Source of the DNA: a virus
Lineage: Duplodnaviria > Heunggongvirae > Uroviricota > Caudoviricetes
Strand: one strand, 5' to 3'
IMG/VR virus record: IMGVR_UViG_2740892230_000036
DNA: 17,571 nt
Shown: piece after piece, positions 1-17,571 of the stretch
Layout of the letters: every line of letters starts with the position of its first letter
Position numbering within the stretch: the stretch's first letter is position 1
Position numbers and translations under genes: made by a program
Notes under the pieces: generated by a model
Databases searched by the model: none
What the model saw: the letters and a program-made list of their open reading frames with translations, nothing else
What the model was told of the DNA's origin: nothing

Positions 1-471
1 CTAAACGATGCGGCAGGCGTCGGCTTCCCAGCGGTAACCAACGCCGTAAACGGCGCGGATAAATGACTGTTCGGCGTCGAGAGATTCCAGCTTGCGGCGC
101 AGGTTTTTAATGTGGCTGTCGATGGTGCGGTCGGTTACTACGCGGTAGTCGTCATAAAGATGATTGAGCAAATGCTCGCGGGAGAACACTTTTCCTGGTT
201 CATGAGAGAGCGTTTTCAGCAGACGAAATTCCGCAGGCGTCAGGTCAAGCATTTTACCGCGCCATGAAGCCTGAAAACGACCTTCGTCGATAATCAACGG
301 GCTTTCAGCATCCTGTTGCTGCAACTCGCGCTGCGGTTTGCAACGGCGCAAAATGGTTTTGACGCGCGCTACCACTTCCCGTGGGCTGTACGGCTTGCAG
401 ATGTAGTCATCTGCGCCAATCTCCAGTCCGAGCAGGCGGTCGATCTCTTCGATTTTTGCCGTCACCATCAC
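1..471 (-). CDS. baeR: OmpR-family response regulator, C-terminal 156 aa (BaeR-like); upstream part of the gene missing at the N-run
   Basis: Minus-strand ORF with stop at 1-3 (cta = TAG). Translation (…[27 protein letters not shown]…[18 protein letters not shown]) matches my memory of E. coli BaeR: end of the receiver domain plus the winged-helix DNA-binding domain. The ORF runs into the N-run at 474-483 and the sequence beyond does not continue the gene. Confidence 0.7.
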
Positions 472-473
472 GA

Positions 474-483
474 NNNNNNNNNN
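474..483. other. Run of 10 N (assembly gap or masked bases)
   Basis: Literal n characters in the sequence. Adjacency of the two sides cannot be trusted. Confidence 0.99.
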
Positions 484-521
484 TATGCGCGTTCTGGCTG
501 TGCGTAGCCGGAACCTGTGGG

Positions 522-554
522 AGCACGATGCCGATAAGTGAAAGGCATCGTGCT
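522..554. repeat. Perfect 11-bp inverted repeat (stem-loop) in host flank
   Basis: agcacgatgcc (522-532) / ggcatcgtgct (544-554) around an 11-nt loop gataagtgaaa. No adjacent T-run on either strand. Confidence 0.6.
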
Positions 555-618
555 ATGAAGGAGGATTCTATCGATGTGGTCAATGGAAGACGGTTACCAG
601 AGATAGGGCTTATGCATA

Positions 619-645
619 AAAAAATAAGCCCGTGTAAGGGAGATT
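619..645. other. P2 attachment-site core at the int-proximal prophage junction (attL by analogy)
   Basis: aaaaaataagcccgtgtaagggagatt matches the 27-bp P2 att core as I recall it. Its reverse complement is the 3' terminator end of the CyaR (RyeE) sRNA, where P2-type elements sit in E. coli K-12. Lies ~80 bp from the int stop. Confidence 0.75.
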
Positions 646-724
646 TAGGGTGTCACCAGTAGGGGCTTTCAACGGTACAATGCGGGTTTGAGCGGCATAA
701 ATTACCACTGAAAGCCCTTAAACG

Positions 725-1738
725 TTACTCTACTGTGGACACTGTGTGGACACTCTCGGCCTCAGTACCACCTCTTAGCGGATTAAGAGAAATGGCGTCC
801 TGAAGGTACTCTGGCGCAAAATGAGCGTAAACCATAGTTTGCTCAATCCGCGTGTGACCTAGTATCCGTTGTAGCGTGATAATACTTCCTCCATTAATCA
901 TGAAATGAGTGGCAAAGCTGTGCCTTAGTGCATGTGTGGCTTGCCCCATTGGCAAATCCGGTTTTATTGCTTTCATTGTTCGTCTGAAGCGAGGGTAATC
1001 AGCATCAGGGAATAAAAAACCTCGTTTGTTATCCGCGATCATTTTGGCAACAGCCTCTGAGATCGGGACGGTGCGTGGTTTGTTTGTTTTCGTTTTAACA
1101 AACGTGACGCGGTTATGGATGATATTTTCTGCTTTCAAACGAGCTGCTTCTCCCCAACGTGCTCCAGTACTCAGGCAAAGAATCGCAATCTTTTTATTGT
1201 CGCCGTCAAGAGCAGCAAGCAGTAAGGCAATTTCTTCCTGCGTGAGATAGCCTGTGTCTGGTTTTTCCTCCTTAAGCCTTTTTGTCCCTCTGATAGGGTG
1301 CTCACCAAAGAATAACTCCGCTTCAATCAGGGCTGTAAACATGCCGCTAATACATGTTAAATCACGATTGATACTCGAAGGTTTAATACCCTGACTTCTT
1401 CGGGTGGCGCAGTACTGGCTGATAAGCGATTTCGTAATTTGAAATGCGCATGGGTCATTCGTTATTTTTGTGAAGATTTCAATTTTTCCAAGATTAGATT
1501 TCCCATGCTCTTCGTGTTTACCCTTTAAATCCCACCAGATCTGTGTCAGCTCCGACAGACGTCGCTTGTCTGTTGGTTTTGATAGCCATTCTTTATTGTG
1601 GTGGTTGTACAACGTGTATTTCTCGAAAGCGACAGCTTCGCTTTTCTTATCAAACTTCCTACGGATGCGTTTTCCATTACGTCCAGTAGGGCGGATGTCC
1701 ACTTCATATCGACCATCATCGAGTTTTTTGATTGCCAT
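725..1738 (-). CDS. int: Tyrosine integrase (P2 Int), 337 aa
   Basis: ORF track 337 aa; sequence recognised as P2 Int with the C-terminal tyrosine-recombinase motifs (…HALRHSFATH…LGHTRIEQTMVYAH…). SD GGAGGG 7 nt upstream of ATG; transcribed with C. Confidence 0.93.
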   Translation of the reverse strand: MAIKKLDDGRYEVDIRPTGRNGKRIRRKFDKKSEAVAFEKYTLYNHHNKEWLSKPTDKRRLSELTQIWWDLKGKHEEHGKSNLGKIEIFTKITNDPCAFQITKSLISQYCATRRSQGIKPSSINRDLTCISGMFTALIEAELFFGEHPIRGTKRLKEEKPDTGYLTQEEIALLLAALDGDNKKIAILCLSTGARWGEAARLKAENIIHNRVTFVKTKTNKPRTVPISEAVAKMIADNKRGFLFPDADYPRFRRTMKAIKPDLPMGQATHALRHSFATHFMINGGSIITLQRILGHTRIEQTMVYAHFAPEYLQDAISLNPLRGGTEAESVHTVSTVE

Positions 1739-1853
1739 CAGAAAACCCTCCGAGTGGTGTGTTTTTTGGCGACTACTAATCGCTTTTTTCGTGGTGGCTG
1801 AAATTTAGCCACCAATAGTAGGCACTTGTGATGAATATATTCACGATGAATTG

Positions 1854-2153
1854 TTAACCAGTCTTTTGACCGGAGTGGGGCGACGTTGTTTCGTTTTGCC
1901 CAAAGTGTGCGAGAGCGGGCGCAATTTGCCCGGACTCAGGAGCGATCTGATTGGTCATGAACCATAAAGTGTATTTGGTGAATTGTGGGGTCTGCAGGAT
2001 GTTCATCATGACATCTGTTGGAGGTGTTGAACGACCACTTTCATAGTAACTCAGCGTGCCATACGGAACCCCTGTTAAATCAGCAAGTTGTTGTCTGCTC
2101 AAATACTCTGATTTTCGCATTAAGACTATCTTCTCGCTTATCGTGTTTGACAT
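1854..2153 (-). CDS. C: Immunity repressor C, 99 aa
   Basis: 99-aa ORF directly upstream of int on the same strand, length and sequence as remembered for P2 C; N-terminal HTH (…LSRQQLADLTGVPYGTLSYYESG…). Confidence 0.9.
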   Translation of the reverse strand: MSNTISEKIVLMRKSEYLSRQQLADLTGVPYGTLSYYESGRSTPPTDVMMNILQTPQFTKYTLWFMTNQIAPESGQIAPALAHFGQNETTSPHSGQKTG

Positions 2154-2175
2154 GGTGTTTAGATCTCAATAGTAT
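2147..2175 (+). promoter_or_regulatory. Candidate early promoter Pe (-35 TTGACA 2147-2152, 17-bp spacer, -10 TAGTAT 2170-2175) followed by direct repeats ATTTAGT (2174-2180) / GTTTAGT (2194-2200), candidate C operators
   Basis: Perfect -35 hexamer overlapping the C start codon; plausible -10 at correct spacing; the 7-bp direct repeats are 20 bp apart around the predicted start site. Assignment to Pe and the C operators is by analogy with the P2 face-to-face switch. Confidence 0.45.
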
Positions 2176-2219
2176 TTAGTTTAGATGTAGATTGTTTAGT
2201 GCTTGGATGTGGGCACTAA

Positions 2220-2238
2220 AAGGCATTATAAGGCATTA
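2220..2238 (-). promoter_or_regulatory. Candidate lysogenic promoter Pc -10 (TATAAT on minus strand, 2225-2230) inside tandem AAGGCATTA repeats (2220-2228, 2230-2238), candidate Cox boxes
   Basis: Perfect TATAAT on the minus strand ~70 bp upstream of the C start. Two exact 9-bp direct repeats with 10-bp period overlap it. No good -35 found. Function inferred from P2 biology. Confidence 0.4.
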
Positions 2239-2267
2239 AACGCAATTCATGAGGGCTGGAGGACGAC

Positions 2268-2543
2268 ATGAGCAAGCAAGTAACACTCATGACTGATGCG
2301 ATTCCTTATCAGGAGTTCGCAAAACTAATAGGAAAATCGACAGGAGCGGTTCGTCGGATGATCGATAAAGGAAAGCTGCCTGTAATTGATATGACCGATC
2401 CACAATCAGCTTCAGGTCGTGCAGGTGAATATTGGGTATACCTTCCGGCATGGAATAACGGACTAAAACTGGCTTATGAAAGCCGCCCTAAAGAGATTCG
2501 TGACGGCTGGTTGATGTGGTTAGGTCTCGGTGAACCACGTTAA
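2268..2543 (+). CDS. cox: Cox (excisionase / Pc repressor), 91 aa
   Basis: 91-aa ORF, SD GGAGGA 6 nt upstream, first gene of the rightward operon divergent from C; matches P2 Cox position and length. Confidence 0.9.
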   Translation: MSKQVTLMTDAIPYQEFAKLIGKSTGAVRRMIDKGKLPVIDMTDPQSASGRAGEYWVYLPAWNNGLKLAYESRPKEIRDGWLMWLGLGEPR

Positions 2544-2553
2544 GGAGAACCGT

Positions 2554-2724
2554 ATGAATGAGCCTCGTTGTATTGCTCAGTTACTGCGTAACGAAAGCCC
2601 CAGGGCGATTGACTTCAACATCACCCACGGTAAGGGGCGTAAGGGAATCATTATCCGCACCAAAAAACAGAGTCCGTTAAAAAAGGCTCTGACCTTTCTG
2701 AAAAGCCGGAGGGTCTGGAAATGA
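2554..2724 (+). CDS. P2 orf78-like small protein (56 aa)
   Basis: ORF track 2530-2724; ATG at 2554 is preferred because it has an AAGGAG SD 6 nt upstream. Stop overlaps the B start. Confidence 0.7.
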   Translation: MNEPRCIAQLLRNESPRAIDFNITHGKGRKGIIIRTKKQSPLKKALTFLKSRRVWK

Positions 2725-3221
2725 CAGTGATGACGCTTAATCTCGTCGAAAAACAGCCAGCAGCTATGCGCCGGATAATTGGTAAGCATCTTGCCGTCCC
2801 TCGCTGGCAGGAGACATGCGATTATTATAATCAGATGATGGAACGCGAACGGCTAACGGTTTGCTTCCATGCGCAGTTAAAACAGCGTCACGCAACGATG
2901 CGTTTTGAAGAAATGAATGATGTCGAACGTGAACGACTGGTATGTGCAATTGATGAATTGCGTGGGGCATTCTCAAAACGCCGTCAGGTTGGCGCAAGTG
3001 AGTATGCATATATTAGTTTTTTAACAGTCAGTCAGCGTCGTACTTTATTTATGCATGCCGGATTGACTGAAAAAGAATTCAACCAGCCATACTGGCGAAT
3101 TAATGAAGAATCATGTTACTGGCGTGATGCTTTATTCCGTGCATTACGTGAATTATTCAGCCTGTTTGAGTATGCACCGACAATTCTGACGTCGGTAAAA
3201 CCAGAGCAATATCTGCATTAA
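2721..3221 (+). CDS. B: Replication protein B (helicase-loader-like), 166 aa
   Basis: 166-aa ORF in the P2 B position and of the P2 B length; ATGA overlap with the orf78 stop. Confidence 0.88.
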   Translation: MTVMTLNLVEKQPAAMRRIIGKHLAVPRWQETCDYYNQMMERERLTVCFHAQLKQRHATMRFEEMNDVERERLVCAIDELRGAFSKRRQVGASEYAYISFLTVSQRRTLFMHAGLTEKEFNQPYWRINEESCYWRDALFRALRELFSLFEYAPTILTSVKPEQYLH

Positions 3222-3284
3222 GTAATTAACCAGAGTTTTTAACGCACTTAATTGTGCGGGGCTTCTTTTTGCCTGGAGAAAGTC

Positions 3285-3509
3285 ATGCATACAGTTTCTG
3301 AAAATCAGTGCGGTAAATACGCATTACTGCTGCAACAGGCCAGAACCGAAGCACAGGCCGACGCAGCGACGCGCTTTTCTTCTCATCTTGACGCCATGAT
3401 TCGCCACATCACAAAGGCGGAGTTATCCCGCGTGGAGATAGTCGAGCTGCTCAGTCAGGAGTCGGAAAAATTTCACAATATCGGATTGTCTCGCGGGGAG
3501 GTGCTTTGA
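3285..3509 (+). CDS. P2 orf80-like hypothetical protein (74 aa)
   Basis: ORF track 3252-3509; ATG at 3285 preferred (GGAGAAAG SD upstream). Conserved position and length. Confidence 0.7.
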
Positions 3510-3811
3510 TGTCCTGTTCTCGTTCAGTTGTATTACTGAATAACGCCTTAAAAATCGCCGTTATGAAAAATGGCGATTTATCTCTTATTCAACTTGGTCT
3601 TGATAAAGAAAAACGCGAAATAACTGAGTCAGTTATCGCGATTTATCAGAACGAATTAAATCTCCTGTCTGATGTGGTCAATTTACTTGTTAAACGCGCT
3701 GTATTTCACAAGCAAATCTCCTCCGTGGATGAACTGACGAAATTAACGACAGAAATTGCCAGCTATTGCGCTGATGAATTTAAAAAACTTAACGACAAAA
3801 GGAGCTGGTAA
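3509..3811 (+). CDS. P2 orf81-like hypothetical protein (100 aa)
   Basis: ATG at 3509 overlaps the orf80 stop (TGATG); GGGAGG SD upstream. Confidence 0.75.
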   Translation: MSCSRSVVLLNNALKIAVMKNGDLSLIQLGLDKEKREITESVIAIYQNELNLLSDVVNLLVKRAVFHKQISSVDELTKLTTEIASYCADEFKKLNDKRSW

Positions 3812-4035
3812 TGCCGGACAACGTAGATTTTATTCAGGAACAACAGGCTGAATTACTGGAGCGCCAGATTAACGCGGCAAGGGTAAAGCATTGCGGTGTT
3901 TCTGCGCTGGTTTGCGAAGAGTGTGACGCGCCAATACCTGCTGCCCGTCGTGCGGCTTATCCGTCAGCCACGCGTTGTGTTTCCTGCCAGTCAGTCTTTG
4001 AAGCAAAAAACAAACATTACCGGAGAACGGCATGA
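3811..4035 (+). CDS. P2 orf82-like, TraR/DksA-type C4 zinc-finger protein (74 aa)
   Basis: CEEC … ~18 aa … CVSC spacing typical of DksA/TraR zinc fingers; ATG overlaps the orf81 stop. Confidence 0.8.
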   Translation: MPDNVDFIQEQQAELLERQINAARVKHCGVSALVCEECDAPIPAARRAAYPSATRCVSCQSVFEAKNKHYRRTA

Positions 4036-4307
4036 GTATTCGTATTGAAATTGGCGAACGTTATGTCGTTACCAGTGACAGCTTTCAGTTTATTCTCCAC
4101 GAGAAAAAGAGAGCTGAAAGCGGTAAAAACGCCGGTCAGGAATGGTTGGCGGTGGTTGGTTATTACCCGAAATTAAGCCAGCTCGTTTCCGGCCTGATGC
4201 ATCACGATATTCTGACCGGAAGCGCAAAGTCTTTTGCTGATTTAAACGCGCAGGTTGAGCAACTCAGCAAGCGTTGTTCAGAGGCTTTTGGCTCATATGG
4301 CCGTTAA
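4032..4307 (+). CDS. P2 orf83-like hypothetical protein (91 aa)
   Basis: 91-aa ORF, start overlaps the orf82 stop, stop overlaps the A start region. Confidence 0.75.
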   Translation: MSIRIEIGERYVVTSDSFQFILHEKKRAESGKNAGQEWLAVVGYYPKLSQLVSGLMHHDILTGSAKSFADLNAQVEQLSKRCSEAFGSYGR

Positions 4308-6582
4308 AGCCTCCGGGCGTTTTGTCCCTCCGTCAGCATTTGCCGCAGGCACCGGTGAGACGTTTACCGGTGCTTATGCATGGAACGCGCCACGCGAGGC
4401 CGTCGGGCGCGAAAGACCCCTTACACGTGACGAGATGCGTCAGGTGCAAGGTGTTTTATCCACGATTAATCGCCTGCCTTACTTTTTGCGCTCGCTGTTT
4501 ACTTCACGCTATGACTACATCCGGCGCAATAAAAGCCCGGTGCACGGGTTTTATTTCCTCACATCCACTTTTCAGCGCCGTTTATGGCCGCGTATTGAGC
4601 GCGTGAATCAGCGCCATGAAATGAACACCGACGCGTCGTTGCTGTTTCTGGCAGAGCGTGACCATTATGCGCGTCTGCCGGGGATGAATGACAAGGAGCT
4701 GAAAAAGTTTGCCGCCCGTATCTCATCGCAGCTTTTCATGATGTATGAGGAACTTTGCGATGCATGGGTTGATGCACATGGCGAGAAAGAATCGCTGTTT
4801 ACAGATGAGGCGCAGGCGCATCTGTATGGTCATGTTGCTGGCGCTGCACGTGCTTTCAATATTTCCCCTCTCTACTGGAAAAAATACCGTAAAGGACAGA
4901 TGACCACGAGGCAGGCATATTCTGCCATTGCCCGCCTGTTTAACGATGAGTGGTGGATTAGTCAGCTTAAAGGCCAGCGTATGCGCTGGCATGAGGCGTT
5001 ACTGATTGCTGTCGGGGAGGTCAATAAAGACCGTTCACCTTATGCCAGTAAACATGCCATTCGTGATGTGCGTGCGCGCCGCCAGGCAAATCTGGAATTT
5101 CTTAAATCGTGTGACCTTGAAAACAGGGAAACCGGCGAGCGCATCGACCTTATCAGTAAGGTGATGGGCAGTATTTCTAATCCTGAAATTCGCCGGATGG
5201 AGCTGATGAACACCATTGCCGGTATTGAGCGTTACGCCGCCTCAGAGGGTGATGTGGGGATGTTTATCACGCTTACCGCGCCGTCAAAGTATCACCCGAC
5301 ACGTCAGGTTGGAAAAGGCGAAAATAAAACCGTCCAGCTTAATCACGGCTGGAATGATGAGGCATTTAATCCAAAGGATGCGCAGCGTTATCTCTGCCGT
5401 ATCTGGAGCCTGATGCGCACGGCATTCAAGGATAATGATTTACAGGTCTACGGTTTGCGAGTCGTCGAGCCACACCACGACGGAACGCCGCACTGGCATA
5501 TGATGCTTTTTTGTAATCCACGCCAGCGTAACCAGATTATCGAAATCATGCGTCGCTATGCGCTCAAAGAGGATGGCGACGAAAGAGGAGCCGCGCGAAA
5601 CCGTTTTCAGGCAAAACACCTTAACCGGGGCGGTGCTGCGGGATATATCGCGAAATACATTTCAAAAAATATCGACGGCTATGCACTGGATGGTCAGCTC
5701 GATAACGATACCGGCAGACCGCTGAAAGATACTGCGGCGGCTGTTACCGCATGGGCGTCAACGTGGCGCATCCCGCAATTTAAAACGGTTGGCCTGCCGA
5801 CAATGGGAGCTTACCGTGAGCTACGTAAATTGCCTCGCGGCGTCAGCATTGCTGATGAATTTGACGAACGCGTGGAGGCTGCACGCGCCGCCGCAGACAG
5901 TGGCGATTTTGCGTTGTATATCAGCGCGCAGGGCGGGGCAAATGTCCCGCGCGATTGTCAGACTGTCAGGGTCGCCCGTAGCCCGTCGGATGAAGTTAAC
6001 GAGTACGAGGAAGAAGTCGAGAGAGTGGTCGGCATTTACGCGCCGCATCTCGGCGCGCGTCATATTCATATCACCAGAACGACGGACTGGCGCATCGTGC
6101 CGAAAGTTCCGGTCGTTGAGCCTTTGACTTTAAAAAGCGGCATCGCCGCGCCTCGGAGTCCTGTCAATAACTGTGGAAAGCTCTCCGGTGGTGATACTTC
6201 GTTACCGGTTCCCACACCTTCTGAACATGCCGCAGCCGTGCTTAATCTGGTTGATGACGGTGTTATCGAATGGAATGAGCCAGAGGTCGTGAGGGCGCTC
6301 AGAGGTGCATTAAAACACGGACTGAGAACACCAAATCGTCAGCAGAGAAACGGAAGCCTGTTAAAACCACATGAAATAGCGCCATCGGCCAGACTGACCC
6401 GGTCGGAACGAACGCAAATTACCCGTATCCGCGTTGACCTTGCTCAGAACGGTATCAGGCCGCAGCGATGGGAGATTGAGGCGCTGGCGCGTGGGGCAAC
6501 CGTAAATTATGACGGGAAAAAATTCACGTATCCGGTCGCTGATGAGTGGCCGGGATTCTCAACAGTAATGGAGTGGACATGA
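4297..6582 (+). CDS. A: Rolling-circle replication initiator A (HUH endonuclease), 761 aa
   Basis: ORF track 4255-6582; in-frame ATG at 4297 gives 761 aa, the P2 A length. HUH-type motif (…GTPHWHMMLF…) and paired active-site tyrosines (…GYIAKYISKN…). Confidence 0.92.
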   Translation: MAVKASGRFVPPSAFAAGTGETFTGAYAWNAPREAVGRERPLTRDEMRQVQGVLSTINRLPYFLRSLFTSRYDYIRRNKSPVHGFYFLTSTFQRRLWPRIERVNQRHEMNTDASLLFLAERDHYARLPGMNDKELKKFAARISSQLFMMYEELCDAWVDAHGEKESLFTDEAQAHLYGHVAGAARAFNISPLYWKKYRKGQMTTRQAYSAIARLFNDEWWISQLKGQRMRWHEALLIAVGEVNKDRSPYASKHAIRDVRARRQANLEFLKSCDLENRETGERIDLISKVMGSISNPEIRRMELMNTIAGIERYAASEGDVGMFITLTAPSKYHPTRQVGKGENKTVQLNHGWNDEAFNPKDAQRYLCRIWSLMRTAFKDNDLQVYGLRVVEPHHDGTPHWHMMLFCNPRQRNQIIEIMRRYALKEDGDERGAARNRFQAKHLNRGGAAGYIAKYISKNIDGYALDGQLDNDTGRPLKDTAAAVTAWASTWRIPQFKTVGLPTMGAYRELRKLPRGVSIADEFDERVEAARAAADSGDFALYISAQGGANVPRDCQTVRVARSPSDEVNEYEEEVERVVGIYAPHLGARHIHITRTTDWRIVPKVPVVEPLTLKSGIAAPRSPVNNCGKLSGGDTSLPVPTPSEHAAAVLNLVDDGVIEWNEPEVVRALRGALKHGLRTPNRQQRNGSLLKPHEIAPSARLTRSERTQITRIRVDLAQNGIRPQRWEIEALARGATVNYDGKKFTYPVADEWPGFSTVMEWT
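6148..6167 (+). other. Candidate P2 ori / A-protein nick region inside the A gene
   Basis: gcgcctcggagtcctgtcaa lies in the 3' quarter of A, where the P2 origin is known to reside. The exact nick-site sequence is from memory and unverified. Confidence 0.35.
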
Positions 6583-7034
6583 TGGCAAAAATTCACGAGG
6601 TAAAGCTGCACGCAAAATATTTCGACCTTGTGCTGGAAGGAAAGAAACGCGCAGAGTTTAGGAAAAATGACCGTAATTATGAGCACGGGGACACGTTGAT
6701 TTTGCATGAATGGGTGCAGGGTGTGTATACGGGGCGAAAGGTTGAAGCCCGGATAACAGATGTTACTGACCTGTCAGATTGGCTGGAAGATTATGTCTTG
6801 CTAAGTATTGAGCTGCTTAATACAGGCGCATATGAGATTGTGAACTGGAAAGAACTTAGTGAGCGTGGTCTGGTATTCAGAATTAATCATGAAATTATGC
6901 ATCAGCTCGGCCTTGCTGTTATGTATGAACCAGAGACGGGGATGTCTGGCGGGGCAATGGTTGCCACGGATGGAGCATGGAACTATTCAGATGAACAGAT
7001 GGAGCGTGCACCGCAAAACGGGTGGCTTGGATAA
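6579..7034 (+). CDS. P2 orf91-like protein with ASCH/PUA-like (DUF3850-type) fold, ~151 aa
   Basis: ATG at 6579 overlaps the A stop; motif …KYFDLVLEGKKRAEFRKNDRNYEHGDTLILHEW… is typical of ASCH-like phage proteins. Start could be 6582. Confidence 0.75.
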   Translation: MMAKIHEVKLHAKYFDLVLEGKKRAEFRKNDRNYEHGDTLILHEWVQGVYTGRKVEARITDVTDLSDWLEDYVLLSIELLNTGAYEIVNWKELSERGLVFRINHEIMHQLGLAVMYEPETGMSGGAMVATDGAWNYSDEQMERAPQNGWLG

Positions 7035-7240
7035 TGCACAGAATACCAGGCGAGATACCGCACCATAAAACTAAAAATATCAAGCTGATGGCCATTGTTC
7101 ACCGTCTACAGCAGATTATGGTCAACGAAAATCTGACGCCCGATGAGCTAGTCGGGTGTGCCGAAATAGTCCGGGATAATTACGTATGGCTTAGCTATAT
7201 CGGTCAGTCCAGCGCTGCATCGCCACCACGCAGACGATAG
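7034..7240 (+). CDS. Hypothetical small protein (68 aa) at the hotspot boundary
   Basis: ATG overlaps the orf91 stop (TAATG); backbone-like composition; no recognisable domain. Alternative GTG start at 7022. Confidence 0.5.
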   Translation: MHRIPGEIPHHKTKNIKLMAIVHRLQQIMVNENLTPDELVGCAEIVRDNYVWLSYIGQSSAASPPRRR

Positions 7241-7429
7241 AGAACGCAGCCAGCTCAGGATTGGCGGGGGATAGAATAACGAGCATAGTGATGCGATTAG
7301 ACAAACAGACTGACTGGTACACTTAGGATGGTTATAGTGGTTTCTAAGTGCTTTAGCGATACATCTGGTGGACTGTTTTACCAACCTCAGAGTTAGCTGA
7401 ATTTTTAACAAAATACCATTTTGATAGAT

Positions 7430-7457
7430 TTGCCTAATTTATTAATTAAACTATACT
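7430..7457 (+). promoter_or_regulatory. Candidate sigma70 promoter for the plus-strand cargo operon (-35 TTGCCT 7430-7435, 16-bp spacer, -10 TATACT 7452-7457)
   Basis: Hexamers read directly in the AT-rich leader ~90 bp upstream of the 7549 start. Many alternative AT-rich hexamers exist nearby. Confidence 0.3.
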
Positions 7458-7548
7458 GGACTTATACACAGTGTTCTGTTAATTGTTAGGTTGGTAAGAT
7501 ATTGTGAGGAGGTGATTACTATCTTGGCATCAATCAAGTGGAGGTTAA

Positions 7549-7785
7549 ATGATGAATATATTTGAACGTATTATAGGTAAAGCTGCCATTGAAAAGGAAA
7601 GAGAACTGGCGAGGAGGCTTGAAGCATCTGGAACAAACACTGTTGAGGTGGTAGGTCGAGGCGCGATTATCACGTCTAAAGAAGACTTGGCAAGCTCAGA
7701 TACAGTAAAATTGATGAAAATTAAAGCAAGAAGAATAGTTTCTGAGCAGGTAAAGCAAGAAGAAAAAATGGCTAAAGGGAATTAA
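7549..7785 (+). CDS. Cargo gene 1: small soluble charged protein (78 aa), unknown function
   Basis: SD GTGGAGG 4-7 nt before ATG 7549/7552; AT-rich codon usage unlike the P2 backbone; stop 2 nt before the next gene's ATG. No domain recognised. Confidence 0.75.
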   Translation: MMNIFERIIGKAAIEKERELARRLEASGTNTVEVVGRGAIITSKEDLASSDTVKLMKIKARRIVSEQVKQEEKMAKGN

Positions 7786-7787
7786 TA

Positions 7788-8549
7788 ATGTTTGCTTTAT
7801 TAATTATTCCATTACTTGTGAGTGGTTATATTGTATTAACCACTCATCCTTATCATTTCTATAGATTACACCGTTATGATGGGCAGTTGTTATATATGAA
7901 GTCAGCCGCCTTTGGTCTGTGGTGTTTTATATGGACATTGATTATAGCTTACTTAATAAAATGGATATGTCCGAGCTTCCATCCTGTCACGATGGTTCGG
8001 GAACAATTAGATCTCAAACTTAGTGATAATGGTACTGAAAGAATCATAGGATGGATGATTTTACTTTCATGTGGATCGATATTTTTGGCTTGGATATGGA
8101 GTGCCGGTGCTAGATATTTGGTTATATATAGAGCTAAAATTATAAATTATATCCAAGGGGTAAAGGCTGCCAATATTGATTATGAGAATCTTGTCATGCT
8201 AAGGATGAGGCAAGAGCTTATTAATGATAATCCAATGGATGAAATATTTTTTGATTCGTTAGTTGATAGACGTTCAATACTTATTACGTTGCAAAATAAA
8301 AAGACATATGTAGGAATTGTTAACGCATTAGGTGAGCCTAACGAGAAAGAAGGACCTAACCAGTATGTTTCAATCTATCCTATTATCTCTGGGTATAGAG
8401 ATAAGGATTCATTGAAAGTAATCTTGGTGAATGAATATAGAGAACTTGAGGATGCTGATACTAGTATCATCTTTCCACTAAAAGAAATTTCGCAAGTTTC
8501 TTGGTTTGATATGGATATTCATAAAATAGTTGAAAATAATAAGGTGTAG
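7788..8549 (+). CDS. Cargo gene 2: membrane protein with 3 N-terminal TM helices plus ~145-aa C-terminal soluble domain (253 aa), unknown function
   Basis: Hydrophobic stretches FALLIIPLLVSGYIVLTT, AAFGLWCFIWTLIIAYLIKWI and IIGWMILLSCGSIFLAWIWSAGA, followed by a hydrophilic domain. Operonic with the 78-aa gene. Confidence 0.85.
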   Translation: MFALLIIPLLVSGYIVLTTHPYHFYRLHRYDGQLLYMKSAAFGLWCFIWTLIIAYLIKWICPSFHPVTMVREQLDLKLSDNGTERIIGWMILLSCGSIFLAWIWSAGARYLVIYRAKIINYIQGVKAANIDYENLVMLRMRQELINDNPMDEIFFDSLVDRRSILITLQNKKTYVGIVNALGEPNEKEGPNQYVSIYPIISGYRDKDSLKVILVNEYRELEDADTSIIFPLKEISQVSWFDMDIHKIVENNKV

Positions 8550-8552
8550 TAA

Positions 8553-8577
8553 ATGGTCACCTATAAAAGGTGACCAT
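8553..8577. terminator. Bidirectional intrinsic-terminator-like hairpin between the convergent cargo operons
   Basis: Perfect 9-bp stem atggtcacc / ggtgaccat with loop tataaaa, 4 nt after the plus-strand stop (8549) and 6 nt before the minus-strand stop (8583-8585). T-rich tract ttattttt follows on the plus strand; A/T-rich on the other side. Confidence 0.5.
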
Positions 8578-8582
8578 AATGC

Positions 8583-10847
8583 TTATTTTTGACGAATCCT
8601 GATTTTTGGTTGTTCACGAACAACAATATCAGTTTCTTTCCAACCAAGATTATTTATTTCAACCTCGGCTTCGTTGTAGACTGTAGTAGAATTGGCAAGA
8701 GATCTTAACGTAATAGCCAATACAGCACGTTGAGGTGAAGATAGAGGCTCTTGCTCTGCTCGTCTCTGAACATCAAGTTTAAGTCTCCATTGCTCCCCAT
8801 TTATACCTTGCGGAAATTGTTTTCTATAAACTTTGACTGGAGACCATTTGAAGCCATTTTCTATCAGTACCTTTTCAAATAATTCACTCTTTTCTTTTAT
8901 TTGTGGAATTTTTCCGCTATGTATCCATTTAGCGTTAACTGGATCATAAGTGTAAGTCCCGAATGACACATCCACATTAGAACGGCAATATTCAGATGGG
9001 TAGTCATAATCAAGCGGTGGAGAATAAACGAGTGTCATAATAATTTCACCTGTGAATTTTCCATCCTCAGTACGTAATGACTGTGGTATTACAAATGGCG
9101 TTCTACTGAATTCAATACCTTCTCGGGTATCTATTTCAAATAGAAATGTAATCTCATTTTTATTGCAACCAATAATATCATTTATATGATCGCTTGGGCG
9201 TCCAAATCCTTGATAATTAAACGCATAATGCTCCGTTTTGGCTGGTGAGTTTTTTAACGCAGAATGAATTAATAGTGCCTTGATACGTTCAGGCGATGGT
9301 GAAATAGAACCATTAACATCTAGTTCATGCCACAGTGATGCCGCTAAACTTGAGATTAACGGTGCTGATAAACTTGTGCCAATACTTTCGCAAAGAGCAT
9401 TGTCCTCGCCAATAGCTATGATTCCGGTATGTTCACAGTTTAATTTACTGTCACAATTACCTCCAAAGTGATTTATCTCTGGTTTGGGTATAAAGGCTGG
9501 GCCGGGACCTCTTCTAGAAAAAGATGAAGGTTCAAATCTTTTGACCACAGAGTCAGACGATTCTAAATGGGCAACTGAGCCAACAGTTAATGAACGAACA
9601 GAATCTGCGGGGGCTGATATTCTGTCATGCCCACCTAATTCTTGAGGAGGCCAGGTTCGTTGAGGATCATAAATGTAGTTGCCGGATGCTACGACGAAAA
9701 GACAATCATGCTCATCATGAAGTGCATTTAAAAAATGCCCCAATTCAGAGAAGCTGTCTTCAGAACATGGGGATTGACAACCTAATGACAGGTTCCATAC
9801 ACGTACTTCTGGATAGGTGGTCACAGCCTCTCGGATAGCTTTCATTAATTGTGGCAATTTGAGCGTACCATCTTTGGGAAAGGCTGCAACATCAACAATT
9901 TCAGCTTGGCATTGAGGAAAACCAGCATAGTTATTCAACCATCTTCCATTAATTGCTAAACTTGCAACCATGTTCCCATGAGAATAGTCGTGTTCTCCTT
10001 TTACTAAATCTAAACTATCCCAAATCCATGGCCTAAGTATGTTGTTATTGGGATCGACTCCGCTATCTATAATTCCGAGTAGTGGATAATGTTTATCCTC
10101 TTGAGGTAAGGGAAAATCATCTAGGTCTAGAGTTTCAGCAGGAATATATTGCGATACTGTATGAGTAAGACCAAATGTTGGCATAGGTTCTAATTTTCGT
10201 ATGCCAATAAAACTTGCCAGTTGGGCGATGTTATCATTCCCTTTTACTTCATATATACTCAAATCTGAACTGATATCATACTTTTTGGGTTTTTGTATTC
10301 CTAGTTCATCTGCAAATTCCATTAATTCTTTGTCGATACTGCGGTTAGTTGTTCTATCTTTATGGTCAAAGAGTTTCAGAAGAAAACTATCTGATTTATT
10401 TTTATCTATAACATCATGGTTAAGACTAAAAGGTTCGATCTTTTCAATTACAGCAATATGTACTGTCCCATTATGAGAATTAGTGCTATTTTCAATTTTT
10501 TTGCGAAGTTGTGCTAACCCTTTTTCAGTAACACTTATAAGTAATTCTCCAAAATTATCACTGCCTATTACGGGACATGTATTATCACCTAATAGGCTTG
10601 ATGGGCGATGTGACTTAGCAAGAGCTTTTTCATGAAGAGTAACTCTAGCCACCGCCGGTATATTGGGCCATTTTTTAAATGAGCTCTGGAAAAAATTTTT
10701 AACGTCATCGACTTCTTGTTTGAGTCTATTTTTTAGACTAGTTGTTACTGTTCGGATAGGTTGTTTCTTTCCGAAATTATATGTTTTTTCAGTAAAATCT
10801 TGAGGTGTCGCCTCAATTATTTTTATTGGTCTTTCTTTGTTACTCAT
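8583..10847 (-). CDS. Cargo gene 4: subtilisin-like serine protease (peptidase S8), 754 aa, with uncharacterised N- and C-terminal extensions; IetS-like
   Basis: Catalytic motifs in canonical order: Asp (…LLGIIDSGVD…, ~D261), His (…DYSHGNMVASLA…, ~H290), oxyanion Asn (…VVASGNY…), Ser (…IGTSLSAPL…, ~S492; codon at 9372-9374). Start ATG overlaps the ATPase stop (ATGA). Confidence 0.88.
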   Translation of the reverse strand: MSNKERPIKIIEATPQDFTEKTYNFGKKQPIRTVTTSLKNRLKQEVDDVKNFFQSSFKKWPNIPAVARVTLHEKALAKSHRPSSLLGDNTCPVIGSDNFGELLISVTEKGLAQLRKKIENSTNSHNGTVHIAVIEKIEPFSLNHDVIDKNKSDSFLLKLFDHKDRTTNRSIDKELMEFADELGIQKPKKYDISSDLSIYEVKGNDNIAQLASFIGIRKLEPMPTFGLTHTVSQYIPAETLDLDDFPLPQEDKHYPLLGIIDSGVDPNNNILRPWIWDSLDLVKGEHDYSHGNMVASLAINGRWLNNYAGFPQCQAEIVDVAAFPKDGTLKLPQLMKAIREAVTTYPEVRVWNLSLGCQSPCSEDSFSELGHFLNALHDEHDCLFVVASGNYIYDPQRTWPPQELGGHDRISAPADSVRSLTVGSVAHLESSDSVVKRFEPSSFSRRGPGPAFIPKPEINHFGGNCDSKLNCEHTGIIAIGEDNALCESIGTSLSAPLISSLAASLWHELDVNGSISPSPERIKALLIHSALKNSPAKTEHYAFNYQGFGRPSDHINDIIGCNKNEITFLFEIDTREGIEFSRTPFVIPQSLRTEDGKFTGEIIMTLVYSPPLDYDYPSEYCRSNVDVSFGTYTYDPVNAKWIHSGKIPQIKEKSELFEKVLIENGFKWSPVKVYRKQFPQGINGEQWRLKLDVQRRAEQEPLSSPQRAVLAITLRSLANSTTVYNEAEVEINNLGWKETDIVVREQPKIRIRQK

Positions 10848-12007
10848 AATATCTCTCTATAGTTCTTAGTTAGCCTTGACACTTTAGCATTTGAAAGCCC
10901 TAGTATTTTTGCTATCTTTCGTATTGTAAATCTTTTGGGATTGTATTCTCTGAGAGTGGTCACAATCTTTATAAGTAAATTATCTTCTTCATCAAATGTA
11001 ACTCCCTTCGCTTCTAAGATAGCCTCGACTAAAAATCGGGTATCGATTTGTTTATTATTGTAAACCAGAGCATGTCGCTCAGATCTTAAGCAGCATTGTT
11101 CTATAAATGAGCAGTTTAGCCCTGAGGATATTTCCGCAAGGTCATCAACAAAATCGTCATATGTGGCTTTTATGTTTGAATATTGTTCAAATAGTTGTTT
11201 TCTGACTTCAAAATCAGGCAATCCAATAGATATTCTATACTCAAAGCGCCTCCAAACTGCGCTATCTAGAAGATTTTCATGATTACTTGCAGCAATCAAT
11301 ATTGTTTCTTCAGGTAGATTGTCAATATTTTGCAATAAAGAAACCACCACCCTCTTCAGTTCACCTAACTCATGCTGATCATCTCTAGCCTTTGCTAGAG
11401 AATCTAGTTCATCTAGAAATAAAACACATGGTGCTTTACTTGCATACTCAAATAGCTGCCTGATATTTTTAGAAGTAGACCCCAGATATGATGAGACTAA
11501 GGAGTCACATCTTGCAGTAAGAAGCGGTAAATTTAGACAGGATGCAATATATTTTGATGTCAAGGTTTTACCACAACCTGGTGGCCCATATAAAATCATA
11601 GAGGATGTCACGCCAAGACCGGCATCCTTTAATTCTTTAGCTCGTTCAGTGAAAGTCAAAAATTCTTTAATTTTTTTCAGAGTGCTATCTTTCAACAATG
11701 GGAGTTGAATTTCAGAAGACGGTTGAGTTACGTCTGCTAAATCAAATTTAGTTTCTTTATCTACAGGTAATGTATCAAGACGTTCAAAAATAGGTGATGT
11801 ACTACGTGATACTTTCTGCAAGTTAAACGTGTTTTTATCTTGAATACTGCCTCTAATGGCTGAAGCAAGCTCAGGCAGCCCCATAGAATCATAGGAACGC
11901 GCGAGTTTCGAAGCCTGCCGAACAAAAGCAACTTTATCCCCTTTGAGTCCAAGACTGATAAGCTGCGAAAGTATCTCGTTTGTGGTCATTTGTGATACAA
12001 ACCTCAT
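10844..12007 (-). CDS. Cargo gene 3: AAA+ ATPase (387 aa) with C-terminal HTH-like tail; IetA-like
   Basis: Walker A …ILYGPPGCGKTL… (K~147), Walker B …CVLFLDELDSL…, sensor-1 …IAASN…, Arg-finger region …VWRRF…. C-terminus …IRKIAKILGLSNAKVSRLTKNY… resembles a helix-turn-helix. Alternative start at Met7 (11989). Confidence 0.88.
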   Translation of the reverse strand: MRFVSQMTTNEILSQLISLGLKGDKVAFVRQASKLARSYDSMGLPELASAIRGSIQDKNTFNLQKVSRSTSPIFERLDTLPVDKETKFDLADVTQPSSEIQLPLLKDSTLKKIKEFLTFTERAKELKDAGLGVTSSMILYGPPGCGKTLTSKYIASCLNLPLLTARCDSLVSSYLGSTSKNIRQLFEYASKAPCVLFLDELDSLAKARDDQHELGELKRVVVSLLQNIDNLPEETILIAASNHENLLDSAVWRRFEYRISIGLPDFEVRKQLFEQYSNIKATYDDFVDDLAEISSGLNCSFIEQCCLRSERHALVYNNKQIDTRFLVEAILEAKGVTFDEEDNLLIKIVTTLREYNPKRFTIRKIAKILGLSNAKVSRLTKNYREIL

Positions 12008-12248
12008 TAATCTGTTGTCTAAATGGCTTATAGGTGAGACAAATTTCTATTTTAATGTAGTTTATATGTATTTTGGTGAAACGAACACTATGTTTTACAT
12101 AAATCTTTCAGGTTTGGAGTTCTTGGAGGGCATAGAGTTGCATCAATTTGCATTCTAATTAGACTTTTTTATTGCTATCGTATTCTACATGTGACTAGGT
12201 CTGCCCTTCCTGATGCGTTTGCATTAAAACCGCCCCATGAAGCGGGCG

Positions 12249-12267
12249 GGCGAGGCGGGGAAAGCAC
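12249..12267. other. P2 cos (19-nt cohesive-end sequence)
   Basis: ggcgaggcggggaaagcac matches the P2 cohesive end as I recall it, and sits between the cargo and Q exactly where cos lies in an integrated P2. Confidence 0.8.
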
Positions 12268-12409
12268 TGCGCGCTGGCGGTGGTGCTGATTTTATTTTTT
12301 CAGCGTCTGAGCGCGTCGTGACGGCGTTTAGATTGTGCACCGGGGCGTTGGTGTGTTTGCGGGGTGTTTTGTGCGGTGGTGAGCGTGTGAGGGCGTGATG
12401 ACGGGATGT

Positions 12410-12431
12410 AAAAAAGCCGCCCGCAGGCGGC
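12410..12431 (-). terminator. Intrinsic terminator after Q (end of the leftward P-Q late transcript)
   Basis: Minus-strand GC hairpin gccgcc-tgcg-ggcggc (12416-12431) followed by TTTTTT (plus-strand A-run 12410-12415), 5 nt after the Q stop. Confidence 0.65.
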
Positions 12432-12436
12432 AATGT

Positions 12437-13471
12437 TCAGTCGTTGTCAGTGTCCAGTGAGTAGTTTTTAAAGCGGATGACCTCCTGACCGAGCCAGCCG
12501 TTTATTTCCCGAATCCTGTCCTGTAACGGGATAAGCTCATTGCGGACAAAGACCTTTGCCACTTTCTCAATATCACCCAGCGCCCCGACGTTCTCCGGCT
12601 TGCCGCCCATCAACTGAAAGGGGATGCGGTGCGCGTCCAGCAGGTCTGCGGCACTGGCTTTTTTGATATTAAAAAAATCGTCCTTCGTCGCCACTTCACT
12701 GAGCGGGATAATTTTAATGCCGTCGGCTTTCCCTTGTGGGGCATAGAGAAACAGATTTTTAAAGTTGTTGCGGCCTTTCGACTTCACCATGTTTTCGCGA
12801 AGCATTTCGATATCGTTGCGATCCTGCACGGCATCGGTGACGTACATGATGTATCCGGCATGTGCGCCGTTTTCGTAATACTTGCGGCGGAACAGCGTGG
12901 CTGATTCATTCAGCCAGGCAGAGTTAAGGGCGCTGAGATATTCCGGCAGGCCGTACAGCTCCTGATTAATATCCGGCTCCAGCAGGTGAAACACGGAGCC
13001 GGGCGCGAAAGGTGTCGGCTCGTTGAAGGACGGCACCCACCAGTAAACATCCTCCTCCACGCCACGGCGGGTATATTTTGCCGGTGAGGTTTCCAGTCTG
13101 ATGACCTTACCGGTGGTGCTGTAACGCTTTTCCAGAAACGCATTACCGAACACCAGAAAATCCAGCACAAAGCGGCTGAAATCCTGCTGGGAAAGCCACG
13201 GGTGCGGGATAAACGTTGAAGCCAGAATATTACGTTTGACGTAAATCGGTGAACTGTGATACACGGCAGCACGCAGACTTTTTGCCAGACCGGTAAAGCT
13301 GACCGGCGGCTCATACCATCTGCCGTTACTGATGCATTCGACGTAATCCAGAATGTCACGGCGGTCGAGTACCGGCACCGGCTCACCAAAGGTGAATGCC
13401 TCCATTTTCGGGGCGCTGGCGGTCATTGTTTTTGCCGCAGGTCGCGGTGTTTTCCCTTTTTTCTTGCTCAT
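12437..13471 (-). CDS. Q: Portal protein Q, 344 aa
   Basis: 344-aa ORF of P2 Q length; sequence recognised as the P2 capsid portal; start overlaps the P stop. Confidence 0.93.
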   Translation of the reverse strand: MSKKKGKTPRPAAKTMTASAPKMEAFTFGEPVPVLDRRDILDYVECISNGRWYEPPVSFTGLAKSLRAAVYHSSPIYVKRNILASTFIPHPWLSQQDFSRFVLDFLVFGNAFLEKRYSTTGKVIRLETSPAKYTRRGVEEDVYWWVPSFNEPTPFAPGSVFHLLEPDINQELYGLPEYLSALNSAWLNESATLFRRKYYENGAHAGYIMYVTDAVQDRNDIEMLRENMVKSKGRNNFKNLFLYAPQGKADGIKIIPLSEVATKDDFFNIKKASAADLLDAHRIPFQLMGGKPENVGALGDIEKVAKVFVRNELIPLQDRIREINGWLGQEVIRFKNYSLDTDND

Positions 13472-15243
13472 CAGTAAAACTCCAGAATGGTGGATGTCAG
13501 CGGGGTGCTGATACCGGCGGTGAGTGGCTCATTTAACAGGGCGTGCATGGTCGCCCAGGCGAGGTCGGCGTGGCTGGCTTCCTCGCTGCGGCTGGCCTCA
13601 TAGGTGGCGCTGCGTCCGCTGCTGGTCATGGTCTTGCGGATAGCCATAAACGAGCTGGTGATGTCGGTGGCGCTGACGTCATATTCCAGACAGCCACGGC
13701 GGATAACGTCTTTTGCCTTGAGCACCATTGCGGTTTTCATTTCCGGCGTGTAGCGGATGTCGCGCGCGGCGGGATAGAACGAGCGAACGAGCTGGAACAC
13801 GCCGACACCGAGGCCGGTGGCATCAATTCCGATGTATTCGACGTTGTATTTTTCGGTGAGTTTGCGGATGGATTCAGCCTGGGTGGCAAAGTCCATGCCT
13901 TTCCACTGGTGACGCTCAAGTATTCTGAATTTGCCACCGGCCACCACCGGCGGTGCCAGCACCACGCATCCGGCACTGTCGCCACGGTGTGACGGGTCGT
14001 AACCAATCCATACCGGGCGGGAGCCGAACGGATTCGCGGCAAACGGCGCATAGTCTTCCCATTCTTCCAGCGTGTCGACCATGCAGCGTTGCAGCTCCTC
14101 GAACGGGAACACCGACGCCTTGTCGTCAACAAATTCACACATGAACAGGTTTTTAAAATCGTCGGCGCTGTTTTCACGTTTGAGCTGCTCAATGTCGAAC
14201 AGCGTGCAGCCACCTTTCAGGGCGTCCTCAATGGTGACAATCTGCCGCCACTGGCCGTCCGCACAGAGAAGCCCCCCGGCAAGGGCGTTATGACTGACGT
14301 CGATTTCCACGCGTTCGGCGGCGCTGGCGCGTCCCCGGTTGAACAGTTCACCCGACCAGAATGGGTAGGCGTCGTGCGCCAGCGTGGACGGGGTGGAGAA
14401 ATAGGTCGAGCGCAGGTGGCTCTGTGAGGCCATACCTGATGCCACCTTACGCAGTACCTGAAAATTCGGGATCCAGAAAATCTCGTCGACGTACAGGTCG
14501 CCGTTATGGCTCTGTGCGGTGTTGGAGTTGGTGCCGAGAAAAATCAGTTTTGCGCCGTTATTGCCCAGGACAATCGGGTCACCGGTCAGGTCAACGTCAA
14601 CCAGCCGGGCAAAGGCGATGATGTATTCGCGGAACACATACGCCTGCGTTTTACTGGCCGACAGAAAAATCTGGTTATGACCGGTTTTCAGGGCGCGCAG
14701 CAGCGCCTCGCGGGAAAAATAAAACGTCGCGCCAATCTGGCGGGATTTCAGGATATCGCGGATGCGGTGCTCAAGCCCGGCGCGATACCAGTGCAACTGA
14801 TAGTCGAAAGACTGCTCAAAGAAAATCTGCTCCAGCTTTTCGATGGCCTCGTCACTGAAAAAATTCTTTTTCGGTTTGCGACGCCCGCCTTTGTTGCGGT
14901 TAGCGACGTTCGGATTAAGGTCTGCCTCGTTGCCGGTCTGACTGTAGCGGTTTACCCGTGCCAGTCGTTCAATCTGGCGTCCGAGCAGGTCAATTTCCTT
15001 GAAGTCACCGCCGGTTTTCTGCGGTTTGATGATGAGCTGGGTCAGCCGCGCTTCCAGACTCATTTCGACACGGCTGATGGGGGCAACGCTGTCCCAGCCG
15101 TCGCGCTGTTTCCAGCTCTGCACCGTCGGGCGTTTCATCTGCAACATGGCGGCAATCTGCGGCACGGAAAATCCCTGCCAGTACAGCAGCGCCGCCTGAC
15201 GACGCGGGTCGTGTAAAAGAGTGGTGTCTGTGGTGATGGTCAT
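13471..15243 (-). CDS. P: Terminase large subunit (ATPase) P, 590 aa
   Basis: ORF track 13471-15273; ATG at 15241-15243 with a GAGG SD gives 590 aa, the P2 P length. Confidence 0.92.
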   Translation of the reverse strand: MTITTDTTLLHDPRRQAALLYWQGFSVPQIAAMLQMKRPTVQSWKQRDGWDSVAPISRVEMSLEARLTQLIIKPQKTGGDFKEIDLLGRQIERLARVNRYSQTGNEADLNPNVANRNKGGRRKPKKNFFSDEAIEKLEQIFFEQSFDYQLHWYRAGLEHRIRDILKSRQIGATFYFSREALLRALKTGHNQIFLSASKTQAYVFREYIIAFARLVDVDLTGDPIVLGNNGAKLIFLGTNSNTAQSHNGDLYVDEIFWIPNFQVLRKVASGMASQSHLRSTYFSTPSTLAHDAYPFWSGELFNRGRASAAERVEIDVSHNALAGGLLCADGQWRQIVTIEDALKGGCTLFDIEQLKRENSADDFKNLFMCEFVDDKASVFPFEELQRCMVDTLEEWEDYAPFAANPFGSRPVWIGYDPSHRGDSAGCVVLAPPVVAGGKFRILERHQWKGMDFATQAESIRKLTEKYNVEYIGIDATGLGVGVFQLVRSFYPAARDIRYTPEMKTAMVLKAKDVIRRGCLEYDVSATDITSSFMAIRKTMTSSGRSATYEASRSEEASHADLAWATMHALLNEPLTAGISTPLTSTILEFY

Positions 15244-15416
15244 GAATACCTCGCCGTGATGAATACACGGCAAGGCTACTGAGTCGCGCCCCGCGATTCG
15301 CTAAGGTGCTGTTGTGTCAGTGATAAGCCATCCGGGACTGATGGCGGAGGATGCGTATCGTCGGGAAACTGATGCCGACATGTGACTCCTCTAATCACTA
15401 TTCAGGACTCCTGACA
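15244..15416. promoter_or_regulatory. Divergent late-promoter region between P (leftward) and O (rightward)
   Basis: 173-bp intergenic region between divergently oriented late operons. In P2 these are Ogr-activated late promoters. No exact TGT-N12-ACA dyad was found by eye, so individual elements are not called. Confidence 0.4.
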
Positions 15417-16271
15417 ATGGCAAAAAAAGTCTCAAAATTCTTTCGTATCGGCGTTGAGGGTGACACCTGTGACGGGCGTGTCATCAGTGCGCAGGATATT
15501 CAGGAAATGGCCGAAACCTTTGACCCGCGAGTCTATGGTTGCCGCATTAACCTGGAACATCTGCGCGGCATCCTGCCTGACGGTATTTTTAAGCGTTATG
15601 GCGATGTGGTCGAACTGAAGGCCGAAAAGATTGACGATGATTCGGCGCTGAAAGGCAAATGGGCGCTGTTTGCGAAAATCACCCCGACCGATGACCTTAT
15701 CGCGATGAACAAGGCCGCGCAGAAGGTCTACACCTCAATGGAAATTCAGCCGAACTTTGCCAACACCGGCAAATGTTATCTGGTGGGGCTGGCCGTCACC
15801 GATGACCCGGCAAGCCTCGGCACGGAATACCTGGAATTCTGCCGCACGGCAAAACACAACCCCCTGAACCGCTTCAAATTAAGCCCTGAAAACCTGATTT
15901 CAGTGGCAACGCCCGTTGAGCTGGAATTTGAAGACCTGCCTGAAACCGTGTTCACCGCCCTGACCGAAAAGGTGAAGTCCATTTTTGGCCGCAAACAGGC
16001 CAGCGATGATGCCCGTCTGAATGACGTGCATGAAGCGGTGACCGCTGTTGCTGAACATGTGCAGGAAAAACTGAGCGCCACTGAGCAGCGCCTCGCTGAG
16101 ATGGAAACCGCCTTTTCCGCACTTAAGCAGGAGGTGACTGACAGGGCGGATGAAACCAGCCAGGCATTCACCCGCCTGAAAAACAGTCTCGACCACACCG
16201 AAAGTCTGACCCAGCAGCGCCGCAGCAAGGCCACCGGTGGTGGCGGTGACGCCCTGATGACGAACTGCTGA
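15417..16271 (+). CDS. O: Capsid scaffolding protein O, 284 aa
   Basis: ORF track 15351-16271; ATG at 15417 (MAKKVSKFF…) gives 284 aa, the P2 O length. Confidence 0.9.
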   Translation: MAKKVSKFFRIGVEGDTCDGRVISAQDIQEMAETFDPRVYGCRINLEHLRGILPDGIFKRYGDVVELKAEKIDDDSALKGKWALFAKITPTDDLIAMNKAAQKVYTSMEIQPNFANTGKCYLVGLAVTDDPASLGTEYLEFCRTAKHNPLNRFKLSPENLISVATPVELEFEDLPETVFTALTEKVKSIFGRKQASDDARLNDVHEAVTAVAEHVQEKLSATEQRLAEMETAFSALKQEVTDRADETSQAFTRLKNSLDHTESLTQQRRSKATGGGGDALMTNC

Positions 16272-16329
16272 CCGGTGTCAGTCAGTCCGGGAAAACCTTC
16301 ACGATTAACCCTTAATTTCAGGAAAAACT

Positions 16330-17403
16330 ATGCGCCAGGAAACCCGCTTTAAATTTAATGCTTACCTGTCCCGTGTTGCCGAACTGAACGGCATCGACGC
16401 CGGTGATGTGTCGAAAAAATTCACCGTTGAACCGTCGGTCACCCAGACCCTGATGAACACCATGCAGGAGTCCTCTGACTTTCTGACCCGCATCAACATT
16501 GTGCCGGTCAGCGAAATGAAAGGGGAAAAAATTGGTATTGGTGTCACCGGCTCCATCGCCAGCACCACCGACACCGCCGGTGGCACCGAGCGTCAGCCGA
16601 AGGACTTCTCGAAGCTGGCGTCAAACAAGTACGAATGCGACCAGATTAACTTCGATTTTTATATCCGCTACAAAACGCTTGACCTGTGGGCGCGTTATCA
16701 GGATTTCCAGCTCCGTATCCGTAACGCCATTATCAAACGCCAGTCCCTTGATTTCATCATGGCCGGTTTTAACGGCGTGAAGCGTGCCGAAACCTCTGAC
16801 CGCAGCAGCAATCCGATGCTGCAGGATGTGGCGGTCGGCTGGCTGCAGAAATACCGCAATGAAGCCCCGGCGCGCGTGATGAGCAAGGTCACTGACGAGG
16901 AAGGTCACACGACCTCTGAGGTCATCCGCGTGGGTAAGGGCGGTGATTATGCCAGCCTCGATGCACTGGTGATGGATGCGACCAACAACCTGATTGAGCC
17001 GTGGTATCAGGAAGACCCTGACCTTGTGGTGATTGTGGGACGTCAGCTACTGGCGGACAAGTATTTCCCCATCGTCAACAAGGAGCAGGACAACAGCGAA
17101 ATGCTGGCCGCTGACGTCATCATCAGCCAGAAACGCATCGGTAACCTGCCGGCGGTACGCGTCCCGTACTTCCCGGCGGATGCGATGCTCATCACGAAGC
17201 TGGAAAACCTGTCCATCTACTACATGGATGACAGCCATCGCCGCGTGATTGTGGAAAACCCGAAACTCGACCGCGTGGAGAACTACGAGTCAATGAACAT
17301 TGATTACGTGGTGGAAGACTACGCCGCCGGTTGTCTGGTGGAAAAAATTAAGGTCGGTGATTTCTCCACACCGGCTAAGGCGACCGCAGAGCCGGGAGCG
17401 TAA
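16330..17403 (+). CDS. N: Major capsid protein N, 357 aa
   Basis: 357-aa ORF downstream of O, P2 N length and position. Confidence 0.93.
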   Translation: MRQETRFKFNAYLSRVAELNGIDAGDVSKKFTVEPSVTQTLMNTMQESSDFLTRINIVPVSEMKGEKIGIGVTGSIASTTDTAGGTERQPKDFSKLASNKYECDQINFDFYIRYKTLDLWARYQDFQLRIRNAIIKRQSLDFIMAGFNGVKRAETSDRSSNPMLQDVAVGWLQKYRNEAPARVMSKVTDEEGHTTSEVIRVGKGGDYASLDALVMDATNNLIEPWYQEDPDLVVIVGRQLLADKYFPIVNKEQDNSEMLAADVIISQKRIGNLPAVRVPYFPADAMLITKLENLSIYYMDDSHRRVIVENPKLDRVENYESMNIDYVVEDYAAGCLVEKIKVGDFSTPAKATAEPGA

Positions 17404-17406
17404 CCG

Positions 17407-17571
17407 ATGACGAGTCCCGCACAGCGCCACATGATGCGGGTCTCGGCAGCGATGACCGCGCAGCGGGAAGCCGCCCCGCTGCGACATGCAACTGTCTATG
17501 AGCAGATGCTGGTTAAGCTCGCCGCAGACCAGCGCACACTGAAAGCGATTTATTCAAAAGAGCTGAAGGCC
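17407..17571 (+). CDS. M: Terminase small (endonuclease) subunit M, N-terminal 55 codons; continues past the window
   Basis: ATG at 17407, 4 nt after the N stop, open to the window end (MTSPAQRHMMRV…); P2 M position. Confidence 0.8.
   Translation, partial: MTSPAQRHMMRVSAAMTAQREAAPLRHATVYEQMLVKLAADQRTLKAIYSKELKA

Follow-up and report, generated by a model that had tools for sequence, protein, structure and literature searches.

At the left-hand end of the window, by which is meant the whole stretch of 17,571 nt analysed here (IMG/VR virus record IMGVR_UViG_2740892230_000036), the 3' part of the E. coli gene baeR is followed by a run of ten Ns, a short chromosomal flank, a P2-type att core and the integrase end of a P2-like prophage. 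The sequence to the left of the N-run is referred to as contig A and the sequence to its right as contig B. The features of the window are as follows.

1-473, minus strand: 3' part of baeR, 473 of 723 nt, comprising 2 nt of codon 84, codons 85-240 and the stop codon (at 1-3); right-hand end of contig A
474-483: assembly gap placeholder of 10 N at the join of contigs A and B, the sole N-run in the window by an N scan
484-618: chromosomal flank F2, from the spacer between yegR and cyaR, yegR-proximal to the att core; start of contig B
619-645: P2-type att core, 27 bp, attL copy, placed by attL/attR identity in lysogen 90-9281
646-724: phage attP arm, from the core to the int stop codon; divergence from attB starts at 646
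725-1738, minus strand: P2-type tyrosine integrase, 337 aa (ORF list, Pfam and the annotation of the closest complete lysogen)
734-741 and 745-752: two direct repeats of TGTGGACA, just within the 3' end of int
1854-2153, minus strand: C repressor, followed by cox and the remaining P2-like prophage up to the scaffold end
7549-8549, plus strand: two ORFs of 78 aa and 253 aa, no match in PADLOC
8583-12007, minus strand: IetS (S8 peptidase, 754 aa) and IetA (AAA ATPase, 387 aa), identified by PADLOC
17407-17571: first 165 nt of a terminase small-subunit (gpM-like) gene, at the window and scaffold end

The baeR fragment is collinear with the native gene right up to the Ns, reaching from the stop codon to nt 251. 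Its match to E. coli GMM060 baeR is perfect (100% identity), and many other strains match it at 99.8%. The 250 nt that are absent from the window correspond to codons 1-83 and encode most of the receiver domain. The NCBIfam equivalog profile for BaeR was matched over profile positions 82-235 of 235 (E=2.5e-91); with 305.4 bits against a cut-off of 380, an intact BaeR of 240 aa with receiver and winged-helix domains was not found in the window.

The att core was delimited by comparing attL with attR in 90-9281, the closest complete lysogen, and keeping the sequence over which the two agree fully. The resulting 27-mer, AAAAAATAAGCCCGTGTAAGGGAGATT, is common to attL and attR of that genome, to window positions 619-645 and to the attB of the prophage-free strain L6-21, and in the window it lies 135 nt past the N-run. 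In a prophage-free genome (L001), Rfam placed CyaR at 6139-6224 on the minus strand with 100.7 bits. Positions 6139-6162 of L001 align to window 622-645, so that the minus strand of this segment constitutes the last 24 nt of CyaR, namely the 3' half of the terminator hairpin and the U-tail. CyaR gave no Rfam match in the window itself because attL keeps just these 24 nt, and an Rfam E-value scan of positions 400-900 returned chance-level matches only. The first-pass annotation, made from the letters of the window, had described a baeR that is complete at its 3' end and cut about 250 bp short at the N-run, an att core about 135 bp beyond the Ns, and a core equal to the 3' end of CyaR; all three descriptions are borne out by these placements.

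The Pfam domains Int_N and Phage_integrase were found on the identical int gene in two of the stretches compared (L035 and L044). The TGTGGACA repeats agree with the consensus tgTGGaCa of P2-type Int arm sites (PMC3448106). Their count is weak evidence when taken by itself, at least two matches having occurred in 20 of 200 shuffles, and the argument rests on their position. On the host side of the core, a perfect hairpin with a 12-bp stem is located at 520-553 within the yegR-cyaR spacer (GAGCACGATGCC ... GGCATCGTGCTC, the right arm read on the minus strand). This hairpin is probably the terminator of yegR; its Rfam match was at chance level only.

In the body of the prophage, PADLOC identified IetS (E=1e-273) and IetA (E=9e-132), which are predicted to form an IetAS anti-phage defence pair. 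The pair occupies a variable region flanked by the replication genes on one side and the portal gene on the other, and the same cargo is found in 90-9281 and in the sibling assembly described below. The 78-aa and 253-aa ORFs lie directly upstream of IetAS in the same variable region and are annotated as 'hypothetical' in the complete genome. The scaffold holds about half of a prophage of ~33.7 kb; the other end, with ogrK and attR, must lie on a different contig.

The native arrangement of the locus was read from complete genomes. In the orientation of the window, prophage-free L6-21 carries the gat operon, yegS, yegR, spacer F, and then cyaR, yegQ, yegP, baeR and baeS, the last five on the minus strand. 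In the lysogens H9Ecoli and 90-9281 the order is yegR, F, core and int at one end of the prophage, and ogrK, core/cyaR, yegQ, yegP and baeR at the other; the P2-like prophage measures 33.7 kb in these two complete genomes. Natively, baeR and cyaR therefore share a strand, with baeR ~2.1 kb upstream, and the prophage sits on the side of cyaR away from baeR. The map on which the first-pass annotation had relied, with baeR about 2 kb upstream of cyaR in the same orientation, thus agrees with the genomes compared, and its judgement that the window does not fit this map also holds, as baeR was found within joining distance of flank F in 0 of 5,426 complete E. coli genomes.

At the yegR-cyaR spacer, L6-21, H9Ecoli and 90-9281 have the same sequence as window positions 484-645. 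Among IMG/VR stretches carrying the 41-mer of F2, all 28 of 28 had yegR-side sequence in the 40 nt leftward. The joint of truncated baeR, Ns and F2 was found in 0 viral contigs and 0 GTDB representative contigs; the junction-pattern search of GTDB was able to match Ns, as controlled on the window itself. In the window, the host flank outside the core does not lead into yegR: it reaches 135 nt from the core before the N-run cuts it off, and beyond the Ns lies baeR. The missing continuation into yegR is the fault of the scaffold and not of the att site, because the sibling assembly, the complete lysogens and the 28 IMG/VR stretches all continue into yegR.

One further IMG/VR record, IMGVR_UViG_2565956724_000008 (47,980 nt; L003 and L030), carries the yegR-F2 flank at both of its ends in inverted orientation, an arrangement that points to a chimeric assembly of this prophage locus, palindromic or of another kind.

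The source of the window was traced through the 155-aa ORF left by the truncation of baeR. Exact look-up of this ORF led to scaffold CCPR01000318.1 (67,325 nt) of assembly GCA_000752855.1, of which the window is positions 49753-67323 of 67325, i.e. the right-hand 17.6 kb to the scaffold end. Over the 10,468 nt compared, the window and the reverse complement of L035, taken from position 10001, agree without a mismatch.

The same ORF is shared by other public assemblies, and a lineage with a broken baeR was considered as its source. This was ruled out by alignment, which showed independent point lesions unrelated to the N-run: in L032, GAA at codon 75 has become the stop codon TAA, and L033, L034 and L036-L039 carry 1-nt indels within homopolymer runs. 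L034 is the complete genome CP027472.1, in which baeR has one additional T in a T-run; the remaining indel cases are 1-nt deletions. Sequencing error may account for some of these broken baeR genes in public assemblies, and others may be true pseudogenes.

To the left of the baeR fragment, contig A continues through yegP, parD, parE, yegQ, cyaR, an empty attB, yegR, yegS and the gat operon. The empty attB lies ~3.4 kb left of window position 1 and consists of yegR, spacer F1, the core and a full cyaR; no prophage is present between yegQ and yegR in the gene table of CCPR01000318.1. The 4-kb end of contig A is collinear with many complete genomes at 99.8% identity. The locus is thus present twice in one scaffold and with different alleles, F1 at the empty attB and F2 at attL.

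The parD/parE toxin-antitoxin pair between yegP and yegQ (L035 11245-11794) lies outside the window on the same scaffold. It is present in the background of contig A and in GMM060, is absent from L6-21 and 90-9281, and is a strain-variable islet beside the P2 att site.

Within 162 nt, F1 and F2 (window 484-645) are separated by 10 substitutions plus an indel of 1 nt. Contig B starts, at position 484, on the first base at which they differ (C versus T), after at least 51 identical aligned nt. The baeR fragment likewise separates the two backgrounds: of its 473 positions, 10 (40, 46, 172, 202, 397, 403, 406, 427, 430 and 439) are not as in the F2-type genomes L6-21 and 90-9281. Contig A ends (473) 34 nt past the previous allele-separating SNP in baeR (439) and 2 nt before the next (475).

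Lysogens among the complete genomes carry various, lineage-specific F alleles, and GMM060, whose baeR is identical to that of the window and which has parDE, is a lysogen with F1 adjoining int. The allele of spacer F tracks the chromosomal background and not the phage; contig B therefore derives from a different chromosomal background than contig A. Transport of flank F with the phage was ruled out by the lineage-specific alleles and by the F1 beside int in GMM060, and a tandem or recent intragenomic duplication of the segment from F to baeR was ruled out by the differences between F1 and F2.

An insertion sequence or other repeat hidden in the gap, truly interrupting baeR and with a further copy beside F through which the scaffold was bridged, was also weighed. 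Contigs do end at IS copies during assembly, and a collapsed repeat is often what an N-run represents. Here the sequence is native on both sides up to the Ns and bears no IS terminal repeats. The yegR-F1 spacer of the scaffold itself is uninterrupted, the F2 allele is foreign, and the genome would still have to hold the locus twice; an interruption of this kind is highly improbable.

Look-up of the gpA protein of the window led to a second scaffold, CCQE01000101.1 of GCA_000752595.1, an assembly that appears, from the neighbouring accession numbers, to belong to the same submission series as GCA_000752855.1. Window positions 484-16582 match this scaffold at 100.000% identity over 16,099 nt with 0 mismatches. 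Leftward from the flank, CCQE01000101.1 runs without Ns into yegR, yegS and gat (order yegS-yegR-flank-int). Over the gat-yegR flank, contig A is 99.3% identical to CCQE01000101.1, the 6.4 kb compared containing 33 mismatches and 2 gaps. These figures bear on the idea of a single strain in which lysogenic cells were mixed with cured cells that had excised the prophage, empty attB and attL both being assembled and then chained. The scaffold does hold both junctions, but excision leaves the same flank allele in place, and the differences at 11 of 162 spacer positions, together with the divergence over the gat-yegR flank, refute a mixture of this type and leave it next to no probability.

Taken together, the adjacency of baeR and the prophage is very probably an assembly artefact, in which a placeholder of 10 N chains two contigs that are alternative haplotypes of one locus. 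A disruption of baeR is, with similar confidence, regarded as unsupported, the truncation being simply the end of a contig at nt 251 of the gene. On this reading contig A is ordinary E. coli chromosome with an empty attB and a chance end within baeR, and contig B holds the usual attL of a P2-like prophage that entered the cyaR 3' end in an F2 background, where yegR is its true left neighbour. From the anatomy of this one scaffold we infer that the read set held two E. coli haplotypes, through a mixed culture or cross-contamination between sibling isolates, and GCA_000752855.1 is probably a mixed assembly.

The steps by which such a scaffold could arise can be outlined. The lysogen haplotype would leave the yegR sequence shared by both at the first SNP between F1 and F2, which is where contig B starts, and read pairs would tie contig B to yegR inside contig A. 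A scaffolder unable to place B within A might then append it past the end of A, which would put it 3.6 kb downstream of yegR with its orientation relative to A correct and the gap at its minimum. A gap of 10 N is a common minimal-gap convention of scaffolders. Contig boundaries at haplotype-discriminating sites fit a de Bruijn graph built from two haplotypes and are what such a graph produces. The end of contig A is explained more loosely: on the speculative assumption that the node ended at 439+k-1, k would be 35. Reference-guided ordering of contigs may have been the cause instead, but scaffolding from read pairs or the graph was preferred, since the record is only one among 318 or more separate scaffolds. 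The biology beneath the artefact is standard, with P2-type Int recombining the 27-bp core of attP with the identical 27 bp of the cyaR terminator; integration regenerates cyaR at attR and leaves a copy of the core beside the yegR-side flank at attL.

The competing possibility is that the joint is real and was left unclosed by the assembler. The cell would then be a merodiploid, or otherwise rearranged, carrying in addition to its own locus a segment of ~36.5 kb from another E. coli lineage (F2, the prophage, cyaR, yegQ, yegP and the 3' part of baeR), generated by an illegitimate circularising join of baeR nt ~251 to the left end of F2 and added to the chromosome by, for example, a single crossover. 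In its topology the junction does match the joint left when exactly the native segment running from F into mid-baeR (36.5 kb in 90-9281) is circularised or duplicated in tandem; scaffolders usually require real read-pair links, and both pieces stand in their native relative orientation. However, the baeR at the joint is the allele of contig A, the recipient type found in GMM060, and not that of L6-21 or 90-9281, which counts against a merodiploid because a junction made in the donor should carry the donor baeR. Microhomology, IS ends and filler were looked for at both break points and none was seen, the structure is absent from the 5,426 complete genomes, and the start of contig B on the first SNP is the pattern of a graph branch rather than of a recombination joint. 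Neither continuous sequence across the joint nor recurrence in independent assemblies was found, the joint consisting of 10 N only. A real rearrangement is accordingly considered very unlikely. If true, it would mean that a prophage-centred piece of chromosome had been moved by illegitimate circularisation and re-insertion, the recipient keeping its empty attB alongside.

The first-pass annotation had left two alternatives standing, a scaffold join or misassembly marked by the N-run and a real rearrangement or insertion that truncates baeR. The first is upheld by the second copy of the locus and by the identity with the sibling assembly, and no support was obtained for the second. The artefact is therefore more than a mis-ordered contig: since the scaffold already holds an empty attB, and the prophage contig carries the other flank allele and is identical to the sibling assembly, it amounts to the chaining of two haplotypes of one locus.

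Read at face value, the window would show BaeR, a regulator of the envelope-stress response, disrupted in association with a prophage, and P2 inserted in a new context; neither is supported. The main value of the analysis is one of caution, and the signature of haplotype chaining is usable to filter similar false junctions: a fixed run of 10 N, a further copy of the locus with another allele within a few kb, and a contig starting on the first discriminating SNP.

Three known situations were compared with the window. In aberrant excision, as in specialised transduction of the lambda gal/bio type, a prophage end with a short host flank likewise comes to lie beside unrelated host DNA, as F2 does here. 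The window differs in that its F2 flank is the normal attL of an F2-type lysogen, the identical sequence entering yegR in the sibling assembly, and in that its joint consists of Ns and offers no novel joint sequence.

P2-type integration in the cyaR terminator is already known. The 'cyaR RNA' has been described as the insertion site of P2-type elements in strains W, K-12 and B (PMC3032704). The elements at cyaR (ryeE) are Wphi2 in W, P2*B in REL606 and the ogr-D' remnant (ogrK-yegZ) in K-12, all at the same insertion site. The present prophage resembles them in the 27-bp core, identical between attL and attR of 90-9281, in the position of int at the yegR-side junction, with ogrK beside cyaR in the complete lysogens, and in the P2-type TGTGGACA arm repeats, which are present in the window. 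At the att site there is no difference from the cyaR P2-type prophages; only the occurrence of baeR in place of yegR to the left of the N-run sets the window apart, and this is ascribed to the join.

With haplotype-chained draft assemblies, a comparison that here draws on the anatomy of one scaffold, the window has in common two alleles of one locus in a single scaffold, a fixed minimal N-run, a boundary on a discriminating SNP, and a second haplotype identical to another sample of the series.

Follow-up and report, generated by a model that had tools for sequence, protein, structure and literature searches.

What is the 3ʹ end of a host small RNA gene doing beside the integrase gene of a phage, and where is the rest of that gene? 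The earlier note on this DNA had proposed that an attachment (att) core at 606–650 overlaps the terminator of the CyaR sRNA, with the reverse complement of 619–645 corresponding to the 3ʹ stem and T-tail of CyaR. In the window (the whole 17,571-nt stretch analyzed here), alignment places the core as follows:

619–645, minus strand: P2 att common core, 27 bp, matching both the annotated P2 attP core and K-12 cyaR at 27/27 positions

The plus-strand letters of the core are AAAAAATAAGCCCGTGTAAGGGAGATT and their reverse complement is AATCTCCCTTACACGGGCTTATTTTTT; the surrounding sequence, 601–660, reads agatagggcttatgcataaaaaaataagcccgtgtaagggagatttagggtgtcaccagt. The reverse complement of 619–645 is nt 61–87 of the 87-nt cyaR gene (b4438) of E. 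coli K-12 MG1655, with 27 of 27 positions identical. The same 27-mer is identical, again at 27 of 27 positions, to the P2 attP core (AF063097, 24356–24382, annotated “attP” and “Int attP core”). Alignment with K-12 cyaR and with the P2 attP region therefore bears out both the overlap of core and terminator and the match to the 3ʹ end of CyaR. The range 606–650 does contain the core, but its exact extent is 619–645. The 27-mer is single-copy in the window; in 200 shuffled sequences it was never matched, even when three mismatches were allowed.

Which part of CyaR is shared? In the predicted fold of K-12 CyaR, with which the Rfam consensus structure is consistent, the terminator consists of an 11-bp stem (nt 52–62 paired with nt 69–79), a 6-nt loop (nt 63–68) and a tail at nt 80–87 (UAUUUUUU). 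At nt 61–87, the core takes in only the last two nt of the 5ʹ arm, and then everything from the loop through the 3ʹ arm to the end of the U-tail.

One edge of the core varies among strains. The A/T run there (window 618–624; compared in loci L022, L010 and L026–L033) is polymorphic: some E. coli/Shigella flanks have a seventh A, which gives seven U after the CyaR stem in the empty site, and other flanks, together with all P-arm junctions (lysogens and K-12), have six A/T. Hence, lysogeny or a K-12-type remnant can alter the length of the CyaR U-tract template by one.

To the right of the core, the DNA is that of phage P2. In a megablast search with 484–1800 as the query, identity to P2 begins exactly at 619 (query position 136) and continues ungapped through int at 99.4%. 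Several Peduovirus isolates are 99.8% identical from 619 on (megablast against phage genomes). P2 features were placed by ungapped alignment to P2 24356–25537, at a constant offset of 23737:

646–759, no strand: P2 Pʹ arm, from the 99.4% ungapped alignment to P2

662–735, no strand: Cox-binding region, transferred from the P2 record

733–759, no strand: Int arm-type sites of the Pʹ arm (P2 24470–24496, annotated Pʹ arm)

725–1738, minus strand: int, encoding the tyrosine integrase of P2, for recombination at the core (336/337 aa shared with P2 Int)

1854–2153, minus strand: C, the immunity repressor, for prophage maintenance (an ORF; P2 C is 25591–25890, at the same offset)

2268–2543, plus strand: cox, for the directionality factor of excision, which binds to the Pʹ arm (an ORF; P2 cox is 26005–26280, at the same offset)

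The int product contains the Pfam domains Int_N (PF24624) and Phage_integrase (PF00589), and the equivalent of cox in strain 2013C-3264 is annotated as a “regulatory phage cox family protein”. Direct repeats of TGTGGACACT lie between the core and the bulk of int, at 734–743 and 745–754, and fit the arm-type Int site consensus tgTGGaCa (PMC3448106). The earlier note had also described the sequence on the int side as diverging from CyaR, and this is the case: past 645, the window reads ...cacccta where cyaR reads ...cctgtgt. The int side is unlike cyaR because it is the P2 Pʹ arm.

A separate structure is found in the same arm. An inverted repeat at 660–720, with 18-nt arms that are 83% complementary, directly follows the int stop codon and lies within the P2-annotated Cox-binding region. 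Its hairpin dominates the folded minus-strand RNA of 600–724 (125 nt, z = −4.0) and is without a U-tract.

To the left of the core lies host DNA:

484–618, no strand: host flank (B arm), intergenic, downstream of yegR, from E. coli genome matches and the yegR context

This flank is matched in 5369 of the 5426 complete E. coli genomes, and it is found directly after yegR in strain 2013C-3264 and in K-12. P2 gave no BLAST match to 484–618, its matches starting at 619, and to the left of 619 there is no ogr, ogr terminator or IHF site, all of which precede the core in P2. Together, the P2 identity from 619 and the yegR-downstream DNA on the left identify an int-proximal prophage–host junction. 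In the lambda convention, the int-proximal junction is attL, with the structure B-O-Pʹ. We conclude that 619–645 is almost certainly the core of the int-proximal junction (attL, B-O-Pʹ) of a P2 (Peduovirus) prophage at its preferred E. coli site at the 3ʹ end of cyaR. We take the cyaR locus to be the classical preferred P2 site, locI. The left end of the P2 prophage is thereby fixed to the base, at 619, and its insertion site is named as locI/cyaR.

The DNA beyond this flank does not belong next to it. Positions 1–473 carry two-thirds of baeR, namely its 3ʹ part, which is on the minus strand and starts at the stop codon; ten Ns (474–483), 135 nt from the core, join the baeR part to the yegR flank. 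In closed genomes, baeR lies past the ogr/cyaR end, on the other side of the prophage and ~3 kb away. Since baeR and the yegR flank are on opposite sides of the prophage in those genomes, the Ns represent an assembly join (scaffold or contig) between sequences that are not physical neighbors; the same positions rule out the Ns as ten masked nt of contiguous DNA. From 484 onward, the sequence is unbroken through flank, core and Pʹ arm, and hundreds of closed genomes contain the same junction.

Also downstream of yegR is a perfect 11-bp inverted repeat, AGCACGATGCC / GGCATCGTGCT, with an 11-nt loop (window 522–554). It aligns opposite the P2 ogr/F-operon terminator hairpin, with no clear sequence homology. 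Between strains, its stem is kept and its loop is variable.

How widespread are the junction and its core? The same flank–core–Pʹ junction is present in 812 of 5426 complete E. coli genomes (at least 80% of query 484–760), and it is 100% identical in 25 of 25 among the matches listed (of the 812). When a synthetic unoccupied attB was used as the query, the flank and cyaR were found within ~660 nt of one another in 4572 genomes; this count merges empty sites with small K-12-type remnants because pieces up to ~660 nt apart were joined. With one genome per species (L005–L024), the exact 27-mer was found in Escherichia, Shigella, 12 Kluyvera genomes and Enterobacter hormaechei, and no exact match was returned for the Salmonella or Klebsiella representatives. 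It is joined to the cyaR body in 20 of 21 places, the remaining one being the int-side junction of E. ruysiae. Beyond the end of cyaR, the DNA differs from genus to genus, and in Kluyvera and Enterobacter hormaechei it is unrelated in each lineage. Hence, the 3ʹ end of cyaR is a boundary of variable DNA well beyond E. coli. In K. intermedia and in E. coli ECDA1023, a diverged P2-like P arm, 77% identical to P2, is found beyond cyaR.

Where, then, is the rest of the sRNA gene? The window ends at 17571 within the major capsid gene, and the ogr-side junction is outside it. The earlier note had predicted that integration would regenerate the sRNA terminator at the ogr-side junction, and the opposite prophage end in equivalent lysogens does carry an intact cyaR. 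Strain 2013C-3264, in which the int-side junction is 100% identical to that of the window, has the order yegR-core-int-C-cox-...-D-ogr-core-cyaR-yegQ-yegP-baeR. The second exact core of this strain (L004, 33305–33331) is continuous with an intact cyaR body, and Rfam reports a full-length CyaR_RyeE at this far junction with 100.7 bits (gathering score 47). The P arm–core–cyaR arrangement, with intact cyaR, is also found in E. ruysiae and in E. coli ECGI0523 (L020 and L021). From these other lysogens, we infer that cyaR is likewise intact at the source prophage’s own ogr-side junction.

How would integration into an sRNA gene leave that gene complete? We propose a mechanism in which Int/IHF strand exchange and Cox-dependent excision are taken from established P2 and tyrosine recombinase biology and from the P2 GenBank annotation. 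P2 Int (725–1738) would bind the arm-type sites and the 27-bp core, the Pʹ arm sites being at 733–759 and the P arm at the other end of the prophage. Together with IHF, Int would then exchange strands between the attP core and the chromosomal 27 bp of the same sequence. Because phage and host share the same 27 bp, both junctions keep a copy of the core. Everything in cyaR between the start of the terminator loop and the final U is contained in these 27 bp; in equivalent lysogens, the ogr-side junction accordingly retains a complete and unchanged cyaR. The int-side junction in the window has only a promoterless 27-nt fragment on the Pʹ arm, predicted by folding to form no terminator hairpin and expected to have no RNA function of its own. 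Cox (2268–2543), bound to the Pʹ arm, would steer the reaction backward, toward excision.

The window copy of cyaR is without the promoter, the seed region, the RNA body and the 5ʹ terminator arm, and the Pʹ arm provides ...GGUGACACCCUA in place of the 5ʹ stem arm. There was no Rfam match to CyaR at the gathering threshold (47 bits) over the whole window, and none in 484–800 at E-values up to 10, where only two chance-level matches were returned; a fragment of 27 nt is expected to give no CyaR match. Folding predicted the CyaR terminator stem in K-12 and in the sequence of the unoccupied site, but not at the junction, and a terminator scan found no terminator-like site there. Folding and the terminator scan together rule out the orphan core as a terminator for int. 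On the basis of these predictions, the 27-nt cyaR piece in the window appears to be a non-functional orphan duplicate. For annotation, we caution that the cyaR-like 27 nt at this position are an orphan duplicate and not a second sRNA gene.

The host flank may itself have a phage history. Two features of the flank are relevant here:

571–606, plus strand: putative decayed P2 P-arm Int arm-type site, with one TGTGGTCA repeat intact and the second degenerate

606–631, no strand: 8-bp inverted repeat, GGGCTTAT (606–613) / ATAAGCCC (624–631), formed by host flank and core

A local alignment of the flank (core excluded) with P2 sequence to the left of the core paired TCGATGTGGTCAATG-GAAGACGGTTACCAGAGATA with TCGATGTGGTCAATGTGTGGAC-GTGACCAGAAATA (P2 24293–24327). 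The alignment score was 38, and 5000 shuffles gave a mean of 14.2, a standard deviation of 2.1 and a maximum of 26. The P2 partner of 571–606 is an annotated P-arm Int-binding site (24293–24320). A “distant” blastn search of the phage collection with 540–618 did not detect the P-arm similarity, because a match this short does not reach a significant E-value against a whole database; the same search returned only prophage-derived records that include host flank (vB_EcoM-720R8 and “Phage TP”).

Other strains preserve more of the phage end. In Escherichia sp. MOD1-EC7003 (L025), the cyaR locus is unoccupied and the left part is of the E. coli type, and before the core comes the IHF-site segment of P2, diverged but at full length (taaatccttctgtttcattgagtgagtcgca). 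E. coli E118 (L034) has a shorter version of this segment. In typical E. coli, only gggcttatgcat(a) is left where MOD1-EC7003 has the IHF-site segment, and this short remainder creates the 8-bp inverted repeat. The significant alignment and the graded intermediates (MOD1-EC7003 and E118) support a fossil origin for the flank. Judging from these sequence comparisons, the locI attB of E. coli very probably derives, by erosion, from the ogr-side end of an ancient P2-like prophage that had reached fixation in the species.

The K-12 cryptic prophage PR-X is informative in this respect. In the K-12 RefSeq annotation, PR-X begins within cyaR and continues with ogrK and a fragment of D. At its yegR-side junction (the yegZ/yegR boundary, equivalent to window 619–636), the first 18 nt of the core (AAAAAATAAGCCCGTGTA) are fused to the gene D fragment. 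Since the core is cut to 18 nt, the deletion that made the remnant ended inside the core. Read in this way, the K-12 remnant shows what would be a younger stage of the same erosion process as the locI flank.

Has any part of the fossil been kept for a reason? Across a diverse set of 13 E. coli/Shigella flanks, the longest invariant run, 574–590 (ATGTGGTCAATGGAAGA), falls on the surviving arm-type repeat. This invariance has a P of about 0.02 in a weak test, the sample being small and the sequences related. It seems unlikely that 574–590 was retained for a function, for example helping Int to capture locI or biasing integration versus excision. The P-arm-like host flank may be a new observation. 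If the fossil origin is correct, today’s “host” attachment site was shaped by earlier integrations of the same kind, and the DNA that comes after CyaR in K-12 and in lysogens would then be phage-derived rather than host.

Could the junction be something other than the end of a prophage at cyaR? The resemblance to CyaR might be coincidental, reflecting a generic terminator-like sequence unrelated to the sRNA gene: the match is only 27 nt long, and the window has no covariance-model match. However, the match is exact at 27 of 27 positions where none is expected by chance, its chromosomal context (yegR) is the cyaR neighborhood, and in equivalent lysogens the second copy runs without a break into full-length cyaR. 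Taken together, the 27/27 match, the yegR context and the far junctions of lysogens refute coincidence, the probability of which is vanishingly small. A different possibility is that the sequence is the attP of an unintegrated (circular or permuted) P2 genome and not a prophage–host junction. Such a genome would account for the core and everything rightward of it being P2, and the left flank does share a 36-nt stretch with the P2 P arm. Nonetheless, that flank is the yegR-downstream DNA common to 5369 of 5426 E. coli genomes, it is without the ogr gene, ogr terminator and IHF site, and the P2 BLAST match does not start until 619. The identity of the flank refutes an unintegrated attP, which we regard as extremely improbable.

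The prophage–host junction being the preferred reading, its orphan core could still serve a purpose. The earlier note had drawn attention to the inverted repeat that involves the core, and the repeat is indeed present: 8 bp, 100% complementary, with a 10-nt loop. Orphan core and repeat might together form a hairpin that terminates or stabilizes the int and yegR transcripts, which converge here, or might provide a phage-derived RNA with a new 3ʹ end. The perfect 606–631 hairpin is the centroid structure on both strands, and the repeat is kept in most E. coli/Shigella flanks; the chance expectation for perfect 8-bp repeats touching a given 27-nt site is ~0.02, which is only mildly improbable. 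Against this, the hairpin is no more stable than shuffled sequences (z = 0.0 for the minus strand in a 73-nt context, and −1.9 for the plus strand), its U-run is in the loop rather than after the stem, and no terminator-like site was called. In the unoccupied site, the fold of the CyaR terminator stem outcompetes the 8-bp repeat. Moreover, the repeat matches at only 6 of 8 positions in E. coli E118 and is absent from P2 attP and from the cyaR loci of Escherichia sp. MOD1-EC7003, Kluyvera and Enterobacter. The left arm of the repeat belongs to the host flank and apparently derives from decaying P-arm DNA. A functional hairpin is therefore very unlikely. On these comparisons, the 8-bp repeat is not a property of the att system, and folding, the terminator scan and the comparison of loci gave no sign of it acting in the att machinery or as a terminator. 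The preferred reading remains an attL whose core is an orphan duplicate.

Farther into the window, the prophage carries cargo in the variable region between genes A and Q:

10844–12007, minus strand: IetA, AAA ATPase (PADLOC)

8583–10847, minus strand: IetS, S8 subtilase-like (PADLOC)

6546–7034, plus strand: protein with ASCH/DUF3850 and DUF7415 domains (domain match)

IetA and IetS are an anti-phage defense pair (8583–12007, minus strand; PADLOC E = 9e-132 and 1e-273). The A–Q region is a known defense hotspot of P2-like phages, and P2 itself carries tin/old there (PMC9122126). Further cargo is found between gene A and IetS, at 6546–8549 on the plus strand. It includes the ASCH/DUF3850 and DUF7415 protein and small ORFs at 7022–7240, 7549–7785 and 7788–8549 that matched only PHROGs of unknown function (phrog_11386, 37504 and 3630).

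How does this locus compare with known systems? The closest is P2 attP and the locI attB: the core is the same, the Pʹ arm with its arm-type repeats shows 99.4% identity, Int differs at one of 337 aa, and the int-C-cox order is the same. There is no difference from the P2 att system, although the window copy is a recombinant junction (host flank, core and Pʹ arm) and not attP. The cargo does differ, this prophage having IetAS in the A–Q region where P2 has tin/old. The K-12 cryptic prophage PR-X (the ogrK-yegZ remnant) occupies the same chromosomal site; there too, cyaR is joined to a full core, and the flank on the yegR side is the same. PR-X keeps only ~630 bp (the P arm, ogr and part of D), whereas the window has the left end of a full-looking prophage with an intact core. 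The CyaR/RyeE sRNA (Rfam RF00112) is identical over its last 27 nt, and the window is without the gene itself.

A P2 prophage junction at cyaR is already known and well documented. According to the E. coli W genome paper, P2-type elements in W, K-12 (ogr-Dʹ) and B are inserted at the “cyaR RNA” (PMC3032704), and Bobay et al. 2013 describe ryeE (i.e. cyaR) in E. coli as a previously known phage target, citing Wassarman et al. 2001 (PMC3603311). P2-like and other phages, including 186 and Fels-2, carry the 3ʹ end of an RNA gene such that integration restores the gene (PMC3448106). The same is true more broadly of phages and islands that integrate in the 3ʹ ends of tRNA, tmRNA and sRNA genes (PMC3448106, PMC3603311, PMC3333887), among them 186 in tRNA-Ile, Fels-2 and SopE-phi in ssrA, and Salmonella phages at ryeB/sdsR. 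The junction described here illustrates this known principle, by which a structured-RNA gene survives lysogeny because the temperate phage brings along a copy of its 3ʹ end. In contrast to tRNA-type sites, the target here is an Hfq-dependent sRNA, and of its intrinsic terminator only the loop, 3ʹ arm and tail are duplicated.

Follow-up and report, generated by a model that had tools for sequence, protein, structure and literature searches.

Our results indicate that an AT-rich insert in a P2-like prophage carries a known anti-phage system and, closely linked to it, a new companion that is uncharacterised. Within the window, the whole stretch of 17,571 nucleotides of viral DNA that was analysed, the insert has four genes, arranged as two convergent operons (Table 1), as a previous sequence-only reading had recognised. 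The leftward operon is a clear ietA/ietS pair, that is, the known ietAS (Gao_Iet) system, with activity predicted from its sequence. The rightward operon, which encodes a small protein and a membrane protein, is a separate conserved module that may also act in defence. The cassette is probably best explained as two autonomous two-gene modules, arranged tail to tail and inherited together: ietAS and a toxin-antitoxin-like or exclusion membrane pair.

Table 1. Features of the cargo insert and of its flanks, in window positions
Feature	Position	Strand	Basis or description
Left-flank backbone genes: Orf91 homologue and 72-aa ORF	6546..7240	+	Conserved in Peduoviruses
Cargo insert, gpA-gpQ (tin/old) hotspot	7254..12219	.	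Homology borders, GC contrast; horizontally acquired
Rightward-operon upstream region	7254..7548	+	Weak sigma-70-like sites, inverted repeat, Shine-Dalgarno
Small partner protein, 78 aa, soluble	7549..7785	+	VVGRG(A/T) core motif; alternative start 7552 possible
Membrane protein, 253 aa	7788..8549	+	Three TM segments, long helix, cytoplasmic Sm/Hfq-like beta-barrel (predicted)
Hairpin, likely bidirectional terminator	8553..8577	.	Perfect 10-bp stem
ietS: S8 subtilase-family protease, 754 aa, toxin/effector	8583..10847	-	PADLOC, Pfam, NCBIfam
ietA: AAA+ ATPase, antitoxin/regulator	10844..12007	-	PADLOC, Pfam, NCBIfam
AT-rich leader, presumed ietAS promoter region	12008..12219	-	Cos-proximal edge of insert
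cos cohesive end, backbone, outside insert	12249..12267	+	Exact match to annotated P2 cosR 19-mer

A foreign insert in the cos-proximal hotspot

The insert is confirmed as foreign, mobile cargo at the defence hotspot beside cos. An AT-rich island of about 5 kb in a GC-balanced backbone had been proposed, and windowed GC and the GC3 of the genes set the island apart from the backbone: GC is 0.366 in the island (7260-12212) against 0.486 in the left flank and 0.556 in the right, no 1-kb window inside exceeds 0.410 while the minimum outside is 0.428, and GC3 is 0.25-0.32 for the four island genes against 0.37-0.72 for backbone genes. The borders were set by where homology to Peduoviruses with different cargo (Yersinia phage vB_YpM_50 and Escherichia phage vB_EcoM-12474III) ends and restarts. 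This homology runs up to 7253 and starts again at 12220, giving an insert of 4,966 bp; the limits first suggested, 7242-12248, were near, and alignment moves them 12 nt and 29 nt further in. Direct or inverted repeats flanking the insert were not found, nor was any sign of a transposon-type insertion, and an Rfam search of the island gave no RNA family.

From gene A the map runs through the Orf91 homologue, a 72-aa ORF, the insert and cos to Q. The Orf91 homologue (162 aa, with DUF3850/ASCH and DUF7415) shares 96% identity with P2 Orf91 over 75 aa, the 72-aa ORF matches phrog_11386, and these left-flank genes have 95-96% DNA identity in other Peduoviruses. On the other side, the P2 cosR 19-mer GGCGAGGCGGGGAAAGCAC is found exactly. 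These landmarks agree with the proposed position between orf91 and cos, the interval that tin and old occupy in P2 itself. None of the island genes is Old-like, as had been stated: the best blastp match against Old or Tin has an E of 0.38, and PADLOC gives no Old-type match. The gpA-gpQ interval is, as the sequence-only reading noted, a documented defence hotspot of P2-like phages (Rousset et al. 2022, PMC9122126), and the insert occupies the place of its variable genes, between gpA/Orf91 and cos/gpQ. Since the main system has a name already and Table S5A of that study includes this gene arrangement, the island is less novel than the earlier reading implied. Among 5,426 complete E. coli genomes, 12 have the whole insert at 99.4% identity or more, and none has only part of it.

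The leftward operon is an ietAS pair

Searching the four proteins with PADLOC, a check that the earlier reading had suggested, identified IetS and IetA and left the other two unmatched. IetS matches the IetS profile PDLC02197 (E 1.1e-273) over positions 1-747 of 749 and Pfam Peptidase_S8 (E 7e-24), and the catalytic residues D261, H290 and S492 are all present, as is N352, the oxyanion residue. IetA, of 387 aa from the first ATG or 381 aa from the start at 11989 that RefSeq and the homologues prefer, matches the IetA profile PDLC02196 (E 9.1e-132) and Pfam AAA (E 1e-31), with Walker A GPPGCGKT (141-148) and Walker B VLFLDELD (195-202). The ietA gene lies directly upstream of ietS on the same strand, with stop and start overlapping in ATGA at 10844-10847. 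The AT-rich leader has the position and polarity of the P2 old-tin promoter; a promoter scan found no strong consensus promoter in it.

The NCBIfam models IteS_antiphage and IteA_antiphage score 782 and 387 bits, under their equivalog cutoffs of 900 and 510 bits, which is why RefSeq calls the proteins no more than an 'S8 family peptidase' and an 'AAA family ATPase'. Scores below these cutoffs indicate a divergent subfamily of ietAS, not a different family.

The ietAS genes were first identified as a plasmid-stability pair of pTiC58, a protease toxin with an ATPase antitoxin (Yamamoto et al. 2009), and were described as a defence system (Gao_Iet) by Gao et al. 2020. The system is a validated anti-phage defence that acts by abortive infection upon triggering by a phage protein; the canonical two genes are sufficient for defence, and the mechanism is still unknown (PMC13069673). 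The earlier designation of the island as a defence candidate thus holds for two of the four genes, which belong to this validated family, and for the other two a part in defence may be proposed.

The rightward operon encodes a small protein and a membrane protein

The 78-aa protein has no match in PADLOC, Pfam or NCBIfam and matches phrog_37504, a family of unknown function. Its AF2 model, built from a shallow alignment, suggests a helix, a beta-hairpin and a helix, with a pLDDT of 54 that is too low for a fold search. The small-protein family shares the motif (K/R)VVGRGT(L/I)..D..E(V/I)..S..F (alignment A2), and at 88 of the 93 loci the membrane gene has a homologous ORF of 45-93 aa upstream, ending within a few nucleotides of it (spacing -13 to +12 nt). 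The 253-aa protein, unmatched in PADLOC and Pfam, is predicted to have transmembrane segments at about 1-21, 41-62 and 89-110 and a barrel at about 149-240. The modelled N-terminal helix and strongly bent five-stranded beta-sheet barrel are those of the Sm/LSm fold, and a fold search against BFVD gave Sm-like matches, all weak. An MscS-type channel, which also joins three transmembrane helices to an Sm-like beta domain, was considered; neither an MS_channel Pfam match nor whole-chain similarity to MscS was found. At 50% identity the family of the pair, unnamed and without a Pfam model, falls into about 2,570 clusters, and the database names of the pair are all 'hypothetical protein'. Literature searches with RefSeq accessions and with Sm-like/Hfq-like, transmembrane and defence terms found no description of the pair.

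Upstream of the rightward operon are weak sigma-70-like sites (7430-7457 and 7310-7338), an imperfect inverted repeat (7378-7401/7474-7497) and a Shine-Dalgarno GGAGG (7540-7544). Promoter-like sites in the scan were not above chance (18 against 17.7 expected), so the placement of a promoter in this region is tentative. Between the convergent stop codons, a hairpin (ATGGTCACC-TATAAAA-GGTGACCAT) fills the 33-nt gap, with T-rich sequence 3' of it on both strands; terminator-like sites numbered 10 against 3.4 expected. The hairpin is likely a bidirectional terminator.

Linkage of the two halves and alternative explanations

Judging from the sampled sequences, the pair and this ietAS lineage have moved together among several kinds of mobile element. 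Every sampled IetS at least 58% identical to that of the island has the pair 24-54 nt downstream, stop to stop, and the carriers are four kinds of element: two P2-like lineages, a Rac-like lambdoid prophage and an integrase/AlpA island. All four genes follow the same three-clade divergence (r 0.98-0.99). Such linkage, kept up while the proteins diverged by about 40%, exceeds what co-residence in a hotspot predicts, which favours a single integrated system in which the pair provides obligate accessory parts in this ietAS lineage. IetS might then cleave the small protein or the linker of the Sm protein and so free a membrane effector, or the pair might serve as sensor or regulator of IetA/IetS. 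The intactness of the island within E. coli and the constant gap fit such a system, and there is a precedent in ietHAS, where ietAS recruited an essential extra component, ietH (PMC13069673). However, we consider a single system unlikely. Both halves are autonomous in most genomes: ietAS is nearby in only 3 of 80 species-level pair loci, most members of the pair family standing alone, and the pair is absent beside canonical iteAS, which needs no third gene to defend, and beside IetS relatives of 56% identity or less (56% and 51% in two examples). The 216-aa and 57-aa genes 3' of the 51% relative (L106), examined as a possible replacement pair, encode a secreted protein and a lipoprotein and are unrelated. 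Moreover, the convergent operons have their own upstream regions and the terminator between them, indicating that ietAS and the pair are not co-transcribed.

Outside this lineage, free-standing pairs are found at prophage ends adjoining int, and pairs also occur in other P2-like hotspots, next to bSEFIR or to a methyltransferase adjoining cos. This recurrence makes the pair a reasonable candidate for an exclusion or abortive-infection module. Among the 117 nearest neighbours of free-standing pairs outside Enterobacterales there was no clear defence enrichment: most were housekeeping genes, with one CBASS cyclase, one reverse transcriptase, four integrases and two portals. That the pair is a new and widespread abortive-infection or exclusion family (in Proteobacteria, about 2,500 clusters when grouped at 50% identity), mechanistically coupled here to ietAS, is conceivable but doubtful.

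It is quite improbable that the pair is not anti-phage at all but an addiction cassette or a lysogenic-conversion membrane function that stabilises the element or hitch-hikes, with ietAS perhaps mainly stabilising the prophage: a small gene placed upstream of, and closely coupled to, one for a larger membrane protein is a typical toxin-antitoxin layout, many of the free-standing copies sit by themselves as 1-kb insertions amid housekeeping genes, and ietAS itself was first found in plasmid stability, but the pair has been recruited repeatedly to the P2 cos-proximal hotspot and to moron positions at prophage ends, most unknown hotspot cargo that has been tested proved defensive (6 of 8 in P4; PMC13586616), and addiction and abortive infection can coexist.

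A model of two modules in one cassette

In the preferred account of two modules, ietAS would be transcribed leftward from beside cos and act as a toxin-antitoxin or abortive-infection system of its type. IetA, the AAA+ ATPase, would hold the S8 protease IetS in check as long as the lysogen is uninfected; a phage-encoded trigger would lift this restraint, and proteolysis by IetS would stop the infected cell, a mechanism known for the family. The pair would most likely work independently of ietAS, as a further toxin-antitoxin-like membrane effector or exclusion module. Sm folds generally oligomerise into rings, and the Sm domain may form such a ring beneath the membrane, perhaps with a ligand bound. 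The 253-aa protein would be silenced by its small partner until that partner is lost or displaced at infection, whereupon the transmembrane bundle could damage the membrane; ring, ligand and membrane damage are extrapolated from fold and topology. The modules would have been co-selected in this lineage, probably for wider phage coverage or mutual backup.

An ietAS lineage tied to a membrane/Sm-like pair on several mobile backbones amounts to a natural experiment. Were the two halves coupled, the island would be an ietAS variant of four components and a way into the ietAS mechanism, the pair being, for example, a membrane effector or a proteolytic substrate of IetS; should ietAS require the pair, or IetS process it, the pair would lead to the protease substrate and the killing step. 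Quite apart from its link to ietAS, the pair represents a large protein family still to be named and a candidate exclusion or abortive-infection module. If neither idea holds, the island simply adds one case to the known defence cargo catalogued for the P2 hotspot.

Comparison with known systems

Several named systems were compared with the pair. Neither it nor its Klebsiella relative has a PADLOC match to Rst_2TM-1TM-TIR, the system of P2-like phage AC1, and the TIR neighbour of a distant pair homologue in Klebsiella phage ST15-OXA48phi14.1 is bSEFIR (E 7e-103), not 2TM-1TM-TIR. None of Bandua, Aernus, Toga, Reve, Crouga and Hailong (PMC13586616) has the pair's architecture. RexAB, Kiwa KwaAB, Rst hydrolase-3TM and 2TM-1TM-TIR are likewise two-gene modules with a multi-pass membrane protein, at prophage ends or P2/P4 hotspots; the pair, however, matches no such profile, has no partner enzyme and carries an Sm-like cytoplasmic barrel not described for these systems. 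Small barrels of the Sm/Hfq/WYL type (Hfq; the WYL sensors BrxR, CapW and DriD) have no sequence similarity to the 253-aa protein, and in the island the barrel is fused to three transmembrane helices instead of a DNA-binding domain, its ring and ligand being putative.

P2 old/tin shares with the island the locus from Orf91 to cos, the leftward polarity from beside cos and the nature of prophage-expressed cargo that excludes other phages. Its genes have no sequence similarity to those of the island and differ in biochemistry, Old being an OLD-family nuclease/ATPase and Tin targeting the T-even ssDNA-binding protein.

In ietHAS (Liu-DS4), which combines ietAS with an essential SNF2 helicase (PMC13069673), the extra part is co-transcribed, whereas that of the island is a convergent membrane/Sm-like pair whose requirement for ietAS is hypothetical; both are ietAS lineages with an extra conserved module. 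Compared with ietAS (Gao_Iet) itself, the island proteins are only about 34-36% identical to canonical E. coli IteS/IteA (L096), and the convergent pair, always 3' in the island lineage, is absent from canonical ietAS. Otherwise the two agree in the ietA-then-ietS operon with its stop/start overlap, in full-length PADLOC matches, in intact Walker motifs and S8 triad, and in being prophage-borne, as is common for E. coli ietAS.

Position and boundaries of the insert

The window is a P2-like (Peduovirus) prophage with the gene order int, C, cox, A, Orf91 homologue, insert, cos, Q, P, O and N. In the sliding-window profile, GC content falls from about 0.50-0.57 to 0.33-0.43 over roughly 7250-12250 and then rises again. 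In pairwise blastn with two Peduoviruses of different cargo, homology stops at 7253 and restarts at 12220, and the insert is therefore taken as 7254-12219 (4,966 bp). Its GC content is 0.366, against 0.486 in the left flank and 0.556 in the right flank; all 1-kb windows within it are at or below 0.410, the minimum outside being 0.428. GC3 is 0.25-0.32 in the four genes of the insert, compared with 0.37-0.72 in the backbone genes. The 19-nt cosR annotated in P2 is matched exactly at 12249-12267, and the equivalent P2 interval holds tin and old, leftward, starting beside cos. A sequence-only reading had placed an AT-rich island of about 5 kb at 7242-12248, bounded by GC-balanced backbone and in the tin/old position left of cos; composition, neighbouring genes and alignment all agree with it, the boundaries shifting by 12-29 nt. 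It had also called the locus a documented hotspot, and Rousset et al. (2022) do give the P2 defence hotspot as the gpA-gpQ interval (PMC9122126). Flanking repeats suggesting a transposon-type insertion were not found around the insert, and an Rfam search of the island gave no match.

On the left flank, the Orf91 homologue shares 96% identity with P2 Orf91 over 75 aa. Since this protein is the longer of the two and the alignment is confined to the N-terminal 75 aa, the lineage has a C-terminally extended Orf91. The following 72-aa ORF belongs to the backbone in some Peduoviruses (e.g. vB_EcoM-12474III gp07) and is absent in P2. To the right, a GC-rich hairpin, CCGCCCGCTTCATGGGGCGG, lies at 12230-12249 directly left of cos, in backbone outside the insert, and is a conserved feature of the cos regions of P2 and P4 (construct sequences quoted by Rousset et al.). 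In E. coli SC480 (locus L001, 1-3539) the same prophage adjoins yegS/yegR with the integrase at the junction, which shows where in the chromosome this P2-like lineage attaches.

Gene content

The insert encodes four genes in two convergent operons, as the sequence-only reading had described, and its statement that none is Old-like also stands: the four proteins showed no likeness to Old or Tin (best blastp E 0.38; no Old-type PADLOC match).

Features of the insert and of the adjoining left flank
Feature	Coordinates	Strand	Length	Remarks
Orf91 homologue	6546-7034		162 aa	DUF3850/ASCH with C-terminal DUF7415; P2 Orf91 is 109 aa
ORF, phrog_11386	7022-7240		72 aa	13-nt overlap with the end of the DUF3850 gene
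Imperfect inverted repeat	7378-7401 / 7474-7497		24 nt	79% complementary; flanks best promoter-like site 5' of the small gene
Small partner	7549-7785	+	78 aa	
Membrane protein	7788-8549	+	253 aa	
Perfect hairpin	8553-8577		10-bp stem	occupies the 33-nt space between the convergent stop codons
ietS	8583-10847	-	754 aa	
ietA	10844-12007	-	387 aa	RefSeq start at 11989

The inverted repeat may act as an operator or form a leader structure.

The leftward operon

The leftward operon is identified by profile and motif as ietAS, in keeping with the earlier expectation of defence cargo. The 754-aa protein matches the PADLOC profile IetS (PDLC02197) end to end with an E value of 1.1e-273, as well as Pfam Peptidase_S8, and retains the S8 residues D261, H290, N352 and S492. 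For the 387-aa protein the matches are PADLOC IetA (E 9.1e-132) and Pfam AAA; both Walker motifs, A (GPPGCGKT) and B (VLFLDELD), are intact, and the ietA stop codon overlaps the ietS start in ATGA. Against the NCBIfam equivalogs IteS and IteA the proteins score 782 and 387 bits, high but under the curated cutoffs of 900 and 510, and identity to a canonical E. coli iteS/iteA pair (L096) is only about 34-36%. Judged on these comparisons, the insert carries ietAS of a divergent subfamily within a known system.

Gao et al. reportedly validated ietAS as an anti-phage system in 2020. As cited in PMC8562856 and PMC13069673, the genes were first described by Yamamoto (2009) as a plasmid-stability pair, with a protease toxin and an ATPase antitoxin. 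The system acts by abortive infection, with toxicity set off by expression of a particular phage protein (bioRxiv 10.1101/2022.08.27.505566), and in E. coli it frequently lies within prophages (bioRxiv 10.1101/2022.08.21.504612). Its molecular mechanism is still unknown (PMC13069673).

The rightward pair

The two genes of the rightward operon make up a conserved module that has no name. No PADLOC, Pfam or NCBIfam model matches the 78-aa or the 253-aa protein, and both are matched by PHROGs of unknown function alone. Three hydrophobic segments in the larger protein (1-21, 41-62 and 89-110) give a predicted N-out/C-in topology, and its AlphaFold model (pLDDT 79) combines helices in the membrane with a long helix and a barrel at the C-terminus; Sm/LSm proteins were its sole Foldseek matches. 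The whole chain is unlike any solved channel, and an MS_channel signal is absent. An exhaustive profile search places 2,572 clusters at 50% identity in the family at E <=1e-3, and 1,229 at E <=1e-10; all are 240-340 aa and free of enzymatic fusions. Scanning one genome per species gave 178 relatives across Gamma-, Beta- and Alphaproteobacteria. A small ORF of 45-93 aa terminates a few nucleotides or less from the membrane gene in 88 of 93 loci, and these partners are alignable, with the common core (K/R)VVGRGT(L/I)..D..E(V/I)..S..F...A..IV; the structure model of the small partner is of low confidence.

Distribution of the insert and of the pair

The complete insert occurs at >=99.4% identity in 12 of 5,426 complete E. 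coli genomes, partial copies never being found, and several hundred draft contigs encode the island proteins. P2-like prophages of Enterobacter and Citrobacter have copies with 79% DNA identity. As a free-standing module, the pair directly adjoins the integrase at lambdoid prophage ends in E. coli (one variant, 841 contigs) and Klebsiella. Cronobacter phage phiES15 and Pseudomonas phages vB_Pae_U5 and U6 have it at their genome ends. In two other P2-like phages it occupies the same gpA-portal hotspot as in the window: in Klebsiella phage ST15-OXA48phi14.1 its neighbour is a bSEFIR TIR protein, and in Salmonella phages SEN4 and SEN5 it adjoins a methyltransferase and cos. In many other genomes, notably of Pseudomonas, it is an isolated 1-kb insertion amid housekeeping genes. 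No clear defence enrichment appeared among its 117 nearest neighbours. By analogy, this distribution resembles that of toxin-antitoxin-type selfish modules recurrently recruited to phage cargo sites.

In the Pseudomonas fluorescens group (L050-L066, L092; about 7810-8830) a fixed site on the chromosome, 3' of a conserved 651-aa gene, carries the pair. In these copies the small ORF has a 13-nt overlap with the membrane gene and a conserved D-x-SW(A/G)C tail, and the genes downstream are variable. The site may be a variable hotspot of the chromosome. In one Klebsiella locus (L012, 621-6228) the free-standing pair adjoins an integrase and a three-gene SMC_N/AAA_23, MComp1 and CTD1 cluster. Such domains are associated with predicted conflict systems and point to a defence island at this locus.

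Linkage between the pair and ietAS

ietAS was near the pair in only 3 of 80 species-level loci, and canonical iteAS occurs without the pair; both modules are therefore generally autonomous. IetS homologues form a clade at >=51% identity to that of the window, then a gap, then members at <=46%. At >=58% identity, the pair lies convergently downstream in every sampled locus: the P2 island of the window and its 90% relatives, a second P2-like lineage without the DUF3850 gene (L111, 63%), an integrase/AlpA island of Salmonella and Citrobacter (L007-L010, 60%), a Rac-like lambdoid prophage of E. coli (L095, 60%) and Scandinavium (L018, 59%). The pair is absent at the 56% and 51% members and at the 44-46% outgroups. 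A three-clade structure is common to all four proteins, with pairwise-identity correlations of 0.98-0.99, and the convergent stop-to-stop gap remains within 24-54 nt.

Within the linked pair clade, only two Arsenophonus copies are without ietAS, and in both the membrane gene is truncated, to 93 aa (L017, 8001-8282; 69% identity) and 79 aa (L019, 7968-8207; 59%). They look like decaying relics in symbiont genomes. In the Rac-like cassette, a Hok/Gef family toxin gene (L095, 7507-7632) lies immediately 5' of the pair, and toxin modules are thus stacked at that site.

Interpretation

The best-supported reading is a single cassette in which two modules, each autonomous, are joined tail to tail: ietAS on one side and a toxin-antitoxin-like membrane/Sm effector pair on the other. 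Such a cassette would be co-selected and mobile between phage cargo sites, standing in for old/tin in the window. By the mechanism of the ietAS family, the IetA ATPase would restrain the IetS protease until a phage trigger frees it, leading to abortive infection. Topology, fold and gene layout suggest that the pair may place a ring-forming cytoplasmic Sm domain on a transmembrane bundle, restrained by the small partner.

The main alternative, in which all four genes make a single four-component system, draws on the strictness and age of the linkage and on the precedent of ietHAS (PMC13069673); however, transcription is convergent and probably terminated separately, and each half is autonomous elsewhere. 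The pair may also be only an addiction or lysogenic-conversion module, which is compatible with a defence role. A further reading, judged less likely than not, makes the pair a new family of abortive-infection systems with a mechanistic link to ietAS.

The island as cargo is known already, as are the hotspot and ietAS, and Rousset et al. (2022) have catalogued the gene arrangement. What is new is the recognition of two 'hypothetical' genes as a large, unnamed small-protein and membrane-Sm family, and of one ietAS lineage locked to that family over several mobile backbones.

Follow-up and report, generated by a model that had tools for sequence, protein, structure and literature searches.

P2-like phages have a slot for low-GC accessory genes between their portal gene and the replication gene region, and in phage P2 itself this cargo consists of tin and old, transcribed together on the strand opposite gene A. 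Tin is a protein of 253 aa, devoid of hydrophobic segments, that reportedly poisons the gp32 protein of phage T4 (Mosig et al. 1997). In phage lambda, RexA and RexB form a prophage pair expressed in the lysogen: the gene of the cytoplasmic protein comes first, the gene of a multi-pass inner-membrane protein follows, and in the proposed logic the cytoplasmic component governs the membrane effector. P22 SieA, SieB and T4 Imm are small inner-membrane proteins of prophages or phages that exclude other phages; they act as single genes, with no coupled cytoplasmic partner. The MscS-type channels are heptamers in which three transmembrane (TM) helices are followed by an Sm-like beta domain. Cassettes from P2 and P4 hotspots that were put to the test have usually turned out to be anti-phage (PMC9122126, PMC13586616). 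One known defence system, IetAS (Gao et al. 2020), recruits accessory genes such as ietH, giving ietHAS, and its mechanism is still obscure (PMC13069673).

Here we describe a pair of genes, called S and L, carried by a P2-like prophage of E. coli (IMGVR_UViG_2740892230_000036). The window, as the term is used below, is the whole stretch of 17,571 nucleotides that was analysed. Our preferred reading, held tentatively and with slightly less than even confidence, is that S-L is a candidate for a phage-exclusion module, self-contained and acting at the membrane, whose layout recalls that of toxin-antitoxin pairs.

Comparison with described systems

Like tin and old, S-L consists of low-GC accessory genes in the hotspot slot, and L has the same length as Tin. 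The earlier note on this DNA had suggested on such grounds that L might be a Tin homologue, a suggestion that did not survive comparison: the best BLASTP hit of L against Tin (NP_046797) has an E-value of 6.5, with 6/20 identities. Tin is soluble and lacks TM segments, and its gene runs in the opposite direction, while S-L lies on the strand of gene A behind its own predicted promoter. L is almost certainly not a Tin protein.

The resemblance to RexAB lies in gene order and proposed logic. RexB has four TM helices and no soluble domain, in contrast to the three helices and Sm-like barrel of L, and RexA has 279 aa against 55-95 aa for S proteins. When the families were aligned by hhalign, the probability of homology was 0.2% for L with RexB and 0.8% for S with RexA. 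P22 SieA and SieB, compared with the L profile, reached hhalign probabilities of 0.4-0.5%, and no Pfam SieB match was obtained; unlike SieA, SieB and Imm, L comes with a coupled partner. With MscS-type channels L has in common that a small barrel on the cytoplasmic side, potentially ring-forming, comes after three TM helices. Neither a Pfam MS_channel domain nor a structural match of the TM3-beta unit was found in L.

The earlier note could assign neither protein to a family, and the libraries searched here agree. Pfam gave no match for S or 25 of its homologues, nor for L and 58 distant members of its family; NCBIfam gave none above threshold, STM3941 being the single sub-threshold hit (E = 0.018). 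Against PADLOC-DB v2.0.0, neither S and L nor four homologous phage pairs had a match at E <= 0.1, while IetS and IetA matched strongly in the same runs. PHROGs places S and L in two families, both of unknown function. Literature searches by accession and by topic found no mention of either protein and no description of the family; Table S5A of Rousset et al. 2022 catalogues the S-L locus as hypothetical proteins beside Peptidase_S8 and AAA/HTH_50. As a kind, the prophage two-gene membrane exclusion or toxin-antitoxin-like module is familiar; the protein families, and the plan of a three-TM, Sm-like protein with a small partner, are undescribed in the literature searched.

Position in the P2 hotspot

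The prophage genes that frame the pair are the following.

725-1738, minus strand: integrase, at the left end of the window, followed by the repressor and cox region.
4255-6582, plus strand: replication gene A, followed by a DUF3850/ASCH gene and then a low-GC variable stretch.
8583-10847, minus strand: IetS, an S8 protease (PADLOC PDLC02197, E = 1e-273; Pfam Peptidase_S8), convergent with L.
10844-12007, minus strand: IetA, an AAA ATPase with a C-terminal HTH (PADLOC PDLC02196, E = 9e-132; Pfam AAA).

To the right of the variable stretch lie the portal, terminase, scaffold and capsid genes. In sequence comparisons, homology with phage P2 ends at position 6802 (the P2 record searched stops short of the portal gene), and with other P2-like phages it picks up again at about 12,220-12,470, where the portal gene starts or shortly ahead of it. 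Because the backbone homology breaks and resumes at these points, S-L lies inside the classical P2 hotspot, where the earlier note had located it. The variable region has a GC content of 37.6%, against 53-56% for the phage backbone; within it, S has 38%, L 33% and the leader at 7406-7548 only 31%. No RNA family of Rfam was detected within the window. Judged from their sequences, IetS and IetA constitute a complete IetAS system, which is a neighbour of S-L rather than a part of it.

A conserved two-gene unit

The pair and its signals are the following.

7430-7457, plus strand: predicted sigma-70 promoter of S-L (TTGCCT, 16-nt spacer, TATACT), from a consensus scan.
7454-7472, plus strand: putative LexA-box-like operator TACTGGACTTATACACAGT, a CTG-N10-CAG palindrome that overlaps the -10 element.
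7540-7544, plus strand: Shine-Dalgarno sequence GGAGG of S, read from the sequence and invariant across five aligned leaders.
7549-7785, plus strand: gene S, encoding a basic (pI 9.7), soluble protein of 78 aa; it starts with ATGATG, 4 nt after GGAGG.
7775-7779, plus strand: Shine-Dalgarno-like AAGGG of L, within the 3' end of S and 8 nt ahead of the L start, a signal for probable translational coupling.
7788-8549, plus strand: gene L, encoding a predicted inner-membrane protein of 253 aa; its start lies 2 nt past the S stop codon.
8553-8577, unstranded: 10-bp hairpin found by a terminator scan, a shared terminator of the convergent L and IetS genes.

Both reading frames exist exactly as the earlier note had drawn them, namely as two plus-strand genes with a 2-nt gap, the first for a small soluble protein, behind an AT-rich leader of their own. 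They are genuine genes and not chance open reading frames, since dN/dS is low against variants about 87% identical (0.05-0.08 for S, 0.05 for L), RefSeq annotates both, as hypothetical proteins, L has clusters of homologues and an S-like frame precedes nearly every L.

S is built of a helix, a beta-hairpin (VEVVGRGAII, with the motif VVGRGT) and a second helix. The fold search returned no structural match for it.

The S-L locus shares a block with another P2-like backbone, and as this block starts at 7406, the leader and its predicted promoter belong to the S-L cassette; the two genes form one unit with them. The predicted promoter block at 7430-7457 is kept in the leaders of Enterobacter and IMG/VR copies, which are about 79% identical. 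The palindrome TACTGGACTTATACACAGT is the sole match of CTG-N10-CAG type in the window, where 0.07 would be expected by chance. It agrees with the E. coli LexA consensus at 15/20 positions and is unchanged in two related leaders (L010 and L028). Similar LexA-type boxes precede S-L in 3/36 lineages, against about 0.2 expected. SOS control of the pair through a LexA-like operator is a lead that these counts suggest. The locus has the layout of type II toxin-antitoxin systems: a small gene first, a larger second gene abutting it, and a predicted promoter of its own with a palindromic operator-like site.

Architecture of protein L

Hydropathy places TM segments at residues 1-19, 39-60 and 86-108 of L, followed by a soluble C-terminal half, in keeping with the three TM helices and soluble domain seen in the earlier note. 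The protein divides into three parts.

7788-7901, plus strand: residues 1-38, comprising TM1 (1-19, with a PLLVSG motif) and cytoplasmic loop 1 (YRLHRYDGQLLYMK), where conservation in the family is highest.
7902-8111, plus strand: residues 39-108, comprising TM2 (39-60), a variable periplasmic loop 2 (61-88) and TM3 (86-108), predicted from hydropathy and positive-inside counts.
8232-8507, plus strand: residues 149-240, a predicted cytoplasmic Sm/LSm/Hfq-like barrel of a helix and bent strands.

Across the family, positive-inside counts show a net positive charge in loop 1 (residues 20-38) and in the stretch after TM3, and none in loop 2, which places the N-terminus outside and the C-terminus inside. 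TM1 and loop 1 have a mean pairwise identity of 66-73%, with invariant columns at P8, S12, G13 and in LHRYDGQLLYxK; loop 1, which carries the motif LHRYDGQLLY, has a fixed length of 19 residues. The barrel follows with 56% on average and with the motifs KxYVG, EPNE, SGYRDKD (PxxSGYRxK in the family) and SWF, while TM2, loop 2, TM3 and the linker fall to 25-37%. Taken together with the predicted topology, this distribution means that the conserved surfaces of L face the cytoplasm and its variable loop the periplasm.

An AlphaFold2 model of L, built with 80 homologues, has a mean pLDDT of 82 and contains two linker helices, then a helix and a bent beta-barrel at residues 149-240. The barrel has the form of an Sm, LSm or Hfq domain, namely an N-terminal helix followed by five strongly bent strands. 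Structure comparisons show a further resemblance of the modelled barrel to WYL ligand sensors, namely those of BrxR and CapW, which are defence regulators, and of DriD. At the level of sequence, no Pfam LSM, Hfq or WYL match was obtained for L or for 58 distant members, and among PDB sequences nothing fell below E = 0.6. The full-length model gave Sm-like partial matches alone in the PDB and weak ones in BFVD, with no whole-length match in either. The barrel of L differs from the Sm, LSm, Hfq and WYL domains in its family-specific motifs EPNE and SGYRDKD and in being tethered to three TM helices. The tail of L is acidic (pI 5.1), in contrast to the basic S.

The division between conserved and variable parts bears on another reading of L, which we regard as unlikely: that it blocks genome entry, as T4 Imm, P22 SieA and HK97 gp15 do, hindering the ejection or DNA translocation of incoming phages without cell death, with S as an assembly or stabilising factor. 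An accessory membrane protein of a prophage, behind its own predicted promoter, would suit this role. So would loop 2, the most variable part of L (13-26% mean identity, 24 to more than 100 residues among homologues), since such variability is expected of a loop in contact with rapidly evolving phage proteins; the hypervariable loop fits entry blocking at least as well as it fits the exclusion module. The same variability may, however, mean a simple lack of constraint, and conservation is strongest elsewhere, on the cytoplasmic side and in a barrel of ligand-binding type. Moreover, the known entry blockers have no obligatory, translationally coupled cytoplasmic partner, and L shows no sequence relation to SieA or SieB.

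Family, pairing and distribution

An exhaustive profile search found 2,638 clusters of L homologues at 50% identity with E <= 1e-3, of which 1,298 have E <= 1e-10, in Proteobacteria, Acidobacteria, Bacteroidota and Leptospirota; a word-indexed search had returned 241 clusters, from Gammaproteobacteria and all hypothetical. Among the matches listed, the homologues are mostly uniform in length, about 250-300 aa. We collected 65 genome loci that cover Gamma-, Beta- and Alphaproteobacteria, Turneriella, Acidobacteria and Flavobacterium. Almost every L is preceded on the same strand by a frame of 45-120 aa, whose end falls anywhere from 4 nt within L to 24 nt ahead of its start; most of the other lineages have a spacing of -4 to +24 nt, against 2 nt here.

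A hidden Markov model iterated from the S of the window unites 55/70 unique upstream frames. A second group of S proteins (Klebsiella phage, SEN5, Photobacterium, Proteus, Serratia) aligns with the first in register but weakly (hhalign E = 0.0026, probability 11%). The most divergent upstream frames score at noise level with the model, and several others of the remainder just over background. It was considered whether S tracks the Sm-like domain alone, an idea dropped because the distant homologues of Acidobacteria and Flavobacterium retain the whole plan of three TM helices and barrel. The flanks are heterogeneous in 38 lineages and contain no third conserved partner gene; with an S-like frame ahead of nearly every L, S-L is a two-gene unit.

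The pair recurs at accessory positions of unrelated temperate phages. Four configurations were seen in P2-type hotspots: the pair by itself in Salmonella SEN5 and by itself at loci L015/L016, with IetAS in the prophage of the window, and in Klebsiella phage ST15-OXA48phi14.1 followed by a small frame and a bSEFIR gene. The data gave no support to the idea that gp13-gp16 of this Klebsiella phage form one TIR system with an L homologue in it, possibly the 2TM+1TM+TIR system of Rousset: the TIR protein is bSEFIR, and its gene occurs without S or L in E. coli phage 500465-1. In lambdoid prophages of Cronobacter (phiES15), E. coli and Klebsiella the pair sits at the extreme integrase-att end, and at a further lambdoid locus (L012) it adjoins the Q-region genes. 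The L protein of the E. coli lambdoid prophages is present in more than 1,800 blocks of the assembly index and in 17/5,426 complete genomes. No S homologue was found on plasmids. At least 11 of the 103 flanking proteins from the 38 lineages match PADLOC models (Vsr, MTase, REase, CBASS cyclase, AbiEi, PD-T4-6, mad6 and IetAS).

Other members have a chromosomal life. In the Pseudomonas oryzihabitans/luteola clade the pair occupies one syntenic site next to an MFS transporter, joined in the luteola group by a GGDEF protein; it is vertically inherited there and has diverged neither faster nor slower than the flanking genes. In distant lineages the neighbours are mostly housekeeping genes, not defence genes. 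Viewed as a whole, the sequences describe a widespread, strongly conserved and horizontally mobile family that carries no annotation in the libraries searched.

Since the Pseudomonas pair is syntenic and vertical and the distant neighbours are mostly housekeeping genes, a general cellular role is possible. We consider it somewhat unlikely that S-L has no anti-phage role at all and is a plain addiction module, or serves a host-useful membrane or stress function that hitch-hikes on prophages and may be SOS-regulated. The heterogeneous neighbours, the lack of a PADLOC match and the LexA-box-like site over the -10 element, in the lineage of the window and two others, would all agree with this. Against it stand the repeated placement of the pair in phage accessory and defence slots, where it is stacked with IetAS and with bSEFIR, its rarity as an accessory in E. 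coli (12 and 17 of the 5,426 genomes for the two variants) and the enrichment of known defence genes among its neighbours. Even without a defensive role, S-L would stand as a membrane gene pair of very wide occurrence and strong conservation to which no function has been assigned.

A possible mechanism of exclusion

In the reading that we prefer, temperate phages carry S-L as an accessory cassette, and exclusion would act at the inner membrane. L would span the membrane three times, its N-terminus outside and its C-terminus inside, and its barrel would probably assemble into a ring in the manner of Sm, LSm and Hfq domains. Such a ring would bring 18-21 helices together, and at its cytoplasmic opening would lie TM1 and loop 1, both conserved. 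Translational coupling would supply S in a fixed ratio to L; the basic S probably binds the cytoplasmic face of L, whose tail is acidic, and may thereby hold L inactive. An infection cue in the cytoplasm, either a nucleic acid or nucleotide in the Sm/WYL-like pocket or the loss or titration of S, would then release L, and the released L would compromise the membrane and so stop phage development. The earlier note had likened the layout to abortive-infection modules in which the membrane protein is the effector, a role for which the pair is a candidate.

Several observations speak for the exclusion module. The two genes are real, coupled and under constraint; S and L have stayed together in Gamma-, Beta- and Alphaproteobacteria as well as in Leptospirota, Acidobacteria and Bacteroidota; the pair takes accessory-gene positions, among them the kind of hotspot whose tested cassettes are usually anti-phage, and has defence neighbours; and L combines an Sm/WYL-like fold and cytoplasm-facing conservation with a pI opposite to that of S. 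The small gene placed first, the overlapping or abutting stop and start codons and the operator-like site over the -10 element make up the classic type II toxin-antitoxin layout. On the other side, the module has no PADLOC model, S has no structural match, and Sm-like barrels are among the very common small folds.

If the pair protects, it would represent a defence family absent from current catalogues, as neither protein has a PADLOC, Pfam or NCBIfam model, and one of considerable size, the 2,638 clusters covering at least four phyla. It would also be a membrane effector of a new build, in which an Sm/Hfq-like barrel is joined to three TM helices and a partner of 55-95 aa exerts control.

Linkage with IetAS

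Among 5,426 complete E. coli genomes, the S-L variant of the window is present in 12 and the IetAS variant also in 12; in 12/12 S-L copies the match extends into the adjoining S8 peptidase gene. Two sets of more distant copies keep the block, with the following identities to the proteins of the window.

Enterobacter, Citrobacter and IMG/VR copies: L 87-88%, S 88-89%, IetS 90-91%, IetA 84-85%.
Scandinavium and two IMG/VR copies, the latter in lambdoid context: L 55-56%, S 54-56%, IetS 59-60%, IetA 55-57%.

The convergent arrangement of S, L, IetS and IetA is kept throughout and the four diverge in step, in P2-like and in lambdoid contexts, so that over these long distances IetAS is co-inherited with S-L. 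The linkage is confined to a subclade in which IetS identity is at least 59%. No S-L adjoins the IetS relatives at 31-42% identity, other P2 hotspots contain AAA/HTH_50 and Peptidase_S8 genes without S-L, most S-L pairs have no IetAS nearby, and most IetAS systems lack S-L: consistent co-occurrence of S-L across the IetAS family was not found.

These data could be taken to mean that S-L is functionally coupled to IetAS here, as a membrane effector, substrate or regulator of IetS within one four-gene system, a reading that we judge improbable. The shared convergent arrangement, the divergence in step, the equal counts of 12 genomes and the presence of the block in two phage contexts would be accounted for, and IetAS is a system that recruits accessory genes, ietH being an example (PMC13069673). 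But S and L are not homologues of IetA or IetS, they lie on the opposite strand behind a predicted promoter of their own, each partner is widely found without the other, in hotspots with the ATPase and protease alone as well as in most S-L loci, and block transfer of hotspot content can by itself yield co-divergence. The simplest reading of the sequences is that S-L and IetAS are two independent modules that have moved together as one block in the long term.

A bolder version, which we mention as a long shot, would join the exclusion module to its neighbour. L would represent a new class of ring-forming membrane effector: its Sm/WYL-like ring would detect a nucleic acid or nucleotide that arises in the course of infection and would gate a pore of 18-21 helices, with S as a dedicated protein plug. 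It would also cooperate with IetAS as the missing effector of that system, for instance if the protease set S free. The co-diverging block offers a handle on the mechanism of IetAS (PMC13069673). Its occurrence in both backbones would show that hotspot cargo passes between P2-like and lambdoid phages as multi-system blocks.

The S-L pair and its neighbours in the hotspot

The tightly coupled genes S, for a small basic soluble protein, and L, for an inner-membrane protein with three TM helices, lie in the low-GC hotspot of the P2-like prophage among the following features.

6546-7034 (the gene lies within this interval): DUF3850/ASCH gene at the hotspot border, whose product has a C-terminal DUF7415 domain that P2 Orf91 lacks
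7022-7240: 72-aa ORF following the DUF3850/ASCH gene, phrog_11386
7148-7411, minus strand: 87-aa ORF in the spacer between the 72-aa ORF and the S-L promoter, matching phrog_33524 (E = 3e-14)
7454-7472: LexA-box-like palindrome TACTGGACTTATACACAGT, a putative operator overlapping the -10 element of the S-L promoter
8583-12007, minus strand: complete set of IetAS defence genes (for an S8 protease and an AAA ATPase with a C-terminal HTH), convergent with S-L

S-L and IetAS form a four-gene block whose members co-diverge down to 55-60% identity and which occurs in P2-like as well as lambdoid surroundings. The palindrome occurs once in the window, against 0.07 occurrences expected, and is identical in related leaders; similar boxes also precede the pair in one Pseudomonas and one Proteus lineage.

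Homology to P2 stops at position 6802, inside the DUF3850/ASCH gene, and the hotspot boundary therefore runs through this gene. The 87-aa ORF, for which the RefSeq copy carries no annotation, may represent a remnant or else a small gene in antisense orientation.

The pair in other genomes

Throughout the oryzihabitans and luteola groups of Pseudomonas, S-L occupies one syntenic chromosomal locus (L045-L055, L070, L073, L042, L072 and L076), adjoined by an MFS transporter gene and, in the luteola group, by a GGDEF gene as well. There, the pair and its flanks show equal nucleotide divergence.

In the insect endosymbionts Arsenophonus, Sodalis and Phlomobacter (loci L014, L030, L032, L067, L071, L082, L083 and L088), L is repeatedly split into two or three pieces and the short S ORF is in most cases intact, a pattern that probably reflects general genome decay.

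Klebsiella phage ST15-OXA48phi14.1 (4783-7492) has in its P2-type hotspot a divergent S/L-like pair, gp13 and gp14, grouped together with a bSEFIR/TIR gene and a 69-aa ORF. E. coli phage 500465-1 has a bSEFIR gene without such a pair; its copy is broken by frameshifts.

Five L homologues (P0092, P0115, P0141, P0210 and P0263) reach 334-354 aa and differ from shorter family members solely in periplasmic loop 2, between TM2 and TM3, which is much enlarged and of low complexity. Some of them end in a WWAKWWAK-type amphipathic tail.

Follow-up and report, generated by a model that had tools for sequence, protein, structure and literature searches.

A 2009 description presented IetAS as a toxin-antitoxin pair, and since 2020 it has been catalogued as a defence system, also termed Gao_Iet (Gao et al., 2020; NCBI names IteA/IteS). 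In the relatives that have been studied, a toxic IetS or SgiT is neutralised by IetA or SgiA (PMC5006074; PMC13069673). SgiT is toxic when expressed alone and is neutralised by SgiA (PMC5006074), and the same has been reported for the IetAS of pTiC58 and for ietHAS, in a study in which ietA mutants could not be constructed and protease activity was required (PMC13069673). The IetAS of B. cereus gives an Abi phenotype, and one SPbeta gene on its own triggers its toxicity (bioRxiv 10.1101/2022.08.27.505566). A first-pass annotation of the DNA studied here had called the mechanism of IetAS unresolved, and papers up to 2026 still say so. A separate line of work has established that the gpA-gpQ hotspot of P2 holds old, tin and many other defence systems (Rousset 2022, PMC9122126; PMC13586616); Iet is not mentioned in the main texts of these two papers.

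Here we describe a minus-strand two-gene locus within a window of 17,571 nucleotides, the whole stretch of DNA that was analysed. Our main reading, to which we assign a probability of about 0.85, is that a P2-like prophage carries here, as an accessory in its gpA-cos/Q defence hotspot, an intact IetAS system, for which a restrained protease is the working model. Its role would most likely be to protect the lysogen against other phages through abortive infection.

An intact IetAS pair

The first-pass annotation had claimed an operon of an AAA+ ATPase followed by a subtilase, in the architecture of IetAS. Both open reading frames are present as claimed, at 10844..12007 (387 aa) and 8583..10847 (754 aa) on the minus strand, and the ATPase stop does overlap the subtilase ATG within the sequence ATGA. 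The two genes are:

10844..11989, minus strand: ietA, encoding the AAA+ ATPase (antitoxin partner) of 381 aa if read from the conserved start; at its longest the ORF reaches 12007 (387 aa)
8583..10847, minus strand: ietS, encoding the 754-aa cytoplasmic S8 subtilase (toxin/effector), with a start codon inside the ATGA shared with the ietA stop

The true start of ietA is almost certainly Met7 of the 387-aa ORF, as the RefSeq protein has 381 aa, orthologues lack the upstream ATG and the SD/start context GAGGTTTGTATCAC-ATGACC is conserved. Read from this start, ietA extends only to 11989, and residue K147 is K141 when counted over 381 aa.

Profile searches recovered the expected domains, with Pfam AAA matching residues 137-262 of IetA (E=1.1e-31) and Peptidase_S8 matching residues 255-549 of IetS (E=6.7e-24). 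Both proteins also match the PADLOC models of the system over their full length: residues 9-382 of the 387 of IetA align with positions 3-370 of the 374 in PDLC02196 (E=9.1e-132, 438 bits), and residues 1-747 of the 754 of IetS align with positions 1-747 of the 749 in PDLC02197 (E=1.1e-273, 908 bits). Among NCBIfam models, the top full-length matches are IteA (NF042959) for IetA and IteS (NF042956) for IetS, at scores that do not reach the equivalog cut-offs (387.2 vs 510 bits for IteA and 782.4 vs 900 bits for IteS). By these scores the pair falls within the IteA/IteS family and outside the NCBI equivalog boundary, which explains why its proteins are named only 'AAA family ATPase' and 'S8 family peptidase' in RefSeq. 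Aligned with iteA/iteS as named by RefSeq in E. coli CT282, the pair is collinear and full length at 34% identity; together with the sub-cut-off scores, this identity marks the P2-borne pair, at the sequence level, as a divergent subfamily within IetAS. Comparison with orthologues gave dN/dS values of 0.04-0.07.

Gene order in the family is strongly conserved. Among 80 genome loci from archaea and many phyla, 76 have ietA immediately ahead of ietS and the other four are cut by contig ends; the ietA-ietS junctions cluster at -4, -8 and -1 nt. Taken together, these findings make it nearly certain that the two genes form an intact IetAS (Gao_Iet / IteAS / SgiAT-type) system, an ordinary member of a described family.

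A variable cargo island in a P2-like prophage

In E. coli, a P2-like prophage at yegR carries the IetAS pair in a 4.9-kb island that has gpA on one side and cos/portal Q on the other:

7330..12200, no strand assigned: low-GC cargo island in the P2 gpA-to-cos/Q hotspot, 29-46% GC against 50-59% in its flanks

The flanks of the island carry P2-type annotation, including GpA at 4255-6582 (Pfam E=1.6e-123) and the portal at 12437-13471, and positions 12249-12267 are an exact copy of what we take to be the P2 cos 19-mer. A survey of 5426 complete E. coli genomes found the same island in 12, out of 2156 that share the flank, and IetAS has already been called by standard tools in porcine ETEC. The locus is therefore variable-occupancy cargo of the P2 gpA-gpQ defence hotspot.

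Carriage on a mobile element is also what would be expected if the main role of IetAS here were addiction (post-segregational killing), which would stabilise the P2-like prophage, and if this variant protected against phages incidentally or not at all. The first descriptions of the family were of a toxin-antitoxin system for plasmid stability on pTiC58 and of SgiAT as a stabiliser of SGI1, and the IetAS of ECOR52 alone gave limited defence. We nevertheless consider this account improbable: the pair sits within a P2 hotspot that is filled with defence systems, family members show anti-phage activity and phage-triggered toxicity, and SgiAT does not cause post-segregational killing from its own promoter (PMC5006074). 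Addiction and anti-phage roles of IetAS are not mutually exclusive.

Beside ietS, at 7549-8549, lies a convergently oriented cassette of two genes, encoding a 78-aa soluble protein and a 253-aa membrane protein. Across a hairpin, likely a bidirectional terminator, the ietS stop at 8583 faces that of the 253-aa gene at 8549:

8553..8577, no strand assigned: hairpin with a 10-bp stem between the convergent stops

Wherever IetS identity is at least 58% (10 loci, seven taxa), the cassette is found with IetAS, and it is missing from all 77 more distant loci. Such linkage, the matched divergence and similar dS across all four genes, and the mere 33 nt and common hairpin between the two stops would fit a four-gene system of enterobacterial, P2-borne IetAS in which, for example, the membrane protein serves as an IetS-activated effector. 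All of the linked loci, however, are in a P2-like backbone or its remnant, so that vertical co-inheritance suffices to explain the linkage. The cassette is moreover widespread in the absence of IetAS: it lies next to integrases at the ends of E. coli and Klebsiella prophages, and also within a defence island of Pseudoalteromonas. Elsewhere IetAS is complete with two genes, and the two units here are transcribed convergently. A four-gene system is thus very unlikely, and we treat IetAS as a two-gene system.

IetS is a cytoplasmic subtilase with putative pro-peptide-like modules

The subtilase comprises three regions:

9201..10085, minus strand: S8 catalytic domain, residues 255-549, with D261, H290, N352 and S492
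10182..10661, minus strand: N-terminal region (putative regulatory), two ferredoxin-like modules, residues ~63-140 and ~152-222
8613..9170, minus strand: C-terminal all-beta domain, residues ~560-745, family-specific

The catalytic D/H/N/S set, which the first-pass annotation had described as complete, was found at D261 (IIDSGV), H290 (HGNMV), N352 (NLSLG) and S492 (GTSLSAP) and is invariant among 60 homologues. The N- and C-terminal extensions are conserved in the same 60 homologues. These regions, of ~240 and ~250 aa, had been reported as matching nothing recognisable, which holds for their sequences (no Pfam match and no significant PDB profile match) but probably not for the fold of the N-terminal region: its ferredoxin-like modules ahead of the catalytic domain appear to resemble subtilase pro-peptides at the fold level. 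The second module, with a beta-alpha-beta-beta-alpha-beta topology, stands directly ahead of the catalytic domain, and the first contains an invariant ALAKSHRP motif (A75, A77, K78, R81, P82). In the C-terminal domain, EYCRxN (619-624), GFKWSP (665-670), W687 and R696 are invariant.

No signal peptide was found in the N-terminal sequence of IetS, which begins with the hydrophilic MSNKERPIKIIEATPQDF. S8 proteases are as a rule extracellular, and dedicated chaperones are needed by some of them, a precedent for a secreted or housekeeping subtilase served by its own AAA chaperone. That candidate is effectively refuted by the absent signal peptide, by full-length matches that are to defence-family profiles and by the location of the pair in a low-GC island of a prophage hotspot; the toxin-antitoxin behaviour of relatives speaks against it as well.

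IetA resembles classical-clade AAA+ unfoldases

Two regions can be distinguished in the ATPase, numbered here on the 387-aa ORF:

11018..11635, minus strand: AAA+ core, residues ~125-330, defined by its motifs and their conservation in 79 family members
10847..10960, minus strand: C-terminal tail, residues ~350-387, predicted helix-turn-helix (HTH) from sub-threshold matches

Walker A (GPPGCGKT 141-148, with K147), Walker B (LFLDELD 196-202, with D199/E200), sensor-1 (IAASN 238-242, with N242) and the Arg fingers in WRRF (252-255, R253/R254) are all intact where the first-pass annotation had placed them and are conserved in 79 IetA sequences, including the Arg pair R253 and R254 of the second region of homology. 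Between Walker A and B lies a pore loop-1, S-S-Y-L-G (172-176), that is conserved in the same 79 sequences; the segment SSYLGST aligns with the VAT pore-loop regions SKYYGQS and SKWVGES. The nearest solved relatives in a PDB search are VAT, p97 and Cdc48 D2 (E~1e-50), and FtsH, PAN and Cdc48 are, besides IteA, the top NCBIfam and PDB matches. As judged from its sequence, IetA belongs with the classical-clade AAA+ unfoldases (Cdc48/VAT/PAN/FtsH).

Members of this clade (FtsH, PAN, Cdc48) are mostly protease partners or unfoldases, and the pore loop and double Arg of IetA are intact. These features, the strictly conserved and translationally coupled ietA-ietS order, which suggests a stoichiometric IetA-IetS complex, and the apparent need for both activities (PMC13069673) would suit a two-component ATP-dependent protease, in which an IetA hexamer picks out and unfolds particular phage or host proteins and passes them to IetS to be degraded, as in PAN-20S, Cdc48-20S or FtsH, and in which IetS alone is toxic only as an unregulated enzyme. 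We regard this as a doubtful alternative by analogy, given that subtilases are open-cleft and usually monomeric rather than self-compartmentalised chambers, that IetS showed neither a docking motif nor any ring-forming feature, and that genetics show IetA neutralising IetS and not being needed for its toxicity (PMC13069673; PMC5006074). A bolder form, also unlikely in our estimation, would make IetA and IetS an unrecognised class of ATP-dependent protease, an AAA+ ring that acts on a zymogen-like subtilase upon a phage trigger. IetA might then thread and remove the pro-peptide-like modules of IetS, or feed substrates to it, and the IetA HTH and three phased boxes upstream of ietA could couple this activity to autoregulation.

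The C-terminal tail of IetA is kept in tblastn matches across the family and gave consistent sub-threshold matches to more than 10 HTH families, led by HTH_28 (E=0.002, 18.5 bits against a cut-off of 25) and HTH_23 (E=0.0035), which together point to a probable helix-turn-helix. A possible target lies upstream of the gene:

11992..12085, minus strand: control region with three direct boxes TT(T/C)GTNTCAC at 11992, 12034 and 12076, candidate operator

The boxes are spaced exactly 42 bp apart, and the last is placed between the SD and the start codon. The pattern, which was derived post hoc, has 3 matches in the whole window against 0.35 expected. Six orthologous loci, with IetS identities as low as 58%, likewise have boxes at about -12, -54 and -96.

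A restrained protease as working model

Returning to the restrained protease, we propose the following course. IetA, taken in this model to be a hexameric AAA+ unfoldase of the classical clade, its pore loop being intact, would be made first and coupled in translation to IetS, a cytoplasmic subtilase that we infer to be a self-inhibited zymogen from the pro-peptide-like modules ahead of its intact tetrad. IetA would keep IetS harmless in an ATP-dependent manner; its antitoxin role has a genetic basis in relatives, and the manner of restraint is conjectural. IetA would probably also repress the operon, by way of its C-terminal HTH and the three phased upstream boxes. During infection, a phage product could then disable or divert IetA, or bind the non-catalytic domains of IetS, and thereby free the protease, which would degrade essential proteins so that growth stops before phage release. 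We give roughly even odds that release of a restrained protease is the logic of IetAS.

As a discovery the locus carries little weight: the system is catalogued, the hotspot is published, and the island is present in public E. coli genomes and called by standard tools. Its value lies in being a compact, convenient and native E. coli example of IetAS. New here are the N-terminal modules and C-terminal domain of IetS, the pore loop and probable HTH tail of IetA, and the three upstream boxes. For experiment, it offers as handles the pro-peptide-like modules and ALAKSHRP motif of IetS, the unfoldase-type pore loop and probable HTH tail of IetA, and the three-box candidate operator. Structural work would be new, since the 2026 PDB copy holds no solved structure of any IetA-like or IetS-like protein.

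Comparison with known systems

Like IetAS / Gao_Iet, the pair described here has its AAA+ ATPase gene upstream of, and overlapping, a gene for an S8 subtilase of ~750 aa; the two systems are collinear across the whole of each protein, and the catalytic and ATPase motifs are the same. It is only 34% identical to the RefSeq E. coli iteA/iteS and scores below the NCBIfam equivalog cut-offs.

IetA/IetS of pTiC58 and SgiA/SgiT of SGI1 likewise combine a subtilase toxin with an AAA-ATPase antitoxin on a mobile carrier, but they were studied for plasmid or island maintenance and not for phage defence, and their carriers are a plasmid (Agrobacterium pTiC58) and an IME (Salmonella Genomic Island 1), in contrast to the P2-like prophage here. 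The IetA/IetS core is also common to ietHAS (Liu-DS4; NAR 2026, PMC13069673), in which the protease is required and IetA acts as antitoxin. That system has an SNF2 helicase, whereas the locus here has no helicase gene, its neighbours being only the unrelated two-gene membrane cassette and the P2 backbone.

As in other P2 gpA-gpQ hotspot cargo, the island lies between gpA and cos/Q, is low in GC and replaceable, and varies in its occupant across E. coli; compared with the cargo described in PMC9122126 and PMC13586616, the occupant here is IetAS together with an unnamed two-gene cassette. Finally, set against pro-peptide-regulated subtilases (pro-subtilisin E, Tk-SP/Tk-subtilisin, PCSK9, KP-43), IetS differs in being cytoplasmic, in being partnered with an AAA+ ATPase, and in having two N-terminal modules and the invariant ALAKSHRP motif.

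IetA and IetS form a divergent IetAS pair

From sequence alone, the first-pass annotation had proposed that the minus strand encodes an IetAS-like defence pair, an AAA+ ATPase (IetA) translationally coupled to an S8 subtilase (IetS). Both open reading frames are present as described, as is the ATGA in which the ATPase stop overlaps the protease start:

10844-12007, minus strand: ietA, AAA+ ATPase, 387 aa as the longest open reading frame
8583-10847, minus strand: ietS, S8 subtilase, 754 aa

Pfam searches identified an AAA domain in the ATPase (E=1.1e-31, residues 137-262) and a Peptidase_S8 domain in the protease (E=6.7e-24, residues 255-549). The ATPase motifs occupy their assigned positions (Walker A GPPGCGKT at 141-148, including K147; Walker B at 196-202; sensor-1 N242; R253/R254) and are conserved in 79 IetA sequences taken from related loci. 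The protease catalytic set of D261, H290, N352 and S492 is likewise in place and is invariant in an alignment of 60 homologues. While these motif assignments for IetA are right, its residue numbers are six too high if translation starts at Met7. Judged from sequence context, this seventh codon (ATG at 11989) is almost certainly the true start, because RefSeq gives a 381-aa protein and because orthologous loci keep the Shine-Dalgarno and start context (GAGGTTTGTATCAC-ATGACC) but not the upstream ATG at 12007, which is probably unused. With the Met7 start, ietA would span 10844-11989 on the minus strand.

Both proteins matched the PADLOC models for this system end to end (IetA, PDLC02196, 438 bits; IetS, PDLC02197, 908 bits, residues 1-747), which supports the IetAS-like interpretation. 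The NCBIfam models IteA and IteS, named for the same two proteins, were by far the best matches and were also full-length; the scores fall under the curated equivalog cut-offs (387 versus 510 bits for IteA and 782 versus 900 bits for IteS), and RefSeq therefore names the proteins only "AAA family ATPase" and "S8 family peptidase". Compared to the RefSeq-named iteA/iteS pair of E. coli CT282, both proteins are 34% identical and collinear across their whole length, which places the pair in a divergent subfamily of IetAS. Taken together, we assign the pair to IetAS with a probability of roughly 95%.

A scan of one genome per species yielded 80 IetS loci across many bacterial phyla and methanogenic archaea. 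In 76 of these, the gene directly upstream, in the same orientation, encodes an IetA homologue; the remaining four loci are truncated where their contig ends. The ietA/ietS junctions cluster at -4, -8 and -1 nt, and translational coupling is thus a family trait. IetAS pairs are present in the methanogens Methanosarcinaceae and Methanimicrococcus, and coliphage vB_EcoS-683R6 (ON470595.1) encodes a 32%-identical, full-length IetS-like protein.

The pair occupies a P2-like prophage hotspot

The window comprises E. coli chromosome and a P2-like prophage inserted beside yegR/yegS, with the gene order, from left to right, integrase, cox, gpA (replication endonuclease; Pfam Phage_GPA, E=1.6e-123), a DUF3850/ASCH protein, a low-GC island of cargo genes, portal Q, terminase, scaffold and capsid. 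The island and the features beside it are as follows:

6546-7034, plus strand: 162-aa DUF3850/ASCH and DUF7415 protein, directly after gpA and overlapping its end
7034-7240, plus strand: candidate small ORF at the left island boundary, a 68-aa gene in RefSeq
7148-7411, minus strand: candidate 87-aa ORF at the left island boundary
about 7330 to 12200: island, 29-46% GC versus 50-59% in the flanks
12249-12267, plus strand: presumed cos

The 162-aa protein is on the side of the hotspot formed by conserved backbone; the candidate minus-strand ORF matches PHROG 33524, of function unknown (E=2.8e-14). At 12249-12267 there is an exact copy of GGCGAGGCGGGGAAAGCAC, which we take to be the 19-nt P2 cohesive-end sequence; none is expected by chance. 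The right edge of the island falls about 50 bp short of this 19-mer, so that the cargo lies directly against cos. Published work describes the stretch from gpA to gpQ as the main defence hotspot of P2-like phages (PMC13586616; PMC9122126). A 33%-identical IetAS in Gallibacterium genomosp. 1 also adjoins a P2-like portal and terminase.

Among 5426 complete E. coli genomes, 2156 carry the flanking backbone and only 12 the island, at an identity of at least 99.4%. In six of these 12, including the porcine ETEC strains ETEC4089 and ETEC1702, ietS is 100% identical, and standard tools have already called ietAS in 35 ETEC strains (PMC11267873).

A two-gene cassette converges on ietS

The island also carries two plus-strand genes that converge on ietS:

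7549-7785, plus strand: charged 78-aa protein
7788-8549, plus strand: 253-aa protein

A hairpin with a 10-bp stem lies between the converging stops of ietS and the 253-aa gene. Neither protein has a match in Pfam, PADLOC or NCBIfam, and in PHROGs both fall in families of function unknown (37504 and 3630); the N-terminal part of the 253-aa protein shows, by eye, about three hydrophobic segments. Throughout the enterobacterial clade (IetS identity at least 58%), each IetAS locus also has the cassette, in Escherichia, Citrobacter, two Enterobacter species, Scandinavium, Rahnella and Pectobacterium, while none of the 77 more distant IetAS loci contains it. In comparison with the ~90%-identical blocks, all four genes have a dN/dS of 0.04-0.08 and a similar, near-saturated dS; the cassette is thus under strong purifying selection (dN/dS ~0.05). 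This strict company could mean that cassette and IetAS form a four-gene system, yet all cassette-linked IetAS loci sit in P2-like backbones or their decayed remnants, and the cassette is common without IetAS, both at prophage ends next to integrases (E. coli, Klebsiella) and in a defence island of Pseudoalteromonas, which makes a joint system very improbable. Because of this shared backbone and these stand-alone copies, we regard the cassette as an independent, unnamed candidate module for defence or superinfection exclusion that shares the hotspot with IetAS and is inherited along with it.

The island of Pseudoalteromonas sp. CR1 is another ATPase-plus-protease neighbourhood. There, a 670-aa double-AAA protein and an SDH-type (ClpP-like) serine protease on the opposite strand (2463-5528 of locus L017) adjoin the stand-alone cassette copy and an MmeI-type restriction enzyme.

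IetS carries family-defining extensions

From 60 homologues, AlphaFold2 gave a confident model of IetS (pLDDT 90.4, pTM 0.92). The N-terminus is hydrophilic, indicating a cytoplasmic protein without a signal peptide. Two alpha/beta modules (residues ~63-140 and ~152-222) precede the catalytic domain; the first contains ALAKSHRP, the family's most conserved non-catalytic motif (A75, A77, K78, R81 and P82 invariant), and the second has a beta-alpha-beta-beta-alpha-beta topology. The C-terminal ~190 residues are all-beta, with EYCRxN, GFKWSP, W687 and R696 invariant. Given these conserved motifs, both extensions are family-defining domains rather than locus-specific additions. The first-pass annotation had recognised no match for either, and this holds at sequence level; for the C-terminal domain, neither Pfam nor the PDB contains a sequence relative. 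In its modelled fold, the N-terminal one appears to resemble a built-in subtilase inhibitor and chaperone. Our PDB copy contained no IetA-like or IetS-like chain, the best IetS match being a generic subtilisin (E=5e-4).

IetA resembles substrate-threading unfoldases and may bind an operator

The closest solved relatives of IetA are the D2 and D1 rings of VAT, p97/Cdc48, AFG2 and Rix7 (E~1e-50), and its next NCBIfam matches after IteA are PAN, FtsH and CdvC. IetA is therefore a protein of the classical AAA+ clade, to which the substrate-threading unfoldases belong. Pore loop-1 of IetA (S-S-Y-L-G-S-T, residues 172-178) can be aligned with those of VAT and is kept across the family, in which the stretch AK.RDD..ELGELKRVVVSLLQNID is also unusually conserved. 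The last ~35 residues gave consistent sub-threshold matches to more than 10 helix-turn-helix (HTH) families, the best being HTH_28 (E=0.002; 18.5 bits versus a cut-off of 25). Directly upstream of the gene lie repeated boxes:

11992, 12034 and 12076 (span 11992-12085), minus strand: three direct boxes TT(T/C)GTNTCAC, exactly 42 bp apart

The last box falls between the Shine-Dalgarno sequence and the start codon. The pattern has only three matches in the window, a count that is not unbiased since it was derived from the same sites. Six orthologous loci, with IetS identities as low as 58%, have boxes with the same core at about -12, -54 and -96, and these positions persist while the sequence between them diverges. 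The boxes are a candidate operator for the HTH-like tail and, because tail and phased conserved boxes occur together, suggest autoregulation of the operon by IetA, which is common among type II antitoxins.

A possible mechanism and comparison with known systems

IetAS came to light as a toxin-antitoxin pair that stabilises plasmids, in which the serine protease is the toxin and the ATPase the antitoxin (NAR 2026, PMC13069673). The Bacillus cereus system shows an abortive-infection phenotype and becomes toxic upon expression of a single SPbeta gene, yosG (bioRxiv 10.1101/2022.08.27.505566). In E. coli ECOR52, IetAS gave limited protection alone and synergy with Zorya II, and its prophage location has been discussed as a possible cause of their mutual exclusion (bioRxiv 10.1101/2022.08.21.504612). 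Our literature search found no paper on the structure or biochemical mechanism of IetAS.

The toxin-antitoxin relationship, the protease requirement and the trigger-induced toxicity of a homologue have been shown in published work on relatives, and the present pair has the identity, architecture and intact motifs of the family. We envisage that IetS would be made as a self-restrained, zymogen-like cytoplasmic protease, inhibited by its pro-domain, and that IetA would be made first and in fixed ratio to it through translational coupling. As a hexameric unfoldase, IetA would hold IetS harmless in an ATP-dependent manner and would probably repress the operon too, through its HTH-like tail and the boxes. 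A phage product of infection might then disable or divert IetA, or bind the IetS accessory domains, and the freed IetS would degrade essential proteins, so that the infected cell halts growth before phage release. We give this release of a restrained protease about even odds. The main mechanistic rival, in which IetA feeds unfolded substrates to IetS as a two-component ATP-dependent protease, appears unlikely to us; the clade and the pore loop of IetA speak for it, the antitoxin role of the ATPase in relatives against it. With regard to function, this copy may mainly stabilise the prophage as an addiction module, as the plasmid origin of the family recalls; this reading is compatible with defence, and we doubt it as the principal role.

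The original observation is confirmed in its ORFs, motifs and PADLOC matches. The locus itself is ordinary: the defence system, the hotspot and the prophage type have all been described before, public genomes already contain it, and standard annotation tools pick it up. Its remaining value lies in the family's unsolved mechanism and the testable handles rather than in any peculiarity of the locus. Among known systems, the SGI1 relative SgiAT behaves like IetAS, with a subtilase toxin and an ATPase antitoxin: in E. coli, toxicity of the subtilase shows within 30 min and is neutralised by the ATPase (PMC5006074).

Follow-up and report, generated by a model that had tools for sequence, protein, structure and literature searches.

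The IetAS module is widespread and serves in defence and in plasmid stabilisation; Gao et al. reportedly recognised it as an anti-phage system in 2020. The IetAS/SgiAT systems of pTiC58 and SGI1 are plasmid-stabilising toxin-antitoxin pairs composed of an AAA-ATPase antitoxin, IetA, and a subtilase toxin (PMC13069673; PMC5006074), and the mechanism by which IetAS acts against phages was called unknown in a 2026 paper. Across the IetAS literature compared, from which the founding study (Yamamoto 2009) is excluded, IetA appears only as an AAA-ATPase, and neither a helix-turn-helix (HTH) tail nor operator repeats nor autoregulation are mentioned. The predicted DNA-binding domain on many IetA proteins is an added functional part undescribed in that literature, and the three 42-bp-spaced repeats of the ietA leader are new here.

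The ietAS locus and the IetA ATPase

The window, a stretch of 17,571 nucleotides, carries an ietAS pair that is prophage-borne, as are many defence systems, the host element being a P2-like prophage of E. coli. The pair shares with IetAS/SgiAT its family by profile, its two-gene order and its coupled translation. The longest open reading frame of ietA (10844..12007, minus strand) encodes 387 aa and ends in a stop codon at 10844-10846. The likely true start is M7 (11987-11989), yielding 381 aa, based upon the 381-aa RefSeq protein and cluster representative, the Shine-Dalgarno (SD) sequence GAGG, and conserved homologue leaders aligned to M7. IetA was identified by PADLOC profiles PDLC02196 (E 9.1e-132, residues 9-382 of 387) and PDLC02195 (E 2e-99); given its span, the former profile takes in the C-terminal tail. 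The downstream gene, ietS (8583..10847, minus strand), encodes the S8 subtilase toxin/effector (PADLOC IetS, E 1e-273; Pfam Peptidase_S8, 85 bits), and its ATG (10845-10847) overlaps the ietA stop codon as ATGA, leaving the two genes co-oriented and translationally coupled.

The AAA ATPase call rests on Pfam PF00004 (110 bits, residues 137-262). The nucleotide-binding core (11228..11689, minus strand; residues 107-260) was delimited by Pfam, invariant columns and Foldseek, and contains Walker A GPPGCGKT, Walker B FLDELD, the pore loop SYLG and the WRRF arginines. The catalytic motifs are intact: GPPGCGKT, FLDELD, N242, R253/R254 and S172-S173-x-L175-G176 were invariant in a 40-sequence alignment. 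Foldseek relatives of the core include Rpt, Vps4, p97 D2, FtsH and PAN, and the IetA ATPase is of the classic p97/FtsH/Rpt/Vps4 clade. A PDB sequence search with full-length IetA returned generic classic-clade AAA ATPases only and no solved IetA. The likeness to sigma-54 activators proposed by the sequence-only reading was not supported, as IetA has neither the GAFTGA motif nor a Sigma54_activat domain; no PF00158 match was found in IetA, and the only related hit was Sigma54_activ_2 (E 0.012) over the P-loop region.

The AAA lid subdomain (11009..11212, minus strand; residues 266-333) is finished before the tail starts, with AlphaFold2 (AF2) lid helices at residues 266-274, 277-280, 286-293, 299-316 and 323-333. 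PDB sequence alignments to p97 and VCP-like ATPases extend to about residue 313-340 of IetA.

Fold and conservation of the C-terminal tail

The ietA translation ends in ...EYNPKRFTIRKIAKILGLSNAKVSRLTKNYREIL, the same residues quoted by the sequence-only reading, which saw a classical HTH in this region (residues ~353-387, encoded by 10847-10950). Structure prediction bears this out. The predicted HTH tail (10847..11002, minus strand; residues 336-387) was modelled with a pLDDT of ~90 both in full-length IetA and alone, and all of its elements lie on the minus strand: tail helix 1, the scaffold helix of a three-helix unit (10943..10987; residues 341-355 by DSSP on the AF2 model, 338-355 in the AF2 tail at pLDDT 90.7), tail helix 2, the first HTH helix (10901..10924; residues 362-369, IRKIAKIL), the three-residue turn G370-L371-S372 between helices 2 and 3 (10892-10900), and tail helix 3, the presumed recognition helix (10850..10891; residues 373-386, NAKVSRLTKNYREI). 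The core geometry of a three-helix HTH is present, comprising an 8-residue helix 2, a tight turn and the recognition helix, in a unit separate from the complete lid. By this prediction the tail does not continue the lid, the outcome that the sequence-only reading had named as its refutation, and IetA is predicted to carry a small tri-helical HTH domain on a short linker after a classic-clade AAA+ lid.

The 52-residue tail model gave no Foldseek match at E<=1e-3, the E-values being non-significant, so only TM-scores were used for fold comparison. The tail superposes on solved DNA-bound HTH domains, which are its best structural neighbours, and its nearest folds are SorC/DeoR-type and sigma region-4-type HTHs, with a TM of 0.75 to the DeoR DNA-binding domain. 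The suggested Fis-type likeness was not upheld: Fis appeared only at Foldseek rank 15-19 (TM 0.52-0.54), and the IetA tail does not constitute a C-terminal HTH_8 (Fis family) domain.

At the sequence level, 40 homologues, the most distant at 39% identity, keep the tail, with the consensus LRExNxKxFTxRRLAxxFGxSxGKVSxL; S372 is invariant among them, and F360, T361 and K375 are each present in at least 90%. On direct reading of the sequence, residues I365, A366, L369, G370, L371, V376 and L379 fit the classical 20-residue HTH pattern (Brennan-Matthews, Dodd-Egan) at positions 4, 5, 8, 9, 10, 15 and 18. Weak Pfam hits to 34 tails were nearly all to HTH families. The window tail scored below every Pfam HTH gathering cut-off (best HTH_28, 19.8 bits vs 25), while tails from three further IetA clades did pass gathering scores: L105 (HTH_3, 23.5 vs 23), L012 (HTH_24, 22.1 vs 21.9) and L146 (HTH_23, 25.4 vs 24.6). 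The sub-threshold single-sequence hits would suit a reading in which the AAA lid simply ends with this tail, or gains one more helix from it, and looks like an HTH by chance, but the AF2 models contradict this and make it extremely improbable. The conservation, the AF2 helices, the weak Pfam HTH hits and the classical pattern together confirm that the resemblance to an HTH is beyond chance.

In a profile search of the PDB with the tail no significant natural protein was found, the best being SIRV1 ORF55 (E 0.21). The designed 'CAP repeat' 8vd6 reached a whole-sequence E of 6.4e-05, and was set aside because this value is the sum of five weak repeats that are each non-significant alone. Among 1.84 billion representatives, the profile retrieved essentially IetA proteins or fragments and a few tandem-HTH repeat proteins, with no informative second architecture.

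Other IetA clades have different HTH tails, or none. Tail-less pairs accounted for 17 of 69 surveyed IetA-IetS pairs, about a quarter. An Xre-type HTH gene lies directly upstream of ietA in 4 of the 17 tail-less loci, a count that covers tail-less loci alone. The distribution of the tail bears on the other function put forward by the sequence-only reading, namely DNA- or nucleoprotein-triggered activation, in which the tail would be a sensor whose binding to phage DNA or nucleoprotein frees or activates the IetS protease. The DNA-binding fold is consistent with such a sensor, and escape mutations against IetAS fall among phage replication-machinery genes (bioRxiv 10.1101/2022.08.27.505566), which makes a link to DNA metabolism conceivable. 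Against it, many IetA-IetS pairs (the 17 of 69 above) have no tail, and B. cereus IetAS is triggered by expression of the phage protein YosG alone, with phage DNA absent (bioRxiv 10.1101/2022.08.27.505566). The N-terminus of the B. cereus ATPase (m1293) groups with the tail-less clade, from which we infer that this IetA is tail-less, the comparison covering 61 N-terminal residues only. Furthermore, recognition helices vary by clade and track the repeats of their own leaders, not a common phage feature. The sensor role is unsupported and indirectly disfavoured by these observations, and is considered unlikely.

Phased repeats in ietA leaders

The window leader contains three operator-like direct repeats on the minus strand, A (TTCGTTTCA, 12077..12085), B (TTTGTCTCA, 12035..12043) and C (TTTGTATCA, 11993..12001), with the consensus TTTGTaTCA. 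B lies 42 bp downstream of A, and C 42 bp downstream of B. Two of the three fall within the leader region 12008-12200, and the third, C, is located between the SD GAGG (12002-12005) and the M7 start codon. In a search for the best equally spaced triple, TTCGTTTCA / TTTGTCTCA / TTTGTATCA was recovered at 42/42 bp with 7/9 columns identical, a score reached by 0 of 200 shuffles. As 42 bp corresponds to four helical turns, the three repeats all lie on one face of the DNA. Leaders of the enterobacterial clade have repeat A at an unchanged position, and its G, T and T are invariant (alignment A3); conservation of repeat C could partly reflect translation signals, given its site between SD and ATG. 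An inverted-repeat search of the leader found two weak pairs only and no palindromic operator. A scan of the whole window for TTGTNYCR revealed no enrichment (9 found vs 10.4 expected), the relevant copies being only the two 42-bp-spaced ones in the leader.

Repeat A ends 10 nt upstream of a -10-like hexamer, TATAAA (12061..12066, minus strand), which is kept as TATAAA, TATAGA or TATAAT in five leaders (the window, L086, L082, L091 and L088). This hexamer is without a good -35, and a consensus promoter scan of the window leader found none, so the overlap of repeat A with the promoter is uncertain at this locus. Where a near-consensus promoter exists, in L130 (12/12 match) and L120 (11/12), the repeat nearest to it falls within its -35/-10 spacer.

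The array extends to relatives of the window locus. Among 12 leaders of the close clade, from homologues at 47-100% protein identity, 10 have an array spaced by 41-42 bp whose sites lie near -95, -53 and -12 relative to the ATG, and the two remaining leaders are spaced by 21+42 and 63 bp. These leaders come from P2 prophages, a plasmid-like contig with ParB/RepB and a chromosomal site in Pectobacterium. An unbiased triple search chose something other than the 42/42 array in 6 of the 12, owing to the short and degenerate nature of the sites. Within loci of this clade, the three sites did not covary significantly (permutation p 0.28, 0.30 and 0.09), and the claim was dropped.

For the wider family, the best repeat triple was scored as in phase when spaced by 20-22, 41-43 or 62-64 bp. 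Across 52 non-redundant tailed IetA-IetS loci, 28 (54%) had an in-phase best triple compared to 11% in shuffles (binomial p 4e-14, a value that overstates independence because the loci are related by descent), and all 12 triples scoring at least 7/9 were in phase. In the other 24 of 52 tailed leaders the best triple was not in phase; part of the surveyed start codons were assigned with uncertainty. When further 203-nt stretches from the tailed loci were scored, 3/51, 10/52 and 5/52 were in phase. Tail-less loci were in phase in 3 of 17 cases (18%), none scoring 7 or more (Fisher p 0.009), tailed and tail-less IetA being separate lineages with different genomic backgrounds. Phased arrays are a family-wide companion of tailed IetA and not of tail-less IetA.

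Furthermore, the sequence of the leader repeat varies with the type of recognition helix. Helices of the ..AKVSRL type go with TTGTaTCA, the ..SLRKVRDI type with ATAAC(A/G)AA, and ..SKTT(I/V).K(I/L) with TTCGTTC; SSGKVSNI is accompanied by TCTTCATTT, SQSYISERL by AAAATATCG and SERQVRNLL by AAACGCTAC. Such clade-matched repeats, at two or four helical turns, yield an operator model with base-pair coordinates.

Two further readings of the tail are affected by this correspondence. The tail could be an HTH-fold protein-protein module that contacts IetS, the IetS prodomain or a neighbouring subunit, with the repeats bound by another factor or serving another purpose. In the large clade, conservation of the helix-3 motif S-x-G/A-K-V/I-S is unusually strong, to ~40% identity, which could reflect a conserved partner, and HTH-like mitoribosomal units (mS109 and the MRP-L20 Pfam family), which are not transcription factors, are among the best matches. 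However, phased repeats go with the presence of the tail and shift in sequence with its type, the cassette has no other conserved regulator gene, the best structural neighbours are DNA-bound, and the tail has 11 basic vs 6 acidic residues; a protein-binding role is regarded as doubtful. Alternatively, the tail may be a non-specific DNA tether that holds IetA-IetS on the nucleoid or any DNA, without a role in transcription. A basic three-helix domain would be suited to this, with K375 and S377, both conserved, as possible contacts to the backbone, but a tether leaves the clade-specific phased repeats and their placement over promoters unexplained and has a small probability.

Proposed autoregulation and comparison with known systems

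The reading we favour, and hold to be more probable than not, is that the HTH tail of IetA represses its own operon by binding the three phased leader repeats in the manner of an antitoxin. Of the two functions offered by the sequence-only reading, autoregulation of the operon thus appears the better, as phased arrays accompany tailed and not tail-less IetA. In type II toxin-antitoxin systems, autoregulation through the DNA-binding domain of the antitoxin is the rule. Under the proposed mechanism, the IetA tail would recognise candidate operator sites A, B and C in the ietAS leader, which would reach from the -35/spacer region of the promoter across the early transcribed region to the ribosome-binding site. 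In oligomeric form, presumably the hexameric ring known from AAA relatives, IetA would offer several tails at once and may bind the repeat array cooperatively. Occupancy of the array would repress transcription of ietAS and link its expression to how much free IetA is present. From the computed HTH fold, the conservation of the tail, the phased arrays and their association with the tail, we infer IetA as the repeat-binding protein, repression as the outcome and an oligomer as the binding form.

A more far-reaching version, which we consider speculative and rather unlikely, is that IetA is a ring AAA+ unfoldase whose HTH tails read the phased array such that operator occupancy would reflect whether the ring is free, bound to nucleotide, or in contact with IetS or a phage trigger, coupling toxin control to transcription. 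DNA binding might then gate the ATPase, with loss of operator contact in infection helping to release the protease. The existence of tail-less systems suggests that the probable regulation is separable from the core defence mechanism. For construct design, foreign promoters for ietAS or truncation of IetA may alter dosage and toxicity.

A regulatory parallel is offered by type II antitoxins that contain an HTH (e.g. HigA, MqsA and Xre-RES), in which the antitoxin likewise bears the DNA-binding module and autorepresses from sites at its own promoter, where the IetA repeats may also lie; by analogy, a regulatory circuit of the same kind is likely. IetA differs in its size (~43 kDa) and in being an AAA+ ATPase whose pore loops are intact, where type II antitoxins are small and labile, and its candidate sites are direct repeats, in phase at two or four helical turns, in place of palindromes for a dimer. 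In the SorC/DeoR family (e.g. B. subtilis DeoR and K. pneumoniae SorC), the HTH is N-terminal and, in SorC proteins, fused to a sugar-phosphate-binding domain; Pfam and a PDB profile search did not establish sequence homology of the IetA tail to the SorC/DeoR HTH. NtrC-type bacterial enhancer-binding proteins with a Fis-type HTH share with IetA the order of AAA+ domain and C-terminal HTH, as well as, under the proposed mechanism, an oligomeric ATPase on repeated DNA sites, but IetA is of a different AAA+ clade and its candidate sites would lie over the promoter, not at an upstream enhancer. DnaA is an AAA+ protein with an HTH in its C-terminal domain IV, and MraZ is an example of ring-shaped repressors that read direct-repeat arrays. 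Unlike both, IetA is of the classic unfoldase clade and has a protease toxin as its partner, with no origin or replication function implied; direct repeats read by an AAA+ oligomer of the unfoldase type would, if true, make an unusual repressor design.

The ietAS locus and its prophage setting

The ietA open reading frame (10844-12007, minus strand) encodes 387 aa, or 381 aa from the RefSeq start M7, and its translation ends ...RFTIRKIAKILGLSNAKVSRLTKNYREIL, the same C-terminus quoted in the sequence-only reading. The product is an AAA ATPase (Pfam PF00004, residues 137-262) matched by the PADLOC IetA model across residues 9-382 (E 9e-132), and the gene that follows, overlapping by ATGA, encodes the S8 subtilase IetS (E 1e-273). 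The helix-turn-helix (HTH)-like feature is thus the C-terminus of IetA from the known IetAS system.

The window, a P2-like E. coli prophage, has 99.7% identity to NZ_CP024243.1, where the integration site adjoins yegR/yegS. Its gene order is integrase, C-like repressor, cox, replication endonuclease A, cargo, cos, portal Q, terminase P, scaffold O and capsid N. Since portal-side P2 backbone homology stops at ~12220, genes leftwards from that point were assigned as cargo in the A-Q slot. The cargo spans roughly 6582-12219, with IetAS filling the slot flanked by replication gene A and portal gene Q. Only 12 E. coli genomes out of 5,426 complete ones have the whole cassette; the flanks match in 2,156. 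Base composition changes near 12225 from AT-rich cargo to GC-rich backbone, with two terminator-like hairpins (12230-12249 and 12416-12431) beside the switch. The palindrome ATGCAAACGCAT (12213-12224) lies exactly on the P2 backbone/cargo junction and a direct pair, ATGCAA-N4-ATGCAA (12138-12153), ~70 bp within the cargo; equivalent ATGCA-N4-5-(A)TGCA pairs recur at both positions in other ietAS loci borne by P2 and are missing from the two non-P2 loci. Palindrome or pair could be a candidate cargo-exchange site or phage regulator site.

A further cargo gene of the same hotspot, just 3' of gene A (6546-7034, plus strand), encodes DUF3850/ASCH (64.5 bits) and DUF7415 domains. Convergent to ietS is a 253-aa ORF (7788-8549, plus strand) whose N-terminal part is predicted to form membrane helices and which has no match in Pfam or PADLOC; a small ORF (7549-7785, plus strand) lies just upstream. 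Homologues of 253-257 aa occupy the same place 3' of ietS in 10 further examined loci of the window's IetA clade, some of them in non-P2 settings (one plasmid-like contig, one Pectobacterium chromosome), with identities (87%, 74%, 51%) that follow those of IetA. Among distant IetAS loci, the one compared, L173, has no homologue, and L174 has a 216-aa ORF. The ORF may be a third gene of the window-clade IetAS cassette.

Architecture of IetA and its C-terminal tail

Sequence and fold searches placed the IetA core in the classic clade of AAA proteins, retrieving p97 D2, a VCP-like ATPase, FtsH, proteasomal Rpt/PAN and Vps4, with no solved IetA structure among the matches. Walker A, Walker B, an arginine pair and the canonical pore loop S-S-Y-L-G were invariant in a 40-sequence alignment. 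The resemblance to sigma-54 activators suggested earlier is limited to layout, the only thing shared, because window IetA has neither GAFTGA nor a sigma-54 interaction domain and its core is of the classic clade. Residues 205-221 (window ~11345-11395; A-K-A-R-D-D-Q-H-E-L-G-E-L-K-R-V-V), after Walker B, were almost invariant in 40 homologues (down to 39% identity). Its counterpart in generic AAA proteins, the pore-loop-2 region, is far less conserved. The stretch is probably specific to IetA function.

An AlphaFold2 model on the 40-sequence alignment (mean pLDDT 82.8) contained a confident N-terminal three-helix bundle (residues 9-56, window 11840-11983, minus strand) and a disordered linker preceding the AAA core (residues 59-85, window 11753-11833, minus strand; pLDDT below 50). 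This layout recalls the MIT domain and linker found in AAA ATPases of the Vps4 and katanin types, and the bundle could be the partner- or substrate-recognition domain. The tail might have been a continuation of the AAA lid lacking HTH geometry; the AlphaFold2 models contradict this. In the full-length one, a complete lid (helices 266-274, 277-280, 286-293, 299-316 and 323-333) precedes a separate unit in which helices 341-355 and 362-369 are followed, after a turn of three residues, by helix 373-386 (pLDDT about 90). Modelled by itself on its own 34-sequence alignment, the tail gave the same three helices (pLDDT 90.7).

The tail is kept across the 40-sequence alignment, at identities down to 39%, with the consensus LRExNxKxFTxRRLAxxFGxSxGKVSxL, in which S372 is invariant and F360, T361 and K375 are at least 90% conserved. 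Window IetA's tail reached the gathering score of no Pfam HTH family. Weak matches of the 34 tails were nearly all to HTH families, the exception, MRP-L20, being probably due to HTH-like mitoribosomal proteins among the structural matches. One homologue (P0077) is named 'DNA-binding protein' by NCBI, which suggests that automatic annotation picked up something there. Conservation, modelled helices with their turn and sub-threshold HTH matches together argue that the HTH-like tail is real. A protein-protein role for this unit is conceivable, given that the helix-3 motif is strongly kept within the large clade and ribosomal proteins are among the best fold matches.

IetA-like genes adjoining S8 genes were surveyed in GTDB genomes, IMG/VR contigs and assemblies. 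Tailed forms (about 360-440 aa) carry a C-terminal HTH-like tail, whereas tail-less forms (about 305-350 aa) end directly after the lid. Several tail sequence types were found (e.g. ...S.AKVSRL, ...GVTQKE..SLRKVRDI, ...SKTTI.KI, ...GMPHNTLSYQINK and ...GASTVSRY), and tails of three non-window clades exceeded the Pfam gathering threshold of HTH_3, HTH_24 or HTH_23. A window-type tail profile searched against 1.84 billion representative proteins retrieved almost nothing but IetA proteins and C-terminal fragments of them. From the survey and profile search, the tail is an accessory module in part of the IetA family.

Sensing of phage DNA by the tail, the basis of the DNA-triggered activation once proposed, is disfavoured, since about a quarter of surveyed systems have no tail. 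Furthermore, B. cereus IetAS, which works through abortive infection, is triggered by expression of the phage protein YosG alone (10.1101/2022.08.27.505566), and its IetA clusters with the tail-less clade, as judged on 61 N-terminal residues. In 4 of the 17 tail-less loci, the set in which the count was made, ietA is immediately preceded on its own strand by a small gene of the Xre-type HTH_3 family (Pfam 32-53 bits; L152, 3716-3958; L154, 3674-3952; L155, 3740-3952; L167, 168-482). Such a gene may give in trans what the tail gives in cis.

Phased direct repeats in ietA leaders

Alignment of ietA leaders from homologues with 54-100% protein identity revealed three conserved blocks, which all repeat a single motif, GT-N-(T/C)-C-(A/G), with the extended consensus TTTGTaTCA. 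In the window these are site A (TTCGTTTCA, 12077-12085), site B (TTTGTCTCA, 12035-12043) and site C (TTTGTATCA, 11993-12001), all on the ietA coding strand and spaced by exactly 42 bp. A -10-like TATAAA (12061-12066) begins 10 nt past the end of site A; a consensus promoter scan of the leader found no promoter. Site C sits 3' of the Shine-Dalgarno GAGG and 5' of the M7 start codon, and its conservation may come partly from translation signals. These three sites, at 41-42 bp spacing, were present in 10 of 12 leaders of the window's clade, among them leaders from a ParB/RepB/resolvase contig and from a Pectobacterium chromosomal site, neither in a P2 prophage, and the two most distant members had spacings of 21+42 and 63 bp. 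Covariation among the sites within the clade was not significant.

An unbiased search for the best 9-mer triple with equal spacing recovered the window's 42/42 array (7/9 identical columns, a score reached by 0/200 shuffles) and independently picked out the same array in five more leaders. The search was applied to 69 non-redundant ietA-ietS leaders, best triples spaced at 20-22, 41-43 or 62-64 bp being counted as in phase. For tailed IetA, 28 of 52 leaders (54%) were in phase against 11% expected from shuffles (binomial p 4e-14, counting loci related by descent as independent), and all 12 triples of at least 7/9 were in phase, each with p<=0.05. For tail-less IetA the values were 3 of 17 (18%), 9% and 0 (tailed versus tail-less, Fisher's test p 0.009, again among loci related by descent). 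Control regions of 203 nt from elsewhere in these tailed loci gave 3/51, 10/52 and 5/52 in phase. Nearly half of tailed leaders had their best triple out of phase, partly because of uncertain start codons and short sites.

The repeat unit varies by clade and tracks tail type: six loci whose tails are of the ...SLRKVRDI type have ATAAC(A/G)AA at 20-21 bp spacing, four with ...SKTT(I/V).K(I/L) tails have TTCGTTC at 21 or 42 bp, and three further tail types have TCTTCATTT, AAAATATCG and AAACGCTAC. One locus (L130) has a fourth repeat within the spacer of a perfect TTGACA-17-TATAAT promoter, and another (L120) a third repeat within that of an 11/12 promoter. As judged from sequence, conserved architecture with a repeat that changes together with the recognition helix is what a regulator and its operator would be expected to show. 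A tail acting as a non-specific DNA tether would leave these clade-specific arrays unexplained.

Putative autoregulation of ietAS

IetA serves as antitoxin in a toxin-antitoxin-like pair (PMC13069673; PMC5006074). Phased repeats in its own leader, associated with the tail, favour operon autoregulation, the other option raised by the sequence-only reading; here IetA would itself bind the arrays. The tail would be the antitoxin's DNA-binding domain, an IetA oligomer would present several tails to sites on one DNA face, and binding over the promoter would repress ietAS. Taken together, this is the most economical reading and, in our judgement, a reasonably probable one. Direct rather than inverted repeats would better fit identical subunits arranged head-to-tail in a ring or spiral than a two-fold dimer.

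The operator model for ietAS is directly testable. An HTH on IetA, operator repeats and IetAS autoregulation are unmentioned in the searchable literature, a scope outside which the founding 2009 paper falls; the IetAS system itself is already known, and autoregulating antitoxins are common.
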